The notes beneath the pieces were generated by a model, which saw nothing but the letters and a program-made list of their open reading frames with translations, was not told the origin of the DNA and ran no database searches. The translations under genes were made by a program, and so were the position numbers. Below, piece after piece: positions 1 through 64,000 of a DNA stretch of 64,000 nucleotides. The first letter of the stretch is position 1. The number at the start of each line of letters is the position of its first letter. Origin of the DNA: an uncultured archaeon (lineage in GTDB: Archaea; Asgardarchaeota; Lokiarchaeia; Sigyniarchaeales; SOKP01); contig CAZDTP010000008.1 of NCBI GenBank assembly GCA_964508365.1, positions 1-64,000 of the forward strand, read 5' to 3'.

Positions 1-83
1 CGATTCAGCAATTAAAGAAGCGTATATTAGTATATCACATTAAAAGAAAATAAAATTTAAAAAAAGATTTATACATTATTTTT

Positions 84-866
84 CTAATTTGCTAATTTTA
101 CTCCACATTCCCCACAATAGCTAGCTCCTTCTGATACTCTAGCTCCACACATAGGACAAAATTCAATAACCCTTACAGGTTGTTGTTTTTGAATAGGTGG
201 AGTGATTGGTTGAAAATCTTGAGTTGCAGGAGCGATTGGTTCAATTTTCATTCCCCTTTCAGCAGCATTACTTAAACCAAAATATCCTATTAGTTGGAGT
301 ATCCATCCTATTATAATAGTTACTATTAAAAAACCAAGTGCCCAGGATAAAGCTCCCGATCGTAAGTTCTCTACCTTAGTAGTAGTTTCATATTTGATTC
401 TTTCTGGGAACATTTCTTTATTATGGTGTATAAAAAGTTTTAAATTATCCCAAGCTCCTACTTCAATAATACTAGCAATAATCATAATTACAAATCCAAT
501 AATAAATATTATGGCCGCAGGTGAGAATATCCATCCATAAAAAGATCCTAAATAAAAAGGAGAGAATATAGGACCGATTATTAGGCGAATAGCTAACAAT
601 AATGCTCCAACATGAACTGTCATTGAGCCAATTAATTTAAAAATACTTGCTGTTAAATATCTTGAACGAAAACTATTAAGATATGGGTCCTTCAGTTCGT
701 GATTTATGTAGTTAATATTACTTAGGGCGACCATTGTCAAAATAAATTGAATAGGAATTATAATGAATGCTAAATACGGAATCATTACAAAAATTAATAG
801 AACTCCTATACTTCGAAGACTTTTAGTGAAACTAAGCCACTTCATTTCTAAGTTAGAAATTGTCAT
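84..866 (-). CDS. Multi-pass membrane protein with C-terminal zinc ribbon
   Basis: About 5 hydrophobic segments, a Pro/Gln linker, and C-terminal CPMCG-x10-CGECG. Confidence 0.75.
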   Translation of the reverse strand: MTISNLEMKWLSFTKSLRSIGVLLIFVMIPYLAFIIIPIQFILTMVALSNINYINHELKDPYLNSFRSRYLTASIFKLIGSMTVHVGALLLAIRLIIGPIFSPFYLGSFYGWIFSPAAIIFIIGFVIMIIASIIEVGAWDNLKLFIHHNKEMFPERIKYETTTKVENLRSGALSWALGFLIVTIIIGWILQLIGYFGLSNAAERGMKIEPIAPATQDFQPITPPIQKQQPVRVIEFCPMCGARVSEGASYCGECGVKLAN

Positions 867-1107
867 TTATACATTCACCTATATTTATGTTAATCTTTTT
901 TCCTTATTATATATATTTTTAGGAGTCCAATTTTCAAAATAAAACTATAATAAGAAACTCTAAAATTCTATAAAATTACTTGCTCACTAAATCAATAAGT
1001 TAAGAGAATACAATTAAATAAAATTAAAATATCTTAAATTCTAAATACAATTATATTTTCAAAAATATTTAATAAAAAAAATATTTGTAACAGTCTAGGC
1101 GAACAAA

Positions 1108-2043
1108 ATGGCAGAAATTTTATTTACATTAATATTTCCCTTGGTATTACTTTTAATTTTAATAATTATTTTCTTTAGCGGTATCTTTAAGGAGAAACCA
1201 AAACGAGAATTTATGAGTTGCGATGATTTCATAAAAGATTGGCTTAAAGATCACGGACAAGGTCATAAAGTAGACGAGCAATTTGCAAAAATGAAAAAGG
1301 ATCCATCGGGAAAACTTTATATGCCGATCACATATGGAGGAGCAAAAATCTTTATTAAATTGGGTTTAACTCCAAATCATGTATCATTAATGGGACTAAT
1401 TTTATCATTTTTTATTTTTTGGGGAGTGATAATGGCTAGTGCGGGTCATACACTAGATTTCATTACTCAACAACCATTATATGGATCTTGGTTTTTTGCT
1501 TTAGCATTACTTGTACTCTATACAGGTATTAGTGATGGGATTGATGGAGCAATAGCGAGATTATTAGATATTAAATCAAAAACCGGCGCTTGGTTAGATA
1601 ATATAATAGATCGAGTAAGTGATATTTTAACACTAGTTTGCTTTGTTCCGACTAGTTTGTTGGTTTATCCTTCTTATGGACTTGATTTTACATGGATGGT
1701 TTGGACAAATATATTCCTGATTTTTATTTATGAGTATATGAGAGCAAGACATGAAGGTTTGGGTTTACATGAAACAAAACCTTTCATTGGTGAGAGAATA
1801 ACACGAGTATTAGTTAGTACTACATTTTTTATAATTTATGGTGCTTCAAGTCTCACAGTATTACTAACTAATTTAGTTAATCCTTCTGCTACAATCTGGA
1901 ATAGTTCTCACATGTGGGTACTAACATGGAGTATGCTCATTTATCAAATTAGTATATTAGTTATTATGGTGCTTTCAATGATTCTCTCTGCTAAATATAT
2001 CTGGAAAAATCTAAAGAAAATCGAAAATATTAGTATAGAGTAA
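1108..2043 (+). CDS. CDP-alcohol phosphatidyltransferase family protein
   Basis: Signature DGIDGAIAR-x8-GAWLDNIIDRVSD (DxxDGxxAR...GxxxDxxxD) with multiple TM helices. Confidence 0.9.
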   Translation: MAEILFTLIFPLVLLLILIIIFFSGIFKEKPKREFMSCDDFIKDWLKDHGQGHKVDEQFAKMKKDPSGKLYMPITYGGAKIFIKLGLTPNHVSLMGLILSFFIFWGVIMASAGHTLDFITQQPLYGSWFFALALLVLYTGISDGIDGAIARLLDIKSKTGAWLDNIIDRVSDILTLVCFVPTSLLVYPSYGLDFTWMVWTNIFLIFIYEYMRARHEGLGLHETKPFIGERITRVLVSTTFFIIYGASSLTVLLTNLVNPSATIWNSSHMWVLTWSMLIYQISILVIMVLSMILSAKYIWKNLKKIENISIE

Positions 2044-2061
2044 AAAATTGTTAAAAGGTAT

Positions 2062-3423
2062 TTGAAAAAGATGAAACTTTATAGATATTTATTATACGGT
2101 TCTGTTTGGTTAGTATTTTTTGTTTTAATATATATATATTTTCCACCTTTTTGGACTTCTGGGATAAAAGCAGCATTTGACGCATTTTTAAATGCTCCTT
2201 TAACTTATTGGTGGTTTATATTTCCACTAATTGGGTTAATTATGTTGTTAGGATTTGTTCTTTATTATGGAATACATTTCACCGCATCATTTGGGAGTGG
2301 TTATAAACCAAAAACATTACATTATGAAAAAGTTAGTATACTAATTGCTTCTAAAAATGAAAAAGTGTTACTAGAAAGAACATTAGATTCCATAGTTAAT
2401 TCAGATTACCCTAAAGAAAAGATCCAAATAATAATTATAACTAGTGGCTCTTCAGATGATACTACAGAATATTCAAATAATTTTTCTAGAGAACATAGTG
2501 AAATTGATATAGAAGTGTTATCGAAGAATTTACCTAAAAAAGGAAAACCTCCAGCGCTCAATTATGGTTTAGAATACGTAAAAAATGATATTGTAATTCT
2601 TTATGATTCAGGGTGCATTTTACAACCTGATACGCTTAAAAATTTGATATCTCCTTTTCATCGAGAAAATACTGACGCAGTTATTGGTCCTGTTCTAGTT
2701 AAAAACTGGAAAGATAATAAACTCACTAAGGGAATTTTTTTAGATTATGGTATGGTCTCTGGTGGTGGTTTACTATTTGAAGTTAAAAATAGACTAGGAT
2801 CTTCTGCCTATTCATTTGGACGGAATTTCGCAGTTAGAACAAAATATCTTCGGAAATATGGAGGTTTTAACGAAGATTCAATGACGGAAGATCTTTATCT
2901 CTCTGTACTTTTAAATTTAGATGGCGTACTAATTCGATTTTCGCCTAAAGCTAAGATTTATGAATATGTCCCAAATAGTTGGGAGATTTTGGTAAAACAA
3001 CGTACTCGTTGGCTTGCTGGATTTATATTTGATATGCCTCAGTTAATGACGATGAAGAGCGAATATAAAGATGGTAAAAAACTAATAATAGCAAGAAATA
3101 TGACAATGATGGTTTTAGCAAATATGGATACATGGATTCCAATAGAAATCGGATTTGCAATATTTCAATTTTTGATTGGAGAATATTACTTACTCATTTG
3201 GACTCTGTCTTGTTTATTTTTTCAATTTGGCTTCATATTTAATGCTATAAGAAAATATTGCGATAAGCATTACAGCCTTATTTTCTTTTTCCCAATAAGT
3301 GGTATTATTCATCTTTATATGTTTTTACGACAATTTAAATTACCCAAAGAAATCAGTTGGGAAAAAACACCAATGCTATTAGAACGCGAAGAAGCGGAAA
3401 TATTAGCTTTATCTAATATGTAA
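2062..3423 (+). CDS. GT2 glycosyltransferase, cellulose-synthase-like membrane type
   Basis: GKPPALN, YDS, TEDL and QRTRW (QxxRW) motifs; N- and C-terminal TM helices; alternative ATG at 2071. Confidence 0.9.
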   Translation: MKKMKLYRYLLYGSVWLVFFVLIYIYFPPFWTSGIKAAFDAFLNAPLTYWWFIFPLIGLIMLLGFVLYYGIHFTASFGSGYKPKTLHYEKVSILIASKNEKVLLERTLDSIVNSDYPKEKIQIIIITSGSSDDTTEYSNNFSREHSEIDIEVLSKNLPKKGKPPALNYGLEYVKNDIVILYDSGCILQPDTLKNLISPFHRENTDAVIGPVLVKNWKDNKLTKGIFLDYGMVSGGGLLFEVKNRLGSSAYSFGRNFAVRTKYLRKYGGFNEDSMTEDLYLSVLLNLDGVLIRFSPKAKIYEYVPNSWEILVKQRTRWLAGFIFDMPQLMTMKSEYKDGKKLIIARNMTMMVLANMDTWIPIEIGFAIFQFLIGEYYLLIWTLSCLFFQFGFIFNAIRKYCDKHYSLIFFFPISGIIHLYMFLRQFKLPKEISWEKTPMLLEREEAEILALSNM

Positions 3424-3520
3424 TAATTCTTATATTCCTTCTTTATTTTATATTTATATACCAATCAAAGTTATTTGAATTAGGATTATAGATTATTATA
3501 TTTTTTAAGAGGTATCCATA

Positions 3521-4822
3521 TTGTTACTTAAATTTCATGATCTCTTACCGGAAGAATTAAAAACAAAGTATTTTGACTTTAAGTTCCGTGATTACCCGGA
3601 CGATGAATTTTGTAAAGAATTGTTAAAACAAACGATCTTATCCTATAATAATTGTAAGTATTATAAGGATAAAATTTGCAACAAATTCGATTTTACAATT
3701 CCTGATGAAATATCGATTGATAATTTAGAAACAATCCCTTATGTTCCCACAGACATTTATAAAAAATCAGGAAATCGAACCCTAAGTCTATCCAAAGTAC
3801 CTCTTGAGAATATAGCACTCTTTTCGTGTTCATCTTCTACTACAGGAGATCCTTCGATAGTTCCCAGAACAGTAGAAGATTATGATCAATTGCAGTATAA
3901 TTCAATTAAGGTTTTTACAGAATTTTTTGGATGGGAAAAATTAAATATAGAATCTAAAAGATGTGTTGCTTTTAATTTTTCGCCAGATCGTTTATTCATG
4001 TCAATAATGGCAAAAAGAAGTGTTAAAGGATTTGAATATGTTGACAAAACTCGGTACTATACAGCATGCATGAATAAACCTTGGGAATTTTATGGATATG
4101 AGGAATATTTGGTAAAAATGAAAATTTTAAAAACAATATGGGCAATTATATCAACTTTTTCACTGAGAGGGGGCTTCATTTTGGATGTTACTAAAATGTT
4201 GAAAATGATAAAAAAAATTAAAGAAACGGGACATTGGAAAAATACCGAGGTAAGTAAAATTTTATTAGGTGGAAGTCCACTCTTAATGAACAACATGTTT
4301 GAGAAGAGATTGTTAAAAGAAAATGTGTTTATTGATCTTGATGGAATATCTCTTGTCGGTTGTGGTGGTGGTGGATGGGATGGTGTTAAAGGCGAAGCAA
4401 AGATGGATGAGGTAAATAAAAGTAGATTCATTGAATATTATGAAAAAGTGTTTAACATTAAACCAAAGGATATTAGGGATATTTATGCATTTACAGAGTG
4501 TCCTACACTTTTTGGAGGTCATTGGTCTGAGAAATATCAAGATTTTTTACTACACTGCCCTGATACTACTCGAATAATTATAAGGGATCTTGAAAATTTA
4601 GAACCCGTTAGTATTGGAGAAGAAGGACTTTTGGAAGTTCTTACACCTTATGGCGTTAATGGTAGTATAAATCAAGCAGTCTTAGTTGATGACATTGTAG
4701 AATTAATCTCAAAAAATAAGTGTCCAGAGTGTGGTTATAAAGGAGCTACCTTTCGAATAATAGGGAGATTAAAAAATGCCCAAGGAAAAAGCTGTTCTTC
4801 TTTAATTAACTGGATCTATTAG
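3521..4822 (+). CDS. LuxE-like acyl-protein synthetase / ANL-fold adenylating enzyme
   Basis: P-loop-like SSSTTGDPS, DIYAFTE, GLLEVLTP, and C-terminal FRIIGRLKNAQGKSCS resembling the LuxE GR..A..KGC acyl-Cys tail; RBS GAGGT before the TTG start. Confidence 0.7.
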   Translation: MLLKFHDLLPEELKTKYFDFKFRDYPDDEFCKELLKQTILSYNNCKYYKDKICNKFDFTIPDEISIDNLETIPYVPTDIYKKSGNRTLSLSKVPLENIALFSCSSSTTGDPSIVPRTVEDYDQLQYNSIKVFTEFFGWEKLNIESKRCVAFNFSPDRLFMSIMAKRSVKGFEYVDKTRYYTACMNKPWEFYGYEEYLVKMKILKTIWAIISTFSLRGGFILDVTKMLKMIKKIKETGHWKNTEVSKILLGGSPLLMNNMFEKRLLKENVFIDLDGISLVGCGGGGWDGVKGEAKMDEVNKSRFIEYYEKVFNIKPKDIRDIYAFTECPTLFGGHWSEKYQDFLLHCPDTTRIIIRDLENLEPVSIGEEGLLEVLTPYGVNGSINQAVLVDDIVELISKNKCPECGYKGATFRIIGRLKNAQGKSCSSLINWIY

Positions 4823-4900
4823 ATCATTTATTATTCGTTCAAATCGCTCTAGATTAGAACTAATTTTAATTATAAAGAAAAGAAATAATTAAATTCATAA

Positions 4901-5467
4901 TCAATAGGGTATTATAGACATCATAAGTATAGGAATTACTAGAAATATTATAGGAATTACTACCATAGGTATAATATTCATGACAATTCCAAACACCGCA
5001 AACACACTTCCAACCTTCTCAAGAGTATTTATCGGTTCAAATTTTCCAGCTTTACTACTATGTGTTCTGGAAAGTATTCCAAATACTAAGCCAGCAATAT
5101 GAAGAATTATAACGATAATCAACCCTACCAGTCCACCTATCAGTCCACCAGGATAATAAGGATAATACATTGATGGTATATAAAATCTGAATAAATTAAG
5201 ACCCCCAGAACTTAAACCGACACCTGTTAAAGTAAGCGATACAATAGAGAAGGCAAAGCACCTTTTTGAATGAAGTCCTGGCCCTCCTACTTTAATTGAT
5301 TTTGACTCGTAAACGGGAACTGATCTAACTGTTGATGACACTTGATTTTCTTCAGCTCTTACTTGAGGAGCTTCAGGAGGAGGAGTGGATAGGATAACAC
5401 TTCCACAGCTTGCACAAAACTTTTGGTCTTGGGATTCTAACTTTTCCCCACAATTTGGACAAAACAT
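4901..5467 (-). CDS. Zinc-ribbon + 3-TM membrane protein, tandem copy 1
   Basis: MFCPNCGEKL..FCASCG, PPPEAPQVRAE linker, GGPG..SK, FGILSR; ATG at 5467 after GTGAG is preferred over the track TTG at 5482. Confidence 0.8.
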   Translation of the reverse strand: MFCPNCGEKLESQDQKFCASCGSVILSTPPPEAPQVRAEENQVSSTVRSVPVYESKSIKVGGPGLHSKRCFAFSIVSLTLTGVGLSSGGLNLFRFYIPSMYYPYYPGGLIGGLVGLIIVIILHIAGLVFGILSRTHSSKAGKFEPINTLEKVGSVFAVFGIVMNIIPMVVIPIIFLVIPILMMSIIPY

Positions 5468-5575
5468 AATCTCACTTTCCAATTTTTATTAATTTAATTA
5501 CGTTTGATTGTGTTATTAATTGATTGGGTCTATTAAATCTTTTATTATTCATTCAAATATTTCCAGATTAGAAAT

Positions 5576-6133
5576 TCAGATAAATGGATAATAAAGAGGC
5601 ATAGAAGCTACTACAATACTAATAGGAATTAATACAAGAGGTATAACATTCTGGACAATTCCTATCACCCCGAGCACGCTTCCAACCCTCTTAAGAGTAT
5701 TTTGCATTTCACGTTTTCCAGCCTTACTACTGAATACCCTAGAAAGGATCGCAAATATTAAGCCAATAGAATAAAGAACCAAAGCTATAATCCGCAACCC
5801 AGGTCCTCCAGGAATTCTAGGAAACACATATATTGGTATAACATCTCTGAGAACTTTAAGAAACTCAAAAACAAAACCGATAACTGCTAAAACTATCGAT
5901 AACAAAGCGAAAGTAAAGACCATTTTTGAATAAAATCCTGGTCCTCCTACTTTAATTGGTTTTGATTCGGAAACGGGAACTGAACTAACTGTTGATGATG
6001 TTGATACTTGATTTTCTTTAGCTCTTACTTGAGGCGCTTCAAGAGGAGGAGTGGATTGGATTTCACTTCCACAGCTTGCACAAAAACAATGGTCTTGAGA
6101 TTTTAACTTTTCCCCACAATTCGGACAAAACAT
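5576..6133 (-). CDS. Zinc-ribbon + 3-TM membrane protein, tandem copy 2
   Basis: Same architecture and near-identical N-terminus as copies 1 and 3. Confidence 0.8.
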   Translation of the reverse strand: MFCPNCGEKLKSQDHCFCASCGSEIQSTPPLEAPQVRAKENQVSTSSTVSSVPVSESKPIKVGGPGFYSKMVFTFALLSIVLAVIGFVFEFLKVLRDVIPIYVFPRIPGGPGLRIIALVLYSIGLIFAILSRVFSSKAGKREMQNTLKRVGSVLGVIGIVQNVIPLVLIPISIVVASMPLYYPFI

Positions 6134-6274
6134 AATCTCACTTTCAGATTTTTATTAATCTATAATGATCGGATCTTTAATAATTGGATTTATTAAATCT
6201 TTTATTATTCCTTCAAATCGCTCTAGGTTAGAACTAATTTTAATTATAAAGAAAAGAAATAAGAAATTTCATAA

Positions 6275-6838
6275 TCAATAGATTATAGGAACTATTATTA
6301 TTAGAGAAATTAGCATAATTATCAATATTATAGAAACTACTACAAGAGGTATACTATTAATGACAATTCCAAATATCGCAAACACACTTCCAAGCTTCTC
6401 AAGAGTATTTATCGGTTCCGATATTCTAGCTTTACTACTATTTGTTCTAGAAAGTATCCCAAATATTAAGCCCGTAATATTAAGAATTACAGCTATAATT
6501 AACCCTATCACTCTAAAAGAATAATAAGGATAATAATAAGAATATGGAAATAAAATTCCCCTAAAAATACTAGCCCCAAAAGCATAACCGACACATGCTA
6601 AAGCAAGCGATACAATAGCGAAGGCAAAGGACTTTTTTGAATGAGATCCTGGCCCTCCTACTTTAACTGGTTTTGATGGGTAAACGGGAACTGATATAAC
6701 TGGTGAAGACACTTGCTTTTCTTCAGCTCTTACTTGAGGAGCTTCAGGAGGAGGAGTGGAGTGGATTTCACTTCCACAACTTGCACAAAAACTTTGGTCT
6801 TGGGATTTTAACTTTTCCCCACAATTTGGACAAAACAT
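6275..6838 (-). CDS. Zinc-ribbon + 3-TM membrane protein, tandem copy 3
   Basis: Same architecture and near-identical N-terminus as copies 1 and 2. Confidence 0.8.
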   Translation of the reverse strand: MFCPNCGEKLKSQDQSFCASCGSEIHSTPPPEAPQVRAEEKQVSSPVISVPVYPSKPVKVGGPGSHSKKSFAFAIVSLALACVGYAFGASIFRGILFPYSYYYPYYSFRVIGLIIAVILNITGLIFGILSRTNSSKARISEPINTLEKLGSVFAIFGIVINSIPLVVVSIILIIMLISLIIIVPIIY

Positions 6839-7033
6839 AATCTCACTTTAGAATTTCGTTTAATAATAATTGTGATTTCATTACTATTTAATAATATTAA
6901 TATGTCAAATTTAATATATTCGATCAAAATTTCTATTTGTCATGATATAGTTAGGAGATGAGGTTGTATTAAAATCTGCTATTTTTTATAAATGTTTTAT
7001 AGATACTTTAGGTTAAAAAAAATTAAAAAAAAA

Positions 7034-8440
7034 TTATTCATCCAAAAGTCCATGTTTTTTCAGCCCTTCCTTCATATCAGCTTGAAATGCACCAGGGGTC
7101 CCTTCTAGGAACGCGTTAGTTATATCTTGATTTTCAACTATTAGCGAAGCTCTTTTATTAGCTTTCTCTTCTGCAAGTGAAGAAATTGCCATTTTTGCCA
7201 TCTGCTGAAACTGAGGAGGGGACAATTGTATGAGATCATCAAAAATTCTCTCTGTTTCGTGATTCCATTCTAAACCGGATTTACTTATTTCCTTTGGTTT
7301 AGCTGATTCGAGCCCAAATTCGCGACTGGTCACAATATCATCCATATATTGTTTTAATGATTCTACATATCTGCGAGATTCTTCTTTGTCTAACACTATT
7401 GCTTTTTTTGCCCACTCTTCACAATAGTTACACTCATTACACATCGCTAAGCAATTCTGTTTTTTAAAAAAGTCTATAAATCCATCCAATTTGGTGTTAT
7501 CAATTATCAATTTTGATTTAGATTCTTTTCCAATTGTTTTAGTTAATTTCACATTGGGGTCTTTTTGTTCTAACCCCCCAAAGGACATTGAGAACCCTTG
7601 AATTATGTCTATAAGATTTCCGTCATATTTTCGTGAAGAAAAAGCTTTTACAGATCTAGTAATCCATTGTGTTGACATGCGACGTCCAGCTATTTTAAAA
7701 TTATCTATTCCAATCGCTTCATAGTGAGCTAAATCTTCAGGCCGAATCCATCTTGCTTTGATAACTTCTGTTGGATCTGAGAATTTGATAATGCTACAGT
7801 TTAAGATACATGTATCAATATAGTTACGCTCAAATTGTTGGTATGTTTGTGAAGCATGCCCTAAAGTATTATAGTGATAATTTCTAAAGGGACATTGGTA
7901 TAGACACCCATCAGTTAAAAGTAAAATAATTTTACATTTCACAGCTTTTTGAATTTGTTCCAATGTCTTGAAATCACGGTTTATCATTACCCCAAGAGTA
8001 ATTTCATCTGCCCCTAGCTTTTCATAAAACTTAGCTCGAGTAACACTATTCACATCAGCAATGGTAGAGACACGAATTTTTAGTTTTGGAAATTGTTCTT
8101 TAATAAGCTGTATTAAAAATGGAATGGTTACTGTAACACTATCAGCTCCAATATCACTAATCCACTGTAAATATTTAAGAAGTTCTTTATGGTAATGTGG
8201 ATCATATTCCAAATTATTCATACACGGAGCATTTAATAAATATGAAAACTCCATGCCTTTTTGATGTAGTTTTTGTATGTAATCAGCAATAAAATCTTCA
8301 GTTACTTTCTGTAGTAAAAACGAGGGACGCCCCCCACCTACAATTGAGTGGTCCGAAACTCCGTACACTCCAGTTACAGGATATTGAGCCAATTCCTCTA
8401 TGAGCTTTAAATCCCAATTTGTAGCTACGTGAAGTTTTAT
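7034..8440 (-). CDS. Peptidase U32 family Fe-S protein (UbiU/UbiV/TrhP/RlhA superfamily) with C-terminal ~80-aa helical module
   Basis: IVGGGR, YLLNAPC, GCLYQCPFR, WIRPED, FKIAGR and CLAMCNECNYC motifs; the frame opens at ATA 8440 (IKLHVATNWD) directly after RBS GGTGAG and an in-frame TAA. Confidence 0.85.
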   Translation of the reverse strand: MKLHVATNWDLKLIEELAQYPVTGVYGVSDHSIVGGGRPSFLLQKVTEDFIADYIQKLHQKGMEFSYLLNAPCMNNLEYDPHYHKELLKYLQWISDIGADSVTVTIPFLIQLIKEQFPKLKIRVSTIADVNSVTRAKFYEKLGADEITLGVMINRDFKTLEQIQKAVKCKIILLLTDGCLYQCPFRNYHYNTLGHASQTYQQFERNYIDTCILNCSIIKFSDPTEVIKARWIRPEDLAHYEAIGIDNFKIAGRRMSTQWITRSVKAFSSRKYDGNLIDIIQGFSMSFGGLEQKDPNVKLTKTIGKESKSKLIIDNTKLDGFIDFFKKQNCLAMCNECNYCEEWAKKAIVLDKEESRRYVESLKQYMDDIVTSREFGLESAKPKEISKSGLEWNHETERIFDDLIQLSPPQFQQMAKMAISSLAEEKANKRASLIVENQDITNAFLEGTPGAFQADMKEGLKKHGLLDE

Positions 8441-8457
8441 TTATCTCACCTTACTTA

Positions 8458-8847
8458 TTATTTTTGGATAGCTATATCATGAGCTTTGGCATTTAGTGGC
8501 AATAATGGTGCACATGCCATTAATTTGGAAGGATCACCGTCAACTTCATATTTTCCAGCCATTGTCGCTTCAATAGGATTAGTTTCTCCTGAATTTACCC
8601 TTTTAATTACATCGAAATTCGTTTTATGAATAATTTTTGGTACATCAGGTCCACTATATTCGCCCATTCCCCAACTCATTTTATCATCTTCGATTAATTG
8701 CCAATAATTCATCTCTGGACGATCATTGATTTTATATTGAAAAACTACTGGTGCGATGGGTTTCAATAGAGTTGATAAATCGGGTAATTCGTTATAGGCT
8801 TTCATGAAGCTATTAAGATATGCTTCCCACTCTTCCTTTGTGTCCAT
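8458..8847 (-). CDS. SCP2 sterol-binding-domain-like lipid carrier protein
   Basis: 129 aa with NPIEATMAGKYEVDGDPSKLM, matching the SCP2 pattern P..A.M.GK..V.GD...LM; RBS AAGGAGGT. Confidence 0.7.
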   Translation of the reverse strand: MDTKEEWEAYLNSFMKAYNELPDLSTLLKPIAPVVFQYKINDRPEMNYWQLIEDDKMSWGMGEYSGPDVPKIIHKTNFDVIKRVNSGETNPIEATMAGKYEVDGDPSKLMACAPLLPLNAKAHDIAIQK

Positions 8848-8910
8848 TTTAAGTTTTACCTCCTTATTATTTTGTTATATTATTTTTTACATTATACATG
8901 TTAGAAAAAA

Positions 8911-10083
8911 TTACGTATAAAATTCAAGTCCCGCTTTTGCACCCATCAATAAGAAATCTACCATAGTTCCATTATAGTCATTTTCGATCTTATAGTACAT
9001 TCCATCTGGTGTGAAAGTTACACCATAAATGAACTTATGAACATCGCTTTGGAAAGGAGATTCCTCAACAAATTTCTGTATTAATGGGTGAAAATGAACT
9101 GGAACTTCTTTGACATCATGGCATGCTACACCAAAACATAATCGTTCAATTTTTTCAGAATCCCAGCTAAAAGTAAAGTTAAGGTGTGCAGCATTACAAC
9201 AACTCTCCATTATTTCTCTAGATACTGACTTAAATCCCAGGTCCTCCACAAGAGTTTTACACTTCTCATAAGTAGCTGTAGAAGTATCCTTTACCATGAA
9301 ATAAATGTTTGTTGTATTTTTCAAGAAATCAAAAGCAAATAGCGCTAATGTAGTTAAACTATGTTTTTTGAAGTAGGTTTCATATTTTTTAATACTTTCA
9401 GGGATATATTTCATCAAAAAAAGCGGATTGATTGATCCTGGTATGATGAAAGGCCAAATTTTTGAGAATCCTTTCCGCGCATCTATATCGACTCCATAGC
9501 CCATAATATCAAATGTATCCAATGTCTCTAAAATCATTTTATGGATAGGATGCCCATTTTTTTCAATTAATCCTTCATTTAAAGCTATTTTATAAGGATC
9601 AGGATTATGGGGGATCATCATTTCCACGTATCTTACGGATACATCCCTTCTTTCAACTGGTTTTGTTGTGGTTCTAATTGAAAGAGAGGAACCAGAATAA
9701 AATTCCTTGAATGCATTTAACGCTTTCCAAATAGCTTCTTCATTAAAATTCACTTCAGTAAGGATACAAAGTTTTTGAATATCCTTAACCATCTGATTAA
9801 GATCATTATTAAGTTTGAATTTGGAATTCACTTTTGGTAAATATAAATCGACATCAACCCCAAGAGTTTTCAAATCCTCAATCATGGTTGGTTGAAAAGC
9901 TGGTGGCGTAACTTCAAACAGCGCAACAACGAGATCCATTTCAGTTACAGATTTTCCATTTCGTTCCATACATTTTTTTTCTGATGTTTCAAGAAGCATA
10001 GGCCTTATAACAGGTCTAATCATTTCTGGAATTTTTAAAACCATGTCTTCGTATAATACTTTATGTTTTGGTTGCCAATTCAT
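8911..10083 (-). CDS. ABBA-type soluble aromatic prenyltransferase (NphB/CloQ-like) with N-terminal ~80-aa helical module
   Basis: NphB/CloQ-like motifs in the expected order: DPY..AL.EGL...GHP, YGVD...KGFSKIW, FDF.K.TTNIYF, SWDSEKIERLCFGV, IYGVTFTP..MYYKIENDY. Confidence 0.85.
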   Translation of the reverse strand: MNWQPKHKVLYEDMVLKIPEMIRPVIRPMLLETSEKKCMERNGKSVTEMDLVVALFEVTPPAFQPTMIEDLKTLGVDVDLYLPKVNSKFKLNNDLNQMVKDIQKLCILTEVNFNEEAIWKALNAFKEFYSGSSLSIRTTTKPVERRDVSVRYVEMMIPHNPDPYKIALNEGLIEKNGHPIHKMILETLDTFDIMGYGVDIDARKGFSKIWPFIIPGSINPLFLMKYIPESIKKYETYFKKHSLTTLALFAFDFLKNTTNIYFMVKDTSTATYEKCKTLVEDLGFKSVSREIMESCCNAAHLNFTFSWDSEKIERLCFGVACHDVKEVPVHFHPLIQKFVEESPFQSDVHKFIYGVTFTPDGMYYKIENDYNGTMVDFLLMGAKAGLEFYT

Positions 10084-10160
10084 TTTCTGTTTTACCTTTT
10101 TACATAATTTTAGTTTTAACTTTCTTTAAATCATACTATTTAACTTTTCTATGAACAATT

Positions 10161-11570
10161 TTATTGCTTATTTTCAATTATTTCAATTTCTTCCTTTTCA
10201 ATACTTTCCACTTCATGGTCATGATCATTTTCATGCCAACAAAATGGAAATGAACCAAAGAAGTCACCTGTAATATATTCTGCTGTTACTCTACAACCAC
10301 CGCCACAATACTCTAAATGATGACATGAAGCACACTTTCCCTTAATCTTTTTTCTATCTCGAATATCCTTGTAGAGCTGTGAATTTAATACATCTTCAAA
10401 ATTATCCACTAATGCGTTTCCTAGCGTCAATGTTGTAGGATATCCGGTGGGGTATATTGTTCCATCTATACCAATACCCATCATCGTTCGGCAAGCCAGA
10501 CATCCTACACCCCATTCAATTGCAGCCATTTCTTTATCGTTTTTAGGTGATTCCATAAATGGTACCATTTCATATATTTCATAAGCAGGTAATGTTCCCG
10601 ATTTGCCTTTTCTTATCGTTTCAATGGCGTGTTTGTATTTAAAATCGTACATCTTTTTGTATTCTTCCGTATTGAGGCCAATTTCACCCCAGAATTCAGC
10701 CGCTCGATTTTGTTTAACAACGCATCTAAAATATGGTTGAGAACCCCATTTTTCCGATAATACTTTGAGCTCTTCTAACTCGTTTATGTTATGTTTCATG
10801 ACAGTGATTGAAGAACATACAAAAATTCCATATTTTAAACATAAATCTATTGCCTTCTTAGCATAACCTAAAGAATTGGGAAACCCACGAATTTCATCAT
10901 TTTTCTTGGGATTTACACTATCAAAACTTACAAATACATGACTAATATTATTCTCCTTGCACATTTTGGCGAAATTCTCGTTAAAACTGACACCATTGGT
11001 TATTAAAGCATGGATGTAATCCTTCTCTTTGCAAAATTTCATGATTTCACCGATATCTTTACGTAAAGTAGGTTCACCACCGAACCATACGAAACAAGCA
11101 TGCCTACCTTGATTTCGCAAACCGGTTTCAACATTTTCTATAATCTGACACCACTGTTCGGTTGATAATTCTGGTCGGGCTATTTGATCATCTGCTGCAC
11201 AATGAATACATTTTTGATTACATATATCGGTAATATACAAAGCAAAATGTATGTTTCCTGGATGAAAACCTCTTTCAAGTTTATCCCATGAAACTTTTAG
11301 TCTATCCTTAATTTCCTTAAGTTCAATGTAGCGTTCTACATCTATATCTAACGATTTAAGATCCTCAACCATTATAGGCTTAAATGCTTCAGGGATAATG
11401 TCAAATATTCCTGTGACCACATCAGCGTCATTGATATAAGCGCCATTTCGCTCGAGGCATCTTTTTTCAGCAGCTTTTATCATCTGAGGTTCAACTGAAG
11501 GACGGAAACCTTGAGGCATTTGTTCTACTATTCTACCGAATAAATCTTTAGTTTCTTTTTCCCATTCCAT
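10161..11570 (-). CDS. Radical SAM/SPASM protein B with N-terminal helical module
   Basis: CNQKCIHC, GGEP, GCLACR and CASCHHLEYCGGGCR; RBS GGTGA. Confidence 0.9.
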   Translation of the reverse strand: MEWEKETKDLFGRIVEQMPQGFRPSVEPQMIKAAEKRCLERNGAYINDADVVTGIFDIIPEAFKPIMVEDLKSLDIDVERYIELKEIKDRLKVSWDKLERGFHPGNIHFALYITDICNQKCIHCAADDQIARPELSTEQWCQIIENVETGLRNQGRHACFVWFGGEPTLRKDIGEIMKFCKEKDYIHALITNGVSFNENFAKMCKENNISHVFVSFDSVNPKKNDEIRGFPNSLGYAKKAIDLCLKYGIFVCSSITVMKHNINELEELKVLSEKWGSQPYFRCVVKQNRAAEFWGEIGLNTEEYKKMYDFKYKHAIETIRKGKSGTLPAYEIYEMVPFMESPKNDKEMAAIEWGVGCLACRTMMGIGIDGTIYPTGYPTTLTLGNALVDNFEDVLNSQLYKDIRDRKKIKGKCASCHHLEYCGGGCRVTAEYITGDFFGSFPFCWHENDHDHEVESIEKEEIEIIENKQ

Positions 11571-11585
11571 TAAAATTCACCAATT

Positions 11586-12950
11586 TTAGCAATTTTCATG
11601 TTTATGATCGTTTTTATGCCAGCAAAATGGAAGAGAAGCTAAAAAATCACCAGTTTCGTTTTCGGCATGGACTCTACATCCTCCTCCGCACATATCAAGA
11701 TGATGGCAAGTAGAACATTTTCCTTTTATTTTCCTATCCCTGATAGCTTTGAACATTTCGGTTTCCATAATCTCCCCCCAGCTTTGCTCAAGAATGTTGC
11801 CTAAGATTAAATCAGAGGGATAATCGCAAGGGAATACATCTCCATTGGTATCAATTCCGGAAATTGAGCGGCAAGCTTGACATCCTGTGCCCCATTCAAT
11901 TGCAGTCCTTTCCTCATCATTCCTAGGACACTCCATGAATGGCACCATATCCCATGTATAGAATTTATTGAGAGAAGAAGCTTCCCCTTTTCTGATAGCC
12001 TCTATAGCGTGTTTATATTTGAAATCATAGAATTGCCGATATTCATCTATATTTAAGCCGATTTCGTCCCAATTTAAATCCGCGGAACGCTGTTTGATCA
12101 GGGGTCTGTAAAAGGGAGTTACGCCCCTAGATTGGAAATATTCCCTTAACTTATCTAATTCATCGAAGTTCTCTTTTTGTGCAGTTACATTAGCAATGGT
12201 AAAAAGCCCATATTTTGCAGCTAAATCTAACGCTTTTTCGGCCGCTTCGTATGCTTTTGGATACCCTCTAATTTTTGCAGCCCGTTTAGGATCCGTACTA
12301 TCATAACTAATAAAGACATGGCTCATTTTAGCTTCTGCGCATATTTTCGCCAGTGCATCATTAAACAAAATTCCATTTGTTGCAAGTGCTTGATAATAGC
12401 CCTTTTCACCGCAATATTTTATTAAATCTTTAAGATCCTTGCGAATAGTAGGTTCTCCTCCAAACCATATATAACACCCTTGACGACCTCGTTTTCGTAA
12501 GCTTTGCTCAAGATCCTCAATAATTTCGATCCAGGTTTCCGTAGGAAATTCTGGACGTTTTTCCATCACAGCGGCAGCACAATGGAGACAATTTTGGTTG
12601 CATCGATCCGTTAGATATATAGTAAAGTGGTAAACACCAGGTAGAAAAGCACCACTAATTTCGTCCCATGTACGCGCAAATTTTTGTCGAATTTCAGAAA
12701 GTTTGATATAACGATCGGTATCGATTCCAATGGTTTTTAAATCTGCTACAACTGTAGGCTGAAACGCTTCGGGTGTGATTTGAAATAGAGCTGATAACAA
12801 ATCATCTCTACTTACAAATCCAGAATTCCTAAGCGTTGCTGTTTTTTCAGCAGCTTCACGTAACATTAGCTTTACTGAAGCACGAAACCCTTCAGGTGTT
12901 AAATCAGTAATCTTCATATATAAATCTTCAATTTCTTTATTCCATTCCAT
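11586..12950 (-). CDS. Radical SAM/SPASM protein A with N-terminal helical module
   Basis: CNQNCLHC, GGEP, GCQACR..FPC and CSTCHHLDMCGGGCR; ATG at 12950 after RBS GGTGA. Confidence 0.9.
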   Translation of the reverse strand: MEWNKEIEDLYMKITDLTPEGFRASVKLMLREAAEKTATLRNSGFVSRDDLLSALFQITPEAFQPTVVADLKTIGIDTDRYIKLSEIRQKFARTWDEISGAFLPGVYHFTIYLTDRCNQNCLHCAAAVMEKRPEFPTETWIEIIEDLEQSLRKRGRQGCYIWFGGEPTIRKDLKDLIKYCGEKGYYQALATNGILFNDALAKICAEAKMSHVFISYDSTDPKRAAKIRGYPKAYEAAEKALDLAAKYGLFTIANVTAQKENFDELDKLREYFQSRGVTPFYRPLIKQRSADLNWDEIGLNIDEYRQFYDFKYKHAIEAIRKGEASSLNKFYTWDMVPFMECPRNDEERTAIEWGTGCQACRSISGIDTNGDVFPCDYPSDLILGNILEQSWGEIMETEMFKAIRDRKIKGKCSTCHHLDMCGGGCRVHAENETGDFLASLPFCWHKNDHKHENC

Positions 12951-13043
12951 TTTTTTCACCTTTTTTTAAATTTAAGCTCGTAAAAAATTTTATTTTATTA
13001 TATAAAATTATAATGAAATCAGTAAAAAATCGATATTTCATTA

Positions 13044-13724
13044 TTATCTTCCCTCCAACCGATGGATGTTATCGTTAAAATCAGAGAATATACTATTGTT
13101 TTTGGAAGGAAGGTGATTATTAGTCGAAAATTTTTGAAAAATAGAAGCAGTATTTTTATATTGGATATTTTTCTTGCTAGAATTATGTAAGTAATTAAGT
13201 TTATCATGTTTCATCTTAATTATACTACTGGAATATCCACGCTTACTGTTAAATTGATTGGTGTTGATTCTACTCTTCTGATAAAAGTTAAATTCAACAG
13301 AATTCTCATTGATTATAGTACCTGAATCATTTTTCAAGCCTATTATTAAATTTGAATTTAGAGATGATTCTTCTAGTGTTCCTTCAATCTCAAGAATATA
13401 TGGTTCTGCATATATTTCTAAATAATTTTTTATTAAGAATGCATTCACATAATACTGATAACCGATTCTTTCAATGAAAGCAATGATATTAATAATAATA
13501 ATAATGTCAATCAAATGACCCGTAGAGAAGTGGAAAATGATATTGCTATTGGGAAGAAAAGGAAGGAAAAGTGAGGAATTAGAATTGAAATAATCATTGA
13601 ATAAAGAATTTAGCAATGAAAAATCTCTAAAAAACATATAAATTAATGTAATTGGAACACTCGCTAAAAAAAAGAGGATTATTAGTATTCTTTTTAATAA
13701 GCTAATCTTTTGAGTAGAATGCAT
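13044..13724 (-). CDS. Hypothetical protein with two N-terminal TM segments
   Basis: 226-aa ORF with hydrophobic N-terminus and Asn/Ser-rich tail; no family recognised. Confidence 0.4.
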   Translation of the reverse strand: MHSTQKISLLKRILIILFFLASVPITLIYMFFRDFSLLNSLFNDYFNSNSSLFLPFLPNSNIIFHFSTGHLIDIIIIINIIAFIERIGYQYYVNAFLIKNYLEIYAEPYILEIEGTLEESSLNSNLIIGLKNDSGTIINENSVEFNFYQKSRINTNQFNSKRGYSSSIIKMKHDKLNYLHNSSKKNIQYKNTASIFQKFSTNNHLPSKNNSIFSDFNDNIHRLEGR

Positions 13725-13910
13725 AACACTAGAATTTTTTTTTAATGGATATTTTATCTTTCAATCATAACTTCATGTTGATATATTTTAAATAATAAAT
13801 TAAAATAGCATTTAAAAATTTCGAATCAAATTAGGTAATCCATAAAAATTAGTGGAAAAAGAACTCTTCGAATCTAACAAATAACTTTCATATATTTTAT
13901 TAACAGAATT

Positions 13911-15410
13911 TCATAGTATCATTTTTTCTTTCTTTTCAGGAGACTTATTCCCTGTTGTCATCATTGTGAGTGCTGTAATTAAAAAGAGTAGTTTATTAAA
14001 GTAACTAATAGTAGCACTAGAAAATATTTTTGTATCGTAATTTATAGCATTATAAAAAAAAGACATTTTAGTTTGTTTAAAAAATTCTTTAAGTTGCGGA
14101 AATGAATTATATTTTAAATTTATTTCAAAAGATTTAGGAGATTCGTATGCTGGGGAACCTGGAAAAATATGAAAAGGTTCATTCATTATAGTAATAGGTT
14201 TTGATTTTGTTTTACCATATTTTAACACACTTTTAATAGCAAAATTAAAATCTTTTTGAACATCTAACCTAGTTTGGAATGGAAAACCAACCGTTAACCA
14301 AATTCTTAATGTCCTTCGGAATAAATTTGCATTTCTTATTAGGTCTTCAATTTGATTTTTTGGAAATTTAAATGTTGGATCGCATATTTTCGCTATTCTT
14401 TGATGAACTTTTGCAGACAAAGTTCTAGGAGAAATACTAACTGATGAAGATCTACGAGGAAAAGTCTTATAAAATATTTTCCACATTTCCTTAGGGAAAG
14501 GTAACCGCCAAATCTCTAGATCTCCGCCAATATCTAGTTTTTCTTTTTGAATCAAACCAAACAATGTTTTCCAATATTTGAGATTAGCCGGATAAGTGCC
14601 ATGCCCAAAAAATAAACTTGGAACTTTATACATATCTACTATAGATGTAATATCCTCAATTACTTTTTCAGGACTCATGAGAATGACTTCATTTCGACCT
14701 GCTAGGTGTTGTAAGGCTCTTTGACCTCCTCCACAAAAGGGACAGTTAAATGGACAACCTCTTCCTATTGGAAGATTGAAAGAGATTCCCATTATTTTTC
14801 TGCTACATTCAAAATATTGTTTTGCATTTTTTAGAATGGATGTGTTTGTAAAATTTAAATTATCTAATGTTTTTGCAGTGTAGGAAAGAGAATTAGTTTT
14901 TATATAGTTAGATGAGTTCCGATAAGAAAAATTGGGAACAGAATCTAAAGATTGATTCTTGTTAATATTTTGAACATACTTTAAAAGAGGGATCTCACCC
15001 TCTCCTCTTATTATTCCATCAATTGATTTGTAATCTTTTAAAATTTGAGTATGGAAATACGATGCACTAAACCCACCTAGTACTACTTTGGCATTAGGTT
15101 TTACTTCCTTTATGATTTTAGCAATCTCAATAGCTCCATGTGCATTATGTATCCAATGTAAATCTATTCCACATATTTTAAAATCAATAGTTTTAATATA
15201 GTCTATTAATGACCAATTAGGGTTTAAATATTGCTCTAAAGGATAATTTATTATTTTTACTCCAAAACCTTCTCTCTCAAGGAAATCAGCAATAGCAAAA
15301 ACCCCCATTGGAATAAAAATAAATGCAGTTCGAACAGATTTTGCTTTTTTATCATTATCTGGTTTTAGTACTCTAGGCGGATGAATGAAAATTACATCGT
15401 AACTTTTCAA
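13911..15410 (-). CDS. B12-binding radical SAM protein 1
   Basis: PMG, VVLGG..AS, IIRGEGE, GRGCPFNCPFC; lacks the usual GxES motif. Confidence 0.85.
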   Translation of the reverse strand: MKSYDVIFIHPPRVLKPDNDKKAKSVRTAFIFIPMGVFAIADFLEREGFGVKIINYPLEQYLNPNWSLIDYIKTIDFKICGIDLHWIHNAHGAIEIAKIIKEVKPNAKVVLGGFSASYFHTQILKDYKSIDGIIRGEGEIPLLKYVQNINKNQSLDSVPNFSYRNSSNYIKTNSLSYTAKTLDNLNFTNTSILKNAKQYFECSRKIMGISFNLPIGRGCPFNCPFCGGGQRALQHLAGRNEVILMSPEKVIEDITSIVDMYKVPSLFFGHGTYPANLKYWKTLFGLIQKEKLDIGGDLEIWRLPFPKEMWKIFYKTFPRRSSSVSISPRTLSAKVHQRIAKICDPTFKFPKNQIEDLIRNANLFRRTLRIWLTVGFPFQTRLDVQKDFNFAIKSVLKYGKTKSKPITIMNEPFHIFPGSPAYESPKSFEINLKYNSFPQLKEFFKQTKMSFFYNAINYDTKIFSSATISYFNKLLFLITALTMMTTGNKSPEKKEKMIL

Positions 15411-15544
15411 AATGACTACCAGAAAATTGGATCTAAGCTTTTTGTTAATTTAATTAAGATTTAAGATAATATTGAATAGAATTATTTAAATTATAGTTAA
15501 TATAGAGAAATTAAAATACTTTGTTTATTCCAATAAAATTTTAA

Positions 15545-15907
15545 TTGAAAATAATAATATCTTGTCCAAGTTGTGGTGCTCAATTAGAAATACCTAACCA
15601 AATTGTTTTTCAAAAATGTGGAAGTGAGCTTCCAGCTTTTTCCAAGAGTTCCGTATTAGCAAAAAGATATTCAGTTTCAACAGAAAATCACAAGATGCAT
15701 CAATTGCTGCAAAAATTAGTTATAATACCTGGTTTACGGCTTCTTTCAAAAAGATGCTTTGGATTTGGAATATTATCTAGAGTAAATAGCGGAAAAGCAA
15801 AGGAATTGGAACCTGAAAGTTCTATTTTGAAAGCGAGAAGTGCTTTGGGAGTAATAGGTCTTGTTATTAACTCCATCTTAGTGGTAACAGCAATTATATT
15901 GATATGA
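15545..15907 (+). pseudogene. Degenerate, internally deleted paralog of the 4.9-6.8 kb zinc-ribbon membrane genes
   Basis: CPSCG retained but the third Cys is lost (VFQKCG); SKRCF is joined directly to GFGILSR, skipping the first TM region. Confidence 0.55.
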
Positions 15908-15955
15908 AATTCACTATAGAATGAAAACTCAGTTCTAATTTTAAATAAAAAAAAA

Positions 15956-16807
15956 TTAAATTTTGTTCTTGATTTTTGTCCATACATAACCATGGACATC
16001 AAAAAGTATAAAAATCGCTATTGTACTAACTATTAGACAAAAAATGAGAAGATCCCAGGAAGTTGGAGGATGACCAAACAATGCAGTTAGATTGATAACA
16101 AAATTACTCAACCAAGGCCAAGTTCCCGGAAGTGGTTGTCCGTTTAAAAGGAAATAAAAAAAATCTTCAAGTGTACTGTATTGTAAAAGCGTTCCAGCAA
16201 TAAAAATATTCCAGCTTTGCCTTTTAGTGCCTCCACCTAATTTCCATCCAATAGCAAGAATTAGATAAAAGAATGCCATCAATAGCCCCCAAAAAGACAA
16301 ATAATACATTGTATTATCAACTGCACCCGCCCATAGATCATCAATTGCAAAATTCACAAGAATGCCTATAGGGATAATAATTACTACAAATAGAATTGCT
16401 ATTATTAGAATACGATGATTAACTCTCTTTGGTTGTAGAAAAAAAGCAGGAATTAATCCAAACAATGATAATTGTAAGTATAAAAAAAAGCCTGGTGGAT
16501 TTCCAAGAATTACATAAAATATAATTGGTATTCCATTAGCAATCAAGAATAAAATTAGAGCAATTATTAACCATTTTTTATCAGATTCTCCTCTTTCAAT
16601 TTCCTTATTACCTGCAAGATACATGAATCCAAGAGTTAAAATTATATTTAAACTTAATAAGCTTATAAGCCAAAAAAGCCGTATACCAATTCCTACGCTT
16701 GGATTCTCAGCAGCCCAATCTACCTCAGCTGTTATTATTATTAGAAGGATAAATATGGCAAGAACAATTAATTTAATTTTCCATGAATTAGATTTATTCT
16801 CAGACAT
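15956..16807 (-). CDS. Hypothetical multi-pass membrane protein
   Basis: About 8 hydrophobic segments; LEDFFYF and WPWL motifs; family not recognised. Confidence 0.7.
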   Translation of the reverse strand: MSENKSNSWKIKLIVLAIFILLIIITAEVDWAAENPSVGIGIRLFWLISLLSLNIILTLGFMYLAGNKEIERGESDKKWLIIALILFLIANGIPIIFYVILGNPPGFFLYLQLSLFGLIPAFFLQPKRVNHRILIIAILFVVIIIPIGILVNFAIDDLWAGAVDNTMYYLSFWGLLMAFFYLILAIGWKLGGGTKRQSWNIFIAGTLLQYSTLEDFFYFLLNGQPLPGTWPWLSNFVINLTALFGHPPTSWDLLIFCLIVSTIAIFILFDVHGYVWTKIKNKI

Positions 16808-17063
16808 AATGACTCATCACTTGTTTTTTATCTTTATTTTATTAATTTTATTTAAGTAATTAGGATAAACCTTTTGGTGTTTAAATATTATATAGCAATT
16901 AAAATTAATATAAAAGAAAATTTTTCATAATTATATTAAAATTTTTTATTTAGATAAAAAATATTAAACATTACAAGTTCTGAGTTAGGGGTAAATTAAT
17001 TAATAAATACAATAATTAGCATGAAAATGATAAATATGTGCTAAACTAAACGGAGAGTAAGAA

Positions 17064-18185
17064 TTGAAATCAAAAAATAAGGATTCAACGAATTTTCCCC
17101 TAAGTGGATATGCTGGTTATGGGATAACTAAATTTTTTTCCTCAGTTAAAAGACTTTCATATTTACTCGCAAGAATAGAAACGCTATTATCACATGATGA
17201 GATTAACGATCTTTCAATTGAAAGACCAATTTATATTGTTGGTCTTGCACGAGCGGGAACAACTATTATTCTAGAAATGTTAAGTAAACATCCCTTTTTA
17301 GCTTCGCATAAGTACAGACACTTTCTTATGCCATATTTCCCTCATAGGTTTAGTCGAATTATTGACCAGTCAAGATTTTTCACTAAACCTAGGGAACGTG
17401 TCCATAAGGATGGAATATTTGTCACCCGTGAAAGCCCTGAAGCTGTAGAAGAAATATTTTGGCAAGACTTCTTCACCAACAGTCATAATGAAGAAAATTC
17501 AAATATTTTAAGTAGGACTATGTCTAAACCCAAGTTTGAACAATTTTATCGAAATCATATACGAAAACTTCTATTAAATCAAAGATGTTCACGTTATTTG
17601 GCAAAAAATAATTACAATATAACCAGATTAGAATATTTAGATCGAATTTTTCCAAATGTTAAGTTTTTATTGATAATACGCAATCCAGTAAATCAAATCG
17701 CATCTTTAATTAAGCAAACAAGTCTTTTTAGAGAAATGGAAAAAGATAATCCTCTTTTAATTGATTGGCATAGAATAACTGGACATAGTGAGTTCGGTCA
17801 TTATCAAAAATGTATAAATACCGGCGACAATGAACTCATTCATAAAATTCGTAGATTATGGAAAAATGAAAAAACTTATGTAAAAGGTTGGGCTTATTAC
17901 TGGTCTTCAATATATGATTATGTAATGAATCTTCTTGAAACAAATAAGAAGATTAAAGAATCAACTCTTATTATCAGGTATGAAGATTTATGTGAAAATC
18001 CTGCAGAAATAATAGATAAAATACTTGAACATACTGAACTACCTTTAGATAATTTCGAGAAAATAAAAAAGTATTACATTAGACATCTTCATAAACCTAC
18101 ATATTATACTCCAAATTTTTCTAATCAAGAATTACTAGATATCTCTGAGATTACTAATAAAACAGCATCTCGATATGGATATTAA
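17064..18185 (+). CDS. PAPS-dependent sulfotransferase family protein
   Basis: 5'-PSB motif IVGLARAGTT, 3'-PB motif IIRNP...IAS, and IRYEDLC.NP. Confidence 0.85.
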   Translation: MKSKNKDSTNFPLSGYAGYGITKFFSSVKRLSYLLARIETLLSHDEINDLSIERPIYIVGLARAGTTIILEMLSKHPFLASHKYRHFLMPYFPHRFSRIIDQSRFFTKPRERVHKDGIFVTRESPEAVEEIFWQDFFTNSHNEENSNILSRTMSKPKFEQFYRNHIRKLLLNQRCSRYLAKNNYNITRLEYLDRIFPNVKFLLIIRNPVNQIASLIKQTSLFREMEKDNPLLIDWHRITGHSEFGHYQKCINTGDNELIHKIRRLWKNEKTYVKGWAYYWSSIYDYVMNLLETNKKIKESTLIIRYEDLCENPAEIIDKILEHTELPLDNFEKIKKYYIRHLHKPTYYTPNFSNQELLDISEITNKTASRYGY

Positions 18186-18332
18186 TGAGATAATGGAAAT
18201 ATTCGAATTAATACTAAAAGTTTAGCATTTAGATTAACCAGTAATCTTTTTTACTAAAAAATATACTCAATTGATATAACTTATAAATATAATGTATTTG
18301 CTTCATAATTACAGATAAAATAATTGATGGTT

Positions 18333-19463
18333 TTAGTAAGAATTAGCTCTATAATTTTTATTTACTTCTTCTTTTTCAGAATCAGTTAATTGTCGTATAA
18401 CCTTAGCAGGTGAGCCAAAAGCAATAGAAAATGGAGGAATGTCATCCGATACTAATGAATTTGCTCCAATAATCGATCCTTCACCAATTGTAACTCCTGG
18501 TAATATAACTGAATATGCTCCTATTCTTGCATTTTTACATATTTTAATTGGCCCAAAACTAAAACTTCCATGTTGTATATTCATTGCATTATGAGTAAGT
18601 AATTTTACGCCTATGCCACATCCACTACCCTCTTCAAATTCTATTAATTCAGGTAATAAAGGATCAGGTAATGCTCTTTGAGAAATAGAGCAATTTTTGC
18701 TAATCTTCATTCCTGTAAATCGAAATAACATATTTCTAGCTCTTGGCCATCCGGTTAAATAGGTAATAATTAAGGAGATTAAATGATTAAAAGCACCTCG
18801 TACAAACCATGCTACAGAATACCCTTTAGACTGAAGATATTTTGCTATAATCAACATTGGTACAGGAGTGAAAACAAATTCATCTGTTTTTATATTAATA
18901 TAAGTTATTTTATCCTTAATTTCAATATCAAATTCAGGTCTTCTATGTTTCCAAATTTTTCTAGCTTTAATTAAATCTTTAAAAAAAATTAGGAAATCAA
19001 TATTTACTAAAAGCAGAAATAAACTAAGAGCAAAGGTCATAGGTAAAAAGAGTAAAAGTAACATTAGTCTTACATTAAGTGATATATCTTGATTAAACAA
19101 GACACTAGCATATGTATAATGAACTGCGATAAAAGTAACTATAACAAACCCTAATAAACTAAAAACATACATAATTGAACCAGTCATATGTTTTACTTTT
19201 GCTAAATTATATCCTAAGACATATAATACAAGTAAAAGCGAATAGCCAATGAAAATTCCACCATAAATATATAAATTATAATTATAGAAGATTGCTAATA
19301 ACCAAGGTCTTAATAATTTATATAATAGATCGATCCAGGGAATTGGCAGAAAAATATGACTTATTATTAAAAGTACAATTAGTAATGCGCTTAAAATTAA
19401 AAAAAAAAATGAAATTACAAATCCTTTCGTCCAAAATTTCATTTTACCTGAACCCTTTGACAT
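18333..19463 (-). CDS. Membrane protein fused to a hexapeptide-repeat (LbH) acyltransferase domain
   Basis: 4 N-terminal TMs; C-terminal IGAYSVILPGVTIGEGSIIGANSLV..DIPP..IAFGSPAKVIR. Confidence 0.85.
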   Translation of the reverse strand: MSKGSGKMKFWTKGFVISFFFLILSALLIVLLIISHIFLPIPWIDLLYKLLRPWLLAIFYNYNLYIYGGIFIGYSLLLVLYVLGYNLAKVKHMTGSIMYVFSLLGFVIVTFIAVHYTYASVLFNQDISLNVRLMLLLLFLPMTFALSLFLLLVNIDFLIFFKDLIKARKIWKHRRPEFDIEIKDKITYINIKTDEFVFTPVPMLIIAKYLQSKGYSVAWFVRGAFNHLISLIITYLTGWPRARNMLFRFTGMKISKNCSISQRALPDPLLPELIEFEEGSGCGIGVKLLTHNAMNIQHGSFSFGPIKICKNARIGAYSVILPGVTIGEGSIIGANSLVSDDIPPFSIAFGSPAKVIRQLTDSEKEEVNKNYRANSY

Positions 19464-19573
19464 TGTCTTAATTTTGTATCAATTAATTATTTAATCAATC
19501 TACTATTTATGTAGAATAATAACACATCATCTTCTAATAATATATAAATTTTCTGTTATTCCTTTGATAAGAA

Positions 19574-20326
19574 ATGAATTATAAACCAAATATAACAGTT
19601 ATTATCCCTACTTATAATGAGGAAAATAATGTAAAGAACACACTAACAGCAATTAAACGGCAAAAGTGTGATCTTACTTATGAAATAATTGTAGTTGATG
19701 GACAAAGCACAGATAATACTGTACCAATATCCAAAAATATTGCGAAAGTGTATATATCACCAAAAAAAGGTAAAGCGTTTCAATTGAACTATGTTGTCTC
19801 TAAAACATCTGGCGAATTGCTCATATTTTTAGATGCAGATACGATAATAAATCCATATTTCTTTCAAAAAATTTTTAATATCTTTAAAACTCATAAAAAT
19901 TTATATGCTTGTAGTGCGAGAGTTAAGTATTATAATGGAAAGGCATTTTCATTTAAGCTAGCCTCGCAGAGATTTATTATCACACAATATTTTTTTCTTA
20001 ACATCATTATGCATGTTTATTATCTTTTAAAAACACTATTGGGATTTCCTGAACTTTCTGGGTGTAATATAATCGTTAGAAAAGATATATTTTTAAAAAC
20101 AAGAGGATTTATGTCACCTCCAAACTCCTTAGGAATTGACAAAGTTTTCTCAGATTCTTTAATATGTCTAATCAGAAAAATGAAAAAGGGTAAAATTAAG
20201 ACCCTAAGTTTTATATCAGTATTAACAAGTGGAAGAAATTTAACTATTAAACGTAGTTTAAAACGAATTAGCCAATATTTCTCAAAAAAAGATATTTATT
20301 ATGCATTAGCAAAAAAAATTGAATAG
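19574..20326 (+). CDS. GT2 glycosyltransferase
   Basis: VIIPTYNEE, IIVVDGQSTDNT, FLDAD, and TSGR. Confidence 0.9.
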   Translation: MNYKPNITVIIPTYNEENNVKNTLTAIKRQKCDLTYEIIVVDGQSTDNTVPISKNIAKVYISPKKGKAFQLNYVVSKTSGELLIFLDADTIINPYFFQKIFNIFKTHKNLYACSARVKYYNGKAFSFKLASQRFIITQYFFLNIIMHVYYLLKTLLGFPELSGCNIIVRKDIFLKTRGFMSPPNSLGIDKVFSDSLICLIRKMKKGKIKTLSFISVLTSGRNLTIKRSLKRISQYFSKKDIYYALAKKIE

Positions 20327-20418
20327 ATGATTTAATATAGCAAAGAATTTTCCGTTTGATTGAAAAATAATCGATATTTACAACTTTCAAGTTATTAAAA
20401 ATAAATGATAAAGGAGAA

Positions 20419-21876
20419 ATGATGAATTCGATTTTAATTTATCCACAACTTGAATTTGCAAAGGTCCAGATCCCTACTCCACCTTATTCTATTTTATTTA
20501 TTGCTGATTACCTACTTAAAAGAAATGTGGAAGTGAAAATCTTCGATTTACGATTTGATAAATTTTCTCAAGTATTTGACGCCATTTCCAATAATGACCC
20601 TGAATTTATTGGCATTTCAGTAATGACGGGGCCACAAATTTATTACGCTCTGAAGATCTGTGAATCTATCAAGAAAGAATTTAATAAAATTAAAATAGTT
20701 TGGGGTGGTATTCACTCAACTATTCTTCCAACTCAAACTCTTCAAAATGAATTCATTGATTTTGTTATTCGAGGTGAAGGAGAAAAAGCTTATCACGAAC
20801 TAGTAAGTGGTAAAAATATAAATCAAATTAAAGGTCTCTCATTAAAGAAAGGTAAAAAAATATTCCATAATCCTAATTATAACCAGTTAACAAGTTCTGA
20901 AATAAATAAATTGAGTATACCTTGGACTTTAATAAATCCTAAGCGCTATATAAGAAATGGGAATTTTAATATTATAACAAGTCGGGGTTGTCCTTTTAAA
21001 TGTGCTTTTTGCTATAATACACTATTTAATAATGTGTGGAGAGGATGGACGGCTGAAAAATGCATTCAAGAGCTTGATAAAAGCTTAGATTTTGGCGCTA
21101 AGAAAATTACTTTCTATGATGATTATTTTTTTGCTAACTCAAAACGGATTAAAATTCTTTTTAACTATTTTAAGGAACAAGACATCAAATGGAAAGCAGA
21201 ATTACGCGTTAATCGCCTAGATTATTCATTAGCTGAAGAAGCAAAAAGTCATGGCTGTGTTCAAATGTATTTTGGAGCAGAATCAGGTTCTCAACGAGTC
21301 TTAAATATTTTGAATAAAAACATTTCAATAAAAGACATAATTCAAAGTGCAAAAATTACACGAGATACAGATATTAGTGCTGATTATAGTTGGATGATTG
21401 GAATACCCGGTGAAACTAAAACAGACGTAAAAAAAACTATTGCTTTAATAAAAAAAATTAAAGAGATTAATCCTAAATGTGAATTTTCAGTAAAAATACT
21501 CTTTCCTTATCCAAAAACCGTAATTTATAATGATGCTAAACAGATAGGCTTCAAACCACCATCTAATCTTCTTAATTGGGGAAAAATTAGGAGAGATCAA
21601 GCATCAAATTATTTAAAAAATAAAAATCAACTGGAAATGATTTCAATTACTAGTGCTATCATAGGTAGGAAAGTTTTTGAACAAGAAAGTATACCAATTT
21701 TTAAATTGCTTAGATTTATAGCAAAGTTTAGGTGGAATTATGAAGTTTTTAGCGTTGGATTTGAAAATATTTTCTTTAAAATTTTTAGAGATTTAATTGA
21801 TAAAGTAATTAGTAGAAAAAATTCTGTTGAATATGATCCATTTACACATAAATTTATATCAGTAAAGGAAGATTAG
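20419..21876 (+). CDS. B12-binding radical SAM protein 2
   Basis: WGGIHST, IRGEGE, TSRGCPFKCAFC, DDYF, GAESG. Confidence 0.9.
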   Translation: MMNSILIYPQLEFAKVQIPTPPYSILFIADYLLKRNVEVKIFDLRFDKFSQVFDAISNNDPEFIGISVMTGPQIYYALKICESIKKEFNKIKIVWGGIHSTILPTQTLQNEFIDFVIRGEGEKAYHELVSGKNINQIKGLSLKKGKKIFHNPNYNQLTSSEINKLSIPWTLINPKRYIRNGNFNIITSRGCPFKCAFCYNTLFNNVWRGWTAEKCIQELDKSLDFGAKKITFYDDYFFANSKRIKILFNYFKEQDIKWKAELRVNRLDYSLAEEAKSHGCVQMYFGAESGSQRVLNILNKNISIKDIIQSAKITRDTDISADYSWMIGIPGETKTDVKKTIALIKKIKEINPKCEFSVKILFPYPKTVIYNDAKQIGFKPPSNLLNWGKIRRDQASNYLKNKNQLEMISITSAIIGRKVFEQESIPIFKLLRFIAKFRWNYEVFSVGFENIFFKIFRDLIDKVISRKNSVEYDPFTHKFISVKED

Positions 21877-22031
21877 AAATATTTGCCTAAATCTGTTGAA
21901 TTCTTCATCAGATTTAACAAGATTCCCATTTAAACGGGAGAAGTTTTTATTATATCTTTTCAATATAATAAAGAATATATATGTATTAGATCATTTTTTT
22001 CTTAATATAAATAATATTAAGTGAAAATTTA

Positions 22032-22517
22032 ATGGCATATCAAGACTACAGTAAAATGTTTAGCTGTCCTAAATGTGGGGCTATTGGTAATATTTATCTA
22101 GTGAAAGTCGCTGGTAGTAAAGTTATCGTTAAACAACGGTGCCCTGTTCATGGTAGCAGAGCTTTCAAAGTTCCATTAAAGGAAAAAGATAACTATATTC
22201 ATCTCATTCAAGATGCTGTTTTTCGATGTTATAAATGTGGACAGGAAGCTAAACAAAGTTATGTTAAAGTTTCAGCACCTTGGACCTTACTTAAAACTTC
22301 TTGTCCAACTCACGGAGCGATAACCACTCAAAAAATTTGGAGTTCTATTTACAACGAAATTTCTAGTCAAGGAGCTGCAATGCCACAACCAGCCCAACCA
22401 GAACCTTCCCAAATAGAAACTATGTCAAGTGAAAAAACGGTGTTTTGCCCAAATTGTGGCTCTGAATTGACGGATTCAGGAAGTTTTTGTGGGGAATGTG
22501 GTTCAAAATTAAACTAA
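22032..22517 (+). CDS. Multi-metal-finger protein (2x CxxC...CPxHG plus C-terminal zinc ribbon)
   Basis: CPKC..CPVHG, CYKC..CPTHG, CPNCG..CGECG. Confidence 0.75.
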   Translation: MAYQDYSKMFSCPKCGAIGNIYLVKVAGSKVIVKQRCPVHGSRAFKVPLKEKDNYIHLIQDAVFRCYKCGQEAKQSYVKVSAPWTLLKTSCPTHGAITTQKIWSSIYNEISSQGAAMPQPAQPEPSQIETMSSEKTVFCPNCGSELTDSGSFCGECGSKLN

Positions 22518-22634
22518 ATGATTTTTTTTATTTTTTCAGCCCTATATTTTTTGAAAATATTAAAATAATTTTATAAAAATAGAATTGAAATAAAAATAAA
22601 AAGTTAAAATTAAAAATATATAGATAGAACTATT

Positions 22635-23117
22635 TTAGATTCTTGAATCACTTGTAGGCGGATCTGTGTCTCCTATATTCTGGTTGAATAAGTCTGACAT
22701 AATTTGGTAGAAATTTGATCTTCTTTGCAAAAAATGACCTTTCTCCTCATCTTTATTTTGATTTACTACAAAGAGCCATTTCTTTAGTTTAGGATTACCT
22801 TTGCCATCAAATTTTAAAGTCCCATCTTTCTCTCTTACTTTTATATATGCATAAATGACACCTTCTTTTTTTAGGTCAATTCTACCTACATCGTGCCATC
22901 GTACCCACTTACTTTTTCCCATCGTATACATCGAAGTTCTCATCCCCCCTGTTATCCTCCAAGCAATCCCGACGTTACTTGCAATGATAAACCCATTGTC
23001 TTTGTCGAGTTTGCATTTTGAGGTTATAACGGGATCGCCTACTGGATCTGAACTTAACATTTTTTCAAATTTATCAACTCTATCACGAGAAACCTCCCAA
23101 CCATTCATTATTGGCAT
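22635..23117 (-). CDS. Hypothetical protein, possibly PH-like beta fold
   Basis: 160-aa soluble ORF with RBS GGTGG; beta-strand pattern plus C-terminal helix; fold assignment is speculative. Confidence 0.55.
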   Translation of the reverse strand: MPIMNGWEVSRDRVDKFEKMLSSDPVGDPVITSKCKLDKDNGFIIASNVGIAWRITGGMRTSMYTMGKSKWVRWHDVGRIDLKKEGVIYAYIKVREKDGTLKFDGKGNPKLKKWLFVVNQNKDEEKGHFLQRRSNFYQIMSDLFNQNIGDTDPPTSDSRI

Positions 23118-23365
23118 TTTACCACCCTTTAATTTTTATTCTTAATTTCTAAATTAATTAATATTCTAAATAACAACAGAAAACTATATAACAATTTTCT
23201 TTTTTTGGCTCTCTTTAAATATATTTATCAAGTTTAGATCGCTATAATTTATAAATTTTTAAGAAATACAGATTGACTTTTAACAAATATAATCTTTAAA
23301 ATTAAAGAGATTAAGTGTTTTTTAAAATATAAGATATATTAGGTCTTTAGATTTAGGCTTACATA

Positions 23366-24139
23366 ATGAAAATTGTATTAACCTTTGATATTGAAAGGGA
23401 CATTCCAGGAGTATTTAACTCTTATTTTGGAGTAAAGATTGGATTATTGAAAATATTAAAAATATTAGATGAATTCAACATCAAAGGTACTTTTTTTTGT
23501 ACTGGAGACATAACTGAACATTTACCGGAGTATGTAAAATTAATTGAATTTAAAGATCATGAAATTGCTTGTCATAGTTTAAATCATGAACGCTTAAATC
23601 AGCTAGATTATAATAATTGTTATCAATTGATCTATCAGAATAAGAAACTTATAGAGAATCTCTGTCAACATTCAGAGATAATTGGGTTTAGAGCGCCTTA
23701 TCTAAAACCTCCTTTATTTCTACTTAAAATTTTAGCTAATTTAGGTTTTAAATATGATTCCTCAATACATTCCCAGAGAAATTTGAAAAAATACCCAATG
23801 AATGATTCCCAAATCTATGAATTTCCTCCTTCAAATTTTAATATATTTTTTAGGTTCCCTATAAATCTTCAATTTCTCTCTAAAAGGATCTTTAAAAAGA
23901 ATTTAACAGTGTTATATTTTCATCCATGGGAAGCAATAAATATGAAAGCTCTTTTTTTCAATCAAACAAGCCTATTTAATAAATACAAAAATCTTATTAT
24001 TAGGCCCGATCGTTGGGTTAATACAGGAGATAGATTTATAAAAAGATTAAGAAATTTTATCAAGGAAGCTCTTTCTAAAAAAGTAGAATTTGTTACTCTA
24101 AAGGATTTAATGATTTATAAAGAGAGAACACTTACATAA
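23366..24139 (+). CDS. Polysaccharide deacetylase (CE4/NodB) family protein
   Basis: TFDIE, HEIACHSLNH, GFRAP, YDSS and YFHPWE motifs. Confidence 0.9.
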   Translation: MKIVLTFDIERDIPGVFNSYFGVKIGLLKILKILDEFNIKGTFFCTGDITEHLPEYVKLIEFKDHEIACHSLNHERLNQLDYNNCYQLIYQNKKLIENLCQHSEIIGFRAPYLKPPLFLLKILANLGFKYDSSIHSQRNLKKYPMNDSQIYEFPPSNFNIFFRFPINLQFLSKRIFKKNLTVLYFHPWEAINMKALFFNQTSLFNKYKNLIIRPDRWVNTGDRFIKRLRNFIKEALSKKVEFVTLKDLMIYKERTLT

Positions 24140-24230
24140 TTTATAACATGTGGGTTTATCTCAAAATCTTATAAGAAATTAATTCGTTACTTTGTTATTG
24201 ATAGATAACAAGGATATTAAATTCGAAAAC

Positions 24231-25715
24231 TTATTTATGAAAAGTTTTAGTTGTTTTAGAAGATTTTAATGGAGATCTTGAACCCATCTCATATTTCATT
24301 CGTCTAATATTTATTAAAAAGCTTAATAAATCCTTTATGACACTAAAATTTTTTCTTGAATGCAATAAAAATTTTATTCCTTTCCTCTTTAAAAGCCTTA
24401 TTAAAGTATCTTTCCAACCTCTTTTAAAATATCCATAATAATATGCTTTAGATAAAAATTGTTCTAATTCTTCCTTTGATAATTTATTTAGTCGATTCAC
24501 GGCTGTTGTAAAATTATAATCACTCCAATTATTAGATAATAAGTATTCTTTTTCAATTAGATCGTCTCTAAACTTCGTGCCGGGCAATGGAGTCATTATG
24601 GAGTAAAGCGGGAAGTCTATCCCTAATTTCCTAACTATTTTTATCATTATATCTGTATCTTTTTCTTCTTCCTCAAAGGAAGAACCTACTAATAAACTGC
24701 CAATTGTTACAATTTCATTGTCATGGAGTATTTTGATTGCTTCCACAATATCTCTAAATTTTACTTGCTTATGAATATCATTCAGAGATTTTTGATTAAA
24801 GGATTCGATACCAAGAAAGAAAAGCCAAAAACCTGCTTTAGACATTTTCTTAATTATATTTGAATTCTTTTTAATAACATCAATTCTACTTTGACATATA
24901 AAATCTAATTTAATACCTTCTTTAATGATTAGGTCACAAATTTTCTCTACTCTCTTCATATTTGCAGTGAAATTGTCATCCACTATTAGAACATTTTGAC
25001 CCTTTTTTTGACTTGAAATGATTTTTAACTCTTGAATAACCCGTTCTATACTTTTCGTTCTATAAGTTCCTCTATAAAACAGATGTATATTACAGAAAGT
25101 ACATTTAAATGGACATCCCCTTGATGTTTCAATCACATCTATAGGCATCTGAAAAATCTGATGGTAAGACTTTTTATTTCTTAATTTTCTTGCTAGTAAC
25201 GGTAATTTATTTAAATCCTTGATTAAAGGACGATCTGGGTTATTTATTATATTCCCATTATTTTTATATGAAATTCCTTTTATCTCTTCTAAATTACTGT
25301 TTTTAATTATTTCCCGAAAAGTAATTTCCCCTTCTCCGCGAACTATAACATCTACAAAGGAATTTTTCAATACTTCATAATGATCAAAACTTGGATGCCA
25401 TCCTCCTAACACAGTTGAATAACCTTGCTTTTTTGATTCTTTTGCGATTCTTAAGGCAAAATTAATACCTATTGTGAAACAACATGAAATTCCAACAATA
25501 TCTGGCCTAAATTCGTTAATTTCTTTCATTATTTCCTTAGTTTTTAAATTCCTGACTTTACCATTGACTATCTTCACTTTTACTATATCCAAAATATTTG
25601 CTGCTATGGATTCTAATCCCAAAGCAGGAATGGTAAAGGTATCAGTGATACTCTTAGTAATGAAATTTGGATTTATTAAAGCAACTTTTTGGATTTTTTT
25701 ATCAATTAATTTCAT
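24231..25715 (-). CDS. B12-binding radical SAM protein 3
   Basis: GGWHPS, RGEGE, TSRGCPFKCTFC, VDDNF, GIES, TPLPGT. Confidence 0.9.
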   Translation of the reverse strand: MKLIDKKIQKVALINPNFITKSITDTFTIPALGLESIAANILDIVKVKIVNGKVRNLKTKEIMKEINEFRPDIVGISCCFTIGINFALRIAKESKKQGYSTVLGGWHPSFDHYEVLKNSFVDVIVRGEGEITFREIIKNSNLEEIKGISYKNNGNIINNPDRPLIKDLNKLPLLARKLRNKKSYHQIFQMPIDVIETSRGCPFKCTFCNIHLFYRGTYRTKSIERVIQELKIISSQKKGQNVLIVDDNFTANMKRVEKICDLIIKEGIKLDFICQSRIDVIKKNSNIIKKMSKAGFWLFFLGIESFNQKSLNDIHKQVKFRDIVEAIKILHDNEIVTIGSLLVGSSFEEEEKDTDIMIKIVRKLGIDFPLYSIMTPLPGTKFRDDLIEKEYLLSNNWSDYNFTTAVNRLNKLSKEELEQFLSKAYYYGYFKRGWKDTLIRLLKRKGIKFLLHSRKNFSVIKDLLSFLINIRRMKYEMGSRSPLKSSKTTKTFHK

Positions 25716-25915
25716 TTATTAACCCATTTTCAGAAGTTGGAAAAAAAGATTCTTTCATTTAATTTTACAAATACATATATATATCTTAGTAAGTATATCA
25801 AAAGTTATTTTAATTATAAGATTTGTTTTTCACCTTTAATATTATAAAAAGAATTGAAATGAGATGGTTTTATTTTAAAGGATAAATTTACAGTGTTATT
25901 AGTTATTATTTTCAA

Positions 25916-27400
25916 TTGAAATTAGGATTGACTTTTTTGAAGATATCATTAATTTTTCCAAAACCCCCAGAAAAAGGTACATTTTGTGGCACAGTTAAAG
26001 AGGCTGAGAAATATAACAAAGAGAAAATAGAATTCTATGGATTTCCGCCTATGGGTATTTTGTACCTCGGTACCTATTTAAGTGAAAATAATTTTGATGT
26101 ATCCATACTTGATCAATTTGCTAGGGATTTATCGATTGAAGAAACATTAAAATGGATAAAACGTGAAGACCCTGATATTTTAGGTTTTTCGACGATAACT
26201 ACTGCAGGAACTGGAAGAAGCTCTGCAGAAATTGCTAGAAGAGTAAAAGAAGAAATAAATCCAAATGTTAAGATTTTATTTGGGAATTATCATGCGACAT
26301 TCAACGATACTAGAATATTATATAAGTACCCATTTATTGATGCTTGCGTAAGAGGAGAGGGGGAAAAGACGCTATTAGAAATTGCCGAAAAAACTGAGAA
26401 AGGTAGGGGTTTTGAAGACATAAGAGGTTTAACATATAGAGATAATGGTAGAGTTATTAGAAATAATGATAGACCTCTTTTAGAAAATATTGACAACCTT
26501 CCATTTCCAAATAGAAAATTATTAGGAAATGTGGAATATAAAAATAAAGTTGAAGGTCTTGATCTCTCTATAGGAAAATTTACTTCTATTGCGTCATCAA
26601 GAGGATGTGCATTTAAATGTTCTTTTTGTTCAAGTTCCATGTTTTGGGGTAATTGGCGTCCAAGGTCTCCAGAAAATATAGTACAAGAATTATCCATTCT
26701 AGAAGAACAAGGTTATTATAACTTGCTCTGGGTTGATGATAACTTTACTATAAGTAAAAAAAGGTTAATGGAGCTATCAAATTTACTAAAGTATGAAAAA
26801 TTAGAATTTGATTGGATGGCAGAAGGGAGAGTTACTCAAAGTTCAATAGAACTATTAAGTGCTATGAAACAGATGGGATGTAAAATTCTGAGTTATGGTG
26901 TCGAAAGTGGATCTCAAAGAATTTTAGATTGGTATAATAAGAAAATTAATTTAAATCAAGTTTATGATGCTATAAAGAATTCCAAAAAAATTGGAATTGA
27001 TATGATTTTAGCGAATTTTATAGTTGGTGCGCCAATTGAAACTCGTGAAGAAATTATTAATACCTTAAATTTTTCACTCAAATTGGATATTGACTTTCCA
27101 CAATTTCATATTCTAGGTATAATCCCTGGAAATTGGATTTGGGATCAGATGGTAAAAGAAAAAAGAATTAACCCAGATGAATGTTGGGAAGTCGGTACTG
27201 CTGTGCTTCCCATTCCTTTAAGTGAATTAATGTTACGAATAAGAGAGACTCATAAGAAATTTATGTTACGACCCAATTACATCTCCCGGCAAATTCTTAA
27301 AACCATAAAAAGTAGATATAGGTTAAAAGTAATTAGTCATAACTTTAAAAATGTAAAGCATTGGGATTTATGGAATCGTTGGAAACCATTCTGGGGATGA
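25916..27400 (+). CDS. B12-binding radical SAM protein 4
   Basis: PPMG, GNYHAT, RGEGE, SSRGCAFKCSFC, VDDNF, GVESG. Confidence 0.9.
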   Translation: MKLGLTFLKISLIFPKPPEKGTFCGTVKEAEKYNKEKIEFYGFPPMGILYLGTYLSENNFDVSILDQFARDLSIEETLKWIKREDPDILGFSTITTAGTGRSSAEIARRVKEEINPNVKILFGNYHATFNDTRILYKYPFIDACVRGEGEKTLLEIAEKTEKGRGFEDIRGLTYRDNGRVIRNNDRPLLENIDNLPFPNRKLLGNVEYKNKVEGLDLSIGKFTSIASSRGCAFKCSFCSSSMFWGNWRPRSPENIVQELSILEEQGYYNLLWVDDNFTISKKRLMELSNLLKYEKLEFDWMAEGRVTQSSIELLSAMKQMGCKILSYGVESGSQRILDWYNKKINLNQVYDAIKNSKKIGIDMILANFIVGAPIETREEIINTLNFSLKLDIDFPQFHILGIIPGNWIWDQMVKEKRINPDECWEVGTAVLPIPLSELMLRIRETHKKFMLRPNYISRQILKTIKSRYRLKVISHNFKNVKHWDLWNRWKPFWG

Positions 27401-27436
27401 ACTTCAAGAAGAATATAGTGTATCTAAAAAACATTT

Positions 27437-28906
27437 TTATACATTATCTGGGTTCCAAAATGATTTCACTCCATGGAAATCCTCAAAATTCTTTATATTA
27501 TGTGAAAGTATCTTGAGCATTGAAAAGAATTTATAAGAGCTAGTGGTACTTCTATAAATAGTTTTTATCAAATATTTTGGATTCATAAAAAAACCTTTTA
27601 GCATTTCTAGTATTAAGTTAGAAATCTTTTCAGTTGGAACTCCATTAGGGTCTATATCGGATATATGAACTCCTTCTTCCCAATATTTGTCTTCATCAAG
27701 AATATTTTTCTCAACCAACTCATCCCAAATATCGGTTCCAGGCATTGTCCCTAGGAGATTATAGACTGGAAAGTCAATATCCAATTTTTGAGCGAATTTT
27801 AAGGTATTATATATCTCTGAAAACGTTTCACCTGGTGCACCAACAATGAATGAGCCTAAGATGAATGGAATTTTTGCCTTACGAGTTTTTTTTACCGCAA
27901 TAATTGATTGGGATGGTGTTATGTTTTTTCTATAATAATTGAGAATTCTCTGATTCGCACTTTCTATCCCATAAAACATAATTCTGCAATTAGCTCTCTG
28001 CATTTCCCGTAACATCTCATCAGACACTTGATTTACTCTTCCCTCGCAAATCCAATCCATATCTATTTTATGTTTTCGCATTAATCGACAGAGTTTTATC
28101 ACTCTTTTCTTCGAGACAGTGAAGTTATCATCTACAAAATTTAGATAATTATACCCCTCACTCTCTAAAAATAGAATTTCTTCCATTATATTCTCTACTG
28201 AACGCGTTCTAAATCCCACAGTTCTTTTTCCATAACAAAAGGAACAATGATAAGGACATCCTCGAGAAGAAGTCATTGATGTAAATCCTTTAGGTGCAAG
28301 CTCTAGACCACCAAAACTCCCAGTATATTCCATTTTTAAAGCTTTTCTATCCGGAAAAGGTATTGCATCAAGATCTTTGGTCAAAGGACGCTCTTCATTT
28401 CTCTTTATCTTTCCATTATCTCTATAGGTTAACCCCTTAATATCCTTTAATGATTGATTTTTTTCTAATGCTCTAGTTAATTCCAGAAAGGTAAATTCTC
28501 CCTCACCTCTTACACAAATATCAACTTCAGGATATTTGTTTAAAATCCTATAATCATTATGATTTACATGCCGATTTCCAAATACTATTTTAATATTTGG
28601 GTTCCATTTCTTTACCTCAATCGAAGTTAATGCGGCACTAATTCCCGATCCCGAAGCCGTTAAAGTAGAAAAACCTAAAACATCGGGATCTTTTTTTTTA
28701 ATCCATTTTACTATTTGGGTCAAATTGAAACCCATGGCAGCTTGATCAATTAAATCAACTTGATAATTCTCATTCTTTAATACAGAACTTAAGTAACAAA
28801 TTCCTAAAGGCGGATAAATATGATCTGCATTTGCAACAATTCTGCCTCTCTCTAAAATTTCTCCAGGTCCAGGGTTTACTAAAGCGACTTTAAAGACTTT
28901 CACCAC
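27437..28906 (-). CDS. B12-binding radical SAM protein 5, close paralog of protein 4 and convergent with it
   Basis: PPLG, GNRH, RGEGE, SSRGCPYHCSFC, VDDNF, GIES, PGT. Confidence 0.9.
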   Translation of the reverse strand: MVKVFKVALVNPGPGEILERGRIVANADHIYPPLGICYLSSVLKNENYQVDLIDQAAMGFNLTQIVKWIKKKDPDVLGFSTLTASGSGISAALTSIEVKKWNPNIKIVFGNRHVNHNDYRILNKYPEVDICVRGEGEFTFLELTRALEKNQSLKDIKGLTYRDNGKIKRNEERPLTKDLDAIPFPDRKALKMEYTGSFGGLELAPKGFTSMTSSRGCPYHCSFCYGKRTVGFRTRSVENIMEEILFLESEGYNYLNFVDDNFTVSKKRVIKLCRLMRKHKIDMDWICEGRVNQVSDEMLREMQRANCRIMFYGIESANQRILNYYRKNITPSQSIIAVKKTRKAKIPFILGSFIVGAPGETFSEIYNTLKFAQKLDIDFPVYNLLGTMPGTDIWDELVEKNILDEDKYWEEGVHISDIDPNGVPTEKISNLILEMLKGFFMNPKYLIKTIYRSTTSSYKFFSMLKILSHNIKNFEDFHGVKSFWNPDNV

Positions 28907-29046
28907 GTAGATATCGATATATTAATGTATATTCAATATTTTAAATTAAAAATCTATGTTGAATACCTTTTTATTATTCTTAAATAATTTAACTTTAATC
29001 AAAGATTTGTTTTTTCTTTCACAATTTTTAACTGAATTATTACTAG

Positions 29047-29217
29047 TTCAAACAAGATATTTCAAATCCAATTAAATCATCCCAATCACCTTCTATTCTT
29101 TCACCGATTCAGGTAGAAGCAGAAGATTAAGGTAAAAGACCACATTTTTGCGTACAATGTGGTACAAAAGTGTCGTTTGAAACAGATTTTTGCTCAAGTT
29201 GTGGATCGGAACAGTAA
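29047..29217 (+). pseudogene. Relic of a zinc-ribbon gene (linker plus C-terminal finger)
   Basis: Frame reads FKQDISNPIKSSQSPSILSPIQVEAED*GKRPHFCVQCGTKVSFETDFCSSCGSEQ*; in-frame TAA at 29128-29130 and no start codon. Confidence 0.6.
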
Positions 29218-29344
29218 ATTGATATAATATACAAATTACTATAAAAGATATTCTTTTTTTTTAGCTTTTTGAAAACATTTTTATAGTTCTTAAACTCATT
29301 AAAGATCATTAAACTCTAAATAGAAATTAATAAAACTAAATTTA

Positions 29345-29644
29345 GTGAACAAAATGGGAAAAGTTTTTGGAATTATAGCTTTAATTTGCGGAATATTAGG
29401 TTTTATTGGATGGTTATTGTTCGGTTTGCTTCCATTCAATCTTCCTTTTAGTGGGCTCTATTTACCAGTGGCGGCTATAGTTTTTGGAATTATAGGGATT
29501 ATTGTAGACGACTCTAAAGGTATGGCAATTGCGGGTCTTATTCTAGGATGTATCGGTATAATATTTATTCTGCTTATCTTACCTTTGATAATAGTTTTCT
29601 TAGTTCTAATCGGATTTGGTGGGATGTTAGAAGCATTTACCTAA
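29345..29644 (+). CDS. Small 3-TM membrane protein, DUF4190-like
   Basis: FGIIALICGILG and GMAIAGLILGCIG patterns. Confidence 0.65.
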   Translation: MNKMGKVFGIIALICGILGFIGWLLFGLLPFNLPFSGLYLPVAAIVFGIIGIIVDDSKGMAIAGLILGCIGIIFILLILPLIIVFLVLIGFGGMLEAFT

Positions 29645-29935
29645 ATGAGCCCAAATTTTAAATTTAACTCTTTTTCTTTTTTTTATTTTAATATAGGTAT
29701 TTTCGATCAATTCCTTTGTTTTATCTTTAGAAAATTTATAAGACAAGATAAACGATACATCTTTCATGAAATCTAAGTAAATACCTCCTGTTCTAAACAA
29801 TATTAATATTACACATAAATTTAGAGATTCAAATAACTATGTTTTAAACAATGTTAAATCAAAACAAGAGTTCATAGAAAAAGTTAAAAAATAGAAAAAA
29901 AACTAATAGAATTTATCTTAATGTTAATACACAAC

Positions 29936-30169
29936 CTAACTGCTTGAACCTATCCCAAGTATGGTTTTACAGTTATTGCATATATTTACCTCAACATATG
30001 TACCCGCTGTTTTTCCAGCACCCACATACCCAGGAGATCTAACAGTAATATTATAAATGCCATCTATACGTGGGTCTCTTTTACGAGTATAATCTATATA
30101 CATTTTAGTTTCACACTTAGGACATACTATATATTCGGGAGGTTCGGGAGGCTCTATTGTGATTTTCAA
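29936..30169 (-). CDS. Small CxxC...CxxC metal-binding protein
   Basis: 77 aa with CPKC and CNNC; TTG start after GTGA. Confidence 0.55.
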   Translation of the reverse strand: MKITIEPPEPPEYIVCPKCETKMYIDYTRKRDPRIDGIYNITVRSPGYVGAGKTAGTYVEVNICNNCKTILGIGSSS

Positions 30170-30555
30170 TCACATCTTATTCTCATTTTTTTCTTATAAA
30201 TTTGGGGTTCAAATTTTATAAGATCTGTTGGATAATTTTTATTATGTTAATAAGATATATAATTCTATAGTTTTACTAAAATTAGATAATAGGGTTTAAA
30301 ATAATATTTTTTATATTTATACCTATAAAAACATTAATCGAATATACTATGAATGATGGTAAGCACTCGGTAAATATTGGAAAAACGAATATCACATTTA
30401 AAATTGAAGCTGTAGGTAGCGATGATAGCATTATCAAAATAATCTATACTTAATATCTCATTTTATAATTACTTCTGAAAAATCATTTAATTTTAAAAAT
30501 AAGCCAGTATTTTTAGAAACAGGATAAAACTCAAACTTTAAAGAACTTAAAAAAA

Positions 30556-32475
30556 TTGATCAAAATGAAAGAAGAATCTGAATTTGATTTAAATAATTTA
30601 TTTAAGAAGAAAGAAAAATTAGTGTTTCTTATTGGTGCGGGATGTTCCGTAGACTCTCCATCTTGCTTACCTGCAGGACGAAAGATGATAGAAACCATGG
30701 TGAGATATACGTGTCCAGAAACAGAAATATCTAAAATATTAAAAATTGAAGAGCTTCGGTTTGAAGCGCTCGTGGAAATAATTAGAGACAGATTAGACGA
30801 TGAGTTAAAAGTAATCGAATATTACTCTCAATGCAATAAACCAAATATACAACACTTTTTTCTGGCAGATATGATAAGGAAGGGGCAATTTGTAATGACT
30901 ACAAATTTCGATTTATTAATAGAACACGCCCTCCTTCAATTAAGCGTCCCAAAAAAAGAGATCATACCTGTTATTACAAAGGAAGATTTTATTAAATATA
31001 CGGATCCTAACAAACTTTTAAAAAAAAAGAAAAAAACATTATATAAAATTCACGGGTCAACAGTGAATTTAATTACAGGAGAAGATACAAAAGAATCTTT
31101 AGTGGCAACTATTCAAGCGTTTGGTTCTAACAAGACGGGGATGAATATTTTTGAAATTGAACCATTTAAAAGATCATTATTTGATAATATAACGGATAAA
31201 CGATCGTTAATCGTACTAGGCTATTCTGGGAGCGATGATTTCGATATCGTCCCCACTCTAAAAGTTCTAAAAAATCTTAAGAATATCATTTGGTTAAATT
31301 TCGTAAAAAATGATGAGGGGATAGCGAGAGCTTATGAATTAAATCCAATTAGTGGCCAAAATTTTAATAATTTCGATAAAATTGATAGAATTCTTTTAGA
31401 AATAAAACAAATGAAATATGTTGAGCATGTTTACAGAATAGATGTAAATACTTCAAGAATGATTAAGGAATTGATGGATTTTACGCCAGAAATCAGTCCT
31501 GATAGGTGGAATTTAAATCCATCTGATTGGCTCCTCGAGAACATAAAGACTCCAGATAAAAAAATGAAATTAGGGATTGCTCATTCAATCTATTTTGAAT
31601 TAAATATGTATGATGATGCGATGAGGATTCTTAAAGAGTTTATACAAGAAGCTGAAGCTTCAAACGATTCATTAGCATTAGCTCGGGGTTATTCACGCAT
31701 CGGGAGGATTTATAGAGATCGTGGCAACATTCAAGAAGCTTTTGTTTGGTTCATGAAAGCTGTTCCGATTGCTAGACCCTTAGGAGATGTTTTATTAAAA
31801 GTAAGGATTTTTTACAATCTTGGCTTGATTTTGAAAAGACGAGGTAATTTTGAAGAAGCAATGAAACTTTACAAAGAAGCACTTGATGATGCAGTGAAAT
31901 ATGATAAAAGAGAAGCTAAAGCAACACTTATAAATGGTATAGCAGCGATATATGCTGAACAAAGGAACTATTCTGAATCTTCAAAACTTTACAACGAGGC
32001 TCTTACAATAAATGAAGAGTTGGGAAATCTTAAAGGGATGTCTGTTATTTTAAATAATATAGGAATGATTTATTATGATCAGCATAATTTTCCTAAAGCT
32101 TTAGAGTATTATGAAAAATCGATTCAAATCTCTAAAGAATTAAGTGATTTAAGTAATGAGTCCCTAGTACTTAATAATATGGGTGCTGCTTACCAGGGCC
32201 AAATGAATCTTCAAGGCGCGTTAGATAAATATAATGAAGCCCTTCAAATTAACGATCGATTACAAGATGATCTTGGAAGGGCTAATTGCTTTAATAACAT
32301 AGGAACAATTAATTACCACCTCATGAGGCTCCCAGATTCTTTAAAGAATTTTGAAGATGCCTTACAAACACTAAACTCGATAGGTATGGGAAATTCGCCA
32401 AGAGCAAAGCTTTTAGAAGAAAATGTTGCTCAAGTAAAGAGTTATCTAGCAATGACAGGATTAGATAAGAATTAA
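30556..32475 (+). CDS. SIR2-like domain + TPR-repeat protein
   Basis: FLIGAGCS, TTNFD, YKIHGS and VLGYSGSD motifs, followed by about 7 TPR-like repeats; alternative ATG at 30565. Confidence 0.85.
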   Translation: MIKMKEESEFDLNNLFKKKEKLVFLIGAGCSVDSPSCLPAGRKMIETMVRYTCPETEISKILKIEELRFEALVEIIRDRLDDELKVIEYYSQCNKPNIQHFFLADMIRKGQFVMTTNFDLLIEHALLQLSVPKKEIIPVITKEDFIKYTDPNKLLKKKKKTLYKIHGSTVNLITGEDTKESLVATIQAFGSNKTGMNIFEIEPFKRSLFDNITDKRSLIVLGYSGSDDFDIVPTLKVLKNLKNIIWLNFVKNDEGIARAYELNPISGQNFNNFDKIDRILLEIKQMKYVEHVYRIDVNTSRMIKELMDFTPEISPDRWNLNPSDWLLENIKTPDKKMKLGIAHSIYFELNMYDDAMRILKEFIQEAEASNDSLALARGYSRIGRIYRDRGNIQEAFVWFMKAVPIARPLGDVLLKVRIFYNLGLILKRRGNFEEAMKLYKEALDDAVKYDKREAKATLINGIAAIYAEQRNYSESSKLYNEALTINEELGNLKGMSVILNNIGMIYYDQHNFPKALEYYEKSIQISKELSDLSNESLVLNNMGAAYQGQMNLQGALDKYNEALQINDRLQDDLGRANCFNNIGTINYHLMRLPDSLKNFEDALQTLNSIGMGNSPRAKLLEENVAQVKSYLAMTGLDKN

Positions 32476-32498
32476 AAATAAAGTGATTCTTTATTTTT

Positions 32499-33572
32499 TT
32501 ATTTTAAAAAAAAATCCCAGTCTATTTGACTTTCAATCAATTTTAATACGGTATCGATTTCGTCCTCTTGAATTCCTGGCTTCAATTTCTCAAGATTTCT
32601 CATTGTTGTATACGTATCAGAAGGGCTTAGAATTATTGGAATCTTTTTATCATTGGCTACTGTGATCACTTTAGCATCTGGTTGTATAAAACCAGTTAAA
32701 ATAAGCACGGATACATCCTCGTTTAGCGCCGCTAACGCAAGATCTGCGCGATCTCCGCCTGTAATTACAGCTGCTTTTTTAATTTGCCTTAAATATTTAA
32801 GAGCAGCTTGAGCATTCATGGCTCCGATGATAATATTTTCGACAGTATTATTCAAGCCTGCTGATGCGACTTCATTGATAAATTCTCCGCCAATTGCTTC
32901 AATCACTTCACTCACTCTGGGAGAAAATAATTCAATGCTCCTTTCTATTATCCCTAATACCGGTAAGTTATACTTATCAATGTGATCTGTTTGAAGCTCT
33001 TTGATTCTTGCTATGTATTCAAGATCTATTTTATTAAAAATAATTCCAGACATCCTAACATTCCTGAATTCAAAGTAATTTTTCGTGAAAAATATATTAT
33101 CTATACAATTATCTGAAGATTCGGGAGAGATATAGATTAAATCATTTATGCCTAAAGCTTTTGCGATACTGACATCATCGATTCCTACCCTTACAAATTT
33201 ACGAATTGAAGGTGCTCCTTCTATTATTACATAATCAACATCCTTAACGATTTTGTCGTATGCCGACTTTATCTTTTCTATATACTCTATTTTTTTACTA
33301 GAATCAATTAAATCAATATAGTATGAATCAGGAATAGAAACTGGACAAACTAAATCGTAAGAGCTTCGATTCTTATAGACAGTTTGTAAAATGAACTCAA
33401 TGTCTTTGTCCGCCTTGGAACTATACGCACCTCTTGGGCACCCAATCGGTTTAAAGTACGCAAATCTTTTCCCTTCTTTCTGTAATTTTTGAATAAAACC
33501 AATAGAAAGAAAGCTTTTTCCAGCTCTTTCTTTTAAAGAGCACAAATAAAACGCTTTTACCACATTACTCAC
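32499..33572 (-). CDS. Phosphotransacetylase N-terminal-like protein (BioD-like P-loop + DRTGG domain)
   Basis: RAGKSF, YFKPIG, IIEGA, VITGGDRAD, LILTG; lies downstream of the ADP-forming ACS. Confidence 0.85.
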   Translation of the reverse strand: MSNVVKAFYLCSLKERAGKSFLSIGFIQKLQKEGKRFAYFKPIGCPRGAYSSKADKDIEFILQTVYKNRSSYDLVCPVSIPDSYYIDLIDSSKKIEYIEKIKSAYDKIVKDVDYVIIEGAPSIRKFVRVGIDDVSIAKALGINDLIYISPESSDNCIDNIFFTKNYFEFRNVRMSGIIFNKIDLEYIARIKELQTDHIDKYNLPVLGIIERSIELFSPRVSEVIEAIGGEFINEVASAGLNNTVENIIIGAMNAQAALKYLRQIKKAAVITGGDRADLALAALNEDVSVLILTGFIQPDAKVITVANDKKIPIILSPSDTYTTMRNLEKLKPGIQEDEIDTVLKLIESQIDWDFFLK

Positions 33573-33632
33573 TTTTTTTCACATTTTTTATTTTTATTTA
33601 TTTTTATTTTAGATTTAATTATATTAACAATC

Positions 33633-35798
33633 TTAACGCGAGATAGTAATTTTAATGTCAACTGCACTATATCCTTTAACAAATGAAAGTAGGGGATTGA
33701 TATCTAATTCCAATATCTCTGGAAAATCGTTTACAAGTTGTGATAGTCTTAACAAAACTTCTATTATCGCATTAATATCAGAAGCGGGTTCTCCCCTAAC
33801 ACCTTGTAGTAAACTATAGATTTTAGTGTTTTCGATTAACTCTTTAGCACTTTCCTTAGTGAACTTATATGACAACGCAAAAGAGATGTCCTTCATAAAA
33901 TTAGCATAGATTCCTCCGGTCCCGAACATTATTAAAGGTCCAAATTGTGGATCTCTAGACATTCCGATAATAATTTCATTCACTTTTAGTTCTTTTTTAA
34001 TATCTATCATTTCTTGAACCTCGACTCCATAAATACGCGCGTTTTGGGGTCCAAATTTTTTAGCATTTTCAATGATTTGTACATACGCTTCGAAAGCTTC
34101 TTGTTCGGTTTCAACATTTAAGATTATTCCCCCTACATCAGTTTTATGTATAATATTGGGGCTAACTATTTTTAAAACAGATTTTCCTATTTCATTTTGC
34201 AATTTTCGCGCTTCTGCTGGTGTTGTTGCTAATTTTGATTTCGGTGAGATAATTCCATAAATATCGAAAATTTCACTCGTTTCATGGCTTAACAAAACTG
34301 TTCTCTCATCAGCTCTGACTTTTTTGAATATTTCTGCTACCTTTTCTTTATCTACTTTAAATTTTGCTACATCTAAATCTTTTACACTTTGCCTATTTAG
34401 AAAGTCATTATATGTTACCATAGCTTTAAGCGATTTAGCCCCACTTTCGGGAAATCGATAGCAGGGTATATGGTGCTGTTTTAAATATTTGGTAGCTTCC
34501 GCCATAGAGACTCCACCTATGAGTGCACACACAATCGGTTTATCAAATAAAGATTTCGAAACTATTTCATAAATTAGTTTAGCAACATCAGCTGGTTTAG
34601 TTTGAGCTTGGGGGCTCATAATAATTAGAGCACCATAGGTTGTAATATCATCTTCTTCGATATAGCCTTGAGCTCTTTCATTTAATCCAAAAATTGTTTT
34701 AATAGTAAATTCATAACGTTTAGGCGATGCATCACCGATTATATCTATTGGATTAAATATTGCAGCCTCAGCGGGTAAATTCTCTCTTAACAAATGTAAA
34801 ACTGGTTCGGAAAACTGAGCAAATTTTAATCCTTCTCTCTCAAATGAATCAACTGCTACAATTCCAGGGCCCCCAGCATTAGTGACAATAGCAAAGGAAT
34901 TCTTTTTTGGTATAGGTTGATATAAAAAGATTTCTCCATAATCAAAAAGATCTGCAATTGAGATTGCTCTTAATATTCCACACTTTTTGAAAGCTAAATC
35001 GTAAGCGATGTCTAATCCTGCCAAAGCTCCAGTATGGCTTGAAGCAGCTCGAGCACCTGCAGCACTAACTCCTGATTTTAAAATAATTATCGGTTTTTTA
35101 TATGCAGCTTTAGGAACAACTCGAAGAAATTTTTCTCCGTCCTCAATGCTTTCTAAATAGCACAGAATTACTTTTGTATTTGGATCGTTAGCAAGGTATT
35201 CAATAAAATCAACCTCGTCCATATCCGCTTTATTACCCAAGCTTATATTACATGAAAATCCGAATGCCTGATCCATAGAAAAATCCATCATTCCCGTTAA
35301 CATGGCGCCCGACTGAGAAATCATGGCAATTCCCCCATTTTTAGGAGTATTAGCAGCAAAAGAGCCATTATAGTTTAAGCCTATCAAACCTAAACAATTG
35401 GGCCCAATAACTCTCATATCATATTTCTTAGCAATTTGGACTAATTCTTGTTCTCGAGTAATTCCCAGTCCACCGATTTCTTTGAAGCCTGCAGTAATAA
35501 TAATTAACCCCTTTATTTTTTTCTTTCCGCATTCTTCTGCTATAGGATTAACAATCTCACTGGGAACTACAAATATGGCTATCTCGATTTTTTCTGGAAC
35601 ATCAAGGACGCTCTTATATGATTTGTATCCAAGGATTTTTTCTGCTTTTGGATTAATAGGGAATAATTTGCCTTCATACTTTGATTCAACAATATTTCTC
35701 AATACATTATATCCTACTTTTCCCGGTTTTGAACTCGCACCTATGATTGCAATGCTTTTAGGATCAAAGAAATAAGAAATATCGTTATTTTTTGGCAT
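33633..35798 (-). CDS. acdAB: Acetate--CoA ligase (ADP-forming), fused alpha/beta
   Basis: IAIIGAS...GKVG, GPNCLG, SQSGA, ASSHTG (phospho-His), TNAGGPG, NPIDIIGDA, KIVSPNIIHKTDVGG, ELDINP. Confidence 0.92.
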   Translation of the reverse strand: MPKNNDISYFFDPKSIAIIGASSKPGKVGYNVLRNIVESKYEGKLFPINPKAEKILGYKSYKSVLDVPEKIEIAIFVVPSEIVNPIAEECGKKKIKGLIIITAGFKEIGGLGITREQELVQIAKKYDMRVIGPNCLGLIGLNYNGSFAANTPKNGGIAMISQSGAMLTGMMDFSMDQAFGFSCNISLGNKADMDEVDFIEYLANDPNTKVILCYLESIEDGEKFLRVVPKAAYKKPIIILKSGVSAAGARAASSHTGALAGLDIAYDLAFKKCGILRAISIADLFDYGEIFLYQPIPKKNSFAIVTNAGGPGIVAVDSFEREGLKFAQFSEPVLHLLRENLPAEAAIFNPIDIIGDASPKRYEFTIKTIFGLNERAQGYIEEDDITTYGALIIMSPQAQTKPADVAKLIYEIVSKSLFDKPIVCALIGGVSMAEATKYLKQHHIPCYRFPESGAKSLKAMVTYNDFLNRQSVKDLDVAKFKVDKEKVAEIFKKVRADERTVLLSHETSEIFDIYGIISPKSKLATTPAEARKLQNEIGKSVLKIVSPNIIHKTDVGGIILNVETEQEAFEAYVQIIENAKKFGPQNARIYGVEVQEMIDIKKELKVNEIIIGMSRDPQFGPLIMFGTGGIYANFMKDISFALSYKFTKESAKELIENTKIYSLLQGVRGEPASDINAIIEVLLRLSQLVNDFPEILELDINPLLSFVKGYSAVDIKITISR

Positions 35799-35954
35799 AC
35801 TAATTAGGCAGTTTCTGATCTTTTAATGTATTCTAAAACTGTTTTATCTCTAGTAAGTTAAAAGCTTTTATATTTTGTTGCGCTCATCTACAGTTTCCAG
35901 AGGATAATAATTTTTTAAAAATGCTTTTTTATAATACCGCATTAGACAAGTATT

Positions 35955-36431
35955 ATGACTAAAGTAAAAATAATAACGACTAAAGGAGATATCAATCTTA
36001 CCTTATTCGACGAGGATGCTCCACTGACAGTCTCAAGTTTCTTGTTTTTAGCAAAACAAGGTTTCTATAACGGAATAAGCTTTCATCGAGTAATCGCTGA
36101 CTTTATGATTCAAGGGGGCGATCCTCTTGGTAACGGTATGGGTGGTCCAAGCGCAGTAGGTATAAAATCTTTTCCATTTCAAGGAAGAGAAGTGTCGTAT
36201 CCTTTTGCAGACGAATTTCAATCAGGAAAAGTCTTCACTAAGTCAGGAATATTAGCTATGGCAAATGCTGGACCTGCAACGAATGGTTCGCAATTTTTCA
36301 TAACTCACGTCCCTACTCCTCATTTAAATAACAAGCACACGATTTTTGGAGAATTAGTAAGTTCTGTGGATGAGAAAGTAGTTAACGAGATTAAGCAAGG
36401 AGATAAAATAAAGACAATTGAAATTCTATAA
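35955..36431 (+). CDS. Cyclophilin-type peptidyl-prolyl cis-trans isomerase
   Basis: FHRVIADFMIQGGDP, LAMANAGPATNGSQFFIT, HLNNKHTIFG. Confidence 0.95.
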   Translation: MTKVKIITTKGDINLTLFDEDAPLTVSSFLFLAKQGFYNGISFHRVIADFMIQGGDPLGNGMGGPSAVGIKSFPFQGREVSYPFADEFQSGKVFTKSGILAMANAGPATNGSQFFITHVPTPHLNNKHTIFGELVSSVDEKVVNEIKQGDKIKTIEIL

Positions 36432-36512
36432 CTTTATAAAGCAAATTTCATCCAACAAACTTTTTTATTTTTCCATTTTCTATTTTTTCACTAACATAAC
36501 GAGTACTACATT

Positions 36513-36680
36513 TTAGAGATCTTCATCATCCCATTCTCCATCGTTGTAGTCGTCAGAATCTTCATCATCATTATAAATATCATCTTCATCATCATCTTCA
36601 AAATCGTCATCCTTGAGATCAAAATTCTCTTTGAAGTCATCTCTATCTGTATACTCATTACATAAATCTTCATTTCCCAT
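36513..36680 (-). CDS. 55-aa hyperacidic microprotein, absent from the ORF track
   Basis: RBS AAGGAGGT then ATG; MGNEDLCNEYTDRDDFKENFDLKDDDFEDDDEDDIYNDDEDSDDYNDGEWDDEDL*; 30 of 55 residues are D/E. Confidence 0.75.
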   Translation of the reverse strand: MGNEDLCNEYTDRDDFKENFDLKDDDFEDDDEDDIYNDDEDSDDYNDGEWDDEDL

Positions 36681-36851
36681 ATAATAAACCTCCTTTTTGA
36701 ATGTTTATGTAATTTTAATTACCCTAGTTAAATAGATACTGTATTATTTGAAATACAAATCTTGAATGTTTTTTAAAATTTACGATCAGAAAGATTTATT
36801 AGCATATAGCCTTATTAATAATTCAAATTAGATTATTAATTTGCGTTTAAA

Positions 36852-38315
36852 ATGAGTAAAGAACTAAAAAACTTGATTGATTCGGTTGATTCGGCTAATC
36901 AAGCTCATTCTGACTTAGAAACAACGATTAGATATCTAAAAGAAGAAGTTCAGAAATTGAATTTCACTATCGGTGAACAGAGAACAATAATTCAAGACCA
37001 AAAATCAAAGCTTTCTAATCTTCAAGTCGAAAATATACCTAAAGATGTCTCTGTGCTAAAAGATTTGGTAACACAACAACGGCAAGATATAATAAAAAAA
37101 GATAAAGATATTGAAATTCTTCAACATACGATCGCAGAAATTACTGTAGAATTAGAAAATGTTCAAAAGTTTGAAGGAGAAAGCGAAAAATTAATCTATG
37201 CTAATAAGGAAATAGTCCAATTAACAGAAGAAAACGAAAATTTTCGATTAAAAGTTAAAGAAGTAAATAATACCTTAGCAGATCTCCAGAAAGAATTAGA
37301 TAATTATAAAGAAGATCCAGGCGAAGAAAATCCAGATTTATTAGATGCAAAAAAATTGATTATCAAATTAACTGAAGAGAACGGGATATATCGAGTTCAA
37401 ATTGAAACTTTGAAGCAGGAGATCGAATATCTAAAACAAAAAAATCATGAGAACGAAGCTTTAAAGAATCAATTCTCATACGAATTGAATGAAGCAAATA
37501 AAATTCTAGACCAATTAACTTACGATAACGATCAATATCATGAAAAGATAAATTACCTGCAACAAAAATTAGAAGAAACAGCAAAACATCAAGAAGAATT
37601 ACCTAAAGATAATGGAGATAACAATGAGATTGAAGAATTAAATAAGATCTTATTTGAATTAGAGATTGAGAATAACGATTTGAAAAACCTCGTTAACACT
37701 AATATTTCCATTATAGAGAATTTAAAACAAAGAAATACCGAAATGGAAAAGGAATTAGGAAAAAAAATAGCTTTTGAAAATCCAAAAATCAGTGATTTGC
37801 AGGATAGGGTTTTTGAAAAAGATGAAGAATTAAACAAGGTAACTCTTAAATTGCAGAAGTTTGAGAATGCTAACAAACAACTTAGTGATTTGATCGTCGA
37901 ATTAAAAGTACAACAAAATCAAAGAGGTGAAAGTATAGAGTTCGAAAGCTCCCCTAAGAGTTTTTCCTATGAAGGCCTTCCACCTAATCTTTTCTTCAGA
38001 ATGTATAAACTTTTAAGAGAAGATGATAAAACTACAATCATCAACCTATTGATCGACGATTTAAGTAGTGAGATCAGGGATGTTAGAACTTATGCTATAA
38101 AAATATTAAGTGTTATTAAAGGAGATCGCATTCTTGAAATATTAAAAGATATAATTAATGATGACGATTGGATAGTAAAACTATATCTTATTAAAGCATT
38201 TCGGAACTTTGATAAAGATGATACCATTCCAATATTAAAGAAGCTGCAAGAGGATAAAGATATTGATGTCCGCGAAGCTGCAATTAGCATGCTTTCAGAA
38301 CTAAAGCAATCATAA
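36852..38315 (+). CDS. Long coiled-coil protein with C-terminal HEAT-like repeats
   Basis: About 360 aa of E/K/L/N-rich heptads, then SSEIRDVRTYAI, DDDWIVKLYLI and DKDIDVREAAI repeats. Confidence 0.75.
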   Translation: MSKELKNLIDSVDSANQAHSDLETTIRYLKEEVQKLNFTIGEQRTIIQDQKSKLSNLQVENIPKDVSVLKDLVTQQRQDIIKKDKDIEILQHTIAEITVELENVQKFEGESEKLIYANKEIVQLTEENENFRLKVKEVNNTLADLQKELDNYKEDPGEENPDLLDAKKLIIKLTEENGIYRVQIETLKQEIEYLKQKNHENEALKNQFSYELNEANKILDQLTYDNDQYHEKINYLQQKLEETAKHQEELPKDNGDNNEIEELNKILFELEIENNDLKNLVNTNISIIENLKQRNTEMEKELGKKIAFENPKISDLQDRVFEKDEELNKVTLKLQKFENANKQLSDLIVELKVQQNQRGESIEFESSPKSFSYEGLPPNLFFRMYKLLREDDKTTIINLLIDDLSSEIRDVRTYAIKILSVIKGDRILEILKDIINDDDWIVKLYLIKAFRNFDKDDTIPILKKLQEDKDIDVREAAISMLSELKQS

Positions 38316-38455
38316 AAATGATATATTTCCTCGTTAATATCTTTTTTTCTAAAAAAAATAAATATCATTTCGAATAAATCATTAAATAATAAACAGGATT
38401 AAGCTTTTGAATAATCAATTCTCTGCATTTATTAATTCACGAAAGTTTTTTCGAT

Positions 38456-38722
38456 ATGATACGAAAATTAACTCAAAATAGATGGAACTGGTCTCAGAGA
38501 GATCAAATGTGGGTATTTATTGAGTGCGATGTTAAAGGAGAGCTAATTTACCATTATCAAGTAAAACCTCCTAAAGAATTCACAGAATTAACCATGAAAA
38601 TTAAAATTCTGAACGATAAATTAATTGTTTGTAAAGATTTAGAAGAAAACTCCAAAATTTTCGATGAGATGATGAAAATCTCAAAAAGAATGCAAAATAT
38701 GGGTAAAAATTCTTATTCTTAA
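38456..38722 (+). CDS. Hypothetical protein
   Basis: 88-aa ORF with ATG filling the intergenic space. Confidence 0.5.
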   Translation: MIRKLTQNRWNWSQRDQMWVFIECDVKGELIYHYQVKPPKEFTELTMKIKILNDKLIVCKDLEENSKIFDEMMKISKRMQNMGKNSYS

Positions 38723-38989
38723 ACTAAGAAAGAAAAAAACTATTTGATGGGAATCGATTGTATTGTTGTTGATTACCAAAAAATCATTTTGAAATTAACG
38801 GAAGTCATCAAAAATACTAATTAGATAAAATAGAAATCTTTTAATTCTACTTTTGGTTGAGATTTTTCATCTTTATTATAGGTATTGCATAAAATAGAGT
38901 GTAATTAAATCGATGTAATTTAGCATATATTTTTATATGATTATGGTCATATTTAAGAATAGTTTCTAAATATTAGAGGTTTAAAAAAA

Positions 38990-40072
38990 ATGAAAAGAAA
39001 TTTAACTTATTTAGTTTTAATTTTAATTACATCTCTTGCTCTGATTTCGACATTAAACATATATTCTCAGGTCAATTATGTTTCGGAAAATCAAGATTCA
39101 GTTTCGATTATTCCGCATGCATCATCTACCTATAATACTACGATAGAGATAAATGAATTGCCTGGAAACCCTCACAATTGGACTTGGGCGAAAGATCAAG
39201 GTATTTGCACTGGTACAGGTACTAATAGTGATCCTTTTGTAATCAAGAATCATTTCTTTGACACGAGGAGTTCTTCTACTACGGGCCTAACAATATTGAA
39301 TTCAAGAAAGCATTTTAGGATTGAGAATTGTCTTTTCAACATAAGTGTAAGTTACGCGGGTATTAGGTTATTAAACACTACAAATGGGTATATTACTGAA
39401 AATATGAATACTCCCCTTACAGGTGCTCTTGTTTGGCTCCTCAATTGTAGTTATAATACCGTTTTCAACAATAATGCATCCTATTGTTCTTTTTATGGAA
39501 TATATATAGACCAAACATCTCATCATAATATAATCTCGAATAATCTCGCATCTTTTAATGTTCAAATAGGGATTCTTCTTCGGAACGACGCTAACCTCAA
39601 TACTATTCAAGACAATATTATTCATTTAAATCCTCAAGGTATTGCTTTGGAATCACATTCTGATAATAACACTATAAAAGGAAATCATATTTCGAATAAT
39701 ACAATAGTAGGGGTTAATCTTGCATCATTGACAACATATAACATTTTATACACAAATTGCTTCATGAATAATTCACTTCATGCAAGAGATAACGGAGCTA
39801 ATAATATATGGGACTTTGGCAGTAAAGGAAACTACTGGGATAATTATACAGGAGCAGATCTTAATATGGATGGGATTGGAGATATCCCCTATAATATAAC
39901 CGGTAGTAGTGGAAGCATGGATAATTTTCCATTAATGCAATGTCCATCTCCCAGTGGTTCTGATGGGATTCCGGGGTATGAACTATCCATCTTAATTAGT
40001 GGTATGCTAATAGGCATGGTAAGTCTAATTTGTTTAACTTACAAGAAAAAAAATAAAATTTTAAAATATTAG
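38990..40072 (+). CDS. Secreted NosD-like parallel beta-helix protein with Loki-CTERM-like anchor
   Basis: Signal-like N-terminus, repeated N.I.NN beta-helix turns, GNYWDNY.G.D...DGIGDIPY, and C-terminal IPGY + TM + KKK; RBS GAGGT. Confidence 0.85.
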   Translation: MKRNLTYLVLILITSLALISTLNIYSQVNYVSENQDSVSIIPHASSTYNTTIEINELPGNPHNWTWAKDQGICTGTGTNSDPFVIKNHFFDTRSSSTTGLTILNSRKHFRIENCLFNISVSYAGIRLLNTTNGYITENMNTPLTGALVWLLNCSYNTVFNNNASYCSFYGIYIDQTSHHNIISNNLASFNVQIGILLRNDANLNTIQDNIIHLNPQGIALESHSDNNTIKGNHISNNTIVGVNLASLTTYNILYTNCFMNNSLHARDNGANNIWDFGSKGNYWDNYTGADLNMDGIGDIPYNITGSSGSMDNFPLMQCPSPSGSDGIPGYELSILISGMLIGMVSLICLTYKKKNKILKY

Positions 40073-40203
40073 CATCATCTCTTTTTTTCATTTTTTTTAA
40101 AAACTGTTCTTATTAGGTATTTATAGGATCAAATCTCAAGCTTTTATAATTATAACCAAATTATTATATATATAAGGTCGCAATTAATTTAAGGGGAAAA
40201 ATA

Positions 40204-41007
40204 ATAAAAATCGCAATATCAGGCAAGGGTGGGGTTGGTAAAACATTAGTCGCTGGAACGATTGCTCGACTTTTTGCTAAGGATGGATTTAATGTTTTAG
40301 CAATAGACAACGATTCGGCAATGAATCTGAGTTACACTTTGGGAATTGAAGACGAAGTAAAATCGAAGATAGTCCCGATTTCTGAGATGAAGACCATGAT
40401 TGAGGAACGGACATCTGTTAAGGGAGCTGGTACTGGCGTTTATAACATTAATCCTGAGGTAGCGGACATTCCAGATAGATTTAAGGTTACAGGTCCAGAC
40501 AACTTACAGCTTCTAGTTTTAGGAGGTATAGAAGAACCTGCATCTGGGTGTTTATGTCCCGAAAATGCACTTATCAGAACTTTGCTTTTCAATTTGCTTG
40601 TAAAAAGAAATGAAGTAATCGTTGTAGATTTCGAAGCAGGATTGGAGCATTTAGGTCGTGGAACTGCTAAAGGAATTGATGTTATGCTAGTAGTTACCGA
40701 ACCTTCTCGAAAATCATTAGATTTATGTTCAAAAATAATTGATCTATCGAAAAAGTTAGGCATCATTAACATTTTCCTTATTGCCAATAAAGTTATTGAC
40801 GATTCTCAATTATCAATAATTAACGATAGAATTAAAAATTGGGAAATCCCGCTATATCATTATATTCCTTTTGATCTTGAAATTGGAAAAGCCGATTTAA
40901 ATGGAACTTCACCCTTAGATTATAATAATAAATCAGAAGCAATTCAATCTATTGGAAGGCTTTATGATAAATTAAAGAAACTAAAACAAGAACTGTTTGA
41001 TTTATAA
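40204..41007 (+). CDS. cooC: CooC/AcsF-type nickel-insertion ATPase
   Basis: (I)KIAISGKGGVGKT Walker A lies upstream of the first ATG (40321); GCLC, DFEAGLEHLGRGT; probable ATA start. Confidence 0.88.
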   Translation: MKIAISGKGGVGKTLVAGTIARLFAKDGFNVLAIDNDSAMNLSYTLGIEDEVKSKIVPISEMKTMIEERTSVKGAGTGVYNINPEVADIPDRFKVTGPDNLQLLVLGGIEEPASGCLCPENALIRTLLFNLLVKRNEVIVVDFEAGLEHLGRGTAKGIDVMLVVTEPSRKSLDLCSKIIDLSKKLGIINIFLIANKVIDDSQLSIINDRIKNWEIPLYHYIPFDLEIGKADLNGTSPLDYNNKSEAIQSIGRLYDKLKKLKQELFDL

Positions 41008-41156
41008 ACAAAAAAAAAGTTCTCTGCATACCTTGTTCTATCAATTGTTCAACATATATAGTCTATATATGAGATCAATAAATATGCAAATCTGATCTTC
41101 TGGATTGGAGCAATCCAAAAATTATTAAAATTAATAAAAGGAGGGATGAGATCAAG

Positions 41157-41342
41157 ATGGTTAAGAAAAAAGAGAACCTACTAGTTTTAGGGATGTTCTG
41201 TTTGATAGCTGCATTTATCTTTGAAATGTTTGGAAATGCGAATATAATTCTTGATGTGATAAGTTTATTTTTTATTGGTATCGCTATATTTTCAAACGCA
41301 AAATACTTAGTTCTGTCAACAATAGATAAGAAGAAGAAGTAG
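41157..41342 (+). CDS. Small 2-TM membrane protein
   Basis: 61 aa, RBS GGAGG, two hydrophobic helices flanked by Lys clusters. Confidence 0.6.
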   Translation: MVKKKENLLVLGMFCLIAAFIFEMFGNANIILDVISLFFIGIAIFSNAKYLVLSTIDKKKK

Positions 41343-41366
41343 TTTCTTTGAGTTATGATTCCGTTT

Positions 41367-41609
41367 TCATAACATGTCGGATAAATCGAGGCTCTGATCC
41401 TCAGCGATTTCTTTCCATTGTTCTATCGCTTCCAAAGCATCTTTCTCTTCCATTTGCTCAATTGCGTAACCAGCGTGAACAATGATATACTTACCTACTT
41501 CCGGATTTAATATTAACGCTATAATGACTTCTTGTTCAATTCCATCGAAGTCGACTAACGCGGTATTCCCATCAATTCTAACGATTTTACCTGGAATCGC
41601 GAGACACAT
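41367..41609 (-). CDS. hypC: Hydrogenase maturation chaperone HypC
   Basis: MCLAIPGKI N-terminus and YIIVHAGYAI. Confidence 0.95.
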   Translation of the reverse strand: MCLAIPGKIVRIDGNTALVDFDGIEQEVIIALILNPEVGKYIIVHAGYAIEQMEEKDALEAIEQWKEIAEDQSLDLSDML

Positions 41610-41771
41610 GAGTAATTTAACGAAGTGATTTTAACTATATTAGGTAATATTAGGGTCTAAAAAAAACTATTGATTATAACAGGATCATTTCCTCACTAAA
41701 TCATTCGCGAATTCTTTATATTGCTTACTGTAATAATTAAATTTAATATCACAACAATGTGAGTAAATAGA

Positions 41772-42314
41772 ATGATTTTAGAAAAATTAAAAAAAAGCCC
41801 AAGTGATTTAATTTTATTAATAATCGCCGCAATAGGCGTCATTATTCTTCTAGTTATAAATATCCTTGTTTTTGAACCCTTAACAAACTCAATCTATGGA
41901 ATACTTGATTTCGAATTTGCTTGGACTAAGGAACAAATTTTAATTATTTTTGCGGAGTGGGAGAGCGCCGCGGTAATGTCATTACAAGCTAATGGAGTGT
42001 ATTGGGACTTTCTCTATATCATAGGATACACAGTGCCTTTGTTTGCATTAATTTTACTATTTACTCGAAAATTAAGCGGTAAAGTAGTAGACATTGGTCT
42101 TTACATTAGTCTTACGCCTTTCATCGCAGGAATTTTCGATTTGATAGAAAATATTAACCTCCTAATCATGCTTAACGATTATCCAGATTTTGAATCTTTC
42201 GTGCCCTTGACAGCTTCGATAACTGCATTTATTAAATTTAGTTTTCTATTGGTAGGAGCAATCTTCTTTTTAGTTGTTTTAGTTCTGACCTTAATTAAAC
42301 GATTTAAAAAATAA
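41772..42314 (+). CDS. Hypothetical 4-TM membrane protein
   Basis: LDFEFAW, DFLYI and FDLIEN motifs; hydrophobic helices. Confidence 0.7.
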   Translation: MILEKLKKSPSDLILLIIAAIGVIILLVINILVFEPLTNSIYGILDFEFAWTKEQILIIFAEWESAAVMSLQANGVYWDFLYIIGYTVPLFALILLFTRKLSGKVVDIGLYISLTPFIAGIFDLIENINLLIMLNDYPDFESFVPLTASITAFIKFSFLLVGAIFFLVVLVLTLIKRFKK

Positions 42315-42381
42315 ATGTAATAAATTCTCTTTTTTTCTTTTGAACTAACTGATAAAAATAACCCTTTAAATTCAGAACCAG

Positions 42382-43164
42382 CTAGATCTTTTCACTGTAC
42401 GAGGCTAATAAATCATTCAGCCAATTATAGATTTCTTCTTTCGATAAGTTATCGAGGTTAAATTTCAATCTTTCTATTTCCTTGAGAAGATTTATCATCT
42501 CTAAGGGAATCGATCTTTCGCATAATTCAAACAATAACTCGTTAGTTTTTGAAATTATCATTTTAATTTTTGTAACTAGAGGCTCAACATCAGGGATATC
42601 CTCAAGTCGCACGAGGAGATTAATAAGGCTGAATAGAAATTCTGTTTTGTTTCCTTTAAAAGAACTATCGAATTGGTAATAATATCTATCAAAATACTCC
42701 ATCGGAATGATTTCCTCGTATTTATTGGATATTTTTATTACAGACTTTATATTTTTAAAAAGTAGAGAAGGAGTCCACGTAAAAGTTTGATAGTTTGAAA
42801 CAACATTTCCACTACGAATCACTGGGATAAATTTATGGTCTCCTTTAAAATGTCCAAATGGAATGATTATAAAATCTAACGATTCCGAAGAAGAATAATC
42901 TTTTACATTAATATACAAATCTTTTATAGTGTGAATCATTTCGGCTCTATGGTCAAGGATATCGAATTCAATTCTATTGAATGATGGCTTGTAAATATAA
43001 AAAATTAAACCCTCAAATCCTTGGATTTCTAAATCAAGCGAGAAGTTTAACATTTCTTGAGATAATTTGTCGGTCTTAAATCTCAAATCTAACATGATGT
43101 GAGAATAATTTTCAATATATTGGAAAAACCAAGGTGGATTTCTCTCTGCTTCAAACGATATCAT
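42382..43164 (-). CDS. Hypothetical protein
   Basis: 260-aa ORF with ATG; family not recognised. Confidence 0.6.
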   Translation of the reverse strand: MISFEAERNPPWFFQYIENYSHIMLDLRFKTDKLSQEMLNFSLDLEIQGFEGLIFYIYKPSFNRIEFDILDHRAEMIHTIKDLYINVKDYSSSESLDFIIIPFGHFKGDHKFIPVIRSGNVVSNYQTFTWTPSLLFKNIKSVIKISNKYEEIIPMEYFDRYYYQFDSSFKGNKTEFLFSLINLLVRLEDIPDVEPLVTKIKMIISKTNELLFELCERSIPLEMINLLKEIERLKFNLDNLSKEEIYNWLNDLLASYSEKI

Positions 43165-43536
43165 TTAATCTCTACTCATAATATTTCTCATTAAGATGAA
43201 TTATATATATTTTATACCTAATTTATATTTCTTCACTTGAAGAAATGAATTGCACATAATTAAACGTCACCACTATTTTTATTTTTTGTGATTTGAACAT
43301 TTGACAGACAATATAAATATAACATATCTATTAGGAAAAACAATATCAATAATTGCATGATTCTGTTCGCAGCTTAACATTTTTTGACTAAATATAAAAT
43401 TTACAATAGATTTCTTCTTTTTTTTTGGAATTTGCTCAAATCTTCCTAATTTTATACTAACATAAATTATTTAAATTAAGTGCTATGTTACAAAATTGTC
43501 AAAGTCAAAAATTGTATATAGAGGTTAAATTTAAAG

Positions 43537-44217
43537 ATGGAATTACAGTCAATAAATAGTATGGAGGAATATTTGAAACCAACAGAATTTTGTGATTGTA
43601 ACAATCAAGAAATAATTGCTAAGGCAAAAAAACTTACTAAGCATGATAAAACTCCTAAAGAGATGGCGTTAAGTATTTTTCATTTTGTAAGAGATCAGAT
43701 CGCTTTCATGATGAGTGAGAGTGATAAAGCATCTGAAACTCTTAAAAAAAGATTTGGTGATTGTGGTACCAAAACAAATCTTCAAGTTGCATTGTTACGA
43801 GCTGTCAATATCCCAGCTAAATATCATATTGCTTCTTTATGTAAAGAATCTATTAAAGGCATAGTTTCAGAATCATTTTATAACTTGTCCCCAGATGTAA
43901 TATCAAATCATCCTTGGTGTGAATGTTTCCTCTCTGAAAAATGGATCTCTTGCGATACTTTGTTAGATATAGTATTAACAGAAGGTATTTATAAGAAGGG
44001 TATTCACACTAAAGAAGAAATTCCAACAATCGAATGGGATGGTGAAAATGATTTAAACACTATGATCACATGGATGATAGAAGATAAGGGAACTATTTCT
44101 TCTCTTGATGATTTATTTATAGAAACTCAAAAGGAATTTGAAAAAATTCCAATTAAACTAAGAAATAATTTAATTTATCAAGCAAATAAATGTGCTGATA
44201 ATGTACGAAAACAATAA
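43537..44217 (+). CDS. Transglutaminase-like superfamily protein
   Basis: GDCGTK (catalytic Cys), HPWCE (His), WISCD (Asp); RBS GAGGT. Confidence 0.85.
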   Translation: MELQSINSMEEYLKPTEFCDCNNQEIIAKAKKLTKHDKTPKEMALSIFHFVRDQIAFMMSESDKASETLKKRFGDCGTKTNLQVALLRAVNIPAKYHIASLCKESIKGIVSESFYNLSPDVISNHPWCECFLSEKWISCDTLLDIVLTEGIYKKGIHTKEEIPTIEWDGENDLNTMITWMIEDKGTISSLDDLFIETQKEFEKIPIKLRNNLIYQANKCADNVRKQ

Positions 44218-44355
44218 CTAAACAGCTTTTTTAAATTCTTTTAATGAGAAGAAGGAACTCAATCTAAATACTACTATTTTTCTTAAATTAAATTTTAGTT
44301 TAAAGAAAAAATATATTAAAAAAATAAAAAAAAATAAAGTTATAAATTTGTTTAA

Positions 44356-45228
44356 TTATAAACCAAGTTTTTCTAATACGGGTTTTAATCGAACTCTGTG
44401 AAATTTCAAACCGATATCGTCTGGAGTGAAGCCCATCGCTAAAGCGTAAAGTTCTGTGATATACATCACGGGAGTATCGTATTCAGTTTCGTATGTCTTA
44501 CCTAAATCTCGCTGTCTCGTGTCGAATTGTTGATAACACGCAGGACAATTTACAACGATCACATCTGCGCCAGATTTTTTGATGGCGTCCATCTTAATCT
44601 TTAGGTTAGCAAACCCGTGTTCTTCGTAAGCGTTCGTCACAGCACTCCCGCAGCATAAAACTTCCTCTCCATAATCGACAACGGTTGCTCCACTTGCTTC
44701 TACGAGTTTCTTTAGCGTGGTTGGTCTCATAGGATCGTCGGATTCCATCCATTCAGCGGGTCGCATATAGTGACACCCTGGATGGACAGCAACTTTTAGA
44801 CCGTCGAGCGGTTTAGTAATTGCTCCTTTGACCTTGTCTAAATTATCGCTGAGCACATCGACAAAATGTTTAATATCTATCGTGCCTTTATATTCTTTGC
44901 CGATCTTAGCGAGTTCTTTATTGACCTTATCCATTTTCCATGAATCGTGCTTTAATTGATGTTGAACGCCTCTGAGCGTGTTGGTGCAACCATTACATAA
45001 AGAGATTATGTCTTTTCCTTCAGCTTCAGCTAAACATAAATTTCTCGCACCAATTGCTAGCCAGGCGTCGTTGTCAAACGATTTCATGCCAGTGGGATCA
45101 GGACAACAAGAAAAGTTTGTTTGTGAAGTCTCAATTCCTACCTTATCAAAAACTTTTCTGGATGCGGCTTCTATGAAAGGAATACGATTTCCAATAGTAC
45201 AACCTTCAAACATTTTATATTCTGTCAT
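44356..45228 (-). CDS. hdrB: Heterodisulfide reductase subunit B
   Basis: FEGC, SCCPDP, LCNGC, HPGCH, LCCG, NCPAC..QFD (CCG domains). Confidence 0.92.
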   Translation of the reverse strand: MTEYKMFEGCTIGNRIPFIEAASRKVFDKVGIETSQTNFSCCPDPTGMKSFDNDAWLAIGARNLCLAEAEGKDIISLCNGCTNTLRGVQHQLKHDSWKMDKVNKELAKIGKEYKGTIDIKHFVDVLSDNLDKVKGAITKPLDGLKVAVHPGCHYMRPAEWMESDDPMRPTTLKKLVEASGATVVDYGEEVLCCGSAVTNAYEEHGFANLKIKMDAIKKSGADVIVVNCPACYQQFDTRQRDLGKTYETEYDTPVMYITELYALAMGFTPDDIGLKFHRVRLKPVLEKLGL

Positions 45229-45243
45229 TTTTTATTATTCCTC

Positions 45244-45771
45244 CTATTTTAGCTTTTTATCTGCTCCAATATTTTTTAATAAAGTTTGGAATTCACTGAC
45301 ATCTGGTTGCATGACAAGTGGTATACCTAATTGTTCTCGTCTACGCTCGATAGGATCCTTCCCAGTTTTTGATGGAGGGATTGCTTTTCCACTTTCAAAG
45401 ATCGCTCTTGCTTGCGAAAAAATGAAATCTGGTCCCTTTCCATTCGCGATGCTCTGATTCTTTAAAAATGTAAAGACTTCAGTCAATTCGATGTTCTGTG
45501 GACACACTTCATCGCAAGTGTCGCACACTGTACAACCCCATATTGTTAGAGGGTCAGCGTTAAATATCGCATCTTTGTATCCTAACAAGGCATTAAGAAT
45601 ATTACTTCTTGGATTGTATCCTGTAGTCGTATAGAAATCGGTCGTTACCTTAGTAACTGGACAATTATCTGCACAACGGCTACACTGATAGCAGTATTTA
45701 ATTAAATCAGACCCGATATGATAATCCATAACTTGTTTTCGAAATTCAAAATCTACTGTCATTTTTTTCAC
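45244..45771 (-). CDS. hdrC: Heterodisulfide reductase subunit C
   Basis: CYQCSRCADNCP and IWGCTVCDTCDEVCPQ ferredoxin motifs; directly upstream of hdrB. Confidence 0.9.
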   Translation of the reverse strand: MKKMTVDFEFRKQVMDYHIGSDLIKYCYQCSRCADNCPVTKVTTDFYTTTGYNPRSNILNALLGYKDAIFNADPLTIWGCTVCDTCDEVCPQNIELTEVFTFLKNQSIANGKGPDFIFSQARAIFESGKAIPPSKTGKDPIERRREQLGIPLVMQPDVSEFQTLLKNIGADKKLK

Positions 45772-45810
45772 ATCTTTTTCAATTTTTCATTTCCATTTAT
45801 TTTATATATT

Positions 45811-45885
45811 TATTGGCTTTTACCCCGGGCAGGGGGCGTTATATCCAATCTATTGTTTTTATTGGATATTCATCCTAAGCCAACA
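45811..45885 (-). promoter_or_regulatory. Candidate SECIS element spanning the vhuU stop codon
   Basis: Outer helix UGUUGGCUU/AAGCCAAUA; AUGA followed by perfect 9-bp helix AUAUCCAAU/AUUGGAUAU with apical AAAAAC; side hairpin GCCCC/GGGGU; the 3' quartet strand reads UAAC instead of canonical NGAN. Confidence 0.6.
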
Positions 45886-46022
45886 TTCAACTTGCGAGAG
45901 TAAACCTCTTCACCGTTTTCTTTAACAACGGTTATGTGGGCTGCACACGATAGTCAACAATCGAAGCAACGCACAATCATTTCTAAAAGGTTTACTACTC
46001 CTTCTGGTATTTCTTCGCTCAT
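45870..46022 (-). CDS. vhuU: VhuU selenopeptide: separately encoded C-terminus of the split NiFe(Se) hydrogenase large subunit, absent from the ORF track
   Basis: MSEEIPEGVVNLLEMIVRCFDC-U-LSCAAHITVVKENGEEVYSRKLNVGLG*; in-frame TGA at 45956-45954 falls at the Ni-ligand position of the L2 motif that vhuA lacks. Confidence 0.9.
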
Positions 46023-46049
46023 TTTTTAATCACGGTTTCCTCTTTTTTT

Positions 46050-47354
46050 TTAATTAATCCAAGGGTCTGGTAATTTTAATCCTTCTAATGCCTTATCTTC
46101 AAACACTTGTTTTGCTACGTGCATTAGTGTTTTCTCAATCCCAGCAATGTTGTGATTCGTCGCAACTAAGAGATTCGCTTTCTTACATATTCCTTCAGCA
46201 TCAGACCATATATTGTATAACAATAGCCCTCTTGGAGCTTCAGTTACTCCTACGCCACTTCCTTCTCTTGGTTGCACATCTAAGGTTTTGCAATCAGGGT
46301 TTACTACATCTGGATCTTGTAAGAGTGTAGCAATCATTTCGATCGACTCAACTAATTCAATTAATCGAGCCCAGTGATATGCGAAAGTATGATGGGAAAT
46401 TGGTCCAACTTTATCTCTAAAGGCTTTAAGCGCACCGTCAGCCAAAGGAGTTGCCATCTTATCAGCACAATTAATCATCGCTAATGTATTAGCACGATAA
46501 ATACCATCAGGATACCCTGCAGGCTTGTAATACATATGAGTTGCATATGAATGCTCTGGAATATGTTCACCAAGAGCGTCCAAATAGTCATGAACATCGT
46601 AGTCAATCTTCTTGCCATCAGGCGTAACTATTCTGATATCTCCTTCGTAAATATCGTGTACACCATTTTTAGTCATCCCCAGATAATAAGTAGGAACAAC
46701 ACCTACGTTAGCAACAACATCCCAATAATCTTCTACTACTTTTAATCCGATCTCAACAGTCTTCTTTGAAAATTCAACTTGTTCGTTAATTTGTGCTAAG
46801 AATTTATCCCGAGACGCTTCGCTCATTGGTTTTTTCATGCCTCCAACAATTGCAGAAATAGGATGAACTGATTTTCCTCCAATATCCGCACAGAGTTTTT
46901 GACCGAAATCCATCATTTTTAAAGCCATTGCTCCAACATCAGGCATTTTGCTAATTACATGAACAACATTCCTTAACGCAGGATCCGCAAAAGGGCCTAA
47001 TAAGAAATCAGGTGCAGCGAGTGCATAAAAGTGTAGTGCGTGACTGGAATATTGTTTCGCATTTTGTAGCAAAATTCGCAATTTTCGAGCTGGCTCTGGA
47101 ATAGTAACCCCCCAAGCATCCTCAACTGCTTTAGTAGGAGTTAAATGATGTGGGATTGGACAAATTCCGCAAATTCGAGGCGTGATTCTAGGTATATGCT
47201 CACAATAGCGACCTTCAAGAAACTTCTCGAAGAATCGTGTGGAAGCTATGTTAAATTGAGCGTCTTTTACCTTGCCATCGTCTCCGATGACAAATCTTAA
47301 TCCACCATGTCCCTCTAACCGAGTGACTGGTTCTACTGTTATTTCTTTTACCAT
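46050..47354 (-). CDS. vhuA: Group 3c NiFe hydrogenase large subunit, split (VhuA-type)
   Basis: EPVTRLEGHG, RICGICPIPH (L1 motif), EAPRGLL, ATNHN; ends KLPDPWIN with no L2 DPCxxC. Confidence 0.9.
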   Translation of the reverse strand: MVKEITVEPVTRLEGHGGLRFVIGDDGKVKDAQFNIASTRFFEKFLEGRYCEHIPRITPRICGICPIPHHLTPTKAVEDAWGVTIPEPARKLRILLQNAKQYSSHALHFYALAAPDFLLGPFADPALRNVVHVISKMPDVGAMALKMMDFGQKLCADIGGKSVHPISAIVGGMKKPMSEASRDKFLAQINEQVEFSKKTVEIGLKVVEDYWDVVANVGVVPTYYLGMTKNGVHDIYEGDIRIVTPDGKKIDYDVHDYLDALGEHIPEHSYATHMYYKPAGYPDGIYRANTLAMINCADKMATPLADGALKAFRDKVGPISHHTFAYHWARLIELVESIEMIATLLQDPDVVNPDCKTLDVQPREGSGVGVTEAPRGLLLYNIWSDAEGICKKANLLVATNHNIAGIEKTLMHVAKQVFEDKALEGLKLPDPWIN

Positions 47355-47364
47355 CTTTTTCCAC

Positions 47365-48681
47365 CTACCTATAGTTTTTGTTTGTGGCTAACGTAAACTT
47401 CTCACTAAAGCCGAGCTTGTCCTTCATCTGGGCAAGTAGTTCTTCTTTTGATAAAGCTACGTTAAAGCCCTTTGTTACTACATCAGCAAAGCGTTCAGCT
47501 TGGTTAACTCCCCAAGCTGTTTGGCCAAAGCAGCCGGAACATGGTGCATTAACTCTCATACACAGTCCTCCACATCCTGCTCTAGTTATCGGACCTGCAC
47601 ACAAGTATCCTTGTTCTATTAAACAATCATTCATGTTTGGGAGTCCTTCGTAATCTCTTTTCACTCTCGTCATTTGGGATTTGCTTCCAATTTGAAGGTC
47701 GCATTGATCGCACACGGTTGAAATTTTAATAAATTCCCTATGATTCTTCAGAAATCTCAGGATATTAGAATAGATATCTCCTGTGTCCGCAGGTACGTTG
47801 GCTAAAGCTGTCTTAGGCTCTCCAGTTCTTCTGACTTGCTTTAAGATGTCCCCCGCTAGATCAAATCCAGACATTAAAGGTACATTTAAAAACAATGTCA
47901 AGAACTCGTGCAAATTCTTCTTGTCACCAGAACTAAGTTGGTCAATATTCTGAGTCATTGCTTTCAATTTTTCTGCTCTTGATGAAACTGTTTTTGCTGG
48001 CCCGAGACATCCAACGCATGGGTCACCATTATCAGTACACTTAAGTGTACAGCCCATACTAGTAATCGACCCAAAACATAATTCATATTTTTCTAATAAA
48101 CAGTTTTCGTTATTTAGAGAGCAATCATTACAGAAAGATAAATCTGCCATCGGTTGTGGCTTTTGACCAAGTAGAAATTGAACTGAACTTATGATAGCTT
48201 CTGGTTTCGGTGGACATCCAGCCATATATACGTCAACGCTAATAACCTCATCCAATGGAACGATTTTATTGGTGAATCCAGGCATATGTTCTTTTGGTTC
48301 GTGTGGAGATTCGTTAGTGATCGATTCTACTTGTTCGAACTTCCGTTTGATGCTATCTTCTATGTCCCACTCATTAGCTAATCCGTGAACATTACCGTAG
48401 CAAGAACAACTGCCAAAAGCAATTATGAGTTGGCATTTAGCCCTCATGAGCTTGGCGTTTTCTACATCTGCGTTTGTTCTTAAACTACCTTCCACGAAGC
48501 CTACAAGAATGTCTCCGTCTGGTCGCGCTACTAGTGAATCGTGTTTGAAATCTACAACTGCTGGCCAATATACAATATCAAGCGCTGGGAGAACTGGCAA
48601 CAATCCTAAATGTGCGTTCAATAAGGATTGATGACATCCCCAACAATCGCTATTTTGCATAAAAGCTACTTTTACTGCCAT
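47365..48681 (-). CDS. vhuG: Group 3c hydrogenase small subunit (VhuG/MvhG) with duplicated C-terminal Fe-S domain
   Basis: DCWGC, VEGS, FGSCSCYG, AGCPP, then two C-terminal Cys-rich domains. Confidence 0.88.
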   Translation of the reverse strand: MAVKVAFMQNSDCWGCHQSLLNAHLGLLPVLPALDIVYWPAVVDFKHDSLVARPDGDILVGFVEGSLRTNADVENAKLMRAKCQLIIAFGSCSCYGNVHGLANEWDIEDSIKRKFEQVESITNESPHEPKEHMPGFTNKIVPLDEVISVDVYMAGCPPKPEAIISSVQFLLGQKPQPMADLSFCNDCSLNNENCLLEKYELCFGSITSMGCTLKCTDNGDPCVGCLGPAKTVSSRAEKLKAMTQNIDQLSSGDKKNLHEFLTLFLNVPLMSGFDLAGDILKQVRRTGEPKTALANVPADTGDIYSNILRFLKNHREFIKISTVCDQCDLQIGSKSQMTRVKRDYEGLPNMNDCLIEQGYLCAGPITRAGCGGLCMRVNAPCSGCFGQTAWGVNQAERFADVVTKGFNVALSKEELLAQMKDKLGFSEKFTLATNKNYR

Positions 48682-48959
48682 TTTTCATCTTCTATTTTTT
48701 GTTTTTTTTTTTTATTTTTAAAATTAGCCAATTTGTTTATAAAAATTAGTTGTGTTAAATAAATCATAATTTAATAAAAAGACTTCTGCTTTTAAACTAT
48801 AGATTGCGATAAAGTTTCAAATAGTAGTAATAAAAAAAATGTGCTATAGCAAAACAATCCTTATTTGGGAAAAGAATTTCTGAATAATCATTCTTAAAAC
48901 TTGGGAGTTCAATAAAAAGTGTTTTTCTTTGGTTTAACTTTGATCAATAATGTTGACAA

Positions 48960-49089
48960 AATATCAAATTCGGCAGAAAAGAAACAATTCTTCATATATT
49001 TTATGTTTTTTTTGAATAATTATTAATATCAAATTCGACAGAAGAGAAAGAGGTTTTTGTACATTTTATGTTATATTTGAACGATTATT
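48960..49089. repeat. Imperfect 65-bp tandem duplication in the vhu/tusA divergent intergenic region
   Basis: Units 48960-49024 and 49025-49089 match at 52 of 65 positions by manual alignment (first 25 nt 23/25). Confidence 0.85.
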
Positions 49090-49184
49090 AATAAATTTTA
49101 AATAAGTCGGAAAATAATAAGAATTATCTATTTTAATTGAATAGATATTCAAAAAAATAACACAAACATCTTGGTTTATTAAAA

Positions 49185-49418
49185 ATGGTTGACATAACTG
49201 AAACGTTGGATTGTACGGGCGAAGTGTGCCCATATCCAGATGTGAAAAGTAAAAGGAAAGTAAAAAAAATGAAATCAGGGGAGATTTTAAAGATTTTAGT
49301 CGATTATCCTCTCTCAGCTGAGAGGATTCCTGAAACGATGGAATCTCTTGGCCATGAAGTAATCTCGTCGGAAAAAACGGGAGCATCTGCATGGGAAATC
49401 CTGATTAAAATAAAATAG
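49185..49418 (+). CDS. tusA: TusA/SirA family sulfurtransferase
   Basis: LDCTGEVCPYP motif, 77 aa. Confidence 0.9.
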   Translation: MVDITETLDCTGEVCPYPDVKSKRKVKKMKSGEILKILVDYPLSAERIPETMESLGHEVISSEKTGASAWEILIKIK

Positions 49419-49428
49419 GTGAAACAAA

Positions 49429-50484
49429 ATGGCAATGGAATTTTTATATATGTTAGTAGTTGGACTTATAATTGGAGCCATATTTGGTTTTATATTGCAA
49501 AGTGGAAGATTCTGCATGAATTCTGCCTTTAGAGATATTATTCTCTTGAAGGAGTTTAAACTCGCAAAGGCCGTTGCAGTGTCTCTAGCAGTGCTAGCGG
49601 TTGGATTCTCTATTTTTGCTTTCGCGGGAATAATAAACCTCTCTCCTAAACCTTTTGCGCCATGGGCAGCAATTGTTGGTGGCCTTATCTTTGGGATGGG
49701 GATGGTTTTTGCCGGCGGATGTGCGAGTGGAACAACTTATCGAGTCGGAGAAGGAATGATGGGATCATTTGTTGCTGCTGTTGGACTAACAGTTGGTGCC
49801 TTAATGACAGCTGGTGGAGTTTTAAGCGATGTTTCAATTTGGTTAAAAAGCTTCAATTATGGGCAAATAACTCTTGTTGGTGCATTTGACGCTTTTATTC
49901 TCCCAATCTTCATGCTAATTCTCGGTATTGTTGGAATAGCTTTGATGTTATTCTTCTGGTCGTGGCCAGTAATAAAGAGAAAGATAGATGCTAAGGAACC
50001 TTTTATAAAGTTTGATAACTTTGTTGAAGTAAGCTTTAAAAAGGCATATCCATGGTGGGTAACTGGAATTTTAATTGGTCTTATTCTAACAGCTGGATAT
50101 GTAGCTAGTGGTAGCGTTATTGGTATAACTGGAGGCTGGATGAACATTAGTGGCTGGTTAACTGCTGGTGAATTTTCAGCAACAAGTAGCTTAGCTTGGA
50201 CTGGATTCATCATCTTCGGCATTCTAATTGGAGCAATGGTGAGTGCAATTCTTAAGAAAGAGTTCAAATTTAGAGTTCCAAAAGATGGTTTTACATTGCT
50301 AAAACAATTCTTTGGTGGAATTTTAATGGGATTTGGCGCAGTAACCGCTATGGGTTGTAACATTACCAACATCTTAGGTGGAATACCACAGCTATCCTTA
50401 CATAGCATCATAGTTGGTGTTTGCATAATGTTAGGTTCTTGGATAATGGCTTATCTTCTCTTCATGAGAGGAGACAAAGAATAA
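49429..50484 (+). CDS. YeeE/YedE family sulfur-compound transporter
   Basis: GRFC, AGGCASG and GCNI conserved Cys motifs; about 9 TMs. Confidence 0.9.
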   Translation: MAMEFLYMLVVGLIIGAIFGFILQSGRFCMNSAFRDIILLKEFKLAKAVAVSLAVLAVGFSIFAFAGIINLSPKPFAPWAAIVGGLIFGMGMVFAGGCASGTTYRVGEGMMGSFVAAVGLTVGALMTAGGVLSDVSIWLKSFNYGQITLVGAFDAFILPIFMLILGIVGIALMLFFWSWPVIKRKIDAKEPFIKFDNFVEVSFKKAYPWWVTGILIGLILTAGYVASGSVIGITGGWMNISGWLTAGEFSATSSLAWTGFIIFGILIGAMVSAILKKEFKFRVPKDGFTLLKQFFGGILMGFGAVTAMGCNITNILGGIPQLSLHSIIVGVCIMLGSWIMAYLLFMRGDKE

Positions 50485-50503
50485 ATTGAGTTGATATCAA
50501 AAA

Positions 50504-50866
50504 ATGCCTCGATTAGGAATTCTTTTCTTTGATGGCCCATACCAAACGCAAGCCGCTGAAACTGTGGTCAAGCTTTCTAGCGCAGCTTTAGACAAAGGAC
50601 ACGAAGTTCGTATCTTTTGTTATATGGATGCCGTAAATGCACTCTTAGAGAATCAGAAAAAGATTGAAGGGATTTTCAATATTGAAGAGGGTTTCAGAGA
50701 AATACTAGATAAAGGAGCCACTATTAGATTGTGTAATCTATGTCTCTTAGTTAGGGGTACCATGAAAAACTGTCTAGAGAAAGAATGCGGCGATATAAAA
50801 CGAGCAGGGACTCCCGATCTAGCTAAAATAATAGAAGAAACTGATAAACTTATAGTAATTTGTTAA
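50504..50866 (+). CDS. dsrE: DsrE/TusD-like sulfur relay protein
   Basis: GPY, IFCYMDAV, LCNLCLLVRG (active-site Cys region). Confidence 0.8.
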   Translation: MPRLGILFFDGPYQTQAAETVVKLSSAALDKGHEVRIFCYMDAVNALLENQKKIEGIFNIEEGFREILDKGATIRLCNLCLLVRGTMKNCLEKECGDIKRAGTPDLAKIIEETDKLIVIC

Positions 50867-50877
50867 GGTGATAAAAA

Positions 50878-51222
50878 ATGGCAGAAGAAAAAAATGTGGT
50901 TATACTTTTACGGCAACCTCCTCATGGAACTTTGTATCCTGTTGAAGGATTAAGAATGACGGTTGCTGTTAGTGCTGATTTCGATCCTATTACAATAGCA
51001 ATTAACGACGCAGTTTACACCTTTACAAAAGACGTTGACAAAACCATGTACGCTATGCACATTGAATTTATTAAAAATATTGATTTAGATATATTTGTTG
51101 ATAAAAAATCTCTTGACGAGCGTGGCTTAAAAAAAGAGGATCTAATAGATCAAATTGAAGTTAAAGAACATGGAGAAATATTAAAAATGATTGCGGATTC
51201 AACCGTAACCATTCCGTTCTAG
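50878..51222 (+). CDS. dsrF: DsrF/TusC-like protein
   Basis: PPHGT..PVEGLR, DAVY, SLDERGL. Confidence 0.75.
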   Translation: MAEEKNVVILLRQPPHGTLYPVEGLRMTVAVSADFDPITIAINDAVYTFTKDVDKTMYAMHIEFIKNIDLDIFVDKKSLDERGLKKEDLIDQIEVKEHGEILKMIADSTVTIPF

Positions 51223-51234
51223 GAGGAGATAAAA

Positions 51235-51534
51235 ATGGGCAAAAAAGTGTTGTATTTTATAACAAGTGAAGATATTACAGGAGTAGAACTTGCAATGGAG
51301 CACACAGACGACGATGACGTCACGATTCTTTTACTTCAAAACGCGGTCTATTTTGCAAATAAATCTAATAAAGCGATTTCACAAGCGCTTAATCAAAACA
51401 AAAAGGTTACTGCTTGTAAAGAACACGTAGATACTCGGGGAATAAATAAGTTTATTTCTGATAAGATCAGACTGGTTGCTTCTGATGAGGTAATTGACTT
51501 AATTTTTGAGAACGATACCATTATAAATATGTAA
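51235..51534 (+). CDS. dsrH: DsrH/TusB-like protein
   Basis: LLLQNAVY and VDTRGI motifs; third gene of the EFH triad. Confidence 0.75.
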   Translation: MGKKVLYFITSEDITGVELAMEHTDDDDVTILLLQNAVYFANKSNKAISQALNQNKKVTACKEHVDTRGINKFISDKIRLVASDEVIDLIFENDTIINM

Positions 51535-51669
51535 TCAAGAAATTGAAAGAAGCTAAACTCAATTTTTTTTTTAATTTTTTTTTTTTTTGAAAGCGAACCA
51601 AATGAATTTTAAATCTTCTAAGATTTTTAGGAGTTAATTCTTTCAAAAAATAATTTTTCTATATGAATA

Positions 51670-52482
51670 GTGATTTATGTGGTATTTAATCCGTTTGATA
51701 GTAGTTTAGCTTTTGTTTGGGATTTAATTGCGACAGTCATATCTATTGTTATATTGTTAGCTTTGGTACAAATCAATGCTTTAATGCAAAAAAAGGGAAA
51801 AGTTTCACAAATTATTACAAGAAAATTCGTGCATATATTTGCGGGTCCCATATTCGTAGTTACATGGATGCTCTTTTCAGGTGAAATTATTAGTCACTAT
51901 ATAGCTGTAATAGTTCCACTGTTATTCGTGTTACAGTTCGTAGCTATTGGTACTGGTCTTATGAAGAACGAGAGTTTTGTGGCATCAATGTCGAGATCGG
52001 GAGACCCTAAAGAACTTCTTCAAGGAACGCTCTATTATGCAATTGTTATGGTGTTAATGACTTTTTTCTGGTTTTACGTACCTTCTACCGGCATAAATAA
52101 TGCAAATCCTACCGCACTACTTATTATTGGGTGTGTTTCGGGTGGAGATGGGTTAGCGGATATAATAGGTCGTAAATTTGGTGGAGAAAAAAAGTTTGGA
52201 ATTAAAGGAAGCGAAAAGACCATTATAGGGAGTATAGGTATGCTGGTTGGATCAATATTAGTTAGCTCTATTCTCGTCTTGATCTTTTCTCTAGAAGTTC
52301 CGCATTTTAATATCATTACACTCATTTTACCGATAATTGTTGTTAGTATAGTTGCCACTATAGTAGAAGCGTTATCACCTAAGGGTACTGATAACTTCAC
52401 AATTTTTCTTGCGGTCATAATCGTTATCTTGATATTTGAGTTAGGATTTCCAGACTTTTGGCCTTATTCTTTTAGTTTCTAA
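51670..52482 (+). CDS. CTP-dependent prenol kinase (phytol/farnesol/dolichol kinase family)
   Basis: RKFVH, GDGLADIIGRKFG, SEKTIIGS, GTDN; multi-TM. Confidence 0.85.
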   Translation: MIYVVFNPFDSSLAFVWDLIATVISIVILLALVQINALMQKKGKVSQIITRKFVHIFAGPIFVVTWMLFSGEIISHYIAVIVPLLFVLQFVAIGTGLMKNESFVASMSRSGDPKELLQGTLYYAIVMVLMTFFWFYVPSTGINNANPTALLIIGCVSGGDGLADIIGRKFGGEKKFGIKGSEKTIIGSIGMLVGSILVSSILVLIFSLEVPHFNIITLILPIIVVSIVATIVEALSPKGTDNFTIFLAVIIVILIFELGFPDFWPYSFSF

Positions 52483-52502
52483 TACAATATTTAGGAGTAT
52501 AA

Positions 52503-53324
52503 ATGACGGCAGAAGAAGTATTAGTTATAAAGCTTGGCGGTTCATTGCTTACGGACAAATCAACGGAATACAAATTAAGAGAAGATGTTATAAAAGCAGT
52601 TGCTGCGGAAATAAAAGAATGTATTGATTTAGGTCTAATCAAAAGTCTTGTAATTATCCACGGAGTAGGTTCTTTCGGCCATCCCCCCGTGTTAAAATAC
52701 AATCTTCATAAAGGCTTTAGAAATAAGGATCAATTAATTTCAATGTCAAAAACGCAGCAAATCGTGAATGAGTTTCGAAACACGATTGCCACTACATTTC
52801 TGGAGGAAGGGGTTCCTATTAACTTGATGCACGCCTCTTCGATGGTTGTGGGTAATAAGATGGTGATAGCTGATCTTGCATTTAATTCTTTAAAAGGCTT
52901 TTTATCTTTGGGGATGGTCCCATTGATAGGAGGCGACATGATGTACGATACCAATATGGGTTTTAGCGTTTGTAGCGGAGATCAATTAGCTGTAGTTCTT
53001 TCACGCGTATTACACGCTAAACAACTATTATTTGCAACAGATGTGCCTGGTGTGTTCGATAAAGACCCAAAATCGGGAGAGCATGCACAACTGCTTAGAG
53101 AAATAAATATCAATAAGATTGAAAAAGTATTAAGCAAAACGAACGAAACAAGTAAAACCGATGCGTCTGGTAAAATGCAAGGTAAATTGCTTTCACTGGT
53201 TTCGATTAAGGATCGAATACAAGAGGGTCTTGAAGTAATTATTCTCTCAATGAACAAGAAGGGTGTTCTCAAGAATTATCTTAAAGGAGAAGAAAGTGAA
53301 CTGACAAAAATAATTTGTAATTAA
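52503..53324 (+). CDS. ipk: Isopentenyl phosphate kinase
   Basis: KLGGSLLTDK, IIHGVGSFGH (IPK-specific His), SGD, TDVPGV, DASGKMQGK. Confidence 0.9.
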   Translation: MTAEEVLVIKLGGSLLTDKSTEYKLREDVIKAVAAEIKECIDLGLIKSLVIIHGVGSFGHPPVLKYNLHKGFRNKDQLISMSKTQQIVNEFRNTIATTFLEEGVPINLMHASSMVVGNKMVIADLAFNSLKGFLSLGMVPLIGGDMMYDTNMGFSVCSGDQLAVVLSRVLHAKQLLFATDVPGVFDKDPKSGEHAQLLREININKIEKVLSKTNETSKTDASGKMQGKLLSLVSIKDRIQEGLEVIILSMNKKGVLKNYLKGEESELTKIICN

Positions 53325-53365
53325 CAGAGCAGAACTAGTAAGATTCAGGCAAAATTCTGGACTTC

Positions 53366-53701
53366 TTATTTACCTAAATTTTCTTTTTTTTTCATTTTTT
53401 TATATAAGTGCCGAAATCCCATAATCGGATGCGAGTATATCATCCGAGGTCCAGCATATCGCATTACTGTTCTTATCTTTTCCCTCATGTCATGTTTATA
53501 ACAATGAATTGGACATGTATTGCATGTAGGTTTTTCTTCGCCGAATCGACAATTTTTTAATCGTTCCTCAGCGTAGTGAAAAAGATCTGAGCATTGTTGA
53601 CATAAATCATCTTCACAGTCATGAAAATGTCTACAGTACATCCGAATCATAGTGTTAATTGTGTTGTGTTCTTGTTCTAAAGGACTTTTAGAAGGAGACA
53701 T
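53366..53701 (-). CDS. YgbA-like (nitrous oxide-stimulated promoter family) Cys-rich protein
   Basis: TMIRMYC..H, C..C..L..YAEERL..C.FGEEKPTC..CPIHCY, MRYAGPRM..HP. Confidence 0.9.
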   Translation of the reverse strand: MSPSKSPLEQEHNTINTMIRMYCRHFHDCEDDLCQQCSDLFHYAEERLKNCRFGEEKPTCNTCPIHCYKHDMREKIRTVMRYAGPRMIYSHPIMGFRHLYKKMKKKENLGK

Positions 53702-53900
53702 ATTAAAACCACATAAGGTAATTAGATTTAAAATTTAAAATAATCTAAATTAAAAAAAAGTATTTTGTTGATCAAAAATTTCATTCCTTAAATTTATAGA
53801 CAGTATTCATATATATTATAATATAAAATATATCTATCTCTCATAACTGAATATCAATAAAGTAAAAAATAATAAAATTATTGTATTCAATTAGATTCAG

Positions 53901-55127
53901 GTGAGAAAACAGATTTCACAGAACTCTTTAGATGAAATAGAAGGGAAAAAACAAAAAAATTTGACAATTGGAAGAAAACACATTTTCTTAGTGCTTACAT
54001 TGTCATTTATGGTCAATTTCGACAGCAACGCAGCAATTCCGATAATTGCTACCTACGCGGGAAAATTAGGAGCCTCGATAATATTCGCAGGATTTATTGT
54101 AGGAATTTACTCCATGGTCCATATTCCTTCAAACATAATTTTTGGAAGGTTAGTTGACAAAATCGGCAGAAAAAGCTTAATATCTTTAGGAGTATTTTTA
54201 GATGGGTTATCACTGCTTATATATGCGTTAGCTCAAGATCCTATTTTCCTATTATTTGGAAGAATAATTCACGGAATAGGAGGTGGTTTTGGAGGACCTG
54301 CTACAATGGCTTATATCGCTGATGCTACATCCCAAAGGCGTAGCGGAAGGGGGATGGCACTATATGGAATGTCCATCGGATTTTCAAATTTGATAGGATT
54401 CTTGTTAGGTGGCCTAGTTGCTCAAATAATTGGAGAAAGCAATTTGTTTTTCATAATTGCAATTGTTTTATTCGTCATGTCATTTACATCACTATTTCTT
54501 CCTTCGATTTATCAACCATCCAAAGAGAAATTCAACCTCCGCAAGGAAATCAAACAATTTAGAGAAGTAGTCTTTAGAAAATCTATGATAAGTCCTTACT
54601 TTTCGATTCTAGCAATGATGTTTAACATGGGAATTGTTACAGCAGCATATACGGTAATGTTAGAGTCTGCAACATATACAGTTGGTCAAACAGGGATGAT
54701 TCTTAGCATTATGGTTATCTTTTCGATACTAATTCATTATCCCGCCGGAATTTTAAGCGATAAAATAGGCTACATTAAGGTAATGCTAATTGGATTATTT
54801 CTGATTGCGTTTTCATTTGGAGTTTTTATAATATCTTTAGAAGCCCCATTTCCTATGATCGGAATGGCTCTTCTCGGCGTAGGCCATGGATTGATATTTC
54901 CCTCCTCAGCTGGAATGATTAAAGAGAAAACTAAAGATTCTGAAAGTGGAGTAGCGACAGGAACATTCTACGCCTTGATTGTAGCAGGTGTGGCTATTGG
55001 AGCGCCGGTCTCTGGTTTTGTATACGAAATTTATAACGCCCAATTTACTTTGGCATTAGGAATCATCATTCCTTTAATCATGGCTATCGTTCTCGCAGTT
55101 CTTTTAAAATATCTTAAAAAGGATTAA
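53901..55127 (+). CDS. MFS transporter
   Basis: Motif A GRLVDKIGRK, GRIIHGIG, GILSDKIG; 12 TMs. Confidence 0.92.
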   Translation: MRKQISQNSLDEIEGKKQKNLTIGRKHIFLVLTLSFMVNFDSNAAIPIIATYAGKLGASIIFAGFIVGIYSMVHIPSNIIFGRLVDKIGRKSLISLGVFLDGLSLLIYALAQDPIFLLFGRIIHGIGGGFGGPATMAYIADATSQRRSGRGMALYGMSIGFSNLIGFLLGGLVAQIIGESNLFFIIAIVLFVMSFTSLFLPSIYQPSKEKFNLRKEIKQFREVVFRKSMISPYFSILAMMFNMGIVTAAYTVMLESATYTVGQTGMILSIMVIFSILIHYPAGILSDKIGYIKVMLIGLFLIAFSFGVFIISLEAPFPMIGMALLGVGHGLIFPSSAGMIKEKTKDSESGVATGTFYALIVAGVAIGAPVSGFVYEIYNAQFTLALGIIIPLIMAIVLAVLLKYLKKD

Positions 55128-55596
55128 TTTTATTTGGACTGTTTATGTTGCTTGACTTTTTAAAAAACAAAAAGCATTATCACTTATTTTGGCGATAGCA
55201 TTTATAGTGCTATTCGTAGCGGGTATAGTGCTTGTATCTATCGAAGATTATTCGTTATTACTATCTCCTTTAGTGTCAACAGTAGCTAGCCCTAGTGCTT
55301 CTGCAACCGTCATGGTTGCCCACATTCCAAGTAGCCTCTCGATTATATTACTTCCATTGTATACAATATTCAAAATTAAAAAAACCAATTGGAAAGCTTT
55401 ATTAATGTCAATTGGAGGTCTGGTTGTTAGTCTTGCTGGTGTACTTCTGGCATTTTTTACTCTTAATCCTATTGACATCCCATTATTGATTTTGATATTA
55501 ACTGTTCTGCCAATTATGTTAGTTATTACGGCTGTATTTTTTGTATTTGGAATGCTACTTCCAGAAATATGGAGTTTCGCAATCCCTGGCTTATAA
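55121..55596 (+). pseudogene. Probably frameshifted and 5'-truncated membrane protein gene
   Basis: Frame GLILFGLFMLLDFLKNKKHYHLFW-R-stop continues, after a 1-nt shift near 55190, as AIAFIVLFVAG (track ORF 55189-55596, TTG start without RBS). Confidence 0.45.
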
Positions 55597-55696
55597 AAGA
55601 AAGAATAAACGGTTATTTTAAACTTCCTATTTTTCTTTTTCCCTTTTCCAAAAATATTAAATTCTTTAACAATATTAACAATTATAAATTGCAATT

Positions 55697-56272
55697 TTGA
55701 AAATTAACCAAATTATTATGTCAAGAAAAAATATTTTTTATATTTTGTGCATCTTTTTGATTATCGGTTTGAATTTGAGCGCTTTTAGTGTGAAAGCGCA
55801 TAGTCCTATAACTATGGATATGGAATACGATCTAGATGCACAAGAACTTAGTATTAAAATTACGCACGGAGTTACGGACCCTACTTATCACTATGTATAC
55901 TTAATGGAAGTTTGGGTTAATAGTAGTGATCCTTATCATCCTCCCGAAGCTCCTGATTATTCGTTCCACTTCACTGAACAACCAGCTCACAACATAAATA
56001 ATTATATCCTAAGTTTTCCAGCCGGAGATAAGGCTAATATTACTGTAACAGCCTATTGTTCCCTCGGTGGAAGTTTAACAGAACATTTTTACATTGGACA
56101 ACCCTACTATAACCCACATGGAACCTTCTCTTTAGCAGTAATTCCTACAATTGTCTCGACGATCATAGTATTTGGGTTGCTTTTTATCTTACCTATGTTA
56201 GGACAAAAAAACGCACCAAAAATAGAAGGTAAGAATAGGTATCAAGTAAATGATAAACAAAAGATATTTTAA
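55697..56272 (+). CDS. Secreted His-containing protein with C-terminal TM anchor
   Basis: Signal peptide ending VKA/HSP, ITHGV.DP..HYV, YC, and C-terminal TM. Confidence 0.7.
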   Translation: MKINQIIMSRKNIFYILCIFLIIGLNLSAFSVKAHSPITMDMEYDLDAQELSIKITHGVTDPTYHYVYLMEVWVNSSDPYHPPEAPDYSFHFTEQPAHNINNYILSFPAGDKANITVTAYCSLGGSLTEHFYIGQPYYNPHGTFSLAVIPTIVSTIIVFGLLFILPMLGQKNAPKIEGKNRYQVNDKQKIF

Positions 56273-56317
56273 TCAATAGGGTTTTTAAAAAATATTTATT
56301 AATCTATAAAACAAACA

Positions 56318-57808
56318 ATGGTGTTAAAAATAGAAACAGAAACAATCCCAATCGAATCAGGTCTAGAAACCTCAATGGAAACGCAGGAGATGAAAGTTGA
56401 ACCAGAAACGAGTTTCAAGAAGATACATTATGTCATGTTTTTATTCGTATTTGTTCAAGTACTTTGGTATCTGACTTTTTCCGAACCTTTGACTGTCCTA
56501 ATTGGGGGAGAGCCGATCTTTCCTTTCTTCCTTAGCGACGACATAATATCAAGGACAGCTCGAATTGTCATGATATATCACTCGTTAGCTTTACCCTTTT
56601 TAATTGCGAACACATTCTGGGTATTAGAACACTATGAAATCCGTCAGAAGTGGTTGCCAACTCTAAAGATCCTGTTAATACCTAGTGCGTTTCTTGTAGG
56701 TATAAATGGAATGATTTTTGCGTATACACGTCTTAGACTTTTCCACGAACTTTTCACTTTTGGTATGCTACTTTGTTTCATTGGTGGAATTGTATTTGTT
56801 ATAGCAGCGTGGCCAGTAAAGGGTAGATTTCCAAAAGTTAACCCTAGAGGTTCCACATTCAGAGGGATTAATTTGGAATATTTTAATCTCGTAATTTTAG
56901 CGATATGCATAATGGTTTCGGCAATATATGGCGCTCTTGCAGCTATTGAAAACTTTACGAATAGTATTTGGGGTCTAAACCGCGAACCTATAGCATTTTT
57001 AGCAGAAGCAATCATTAGACACGGGATAACTTTCGGACACGAACACGATATCGTCCAAGACATGATAGTTGGTCACCTTCACATACAGCTTGCTCAATCA
57101 GCAGCTATGGTTATGCTGGTTGCCTTCCGTACGAGTAAATTGTCAGGTAAGCTTTATACTTATTTGTTATTGTTTACTCCGATTGGCGTTATAACATTAT
57201 CTTATGGTGCTTGGGTTCTAAACCATTACGTAATATGGGTGGGCGCTGGGCTATTGATACTAGTAACTATAATTATGTCAATAGTTGGCATGAAGACCAC
57301 TATTAAGGAACATTTAGGAGACGATTACAGATCAGCATCACATTCAGAAAGGCTTAAAGCTTTGTTTAGGGAACCTGTAAAATTGACATATTATTACCTT
57401 CTTTTTATTGCAGAACTTATAGTTTTCCCTCAAATCTATGTTGGGCTTGTTACTGATGATATTTATAGATTACATTCATATGTACAACTGGAGTATAATT
57501 TTAACGTTGCACATTGGCACCAATTGGCAGTGATGATCGCTGTGGCTTTGATGATACATGCTATCGACTTTTTCAAAGTTGAAGGTCGATTAAAAAAATT
57601 ATTGGGTTGGATTTTTTTTATCGGAGTTAATTTAACATTTCCTTTCGCAATGGCACATATGGTACGTCCAGTAGAATGGGAAAGTGTTGAGATCTTTCTG
57701 ACTATTACATTTCTGGGAGTATGGTTTCTCTTGGCAGGCTTTGTACTCGGATTATACGCGCTAGGTAAAAATCTAAAACCTAACCCATTAACTTCTAAAC
57801 TAACGTAA
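56318..57808 (+). CDS. About 12-TM His-rich membrane protein, divergent heme-copper oxidase/NOR subunit I-like
   Basis: IYHSL, VGHLHIQ and VAHWHQ (compare VAHFH of Cox1 TM10) at roughly TM2/6/10 spacing; co-oriented with ctaB. Confidence 0.5.
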   Translation: MVLKIETETIPIESGLETSMETQEMKVEPETSFKKIHYVMFLFVFVQVLWYLTFSEPLTVLIGGEPIFPFFLSDDIISRTARIVMIYHSLALPFLIANTFWVLEHYEIRQKWLPTLKILLIPSAFLVGINGMIFAYTRLRLFHELFTFGMLLCFIGGIVFVIAAWPVKGRFPKVNPRGSTFRGINLEYFNLVILAICIMVSAIYGALAAIENFTNSIWGLNREPIAFLAEAIIRHGITFGHEHDIVQDMIVGHLHIQLAQSAAMVMLVAFRTSKLSGKLYTYLLLFTPIGVITLSYGAWVLNHYVIWVGAGLLILVTIIMSIVGMKTTIKEHLGDDYRSASHSERLKALFREPVKLTYYYLLFIAELIVFPQIYVGLVTDDIYRLHSYVQLEYNFNVAHWHQLAVMIAVALMIHAIDFFKVEGRLKKLLGWIFFIGVNLTFPFAMAHMVRPVEWESVEIFLTITFLGVWFLLAGFVLGLYALGKNLKPNPLTSKLT

Positions 57809-57824
57809 TAATAATTAATTAACT

Positions 57825-58718
57825 ATGAGGATGGTCTTGGACTTAAAAAATATGTTATCTCTCTTTGGAGAGTTAATAAAAGCTAAACAAACCATACTTT
57901 TGCTTTATACTGGAGTTTTATCTTATTTAATTACCGCCTTCAGTTTAGTAATTGAAATAAACTGGCTCAATTTACTATCTCTGGTAATCTCATTATACCT
58001 CACAGTCTCAGGTACTACCGTACTGAATATGTATATAGATAGAGATATTGACGCAATCATGGAGCGCACAAAAGATCGCCCGTTACCAAGTGGTAAAGTT
58101 ACAACATCTACTGTTCTTACAATTGGAACCGTGTTAACTGTTACAGGTATCGTTCTTGCATTTCTAACTCTCAATTGGTTAACTGCATTAATTATTTTTT
58201 TAGGCTTTTTCTTTGATATCGTAATTTATAGTATTCTATTGAAAAGAAGAACTAAGTATAGCATAATCTTTGGAGGGATTGCTGGTGGTCTTCCGGCATG
58301 GGCTGGTAGGACCGCTATAATGGGAAGTTTAGACTGGATTGGATTCTTATTTCTTATCTTCATTCTAGCTTGGATTCCCGTCCATATTCTTACAATAGCT
58401 TTAATACCCAAAAATTATAAAGGATATAAAGATGCGGGAATCCCTATGTGGCCAATTGTAAGTTCAAGAACACAAACAATGCGAGTTATAACCATAGGGG
58501 CATTGATTAGTAGTTTAGCGCTCTACGAGGCTGCTAGGATTTTAGGGGCAAATGCGATTATAAGAATCATCTGGGGGGTCTGTTGTCTAATAATTTTAGT
58601 TTTAGTAATAAAAAACTTAATAAAACCTTCAAATAAGCTCACTTTCCTCATTTTTAAGATTGCGTCTCTTTACATGATCCTAGGATTTTTATTACTCTTA
58701 TTCGTAGTTATCCTATAA
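57825..58718 (+). CDS. ctaB: Protoheme IX farnesyltransferase (heme O synthase)
   Basis: NMYIDRDIDAIMERTKDRPLPSG, YS..LKRRT...IIFGGIAG.LP, WIPVH, YKDAGIPM. Confidence 0.92.
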   Translation: MRMVLDLKNMLSLFGELIKAKQTILLLYTGVLSYLITAFSLVIEINWLNLLSLVISLYLTVSGTTVLNMYIDRDIDAIMERTKDRPLPSGKVTTSTVLTIGTVLTVTGIVLAFLTLNWLTALIIFLGFFFDIVIYSILLKRRTKYSIIFGGIAGGLPAWAGRTAIMGSLDWIGFLFLIFILAWIPVHILTIALIPKNYKGYKDAGIPMWPIVSSRTQTMRVITIGALISSLALYEAARILGANAIIRIIWGVCCLIILVLVIKNLIKPSNKLTFLIFKIASLYMILGFLLLLFVVIL

Positions 58719-58803
58719 TAAGAACCAAAATTTAGCAAAATAAATGATTAAATAAAATATTAAAAATTTAACAAAAAATAAATTAAAAAAAAAGGTAAGA
58801 TAT

Positions 58804-59385
58804 ATGGAACCTGAGATACAAATATTACTATCTTTTATAGCTGTTGCGATCTTTGTAGCACTGATTTTAACATTGAATTTTAGAAAAAAAGGGACACTAA
58901 AAGTTCTGATTTGGATTTGGATTATCTTATTCGGAATTTTGATGACTGTAATAGTCGTATTGAACGGTATTGAAATCCTTGCGCCTAGACCAACAGCGTT
59001 GATGATTGATGAATATGATGTTTTTACTAGTTGGCATATCGGTGTAATCCTAGGTCTACCGGCATTAATTTCGCTATCAATTGGAACTATTCTCGTTTTA
59101 TACAACGAGCAAAAATACGTATTATGGCATGGATATACGGCAGGAGGAGCTCTAATTGTTACGATTATAAATATTATTTTATTAATATTCTTAACTCCAA
59201 CAGAAATACTTAATTATTCCGGAATGATCCACGCACTCCATATAATGCTTGGAGCAATAGGTTTAATGACGGGTAGTGCAAGCTTTTTATTTGGTGCTTC
59301 TGGACAGCGAAATCTCGCTAGAATGACAGGATATTTTACATTAGCAGGATGGTGGGGAGCCTTTCTATTGGGGCTTTTTCTTTAA
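58804..59385 (+). CDS. Multi-TM protein with TM histidines, possibly cytochrome b-like
   Basis: About 6 TMs with VLWHG and IHALHIMLG. Confidence 0.55.
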   Translation: MEPEIQILLSFIAVAIFVALILTLNFRKKGTLKVLIWIWIILFGILMTVIVVLNGIEILAPRPTALMIDEYDVFTSWHIGVILGLPALISLSIGTILVLYNEQKYVLWHGYTAGGALIVTIINIILLIFLTPTEILNYSGMIHALHIMLGAIGLMTGSASFLFGASGQRNLARMTGYFTLAGWWGAFLLGLFL

Positions 59386-59408
59386 TAGAAAATGAGGTAA
59401 AAAAGATA

Positions 59409-60875
59409 ATGAATGAAGTAAAAGTTGAAGAAAAACAAGAAAATGGAAAGACTAAATTTACATACGAAATAGAAGAATTCATATCATCTCCACATGTAAG
59501 TACAGATAGGTACGAAATTGAAGCAACTTCCGGTGATCTTTCATTGTTATCTAAGTATCACTATAAGTTTAAAGAAGAATATCAGGCTACTCATGTAGTT
59601 CGTCCTGGTAACACCGAAGAACTTTCTAAATTAATGCAAAAATGCTATGAATATTCAATGCCTGTAACCCTACGAGCCGCAGGAACTTCGTGTTATTCAG
59701 CTTCTACACCTACTAAAGGTGGTGTTATAATTGATGTGCGACGAATGAACAAGGTACACAAAATTGACAAGGAAAACATGACTGTCAAATGCGATGCGGG
59801 AATTGCGTGGCAAAAACTCATTGAAGAACTTCTCGACTACGGATTAGCTCCAAAATGTTATCCTACTAGCTATAGGGCTAGTTGTGTTAGCGGATTTGTC
59901 GCTACTTCTGGTAAAGTAGGAATTGGTGTCTTGAAAAATGGAATATTGAAGGATGCATTACAATCTGTTGTTTTTGTGAAACCAGATGGCTCTACAGAGA
60001 CAATATCTAGAGATTCTCAAGGAGATTTATCGCTTGATGACATCATAGGCTCTTTTGGTATATTTGGCGCTGTTGCTGAAGTAGAATTAGAAGTAACTAC
60101 TCTTACAACTTCAATAGAAATGATAGGATACAGTTTTAATACATCTAAAATGGCGATTGAGTTTTTTCGAACTTTGAAAAATAGCAAGGCAAATAAACCG
60201 CTTTTCCTTTCGCTTTCGGATAAACATTTTGAGAAGTATGCTCACTGGACTTATCCATCCCGAGATTATTTTGTCTTTGCGGTATATTCTGACGATCCTA
60301 ATGTGACCTCTCAGAATGTTTCGTTTGCTAAAGAAACTGCTTCAAAGTTAGATGGACTTAGTGTTGAGGAATGGTATCTAAAGGAAAAATGGCGCGACAT
60401 AACTGAAACTGAATTAAATCTAGGACGATGGTGTCAAAATCTAATTTTTCAAGAATATTGGGTTTCAGATGAGAGAGTTGAAGATTTTTATAACTTTTAC
60501 ATGGAAAAGACTTCTAAGCAACGGTATCGACACGCATTTTACTTGATGTCTGGAGCTAAAGGAGGGAACAGAGTCAAACTTTTCGGTCTTTCTGATATTA
60601 AGAACTCTCGAGAATTTTTCGGAATTAAAGCAGTTTTTAACGATATTACAATAAACAACTACGAACATAAAGACAGTTTATACTCGTTAGGGGTTGTAAA
60701 TACATTCTACTTTCTTAGGTTTAACCCTGAAAAAGCAGCGTACTTACGAAATTTGAAAAACAAATTAGACCCAAAAGATCTCGTTAATTCTTATAGATTA
60801 GTGAAAGCAAAAATGAGACCTTGGCGCGTTGGACTCCTTTTTTGGATAGCAAAACGACTCTACAGAACAGCCTAA
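59409..60875 (+). CDS. FAD-binding oxidoreductase (GlcD / D-lactate dehydrogenase family)
   Basis: VVRPGNTEE, LRAAGTS, GGVIID, GSFGIFG, LKNKLDPKDLVN; ATG at 59409 after GAGGT preferred over the track start. Confidence 0.85.
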   Translation: MNEVKVEEKQENGKTKFTYEIEEFISSPHVSTDRYEIEATSGDLSLLSKYHYKFKEEYQATHVVRPGNTEELSKLMQKCYEYSMPVTLRAAGTSCYSASTPTKGGVIIDVRRMNKVHKIDKENMTVKCDAGIAWQKLIEELLDYGLAPKCYPTSYRASCVSGFVATSGKVGIGVLKNGILKDALQSVVFVKPDGSTETISRDSQGDLSLDDIIGSFGIFGAVAEVELEVTTLTTSIEMIGYSFNTSKMAIEFFRTLKNSKANKPLFLSLSDKHFEKYAHWTYPSRDYFVFAVYSDDPNVTSQNVSFAKETASKLDGLSVEEWYLKEKWRDITETELNLGRWCQNLIFQEYWVSDERVEDFYNFYMEKTSKQRYRHAFYLMSGAKGGNRVKLFGLSDIKNSREFFGIKAVFNDITINNYEHKDSLYSLGVVNTFYFLRFNPEKAAYLRNLKNKLDPKDLVNSYRLVKAKMRPWRVGLLFWIAKRLYRTA

Positions 60876-60909
60876 AATGAACTAAAATTAAAAAGAGGTA
60901 AAACTAAAA

Positions 60910-62268
60910 ATGAGTGATGAAAAAGTAAGTGAAGATGTAAAAAAACTAGTAACGACTGGTCCTACCGTTTCTTCCATGTTTGCACCAGACAAAGAGAACT
61001 TAGTTGAACCTGGATCTCACAAAGACAACGATTTTGAGCGATGTATACAATGCGGTTATTGCCGCAATGTTTGTAGGGTGTATAGTATAACCTTTTCCGA
61101 AAGGGATTATGCCGGGGGACGAAATAGAATCCTCAAAGCTTTGTCTAAAAAGGAGCTTGATTTCAATAAAGAAGAGATCATTCCTTCAATCTTTCAGTGT
61201 ATGCTTTGTGGCCATTGCAGGACCGTTTGCCCCGTAGGAATCGATTTGTTAGAAGTTTTTCAAAATTACAGAAGAACTGCCGTGCGTAAAGGGGTTCTAC
61301 CTGAAAAACTAGGAATCTTAAAAAACTCTATACTAACAAACAAAAATCCATTTCTCGAAAGTGGAACTGATAGATATAATTGGTGTGATTCGGAAACTTG
61401 TAAAGAAGGGTACGATGCATTACAACGTGGAATAGAACGTACTAGAAAAATTGAATCTGGGGAATTAAAACCGAGCGATATTGATGAACATTTAGTAGGT
61501 TATTTCGTTGGTTGTACTAGTTCGTATCGAAATAACGAGTTAAGTACAGCAACAGCTCGAATTTTAGAGAAACTAGGCGTGAAGTTCATTTTGTTTCCCG
61601 ATGAATATTGTTGTGGGTCGGTCATGTTCCGAACTGGGTTAGAAGACGATGCTATTCAATTAGTTAAATATAACGTTGATATGATTCGAAAGTTAGGAGT
61701 TAACGAACTCGTCTTTTCTTGCGCTGGCTGTTTTTCTACATTTAATAATGAATATCCTAAGTTTGTGGGGGGCCTTGACTTCGAGCTTTCTCACTTGGTT
61801 CAATTTGTACCTAAAATCGTAAAACAAAAGGGACTTAGAATAAGATACACGAAGCGAACAAAAGAAGACCCAATGATTATTACGTATCACGATCCATGCC
61901 ACTTAGGACGATATTGTGGTGTGTACGACGAACCAAGAGAGCTAATGAACATGATTGAAGGCGTTAAGTTTATAGAGATGAAACATAACAGAGAAATGTC
62001 TTTATGCTGTGGTGCGGGTGGAGGAGTAAGAGCTTTATATGGAGAAATTTCGCTTGATATTGCTAGTAATCGGTTAGATGAAACTGTAGCGTGTTGGGAG
62101 AACATTAACGAAGACCGTTTAAAGGAAGCAATCGAATCAAAGGCAGAGGTATTAGTTAGCGCTTGTGTCTTTTGTAAAAATAATCTACATCTCGCAGCTA
62201 GTCAGACAAAACCTGATTTACCAATGATAGATTTATCTCAAATCCTTTCTGAATGCGAATTTTATTAA
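60910..62268 (+). CDS. Fe-S oxidoreductase with ferredoxin + CCG domains (GlcF/HdrD-like)
   Basis: CIQCGYCRNVC, CMLCGHCRTVCP, YFVGC, YCCG, YHDPCHLGR, CCGAGGG, ACVFC. Confidence 0.9.
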   Translation: MSDEKVSEDVKKLVTTGPTVSSMFAPDKENLVEPGSHKDNDFERCIQCGYCRNVCRVYSITFSERDYAGGRNRILKALSKKELDFNKEEIIPSIFQCMLCGHCRTVCPVGIDLLEVFQNYRRTAVRKGVLPEKLGILKNSILTNKNPFLESGTDRYNWCDSETCKEGYDALQRGIERTRKIESGELKPSDIDEHLVGYFVGCTSSYRNNELSTATARILEKLGVKFILFPDEYCCGSVMFRTGLEDDAIQLVKYNVDMIRKLGVNELVFSCAGCFSTFNNEYPKFVGGLDFELSHLVQFVPKIVKQKGLRIRYTKRTKEDPMIITYHDPCHLGRYCGVYDEPRELMNMIEGVKFIEMKHNREMSLCCGAGGGVRALYGEISLDIASNRLDETVACWENINEDRLKEAIESKAEVLVSACVFCKNNLHLAASQTKPDLPMIDLSQILSECEFY

Positions 62269-62494
62269 TATTTTTTTATACTAATTTAAATTTTTATTTT
62301 CTAAATTTTATTTCATTCTAAAGTATTCTTATAAATTTTCTTCATGCTTTGACATATCTAAATTAGAAGCTAAATTAGACAAGGTCTTAATAAACTAGGT
62401 TTTTAATACGAAAAGATAATAAATTTACAGTATTTATTTCTAATAAGTGTTTAAATAAAATTTAATTACGATTAAATTTACGGTATGAAAAATT

Positions 62495-64000
62495 ATGGAA
62501 TTAAAGAATTACAGAATTTTGATTTCTGACGGTTTAGCTCAAGAGGGAGTTGAGATATTAAAGAAATTCAAAAATTTTGAACTTACGATTAATGATAATA
62601 CAAGAAGAGAAGAACTTCTTGAAATTATTGAGCAATTCGATGGAATCATAGTTAGGAGCGCTACTAAACTCACTCCGGATATAATTAGCGCGGGGAAAAA
62701 ATTAAAAGTGATTGTTCGAGCAGGTACGGGTTATGATAACATCAATATTGAAGAATGTAATAAACATGGAATTGTAGTGTTAATAACTCCATTAGGCAAT
62801 ACTAATGCAGTTGTTGAGCTAACAGTAGGTCTTATGCTGAATTTCGCGCGAAATATTTATAAAGCGAATAGTTCTATGCGTGAGGGTAAATGGGATAAAC
62901 AATTCTTAAAAGGCTCTGAATTACAAGGAAAGACCATAGGAGTTATTGGATTAGGAAATATTGGAGCCGCTGTTGTAAAAAAGTGTCACGCATTTAACAT
63001 GAATGTTGTTGCTTTCGATAATTTTGTTCCAAAAAAACGGGGTCAGGATTTAGGTCTTGAGTTATTAGATAATTTTGACGAATTTTTAGCTCGATCAGAT
63101 TATATTACGATTCATGTTCCCTTAACCCCCCAAACGAAGGATTTAATTAGTTATTCTGAGATAGAGAAAATGAAATCTACTGCGATTATTATCAATGTTG
63201 CCAGAGGAGGAGTTGTAAATGAGCAAGCATTATACAACGCTCTAAAAAACAATAAAATTGGGGGAGCTTGTATTGATGTTTTTTCTAAAGAACCAGCAGA
63301 TCCTAAAGATGCACCTTTTATCGGATTAGATAATTGTATTACAACGCCTCACTTAGGTGCTAGCACAATTGAGGCTCAAATTGAGGTAGCGAAATTAGCA
63401 GCAGAAAGAATAGTCCAAGCTCTTAATTCCAAAATATTCATAGATGCAATTAATATTTCTTTCAACATATCAGAAGAAATGGCTGATTTATATAGACCTT
63501 ATATAGAATTAGGGGCTTCTTTAAGTAAATTCATTACACAGTTTAACTTATCAAAAATTATTAGTGTGAAAATTAAGTATAAAGGAGAGATATTTACTGA
63601 CTTTGAACCAATTAAAGCAGTGATATTGCAATCTCTTTTTGATGGTAGATTAGTTGAAATAATAACATATATTAACTTAGAAGAGATTTTAAAGGAAAAT
63701 GACATAAAGGTTGTTGTAGAAAAGTATGTTAAACCAATTAATTACGAAAATTACATAAAAATTTCTATCATGACTGAAGATGGAGCTTTAACTAAAATTG
63801 CGGGAACTGTTTTTTCAGAAAAACCTAGAATAGTTGAGATAGATGGATTATTTTACGATCTTGCTCCCACCAACTACATGCTAGCTCTGAGAAATAACGA
63901 TGTCCCAGGAGTAATCGGAAGTATTGGGACCTTTTTAGGAAATAAAGGAATAAACATAGCAGGGTTACAATGCGGAAGAAAAGAAAAAGGTGATATCGCA
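62495..64000 (+). CDS. serA: D-3-phosphoglycerate dehydrogenase with ACT domain, partial (runs off the window)
   Basis: Manually translated open frame from ATG 62495: IVRSATK, RAGTGYDNI, GLGNIG, INVARGG, DVFSKEP, TPHLGAST, DVPGVIG. Confidence 0.93.
   Translation, partial: MELKNYRILISDGLAQEGVEILKKFKNFELTINDNTRREELLEIIEQFDGIIVRSATKLTPDIISAGKKLKVIVRAGTGYDNINIEECNKHGIVVLITPLGNTNAVVELTVGLMLNFARNIYKANSSMREGKWDKQFLKGSELQGKTIGVIGLGNIGAAVVKKCHAFNMNVVAFDNFVPKKRGQDLGLELLDNFDEFLARSDYITIHVPLTPQTKDLISYSEIEKMKSTAIIINVARGGVVNEQALYNALKNNKIGGACIDVFSKEPADPKDAPFIGLDNCITTPHLGASTIEAQIEVAKLAAERIVQALNSKIFIDAINISFNISEEMADLYRPYIELGASLSKFITQFNLSKIISVKIKYKGEIFTDFEPIKAVILQSLFDGRLVEIITYINLEEILKENDIKVVVEKYVKPINYENYIKISIMTEDGALTKIAGTVFSEKPRIVEIDGLFYDLAPTNYMLALRNNDVPGVIGSIGTFLGNKGINIAGLQCGRKEKGDIA

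Follow-up and report, generated by a model that had tools for sequence, protein, structure and literature searches.

Five co-oriented genes on the minus strand of the window (the whole stretch of 64,000 nucleotides analysed) encode two radical SAM/SPASM enzymes (rSAM1 and rSAM2), a prenyltransferase of the ABBA (PTase_Orf2) type, an SCP2 protein and a divergent U32 protein, and form an operon of this Loki-type Asgard archaeon that is real and conserved, yet optional. The conserved unit exceeds the span first reported and adds the genes at 13044-13724 and 13911-15410; the B12-binding radical SAM enzyme (B12-rSAM) and the small membrane protein (a homologue or a positional equivalent) they encode accompany the cluster in every relative examined. 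With a probability of about one half, the operon would represent an optional, O2-independent pathway tailoring one hydrophobic metabolite, for which the likeliest candidate is a membrane lipid that bears an isoprenoid and an electron-rich (aromatic-like) group. The features of the region are the following:

1108-2043, plus strand: CDP-alcohol phosphatidyltransferase (Pfam), convergent neighbour
2062-3423, plus strand: GT2 glycosyltransferase (Pfam), convergent neighbour
3521-4822, plus strand: LuxE-like acyl-activating enzyme (Pfam), convergent neighbour
4901-6838, minus strand: three tandem zinc-ribbon membrane paralogues of 193, 185 and 187 aa (Pfam zinc-ribbon matches, hydropathy)
7034-8440 (probable start), minus strand: divergent U32 Fe-S protein with a C-terminal helical module at 7037-7282 (PF01136, AlphaFold2)
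8458-8847, minus strand: SCP2-type lipid-carrier protein, 129 aa (PF02036)
8911-10083, minus strand: helical module (9829-10083) and predicted ABBA/PT-barrel prenyltransferase (residues 94-378; PF11468)
10161-11570, minus strand: rSAM2, helical module (11289-11570) and radical SAM/SPASM (Pfam)
11586-12959, minus strand: rSAM1, helical module (about 12669-12950) and radical SAM/SPASM (Pfam)
13044-13724, minus strand: small membrane protein, 226 aa (hydropathy scan), unit member outside the span first reported
13911-15410, minus strand: type-A B12-binding radical SAM enzyme, 499 aa, conserved first gene of the unit
15545-15907, plus strand: fourth, shorter zinc-ribbon membrane family member, 120 aa, on the opposite flank (tblastn)

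The layout proposed in the first-pass annotation, with gaps of 15-77 bp between the five co-oriented genes, is borne out by the minus-strand ORF calls (11586-12959, 10161-11570, 8911-10083, 8458-8847 and 7034-8392), the intergenic gaps being 15, 77, 63 and 65 bp, or 17 bp for the final one if the U32 gene starts at ATA 8440. The U32 frame runs 16 conserved codons further upstream, to position 8440, and this extension is kept in all relatives; the codon at 8440 is GTG in the relatives and ATA here, directly behind an in-frame TAA, and represents the probable start. The most likely start of rSAM1 is ATG 12950, which matches the end coordinate of the earlier annotation. Ribosome-binding sites of the GGTGA/GGAGG type, announced for most of the genes, occur before rSAM1 and rSAM2 (GGTGA, 5-6 nt upstream of ATG 12950 and ATG 11570), SCP2 (AAGGAGG) and the U32 frame (GGTGAG), whereas the prenyltransferase gene displays only AAAGGT. 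All five family assignments hold in a Pfam search.

The prenyltransferase, product of the sole PTase_Orf2 gene of the genome, matches PF11468 (1e-51, 176.5 bits against a cut-off of 22) over profile positions 2-283 of 287, and its barrel is matched by phmmer to the solved ABBA enzymes 5ynt, AmbP3, AmbP1 and 4ee6 (E ~1e-37 to 5e-39) and to entry 1zb6 (E 3e-22). AmbP1 corresponds to 5yk9 and AmbP3 to 5y4g, 5ynt is near-identical to AmbP3, and 4ee6 and 1zb6 are presumably EpzP and NphB; 5ynt, 4ee6 and 1zb6 bear the deposited names aromatic prenyltransferase or prenyltransferase. The motifs NIYF, IERLCF and YYKI align with those of the solved enzymes. Both the full-length profile match and the homology to solved barrel enzymes uphold the PT-barrel claimed for this protein, which is a predicted aromatic prenyltransferase.

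The SCP2 protein (PF02036, 7.6e-6, 26.6 bits against a cut-off of 21.3) is encoded by a single copy in the genome, and is conserved in the relatives with 55-73% identity and 41 invariant columns. The U32 protein matches Peptidase_U32 (PF01136, 8.5e-15, 55 bits against a cut-off of 22.4) over profile positions 2-84 of 233 only; in a comparison on this profile, three canonical U32 proteins encoded at other sites of the genome reach 263-268 bits and the operon protein 47, and the NCBIfam TrhP model gives 32.3 bits, under its cut-off of 534. The AlphaFold2 model (pLDDT 86.7) has the U32 protein Mk0906 (5d88, TM-score 0.74 by target) as top PDB match, and a profile search of the PDB recovers the same entry at 1.4e-17; the Peptidase_U32 domain and the U32 TIM-barrel fold are thus both supported. 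Four conserved cysteines, C73, C179, C183 and C215 (counted from the ATA start), follow a CXnCX3CX31C spacing which is nearest to the UbiV type, with the first cysteine located far upstream, and differs from the CX6CX15CX3/4C-like pattern whose four conserved cysteines bind a 4Fe-4S cluster in U32 hydroxylases (PMC6747719). A further invariant CX3CX2CX2C occurs at 330-340. The pairing of U32 with SCP2, proposed to mirror UbiU/V-UbiT, is found as adjacent genes here and as U32-module-SCP2 fusions in locus L014 and in the proteins P0050 and P0129. This operon has one U32 gene, and some relatives have two or three.

The gene set co-occurs elsewhere: it was recovered, in shuffled order, at 13 fetched loci that span at least 7 genera and 3 families of the class, a recurrence which indicates a linkage beyond chance. 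Of 399 genomes of the phylum, 48 possess the module; the 32 with a prenyltransferase are all among these, and PTase_Orf2 was found in none of the 351 module-free genomes. Nearly all carriers of the module or the prenyltransferase belong to one class, where the distribution is patchy even within the genus of this genome (13 of 41 genomes) and where a sister family has neither the module nor the prenyltransferase in 13 genomes sampled, including three single-contig genomes. The homologues bear the NCBI names Lokiarchaeota or Promethearchaeota. A literature search for a described pathway with this gene set returned no paper, in agreement with the earlier annotation.

Depending on the genome, the prenyltransferase itself may be absent. 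The 100% complete genome G246 possesses a cassette ordered B12-rSAM, membrane protein, rSAM1 type (91% identity), SCP2 and U32, whereas the 98% complete G213 possesses membrane protein, SCP2, U32 and B12-rSAM, and PTase_Orf2 was found in neither of these whole genomes. Such minimal cassettes keep SCP2, U32, B12-rSAM and the membrane protein, the SPASM enzyme being optional. In this respect, rSAM2 occurs in all the prenyltransferase-bearing loci fetched whole and is missing from the prenyltransferase-free L032 and L038. A second in-operon B12-rSAM, present in most relatives, is missing here, and the product is therefore probably less methylated.

These cassettes bear on the idea that the operon assembles a new membrane electron carrier resembling quinones or phenazines, to which the ABBA enzyme would add the tail in place of UbiA and U32/SCP2 the ring hydroxyls. 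The enzyme logic does parallel that of anaerobic ubiquinone synthesis, as it joins prenylation and methylation to a hydroxylation that is assisted by an SCP2 protein and independent of O2, and the solved relatives of the prenyltransferase are named aromatic prenyltransferases or belong to the hapalindole/ambiguine pathway (AmbP1/AmbP3). However, near-complete relatives keep prenyltransferase-free cassettes, which speaks against the ABBA enzyme as the step that starts the pathway, and nothing needs replacing since six UbiA-family genes are available in the genome. In addition, neither NuoH nor a NarI/HdrE-type cytochrome b was found in this 100% complete genome, which deprives a quinone-like carrier of a consumer, while the cluster is optional within one genus and does not contain chorismate-derived ring-building genes. 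The substitution of UbiA is thus not supported, the electron carrier is unlikely, and the product is probably other than a respiratory quinone.

The radical SAM enzymes have distant named relatives. Pfam recognizes Radical_SAM and SPASM domains twice (6e-22/2e-10 and 5e-22/1e-6), and both proteins possess the CX3CX2C motif, at 120/124/127 in rSAM1 and 117/121/124 in its paralogue rSAM2 (50% identity), together with a SPASM domain of about 7 cysteines (344-446 and 357-444, respectively). Their best NCBIfam matches are AhbD/NirJ/AhbC, with the AhbD/NirJ models at 120-132 bits (132.5 and 128.8) against cut-offs of 500-650, so that the equivalog threshold is not reached, and both enzymes lie far beneath the cut-off of every curated family; MftC, PqqE and several peptide maturases also occur among the matches. 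The B12-rSAM combines B12-binding (7e-15) and Radical_SAM (7e-8) domains in Pfam; of the NCBIfam models, TIGR04190 (Ta0216 family) comes closest, with 264 bits where 500 are required, followed by BchE, and the orthologues of the enzyme (56-86% identity) adjoin the cluster in L012, L014, L016, L017 and L031-L035. The membrane protein, encoded by a single-copy gene, comprises hydrophobic segments at residues 5-34 and 62-89 followed by an N/S-rich tail, and has no match in Pfam or NCBIfam; a homologue (30-49% identity) or positional equivalent precedes rSAM1 or SCP2 in L014-L017, L032 and L038.

A helical module of about 85-90 residues, resembling DUF2621 and PCP_red, is fused to rSAM1, rSAM2, the prenyltransferase and U32, the SCP2 protein being the only one of the five reported gene products devoid of it. 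The module is restricted to this system: the 100% complete genome contains exactly four copies, all within the operon, and only 293 cluster representatives match among 1.84 billion proteins. In 19 of these representatives a fusion domain was scanned, and the partners were PTase_Orf2, U32, SCP2 and rSAM/SPASM, with LuxC in front once; the module also stands alone in P0031, while the match in the TPR protein P0037 is likely a spurious repeat match. In the prenyltransferase of this genome it forms the N-terminal end, whereas that of two other families has it at the C-terminal end. DUF2621 scores 15-25 bits on the four operon copies, against a gathering cut-off of 27.7 which some relatives pass, such as P0031 with 29.2, PCP_red reaches 28 bits on P0022 against a cut-off of 32.5, and the closest ESM Atlas clusters are free-standing 85-residue bacterial DUF2621 proteins. 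PCP_red is the C-terminal domain of BchB/ChlB, known from the NMR structures 2kru and 2l09. The module, an all-helical bundle, matches 2kru weakly by Foldseek (probability 0.77, E 0.37) and 2l09 by VIA-align with a Z of 6.6, a value common among helical bundles.

Since the nearest named families are AhbD/NirJ, BchE and the PCP_red domain of BchB, a pathway of tetrapyrrole tailoring has been considered. The AhbD/NirJ/AhbC models head the list for both SPASM enzymes, BchE comes second for the B12-rSAM and the module faintly resembles PCP_red, but the AhbD/NirJ/BchE scores fall far under the family cut-offs, HemB (porphobilinogen synthase) was not found in the 100% complete genome, and we know of no tetrapyrrole role for either SCP2 proteins or ABBA prenyltransferases; this reading is extremely unlikely.

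The flanks raise a different question, that of a RiPP or protein-modification system in which the SPASM enzymes, the prenyltransferase and U32 would act on a ribosomal peptide or on the zinc-ribbon membrane proteins, with the module recognizing the peptide. The latter proteins, in which a zinc ribbon at the N-terminus is joined by a Pro-rich linker to 3-4 membrane helices, occur in the genome as four copies only, all beside the operon, and related genes flank the cluster in L014, L016, L017 and L033; counterparts of the gene at 15545-15907 adjoin the type-A B12-rSAM in L014 (1776-2282) and L016 (17579-18085). An extra N-terminal domain on SPASM enzymes is, moreover, typical of RiPP maturases, which agrees with the MftC and PqqE matches. 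However, a check of the intergenic regions of the operon found no conserved small ORF as a precursor peptide, and the all-helical module differs from the RRE, a winged helix with a β-sheet. The SCP2 carrier and the U32-SCP2 fusions are likewise foreign to RiPP systems, and the zinc-ribbon family also occurs in many module-free genomes, often on other contigs. Modification of a peptide or protein is accordingly very unlikely, and the membership of the zinc-ribbon paralogues in the unit is uncertain.

Other neighbours point to lipids. Genes for a CDP-alcohol transferase, GT2, a LuxE-like enzyme and a sulfotransferase recur near the cluster in other genera, e.g., a CDP-OH transferase in L031 (G209), LuxE-like, sulfotransferase and CDP-OH transferase genes in L034 (G280), and GT2 and CDP-OH transferase genes directly adjoining the minimal cassette of L038 (G213). 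The CDP-alcohol transferase, GT2 and LuxE-like neighbours are possibly linked to the operon, although the recurrence of the head-group genes, partly among related genomes, could be inherited gene order. Outside the Asgard group, module-bearing clusters combine B12-rSAMs, U32 and SCP2 with degradative-looking partners, namely alpha/beta-hydrolase, aldehyde:ferredoxin oxidoreductases, amidohydrolase_2 and cupin in L025 and L026, and aldehyde dehydrogenase and AMP-binding enzymes in L028. These clusters, like the patchy distribution which suits an accessory trait, would fit a catabolic or salvage attack without oxygen on a hydrophobic compound from the environment (alkyl- or prenyl-aromatic, isoprenoid or steroid-like). 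This reading is nevertheless improbable for the Asgard operon: an ABBA enzyme that transfers prenyl groups serves anabolism, the hydrolase, CoA-ligase/thiolase or oxidoreductase genes by which a breakdown would continue are missing from the Asgard clusters, and the neighbours of these clusters are genes of lipid head-group and glycosyl/sulfo transfer.

In the tailoring pathway preferred here, all catalytic roles are assigned by analogy. The SCP2 protein would carry the hydrophobic intermediate, a role that UbiT/UbiJ play in ubiquinone synthesis, the SPASM enzymes would perform radical C-H chemistry on the SCP2-held scaffold, rSAM1 as part of the wider system and rSAM2 together with the prenyltransferase, and the B12-rSAM would methylate it. 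The ABBA enzyme would add a prenyl group as a decoration, the lipid tail being made otherwise. Hydroxylation without O2 may fall to the divergent U32 Fe-S protein, by analogy with UbiU/V, for which prephenate is the oxygen donor (PMC10990095). The genome has a chorismate mutase gene and can thus make prephenate. To our knowledge, the substrates of the characterised U32 hydroxylases (uridine, cytidine, the ubiquinone ring) are all attacked at ring sp2 carbons, so that a purely aliphatic lipid would be unprecedented among them. The helical module may serve as a common adaptor bringing rSAM1, rSAM2, the prenyltransferase and U32 to one partner, for which the carrier, the membrane protein, the enzymes themselves or the substrate are candidates. 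In its boldest form, rather unlikely as a whole, the proposal is that some Loki-type Asgard archaea make a new O2-free membrane lipid, with an isoprenoid scaffold that is hydroxylated, methylated, radical-modified and prenylated, and that the helical adaptor, portable between proteins, would assemble four unrelated enzymes at an SCP2 carrier or at an anchor in the membrane. If true, the archaea most closely related to eukaryotes would have not only a new lipid but also an anaerobic pathway organized in a new manner.

One close parallel is UbiT-UbiU-UbiV, which serves the hydroxylation of ubiquinone without O2 in Proteobacteria (PMC6747719): there too, a U32-family Fe-S protein is encoded beside an SCP2 lipid-binding protein in an anaerobic setting, and U32/SCP2 gene fusions exist in both cases. 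The Asgard archaeal operon differs by its other cysteine spacing, extra CX3CX2CX2C cluster and C-terminal module, by its radical SAM and ABBA partners, by the lack of Ubi genes alongside, and by a host in which the two consumer families searched, NuoH-type and NarI/HdrE-type subunits, were not found. UbiU and UbiV work as a heterodimer, whereas a single divergent U32 protein occurs here. With AmbP1, AmbP3, 5ynt, 4ee6 and 1zb6 the prenyltransferase shares the full-length PTase_Orf2 match and the barrel motifs, but it has an archaeal host, an additional helical module and Fe-S/radical enzymes as neighbours, and some versions of the cassette do without it. The SPASM enzymes resemble AhbD/NirJ/AhbC, PqqE, MftC and anSME in their CX3CX2C core and SPASM domain with seven or more cysteines; they are devoid of the peptide or tetrapyrrole context of AhbD/NirJ/PqqE-type enzymes, and the helical module takes the N-terminal place of the RRE domain of peptide maturases. 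The type-A B12-rSAM shares its domain order with TIGR04190, a family itself without assigned function, but stays below the 500-bit cut-off. Finally, the module resembles DUF2621 (PF11084) and PCP_red (PF08369), small helical domains of about 60-90 residues for neither of which we know a function outside protochlorophyllide reductase, and differs from both in lying under the Pfam gathering scores and in being fused to four catalytic scaffolds of one operon.

The five protein families that the first-pass annotation had assigned to the operon are all borne out by Pfam, and the tight spacing of the five minus-strand reading frames (gaps of 15-77 bp) and the GGTGA/GGAGG ribosome-binding sites are present as it had stated. 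The unit is larger than that annotation had it, a B12-binding radical SAM enzyme (B12-rSAM) and a small membrane protein travelling with the five-gene set. The first five genes below are listed from their ORF calls and Pfam matches.

7034-8392, minus strand: U32 protein (Peptidase_U32); the frame extends to 8440
8458-8847, minus strand: SCP2 protein
8911-10083, minus strand: prenyltransferase (PTase_Orf2)
10161-11570, minus strand: rSAM2 (Radical_SAM and SPASM domains)
11586-12959, minus strand: rSAM1 (Radical_SAM and SPASM domains)
13044-13724, minus strand: small membrane protein without known family
13911-15410, minus strand: B12-binding radical SAM enzyme

The PTase_Orf2 match (1e-51) covers the profile almost completely, the Peptidase_U32 match exceeds its cut-off over the first third of the profile only, and the SCP2 match barely exceeds the Pfam cut-off. 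The start of rSAM1 is probably the ATG at 12950. The U32 gene appears to start with an ATA codon at 8440 (minus strand, 8392-8440). The reading frame continues upstream to that position through 16 conserved codons, which are found in all relatives, with GTG at locus L014 where the window has ATA. An in-frame TAA immediately precedes this codon (ATA-AAA-CTT-CAC-GTA-GCT-ACA-AAT-TGG), and a GGTGAG lies 4 nt upstream of it.

In 13 fetched loci of relatives, which represent three of the families in the class and several genera, rSAM1, rSAM2, the prenyltransferase, SCP2 and U32 are again found together. Their order is shuffled while the set is kept together, which argues for a functional linkage rather than an inherited gene order. 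In most relatives, rSAM2 and the prenyltransferase are separated by a second B12-rSAM, a gene without an orthologue in the present genome (the best match is 30% identical), so that the operon described here represents a short version, also occurring in genome G059. Other relatives possess additional U32 paralogues, additional SCP2 copies or a U32-module-SCP2 fusion, the module being the helical domain described below.

Two genomes possess the cassette devoid of any prenyltransferase. G246 (100% complete, 30 contigs) contains, at positions 5226-11082 of locus L032, B12-rSAM - membrane protein - rSAM1 type - SCP2 - U32, with no PTase_Orf2 genome-wide, and G213 (98% complete), from which the prenyltransferase is likewise absent, contains membrane protein - SCP2 - U32 - B12-rSAM. 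rSAM2 occurs in every prenyltransferase locus fetched whole and is missing from both of these cassettes. The core thus consists of U32, SCP2, B12-rSAM and the membrane protein, and the prenyltransferase is an add-on. The substrate would have to be hydrophobic even ahead of prenylation by the ABBA enzyme. The earlier proposal of the ABBA enzyme as a substitute for UbiA is accordingly weakened, and the genome has six UbiA-family genes anyway; the best-scoring of these (2.3e-44) is located at 57951-58661 on the plus strand, about 45 kb from the operon. Taken together, the loci form a natural series, from the core to the core plus rSAM1, the full set, and the full set plus the second B12-rSAM (the last exemplified by L014, 2429-15036), which could serve to assign each step.

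rSAM1, rSAM2 and the prenyltransferase share a homologous N-terminal stretch of ~85 residues, which is also homologous to the last ~85 residues of the U32 protein. A profile search of this 100%-complete genome yielded exactly four copies of the module, all inside the operon. The prenyltransferases from two further families in the class bear the module at the C-terminus, and its occurrence at either end of the enzyme identifies it as a portable domain. AlphaFold2 predicts a confident four- to five-helix bundle (pLDDT 86.6). All four copies give sub-threshold matches to DUF2621, and the copy of one relative gives a sub-threshold match to PCP_red (PF08369), a family without any match in this genome at E <= 0.1. 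Foldseek returned no match at E <= 0.001 and, at higher E-values, weak matches to the PCP_red NMR structures 2kru and 2l09, while in the ESM Atlas the module lies nearest to free-standing 85-residue bacterial DUF2621 proteins. The top VIA-align matches are AAA+ lid domains with Z scores of 7-9, usual for small helical bundles; these matches being generic, only a putative family-level kinship is claimed, and neither a specific fold relative nor a function.

The module matches only 293 among 1.84 billion representative proteins. Twenty of the 293 were scanned for partner domains, and 18 carry PTase_Orf2, U32, SCP2 or rSAM/SPASM beside the module, including P0057, where the module and its rSAM/SPASM partner follow a LuxC domain; in P0031 the scan showed no domain besides the module. 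P0037, a TPR-repeat protein with 11 matched stretches, appears to be a spurious helical-repeat match. Among the bacterial module-prenyltransferase proteins, P0061 stands alone at its locus, and P0045 and P0097 are located on contigs too short to reveal their gene context. At locus L018 (genome G010), the U32 protein encoded at 5104-6798 terminates in two tandem modules at its C-terminus, on a contig with two U32 genes and two or three SCP2 genes. A complex prediction for the SCP2 protein and the module gave no answer (score 0.00, mark 0.32) and counts neither way. The module represents a rare adaptor-like domain common to four catalytic scaffolds.

Of 399 surveyed genomes of the phylum, 48 possess the module; almost all of these are from one class, and they include 13-14 of the 41 genomes of the genus. 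PTase_Orf2 was detected in 32 of the 399, all within these 48, and in none of the 351 module-free genomes. The homologues are labelled by NCBI as Promethearchaeota/Lokiarchaeota or with other Asgard names, and this, together with the patchy presence, makes the operon an optional trait of Loki-type Asgard archaea.

The operon is flanked by two further groups of genes.

1108-4822, plus strand: co-oriented genes for a CDP-alcohol phosphatidyltransferase, a GT2 glycosyltransferase and a LuxE-like acyl-activating enzyme, convergent with the operon
4901-6838, minus strand, and 15545-15907, plus strand: four paralogues with a zinc ribbon, a Pro-rich linker and a multi-pass membrane region, on both flanks

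Beyond these four zinc-ribbon paralogues, the genome has no further member of the family, which also flanks the operon at L033, a locus from another genus. The zinc-ribbon proteins were rejected as obligate members, because many genomes carry the family without the operon: in the genus, it occurs in all module-positive genomes (13-14) plus four module-negative ones, and in another genus in 16 module-negative genomes, often on other contigs.

No LuxC partner for the LuxE-like gene occurs anywhere in the genome. Past the B12-rSAM of the operon come a sulfotransferase, an acyltransferase, another GT2 and more B12-rSAMs. The B12-rSAM island at 17064-28906, with such genes at 20419-21876, 24231-25715, 25916-27400 and 27437-28906 (the last three from ORF size and tblastn), also holds a sulfotransferase, a hexapeptide acyltransferase and a GT2, and resembles a larger region for the modification of lipids or glycans. 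In three further genera, the cluster contains or adjoins homologues of the CDP-alcohol transferase, GT2, LuxE-like enzyme and sulfotransferase, and in G213 such head-group homologues directly adjoin the minimal cassette. That the first three recur in three genera suggests that the operon product is linked with head-group or acylation chemistry. Outside Asgard, clusters with the module associate U32, SCP2 and B12-rSAMs with enzymes activating or interconverting acids and aldehydes, namely LuxE/LuxC, aldehyde:ferredoxin oxidoreductase, or aldehyde dehydrogenase with AMP-binding and carrier proteins. The gene context points, circumstantially, to a lipid-like substrate that offers a carboxylate or a head group as a handle.

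At two loci from outside the class, L025 (GCA_040752695.1) and L026 (GCA_024644125.1), several B12-rSAMs occur with U32 genes, an alpha/beta-hydrolase, one or two aldehyde:ferredoxin oxidoreductases and a giant protein of the U32-module-SCP2 or module-SCP2 type; a free-standing DUF2621 gene of 84 codons is a further component of L025. L024 (an ENA contig, 7420-12850) contains an operon of LuxE, LuxC and a fusion of LuxC with the helical module and radical SAM/SPASM, the only case found of the module linking an acyl-reductase with a SPASM enzyme.

With respect to the product, the quinone-like electron carrier envisaged by the first-pass annotation would lack two obvious classes of consumers, since neither a NuoH-type subunit nor a NarI/HdrE-type cytochrome b was found in this 100%-complete genome, and a respiratory carrier is not likely. 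A tetrapyrrole substrate, to which the nearest named families (AhbD/NirJ and BchE) would lead, is a weakened reading in a genome where HemB was not found. A RiPP pathway is unlikely: no conserved small ORF occurs between the operon genes, the six-frame small ORFs of the intergenic regions matching, at eight relatives' loci, only gene edges and nearly identical DNA from closely related genomes, and the module consists of helices only, at odds with the RRE fold, which is unlike such a bundle.

For the lipid-like substrate, the following scheme is proposed. SCP2 would hold a hydrophobic intermediate, on which U32 may perform an O2-independent hydroxylation and the SPASM enzymes and B12-rSAM radical modification and methylation; in the fuller operon versions, the ABBA enzyme, paired with rSAM2, would add a prenyl group, and the helical module could gather the four enzymes at one common partner. 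The oxygen donor in the UbiU/V reactions is prephenate (PMC10990095), and prephenate is available here since chorismate mutase is present in this genome. Literature searches on this set of genes, on its module and on prenyltransferases of Asgard archaea returned nothing, and the papers retrieved on UbiU, UbiT and archaea do not cover this cluster. Asgard membrane chemistry bears on the origin of the eukaryotic membrane, so any new Asgard lipid is of interest.

Compared with known systems, the prenyltransferase can be aligned along the entire barrel to AmbP1, AmbP3 and the entries 5ynt, 4ee6 and 1zb6, with the conserved motifs in place; none of these solved relatives is known to be other than bacterial, and with this operon a soluble ABBA prenyltransferase becomes part of a pathway in archaea. 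Both SPASM enzymes have complete cysteine sets and score far under every curated family cut-off. The U32 protein folds as a U32 TIM barrel, with Mk0906 (5d88) as best PDB match, and stands clearly apart from the genome's three canonical U32 genes; its conserved cysteines are spaced differently from the published U32 motif, and it has an additional invariant CX3CX2CX2C cluster. The proposed scheme predicts one or two 4Fe-4S clusters in this protein. No hydroxylating enzymes with an organic oxygen donor are known besides U32 proteins, for which three substrates are known, the ubiquinone ring, a tRNA uridine and an rRNA cytidine. The operon may offer a fourth, lipid-linked case, archaeal and equipped with an SCP2 carrier and defined partner enzymes.

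Follow-up and report, generated by a model that had tools for sequence, protein, structure and literature searches.

The same helical module of approximately 80–85 aa is carried by four enzymes that are encoded together in one operon of an uncultured Asgard archaeon, and profile and structure comparisons indicate that it is a member of the uncharacterised DUF2621/PCP_red superfamily. Our preferred reading, which is tentative and falls a little short of an even chance, draws on analogy with known recognition domains: the module may be a shared recognition (adaptor) domain, with affinity for the hydrophobic pathway intermediate that the SCP2 lipid carrier presents. We infer both that the modules bind something in common and what it is that they bind. 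The window is the whole stretch of 64,000 nucleotides that was analysed, and the relevant features in it are listed here.

7034..8440 (mechanical ORF from 8392), minus strand: U32-family protein (Pfam Peptidase_U32, 8.5e-15)
7037..7273, minus strand: module copy 4, at the C-terminus of U32, behind a short K/E/S/G-rich linker (genome profile E 1.6e-33)
8458..8847, minus strand: SCP2 lipid-carrier protein, free-standing, without module (Pfam SCP2, 7.6e-6)
8911..10083, minus strand: ABBA (Orf2/NphB-type) aromatic prenyltransferase, PTase (Pfam PTase_Orf2, 1e-51, residues 94–378)
9823..10083, minus strand: module copy 3, at the N-terminus of PTase (genome profile E 1e-42)
10161..11570, minus strand: radical SAM/SPASM enzyme B, rSAM B (Pfam Radical_SAM and SPASM)
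11310..11570, minus strand: module copy 2, at the N-terminus of rSAM B (genome profile E 5e-43)
11586..12959, minus strand: radical SAM/SPASM enzyme A, rSAM A (Pfam Radical_SAM, 6e-22; SPASM, 2e-10)
12690..12950, minus strand: module copy 1, at the N-terminus of rSAM A, residues 4–90 (genome profile E 3e-41)
13044..15410, minus strand: upstream co-oriented ORFs for a 226-aa protein of unknown function and a B12-binding radical SAM protein, neither with a module

The intergenic gaps in the operon are 15–77 bp. The rSAM A ORF extends for 457 aa from a GTG at 12959, while its orthologues start at the Met of the MEW motif. It is AhbD/NirJ-like at the family level, but lies far below the NCBIfam equivalog cut-offs for these enzymes (the top hit, AhbD, scored 132 bits against a cut-off of 500), and its closest solved cores are SuiB, anSME, SkfB and CteB (Z 24–25). 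rSAM B is a paralogue that is 50% identical to rSAM A. The mechanical ORF of the U32 protein starts at a TTG (8392), and comparison with the N-termini of orthologues placed the conserved N-terminus at an ATA codon (8440–8438). This protein is a candidate O2-independent hydroxylase of the UbiU/UbiV/TrhP-like type. The SCP2 gene lies directly upstream of it, so a single operon pairs U32 with SCP2 as in the UbiT-UbiU-UbiV arrangement. Across Asgard homologues, SCP2 is 58–95% identical, and the alignment (95 homologues collected) contains 12 invariant and 48 nearly invariant columns in 129 residues. The genes for the 226-aa protein and the B12-binding radical SAM protein occur in the same order in locus L011, where the products are 230 and 503 aa, and with this conserved synteny they are probable members of the cluster. 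Of 201 genomes sampled from the phylum, 13 contain the operon, as do 5 of 15 in the same genus, a patchy distribution that identifies it as an accessory trait.

The first-pass annotation had proposed that one module of about 80 aa recurs on rSAM A, rSAM B, PTase and U32, and this was confirmed by gapless alignment, BLASTP and a genome profile search. The four copies align without gaps over 76–87 residues, with 32–46% identity to copy 1 and 25–46% over all pairs. Pairwise BLASTP, with the search space set at approximately proteome size, gave E-values from 2e-26 (rSAM A and rSAM B) to 2e-5 (rSAM B and U32), and the proposal thus survived the possibility that the four segments might not align significantly. 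Between the unrelated enzymes the similarity is limited to the module, and SCP2 did not match any of the four enzymes in BLASTP. W3, P19, E35, R41, D50, P60, A62, F63, L71 and K72 are invariant in the four copies. When a four-copy profile was used to query the whole 4.07-Mb genome, exactly four places were returned, and the next match had an E-value of 0.37. That the genome has the module in this operon alone, on three unrelated folds, is a point in favour of an adaptor. That only SCP2 lacks the module, as had also been claimed, is true of this five-gene operon; it is not true of the expanded operons in sister genomes, where a B12-radical-SAM protein, a second U32-like protein and two rSAM-SPASM-SCP2 fusions are module-free even at E<=100. 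The first two of these count against an adaptor. The other two carry SCP2 at their C-termini, as if a covalent carrier replaced the module.

The AF2 model of the module is a four-helix bundle (pLDDT 91) with helices at residues 5–16, 20–40, 48–58 and 61–73 and one two-residue beta-bridge. W3, P19, R41, D50 and P60 are conserved family-wide and sit at the first short strand or near predicted helix starts, while many positions are kept within an enzyme class and differ between classes. As no Cys, His or Ser is conserved across the module family, the module is considered non-catalytic. A covalent, ACP-like carrier role was rejected because no Ser is invariant and rSAM B has Ile in place of the Thr in the TP motif. 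The modules are acidic, not hydrophobic (pI 4.6–5.0, net charge −3 to −7), which makes a membrane-anchoring role unlikely.

Searches of the PDB with sequence profiles from the four-copy and family alignments returned nothing significant (best E 0.026–0.13, to unrelated or histone-fold chains). The helix-strand-helix core has a weak sequence resemblance to Lon and RuvBL lids and to histone folds (E 0.13–1.3), and the best structural matches were AAA+ lid domains, among them those of BchI (1G8P/6L8D; Z 8.4–8.6 over 72–78 residues), the Rpt3 C-domain (2DZN; Z 7.2, rmsd 1.7 Å over all 57 residues) and the MCM and RuvBL lids. However, AAA+ lids follow a P-loop ATPase domain, and the module hosts have no AAA domain in Pfam. 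The likeness of the model to these lids is one of shape, not demonstrated homology, with Z-scores that are within the chance range for small helical bundles.

A kinship with DUF2621 and PCP_red, which had been suggested in the annotation, was borne out at the superfamily level by sub-threshold DUF2621 matches, intermediate members and structure matches. DUF2621 (PF11084) is the only Pfam family that was matched by all four copies, which cover model positions of approximately 50–138 and leave the first 50 or so of the 139 positions unmatched. The copies scored 13.3–21 bits as whole proteins and 13–24 bits in six-frame searches, all below the GA of 27.7, with rSAM B the best of the four at 21–24 bits. 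Free-standing relatives of 85–96 aa pass this threshold at 31–36 bits (P0169, 31.1; P0170, 35.9), as does a U32 protein with tandem modules in locus L015 (46.8 bits). As the copies fall below the threshold that their relatives pass, they represent a sister family or outlying DUF2621 members, not formal members. The nearest ESM-Atlas clusters were also DUF2621 proteins (feature score 0.94–0.96; structure TM 0.85–0.90). Our literature searches found no paper that mentions DUF2621, a family without a described function.

The relationship with PCP_red (PF08369; 45 positions, GA 32.5 bits) appears more distant. It did not match the four copies at E<=10, and the best match to it in the whole genome was in an unrelated place (E 0.25). 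Intermediate members of the module family match both DUF2621 and PCP_red, at 24–28 bits, and distant members reach 21–28 bits with the latter. The PCP_red NMR structures 2L09 and 2KRU matched the module with Z-scores of 6.4 and 5.3 (VIA), respectively, and an rmsd of approximately 3 Å over 57–60 residues; in Foldseek they gave a TM of 0.53–0.54 by target and an rmsd of 3.1 Å. The Atlas model of BchZ gave a TM of 0.66 and an rmsd of 1.4 Å over 63 residues. These values would fit a fold in common with PCP_red, but for a small helical domain they are middling. PCP_red covers only the first 45–63 or so residues of the module, and the host enzymes are unrelated. In the nitrogenase-like (bacterio)chlorophyll reductases, it forms the helical C-terminal domain of BchB/ChlB and of BchZ and so, like the module, is appended to an enzyme with a large hydrophobic substrate. 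In the papers on DPOR that we consulted, no description of the role of this C-terminal domain of BchB was found.

The way in which the module is attached differs between hosts. In radical SAM enzymes, it is separated from the CxxxCxxC motif by 42 residues in 59 of 64 proteins, and in the full-length AF2 model of rSAM A (pLDDT 87, pTM 0.84, no segment below pLDDT 50) the connection to the core is structured, which together suggest integration with the host, not a loose tether. In PTases, too, the spacing is fixed and the connection structured. This rigidity, along with the strong class-specific conservation, would be expected of a host-intrinsic accessory domain, with each copy acting as lid, stabiliser or dimer clamp on the enzyme that bears it, by packing on it or dimerising it, and no partner held in common; PCP_red, as a C-terminal part of the nitrogenase-like BchB and BchZ subunits, offers a parallel, and clusters with only one module pose no problem. 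We nevertheless consider this unlikely, as it does not explain why unrelated folds of one operon are all tagged when homologous enzymes elsewhere lack the module, how the module can switch between the N- and C-terminus within one enzyme family, or why there are flexible U32 linkers, many free-standing copies and recurrent SCP2 fusions. In U32 proteins with a module, the linkers are of low complexity and vary in length from −1 to +20 residues, and where SCP2 is fused behind a module it hangs on a K/E/N-rich low-complexity linker of approximately 35 residues. These linkers point to a beads-on-a-string layout.

When a profile built from the copies was used to list domain partners, at least ten partner types were found. 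The same four fusions occur in proteins that their sources name as Loki-, Hod-, Hermod-, Heimdall- and Odinarchaeota, while the taxa named outside Asgard come from Atlas cluster labels and a small number of contigs. Modules are placed at the N-terminus, at the C-terminus, in tandem or, in many proteins of 80–100 aa, on their own, and the PTase module, N-terminal here, is C-terminal in P0148 and P0150. Such freedom of position is what an independently acting domain typically shows. P0381 is a natural tandem-module protein, to which single modules align at the second copy only. Long STAND/TIR proteins, with 4–9 weak stretches each, were excluded from the partner list as spurious matches (Pfam finds TPR_10/TPR_12 repeats in them). 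Other partner types, among them methyltransferase, 2Fe-2S ferredoxin, HpaB-like, VOC/glyoxalase, PNP_UDP_1 and LuxC, have no obvious link to a lipid carrier and so count against an adaptor to the carrier. Three bacterial clusters, L008 (type II PKS), L017 (aromatic tailoring) and L024, contain a single module and no Pfam-annotated SCP2 within 6–9 kb of it, so SCP2 cannot be the universal partner of the module. One bacterial gene for a U32 protein with a module adjoins a chorismate-mutase/DAHP-synthase gene.

The ferredoxin partner bears on two further alternatives. In P0234, two modules precede a thioredoxin-like 2Fe-2S ferredoxin, and of the four enzymes that carry the module here, three are Fe-S enzymes, as might be expected if the module recruited a different protein shared by its hosts, such as an Fe-S maturation factor or, as reductant, a ferredoxin or flavodoxin. 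This is very unlikely, as the prenyltransferase, methyltransferase, VOC and PNP partners need no electrons and the B12-rSAM proteins of the same operons are without a module. A module-bearing ferredoxin could equally dock on module-bearing radical SAM enzymes if modules bind one another, homotypically or heterotypically, and tagged enzymes assemble as a metabolon, which was the first of the roles put forward in the annotation. That nearly every enzyme of the operon bears one copy, and that two modules per chain recur (the L015 U32 tandem, P0234, P0254 and P0173), would fit such docking. So would the function of histone folds and AAA+ lids, both of which the helix-strand-helix core resembles, as modules for contact between proteins. 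Against this, several clusters have a single module, free-standing copies would terminate chains and the module looks rigidly attached in radical SAM enzymes. On balance, docking of module to module also seems unlikely.

The preferred adaptor reading gains from a functional link between the module and SCP2, which is supported by several independent fusion architectures. At least four are represented. Sister Asgard genomes, which have two or three U32 paralogues, encode U32-module-SCP2 fusions, and in their expanded operons SCP2 is often fused directly behind a module. Elsewhere, P0171 is SCP2-module, P0254 is SCP2-module-module, P0227 is the C-terminal part of U32 followed by module-SCP2, and P0173, from a bacterial MAG, is U32-module-SCP2x3-module. 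Co-folding of the SCP2 and U32 module alignments scored 0.00 and gave no answer, and counts neither for nor against binding. The charges of the module and SCP2 are not complementary, both being acidic, and this, with the class-specific conservation and the apparent integration in radical SAM hosts, is a further point against an adaptor.

The docking domain to which the module had been likened is a useful comparison only in part. A homologous, autonomously folding, non-catalytic domain is present on unrelated enzymes of one pathway, but it is not of the classical PKS/NRPS type. Docking domains of PKS and NRPS are short terminal helices of approximately 20–40 aa that have flexible linkers and a cognate partner. 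The module is a folded bundle of 85 aa (pLDDT 91) with a structured, fixed-spacing connection in radical SAM enzymes, and the PKS analogy fails. The best-fitting analogy is with the RRE, or PqqD, a small non-catalytic domain found on, or encoded beside, unrelated RiPP enzymes of one pathway. Its logic is the same and the N-terminal position matches that in SPASM enzymes of the SuiB/CteB type. The fold is not: the RRE is a winged helix with a three-stranded beta-sheet that binds a leader peptide, whereas the module is a four-helix bundle, and the module copies did not match any PqqD or RRE family in Pfam at E<=10. True RRE-like recognition of a peptide, in a RiPP pathway of which the SPASM maturases, the prenyltransferase and the U32 'peptidase' would be the enzymes, could be argued from the rSAM A core, as the closest solved cores are RiPP maturases with an RRE where the module is, and from the action of ABBA prenyltransferases on peptides in cyanobactin pathways. 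However, gaps of 15–77 bp leave no room in the operon for a candidate precursor peptide gene, the predicted fold is all-alpha bar one bridge, SCP2 and the UbiU/V-like context point to a lipid, and the bacterial contexts are polyketide or aromatic clusters. We therefore consider a RiPP pathway extremely improbable.

The hallmarks of UbiT-UbiU-UbiV-type systems are a prephenate-dependent hydroxylase activity and a [4Fe-4S] cluster bound by four conserved Cys. The Asgard operon shares with UbiT/UbiJ and UbiU-UbiV the pairing of SCP2 with U32, an anaerobic setting, the probable handling of a prenylated aromatic substrate and, in its sister genomes, SCP2-U32 fusions (PMC6747719, PMC10990095). The E. 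coli SCP2 proteins UbiJ and UbiT bind intermediates of ubiquinone or play an accessory part for U32 hydroxylases; UbiJ is the organiser of a complex of several enzymes, and a fusion of ubiT with ubiU has been described (PMC6747719). Unlike the E. coli Ubi metabolon, for which no common enzyme tag has been described, the Asgard operon has an extra domain on most of its enzymes, and it includes a soluble ABBA-type prenyltransferase and radical SAM enzymes.

Under the adaptor reading, a four-helix module with a small beta-bridge and an AAA+-lid-like shape, predicted to fold autonomously and to be non-catalytic, would have been put by domain shuffling on most enzymes of an O2-independent pathway. 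With an ABBA prenyltransferase, UbiU/V-like U32 proteins, radical SAM enzymes and a UbiT-like SCP2 carrier, this pathway is probably one in which an aromatic lipid receives prenyl and hydroxyl groups and other modifications. By the logic of RRE/PqqD, the module would give each tagged enzyme affinity for the same SCP2-presented intermediate. In a broader version, which we consider rather doubtful, the module might serve small-molecule lipid pathways in general as a hand-off domain, the lipid counterpart of the RRE. Tagged enzymes would then dock on loaded SCP2 or on each other to form a soluble O2-independent metabolon for a new prenylated aromatic (quinone-like) Asgard lipid, and the module would do the same job in many anaerobic bacterial clusters.

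We found neither the module nor the operon described in the literature that we searched. To our knowledge, the cases of carrier-based channelling described so far are ACP/PCP systems, RiPP leaders and the Ubi complex of E. coli. Should the module prove to be a shared adaptor, it would be the first described recognition domain that couples unrelated lipid or small-molecule enzymes to a non-covalent carrier, and DUF2621/PCP_red would gain a function. The module could also mark a family of anaerobic biosynthetic clusters in genomes. The operon itself gives a hint of O2-independent synthesis, in some Asgard archaea, of an aromatic lipid that is prenylated and hydroxylated, a matter relevant to the energy metabolism of these archaea.

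Five minus-strand genes are closely packed within 7034-12959, with intergenic gaps of 15-77 bp, and the catalytic or carrier domain of all five proteins was verified using Pfam:

11586-12959, minus strand: radical SAM/SPASM enzyme A (rSAM A)
10161-11570, minus strand: radical SAM/SPASM enzyme B (rSAM B), a paralogue of A at 50% identity
8911-10083, minus strand: Orf2/NphB-type ABBA aromatic prenyltransferase (PTase)
8458-8847, minus strand: SCP2 protein, 129 aa
7034-8392, minus strand: U32-family protein (U32), mechanical ORF with a TTG start at 8392

The rSAM enzymes are closest to AhbD/NirJ-type SPASM proteins but fall far short of every NCBIfam equivalog cut-off (132 bits against 500). The first-pass annotation had reported a single helical module on four of these enzymes, and this sharing was confirmed as real and far above chance level: the N-termini of rSAM A, rSAM B and the PTase and the C-terminus of U32 align without gaps and share 10 invariant columns, and every pair aligns significantly in BLASTP (E values of 2e-26 to 2e-5, in a search space of about proteome size). 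Between unrelated enzymes the similarity ends at the module boundary, and a profile of the four copies matched these four places only in the 4.07-Mb genome.

The TTG start at 8392 would cost U32 16 conserved residues. The conserved N-terminus (KLHVATNWDL...) opens with ATA at 8438-8440 (minus strand), in frame right behind a TAA stop and with a GGTGA Shine-Dalgarno-like motif 5-6 nt upstream; at this position orthologues in sister genomes have GTG (locus L011) or ATG (L013). Judging from the sequence, either translation starts at ATA or the start codon has been lost.

The genome is that of a Loki-type Asgard archaeon, and the sources of the closest homologues label them Lokiarchaeota or Promethearchaeota; the same four fusions are also seen in proteins labelled Hod-, Hermod-, Heimdall- and Odinarchaeota. 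The operon has a patchy distribution across the phylum, being found in 13 of 201 sampled genomes, 11/40 of its own family and 5/15 of its own genus, and each genome that bears it has 2 to 10 copies. As sister genomes hold a larger operon, the one in the window is a minimal five-gene version. The larger order is rSAM A, rSAM B (both with the module), a B12-radical SAM enzyme (without), PTase (with), a 383 aa U32-like protein (without), a U32-module-SCP2 fusion and U32 (with). Two rSAM-SPASM-SCP2 fusions inside an expanded operon (L014:7398-8975 and L014:9007-10515; SCP2 C-terminal) have no module even at E≤100. The earlier observation that only SCP2 lacks the module thus holds for the five genes in the window but not for larger sister operons. 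The U32-module-SCP2 fusions (approximately 670-690 aa) are at L011:10048-12099, L012:4256-6262, L013:8317-10359 and L014:12924-14993. In three of these four, a Met lies within a few residues before the conserved motif TKEEW, behind a K/E/N-rich linker, and TKEEW is the start of the free SCP2 in the window (MDTKEEW...). Internal initiation in the triple fusion could also yield a free carrier, or fusion or fission could be recent. One sister genome encodes a U32 with two tandem modules plus two free SCP2 genes.

A LuxE-like acyl-protein synthetase gene (3521-4822, plus strand) is convergent to the operon, as in the syntenic L011:14920-16236, and metagenome contig L007:5420-10850 contains LuxE-LuxC followed by a LuxC-module-rSAM-SPASM fusion. 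These neighbours hint at a fatty-acyl or aldehyde branch tied to the chemistry of the operon. Immediately downstream of the operon is a tandem array of three paralogous genes for zinc-ribbon membrane proteins (MFCPNCGEKL...; 4901-6838, minus strand), and a fourth, related gene is upstream (15545-15907, plus strand); L011 has two similar genes behind its operon. The surroundings of the operon include several genes for B12-binding radical SAM enzymes (13911-28906), of which that at 13911-15410 has a syntenic counterpart upstream of the L011 operon. The B12-radical SAM gene found between rSAM B and PTase in expanded operons is absent from the window.

For all four copies the match to Pfam DUF2621 was confined to its C-terminal part, at 13-24 bits against a threshold of 27.7, and none matched PCP_red. 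Searched exhaustively with the profile, 1.84 billion representatives yielded 233 proteins at E≤1e-3. Among these, free-standing relatives of 85-100 aa score above the threshold of DUF2621 and touch PCP_red as well, and the closest ESM-Atlas clusters consist of DUF2621 proteins, PCP_red being present in some. The DUF2621/PCP_red kinship suggested at first pass stands at superfamily level. A confident AlphaFold2 model of the module (108-sequence alignment; pLDDT 91, pTM 0.80) has helices at residues 5-16, 20-40, 48-58 and 61-73, a short helical turn at 79-82, and a two-residue beta-bridge joining 2-3 with 45-46. Its best solved structural matches are AAA+ lid domains, MCM and RuvBL lids among them, with Z 8.4-8.6 over 72-78 residues for the BchI lid and Z 7.2 (rmsd 1.7 Å across all its 57 residues) for the Rpt3 C-domain. 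Solved PCP_red domains rank next (2L09, Z 6.4; 2KRU, Z 5.3), and a BchZ Atlas model superposes at 1.4 Å over 63 residues. As such Z values are middling for small helical bundles by the tool's own grading, we go no further than a resemblance in predicted fold to AAA+ lids and kinship with DUF2621/PCP_red at superfamily level. Weak PDB profile matches of the module alignment (E 0.13-1.3) to Lon/RuvBL lids and histone folds (chains 1f1e, 3k1j and 8eu9) all fall on the core of helix 2, short strand and helix 3. The core pattern A-E-x2-A-x2-R-x4-V-x3-D recalls the helix-strand-helix motif common to histone folds and AAA+ lids. W3, P19, R41, D50 and P60 are conserved family-wide, lying either at the initial short strand or close to where predicted helices begin. 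Because the family alignment contains no conserved Cys, His or Ser (one Cys is conserved within the rSAM-B and PTase classes only), the module is predicted to be non-catalytic and to bind no metal cluster.

Many further partners were found beyond this operon type. The module is C-terminal in PTases P0148 and P0150, follows SCP2 as one copy (P0171) or two (P0254), and forms U32-module-SCP2x3-module in a bacterial protein of 1104 aa (P0173). In P0178 it lies between LuxC and rSAM-SPASM; it is also carried by a class-I methyltransferase (P0207) and sits behind an HpaB-like domain (P0269) or a PNP_UDP_1 fragment (P0168). Atlas clusters with the module include VOC/glyoxalase proteins (121 members) and U32 proteins (321 members, 63% bacterial, most commonly Bacillota). 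In P0234, two modules precede a thioredoxin-like 2Fe-2S ferredoxin; that the module recruits a redox partner is nevertheless very unlikely. The raw hit table misleads anyone listing partners: TIR/STAND conflict-system proteins of 850-1600 aa (P0156, P0161, P0175, P0191 and others) were rejected, their many weak stretches being TPR_10/TPR_12 cross-matches.

Free-standing copies sit in anaerobe-type biosynthetic clusters, among B12-radical SAMs, cyclases and aldehyde oxidoreductases (L006) or with a type II PKS set (L008). A methyltransferase-borne copy lies amid HemN-like radical SAMs, a P450 and a halogenase (L017). In the bacterial L024:7135-10467, a U32-module gene is near a chorismate-mutase/DAHP-synthase fusion gene; hydroxylation by UbiU/V is reported to be prephenate-dependent (PMC10990095), and this neighbour fits prephenate as oxygen donor of U32 hydroxylases. 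As L008, L017 and L024 have a single module each and no annotated SCP2 nearby, SCP2 cannot be a universal partner, and such bacterial clusters argue against an SCP2-only module. Docking of modules to one another, part of the original proposal, is unlikely, at about one chance in five.

In radical SAM enzymes, the module is 42 residues from CxxxCxxC in 59/64 proteins (33-46 in distant ones), a full-length AlphaFold2 model has no disordered linker (pLDDT 77-91 over residues 71-110; pTM 0.84), and many module positions are conserved within one enzyme class and differ between classes. These predictions and alignments favour a module integrated with its host enzyme. They also support a reading in which the module is a lid or dimerisation domain intrinsic to its host, perhaps like PCP_red in BchB/BchZ; we give this reading about one chance in five. 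In U32 proteins, by contrast, variable K/E/S-rich linkers flank the module, and a fused SCP2 is tethered by a low-complexity linker of approximately 35 residues.

The module is distributed as a self-sufficient accessory domain: its hosts have unrelated folds, it can be N- or C-terminal, repeated in tandem or free-standing, and the clusters bearing it are always ones that tailor hydrophobic or aromatic molecules. What it recognises may be the SCP2 carrier or an intermediate held by it, as module and SCP2 share a chain in at least four independent architectures, radical SAM proteins with their own SCP2 lack the module, and SCP2 conservation is exceptional, as expected of a hub (58-95% identity across homologues; 60 of 129 positions invariant or nearly so). 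In SPASM enzymes the module occupies the exact place of the RRE in SuiB/CteB, though a RiPP-type RRE itself is extremely improbable. E. coli has SCP2 proteins that bind ubiquinone intermediates; there, UbiJ acts as organiser of a multi-enzyme complex and UbiT accompanies the U32 hydroxylases UbiU-UbiV, with a ubiT-ubiU fusion known (PMC6747719). Given the fusions, the linkers, the RRE-like position and this precedent, we tentatively favour, at a little under even probability, a shared adaptor.

A literature search found no paper on DUF2621, the module or the Asgard operon, and the domain family is listed as a DUF. RiPPs and carrier-protein systems are known to follow the logic of a shared recognition domain; here, the module would be a common adaptor that acts like an RRE, but on a carrier-held lipid.
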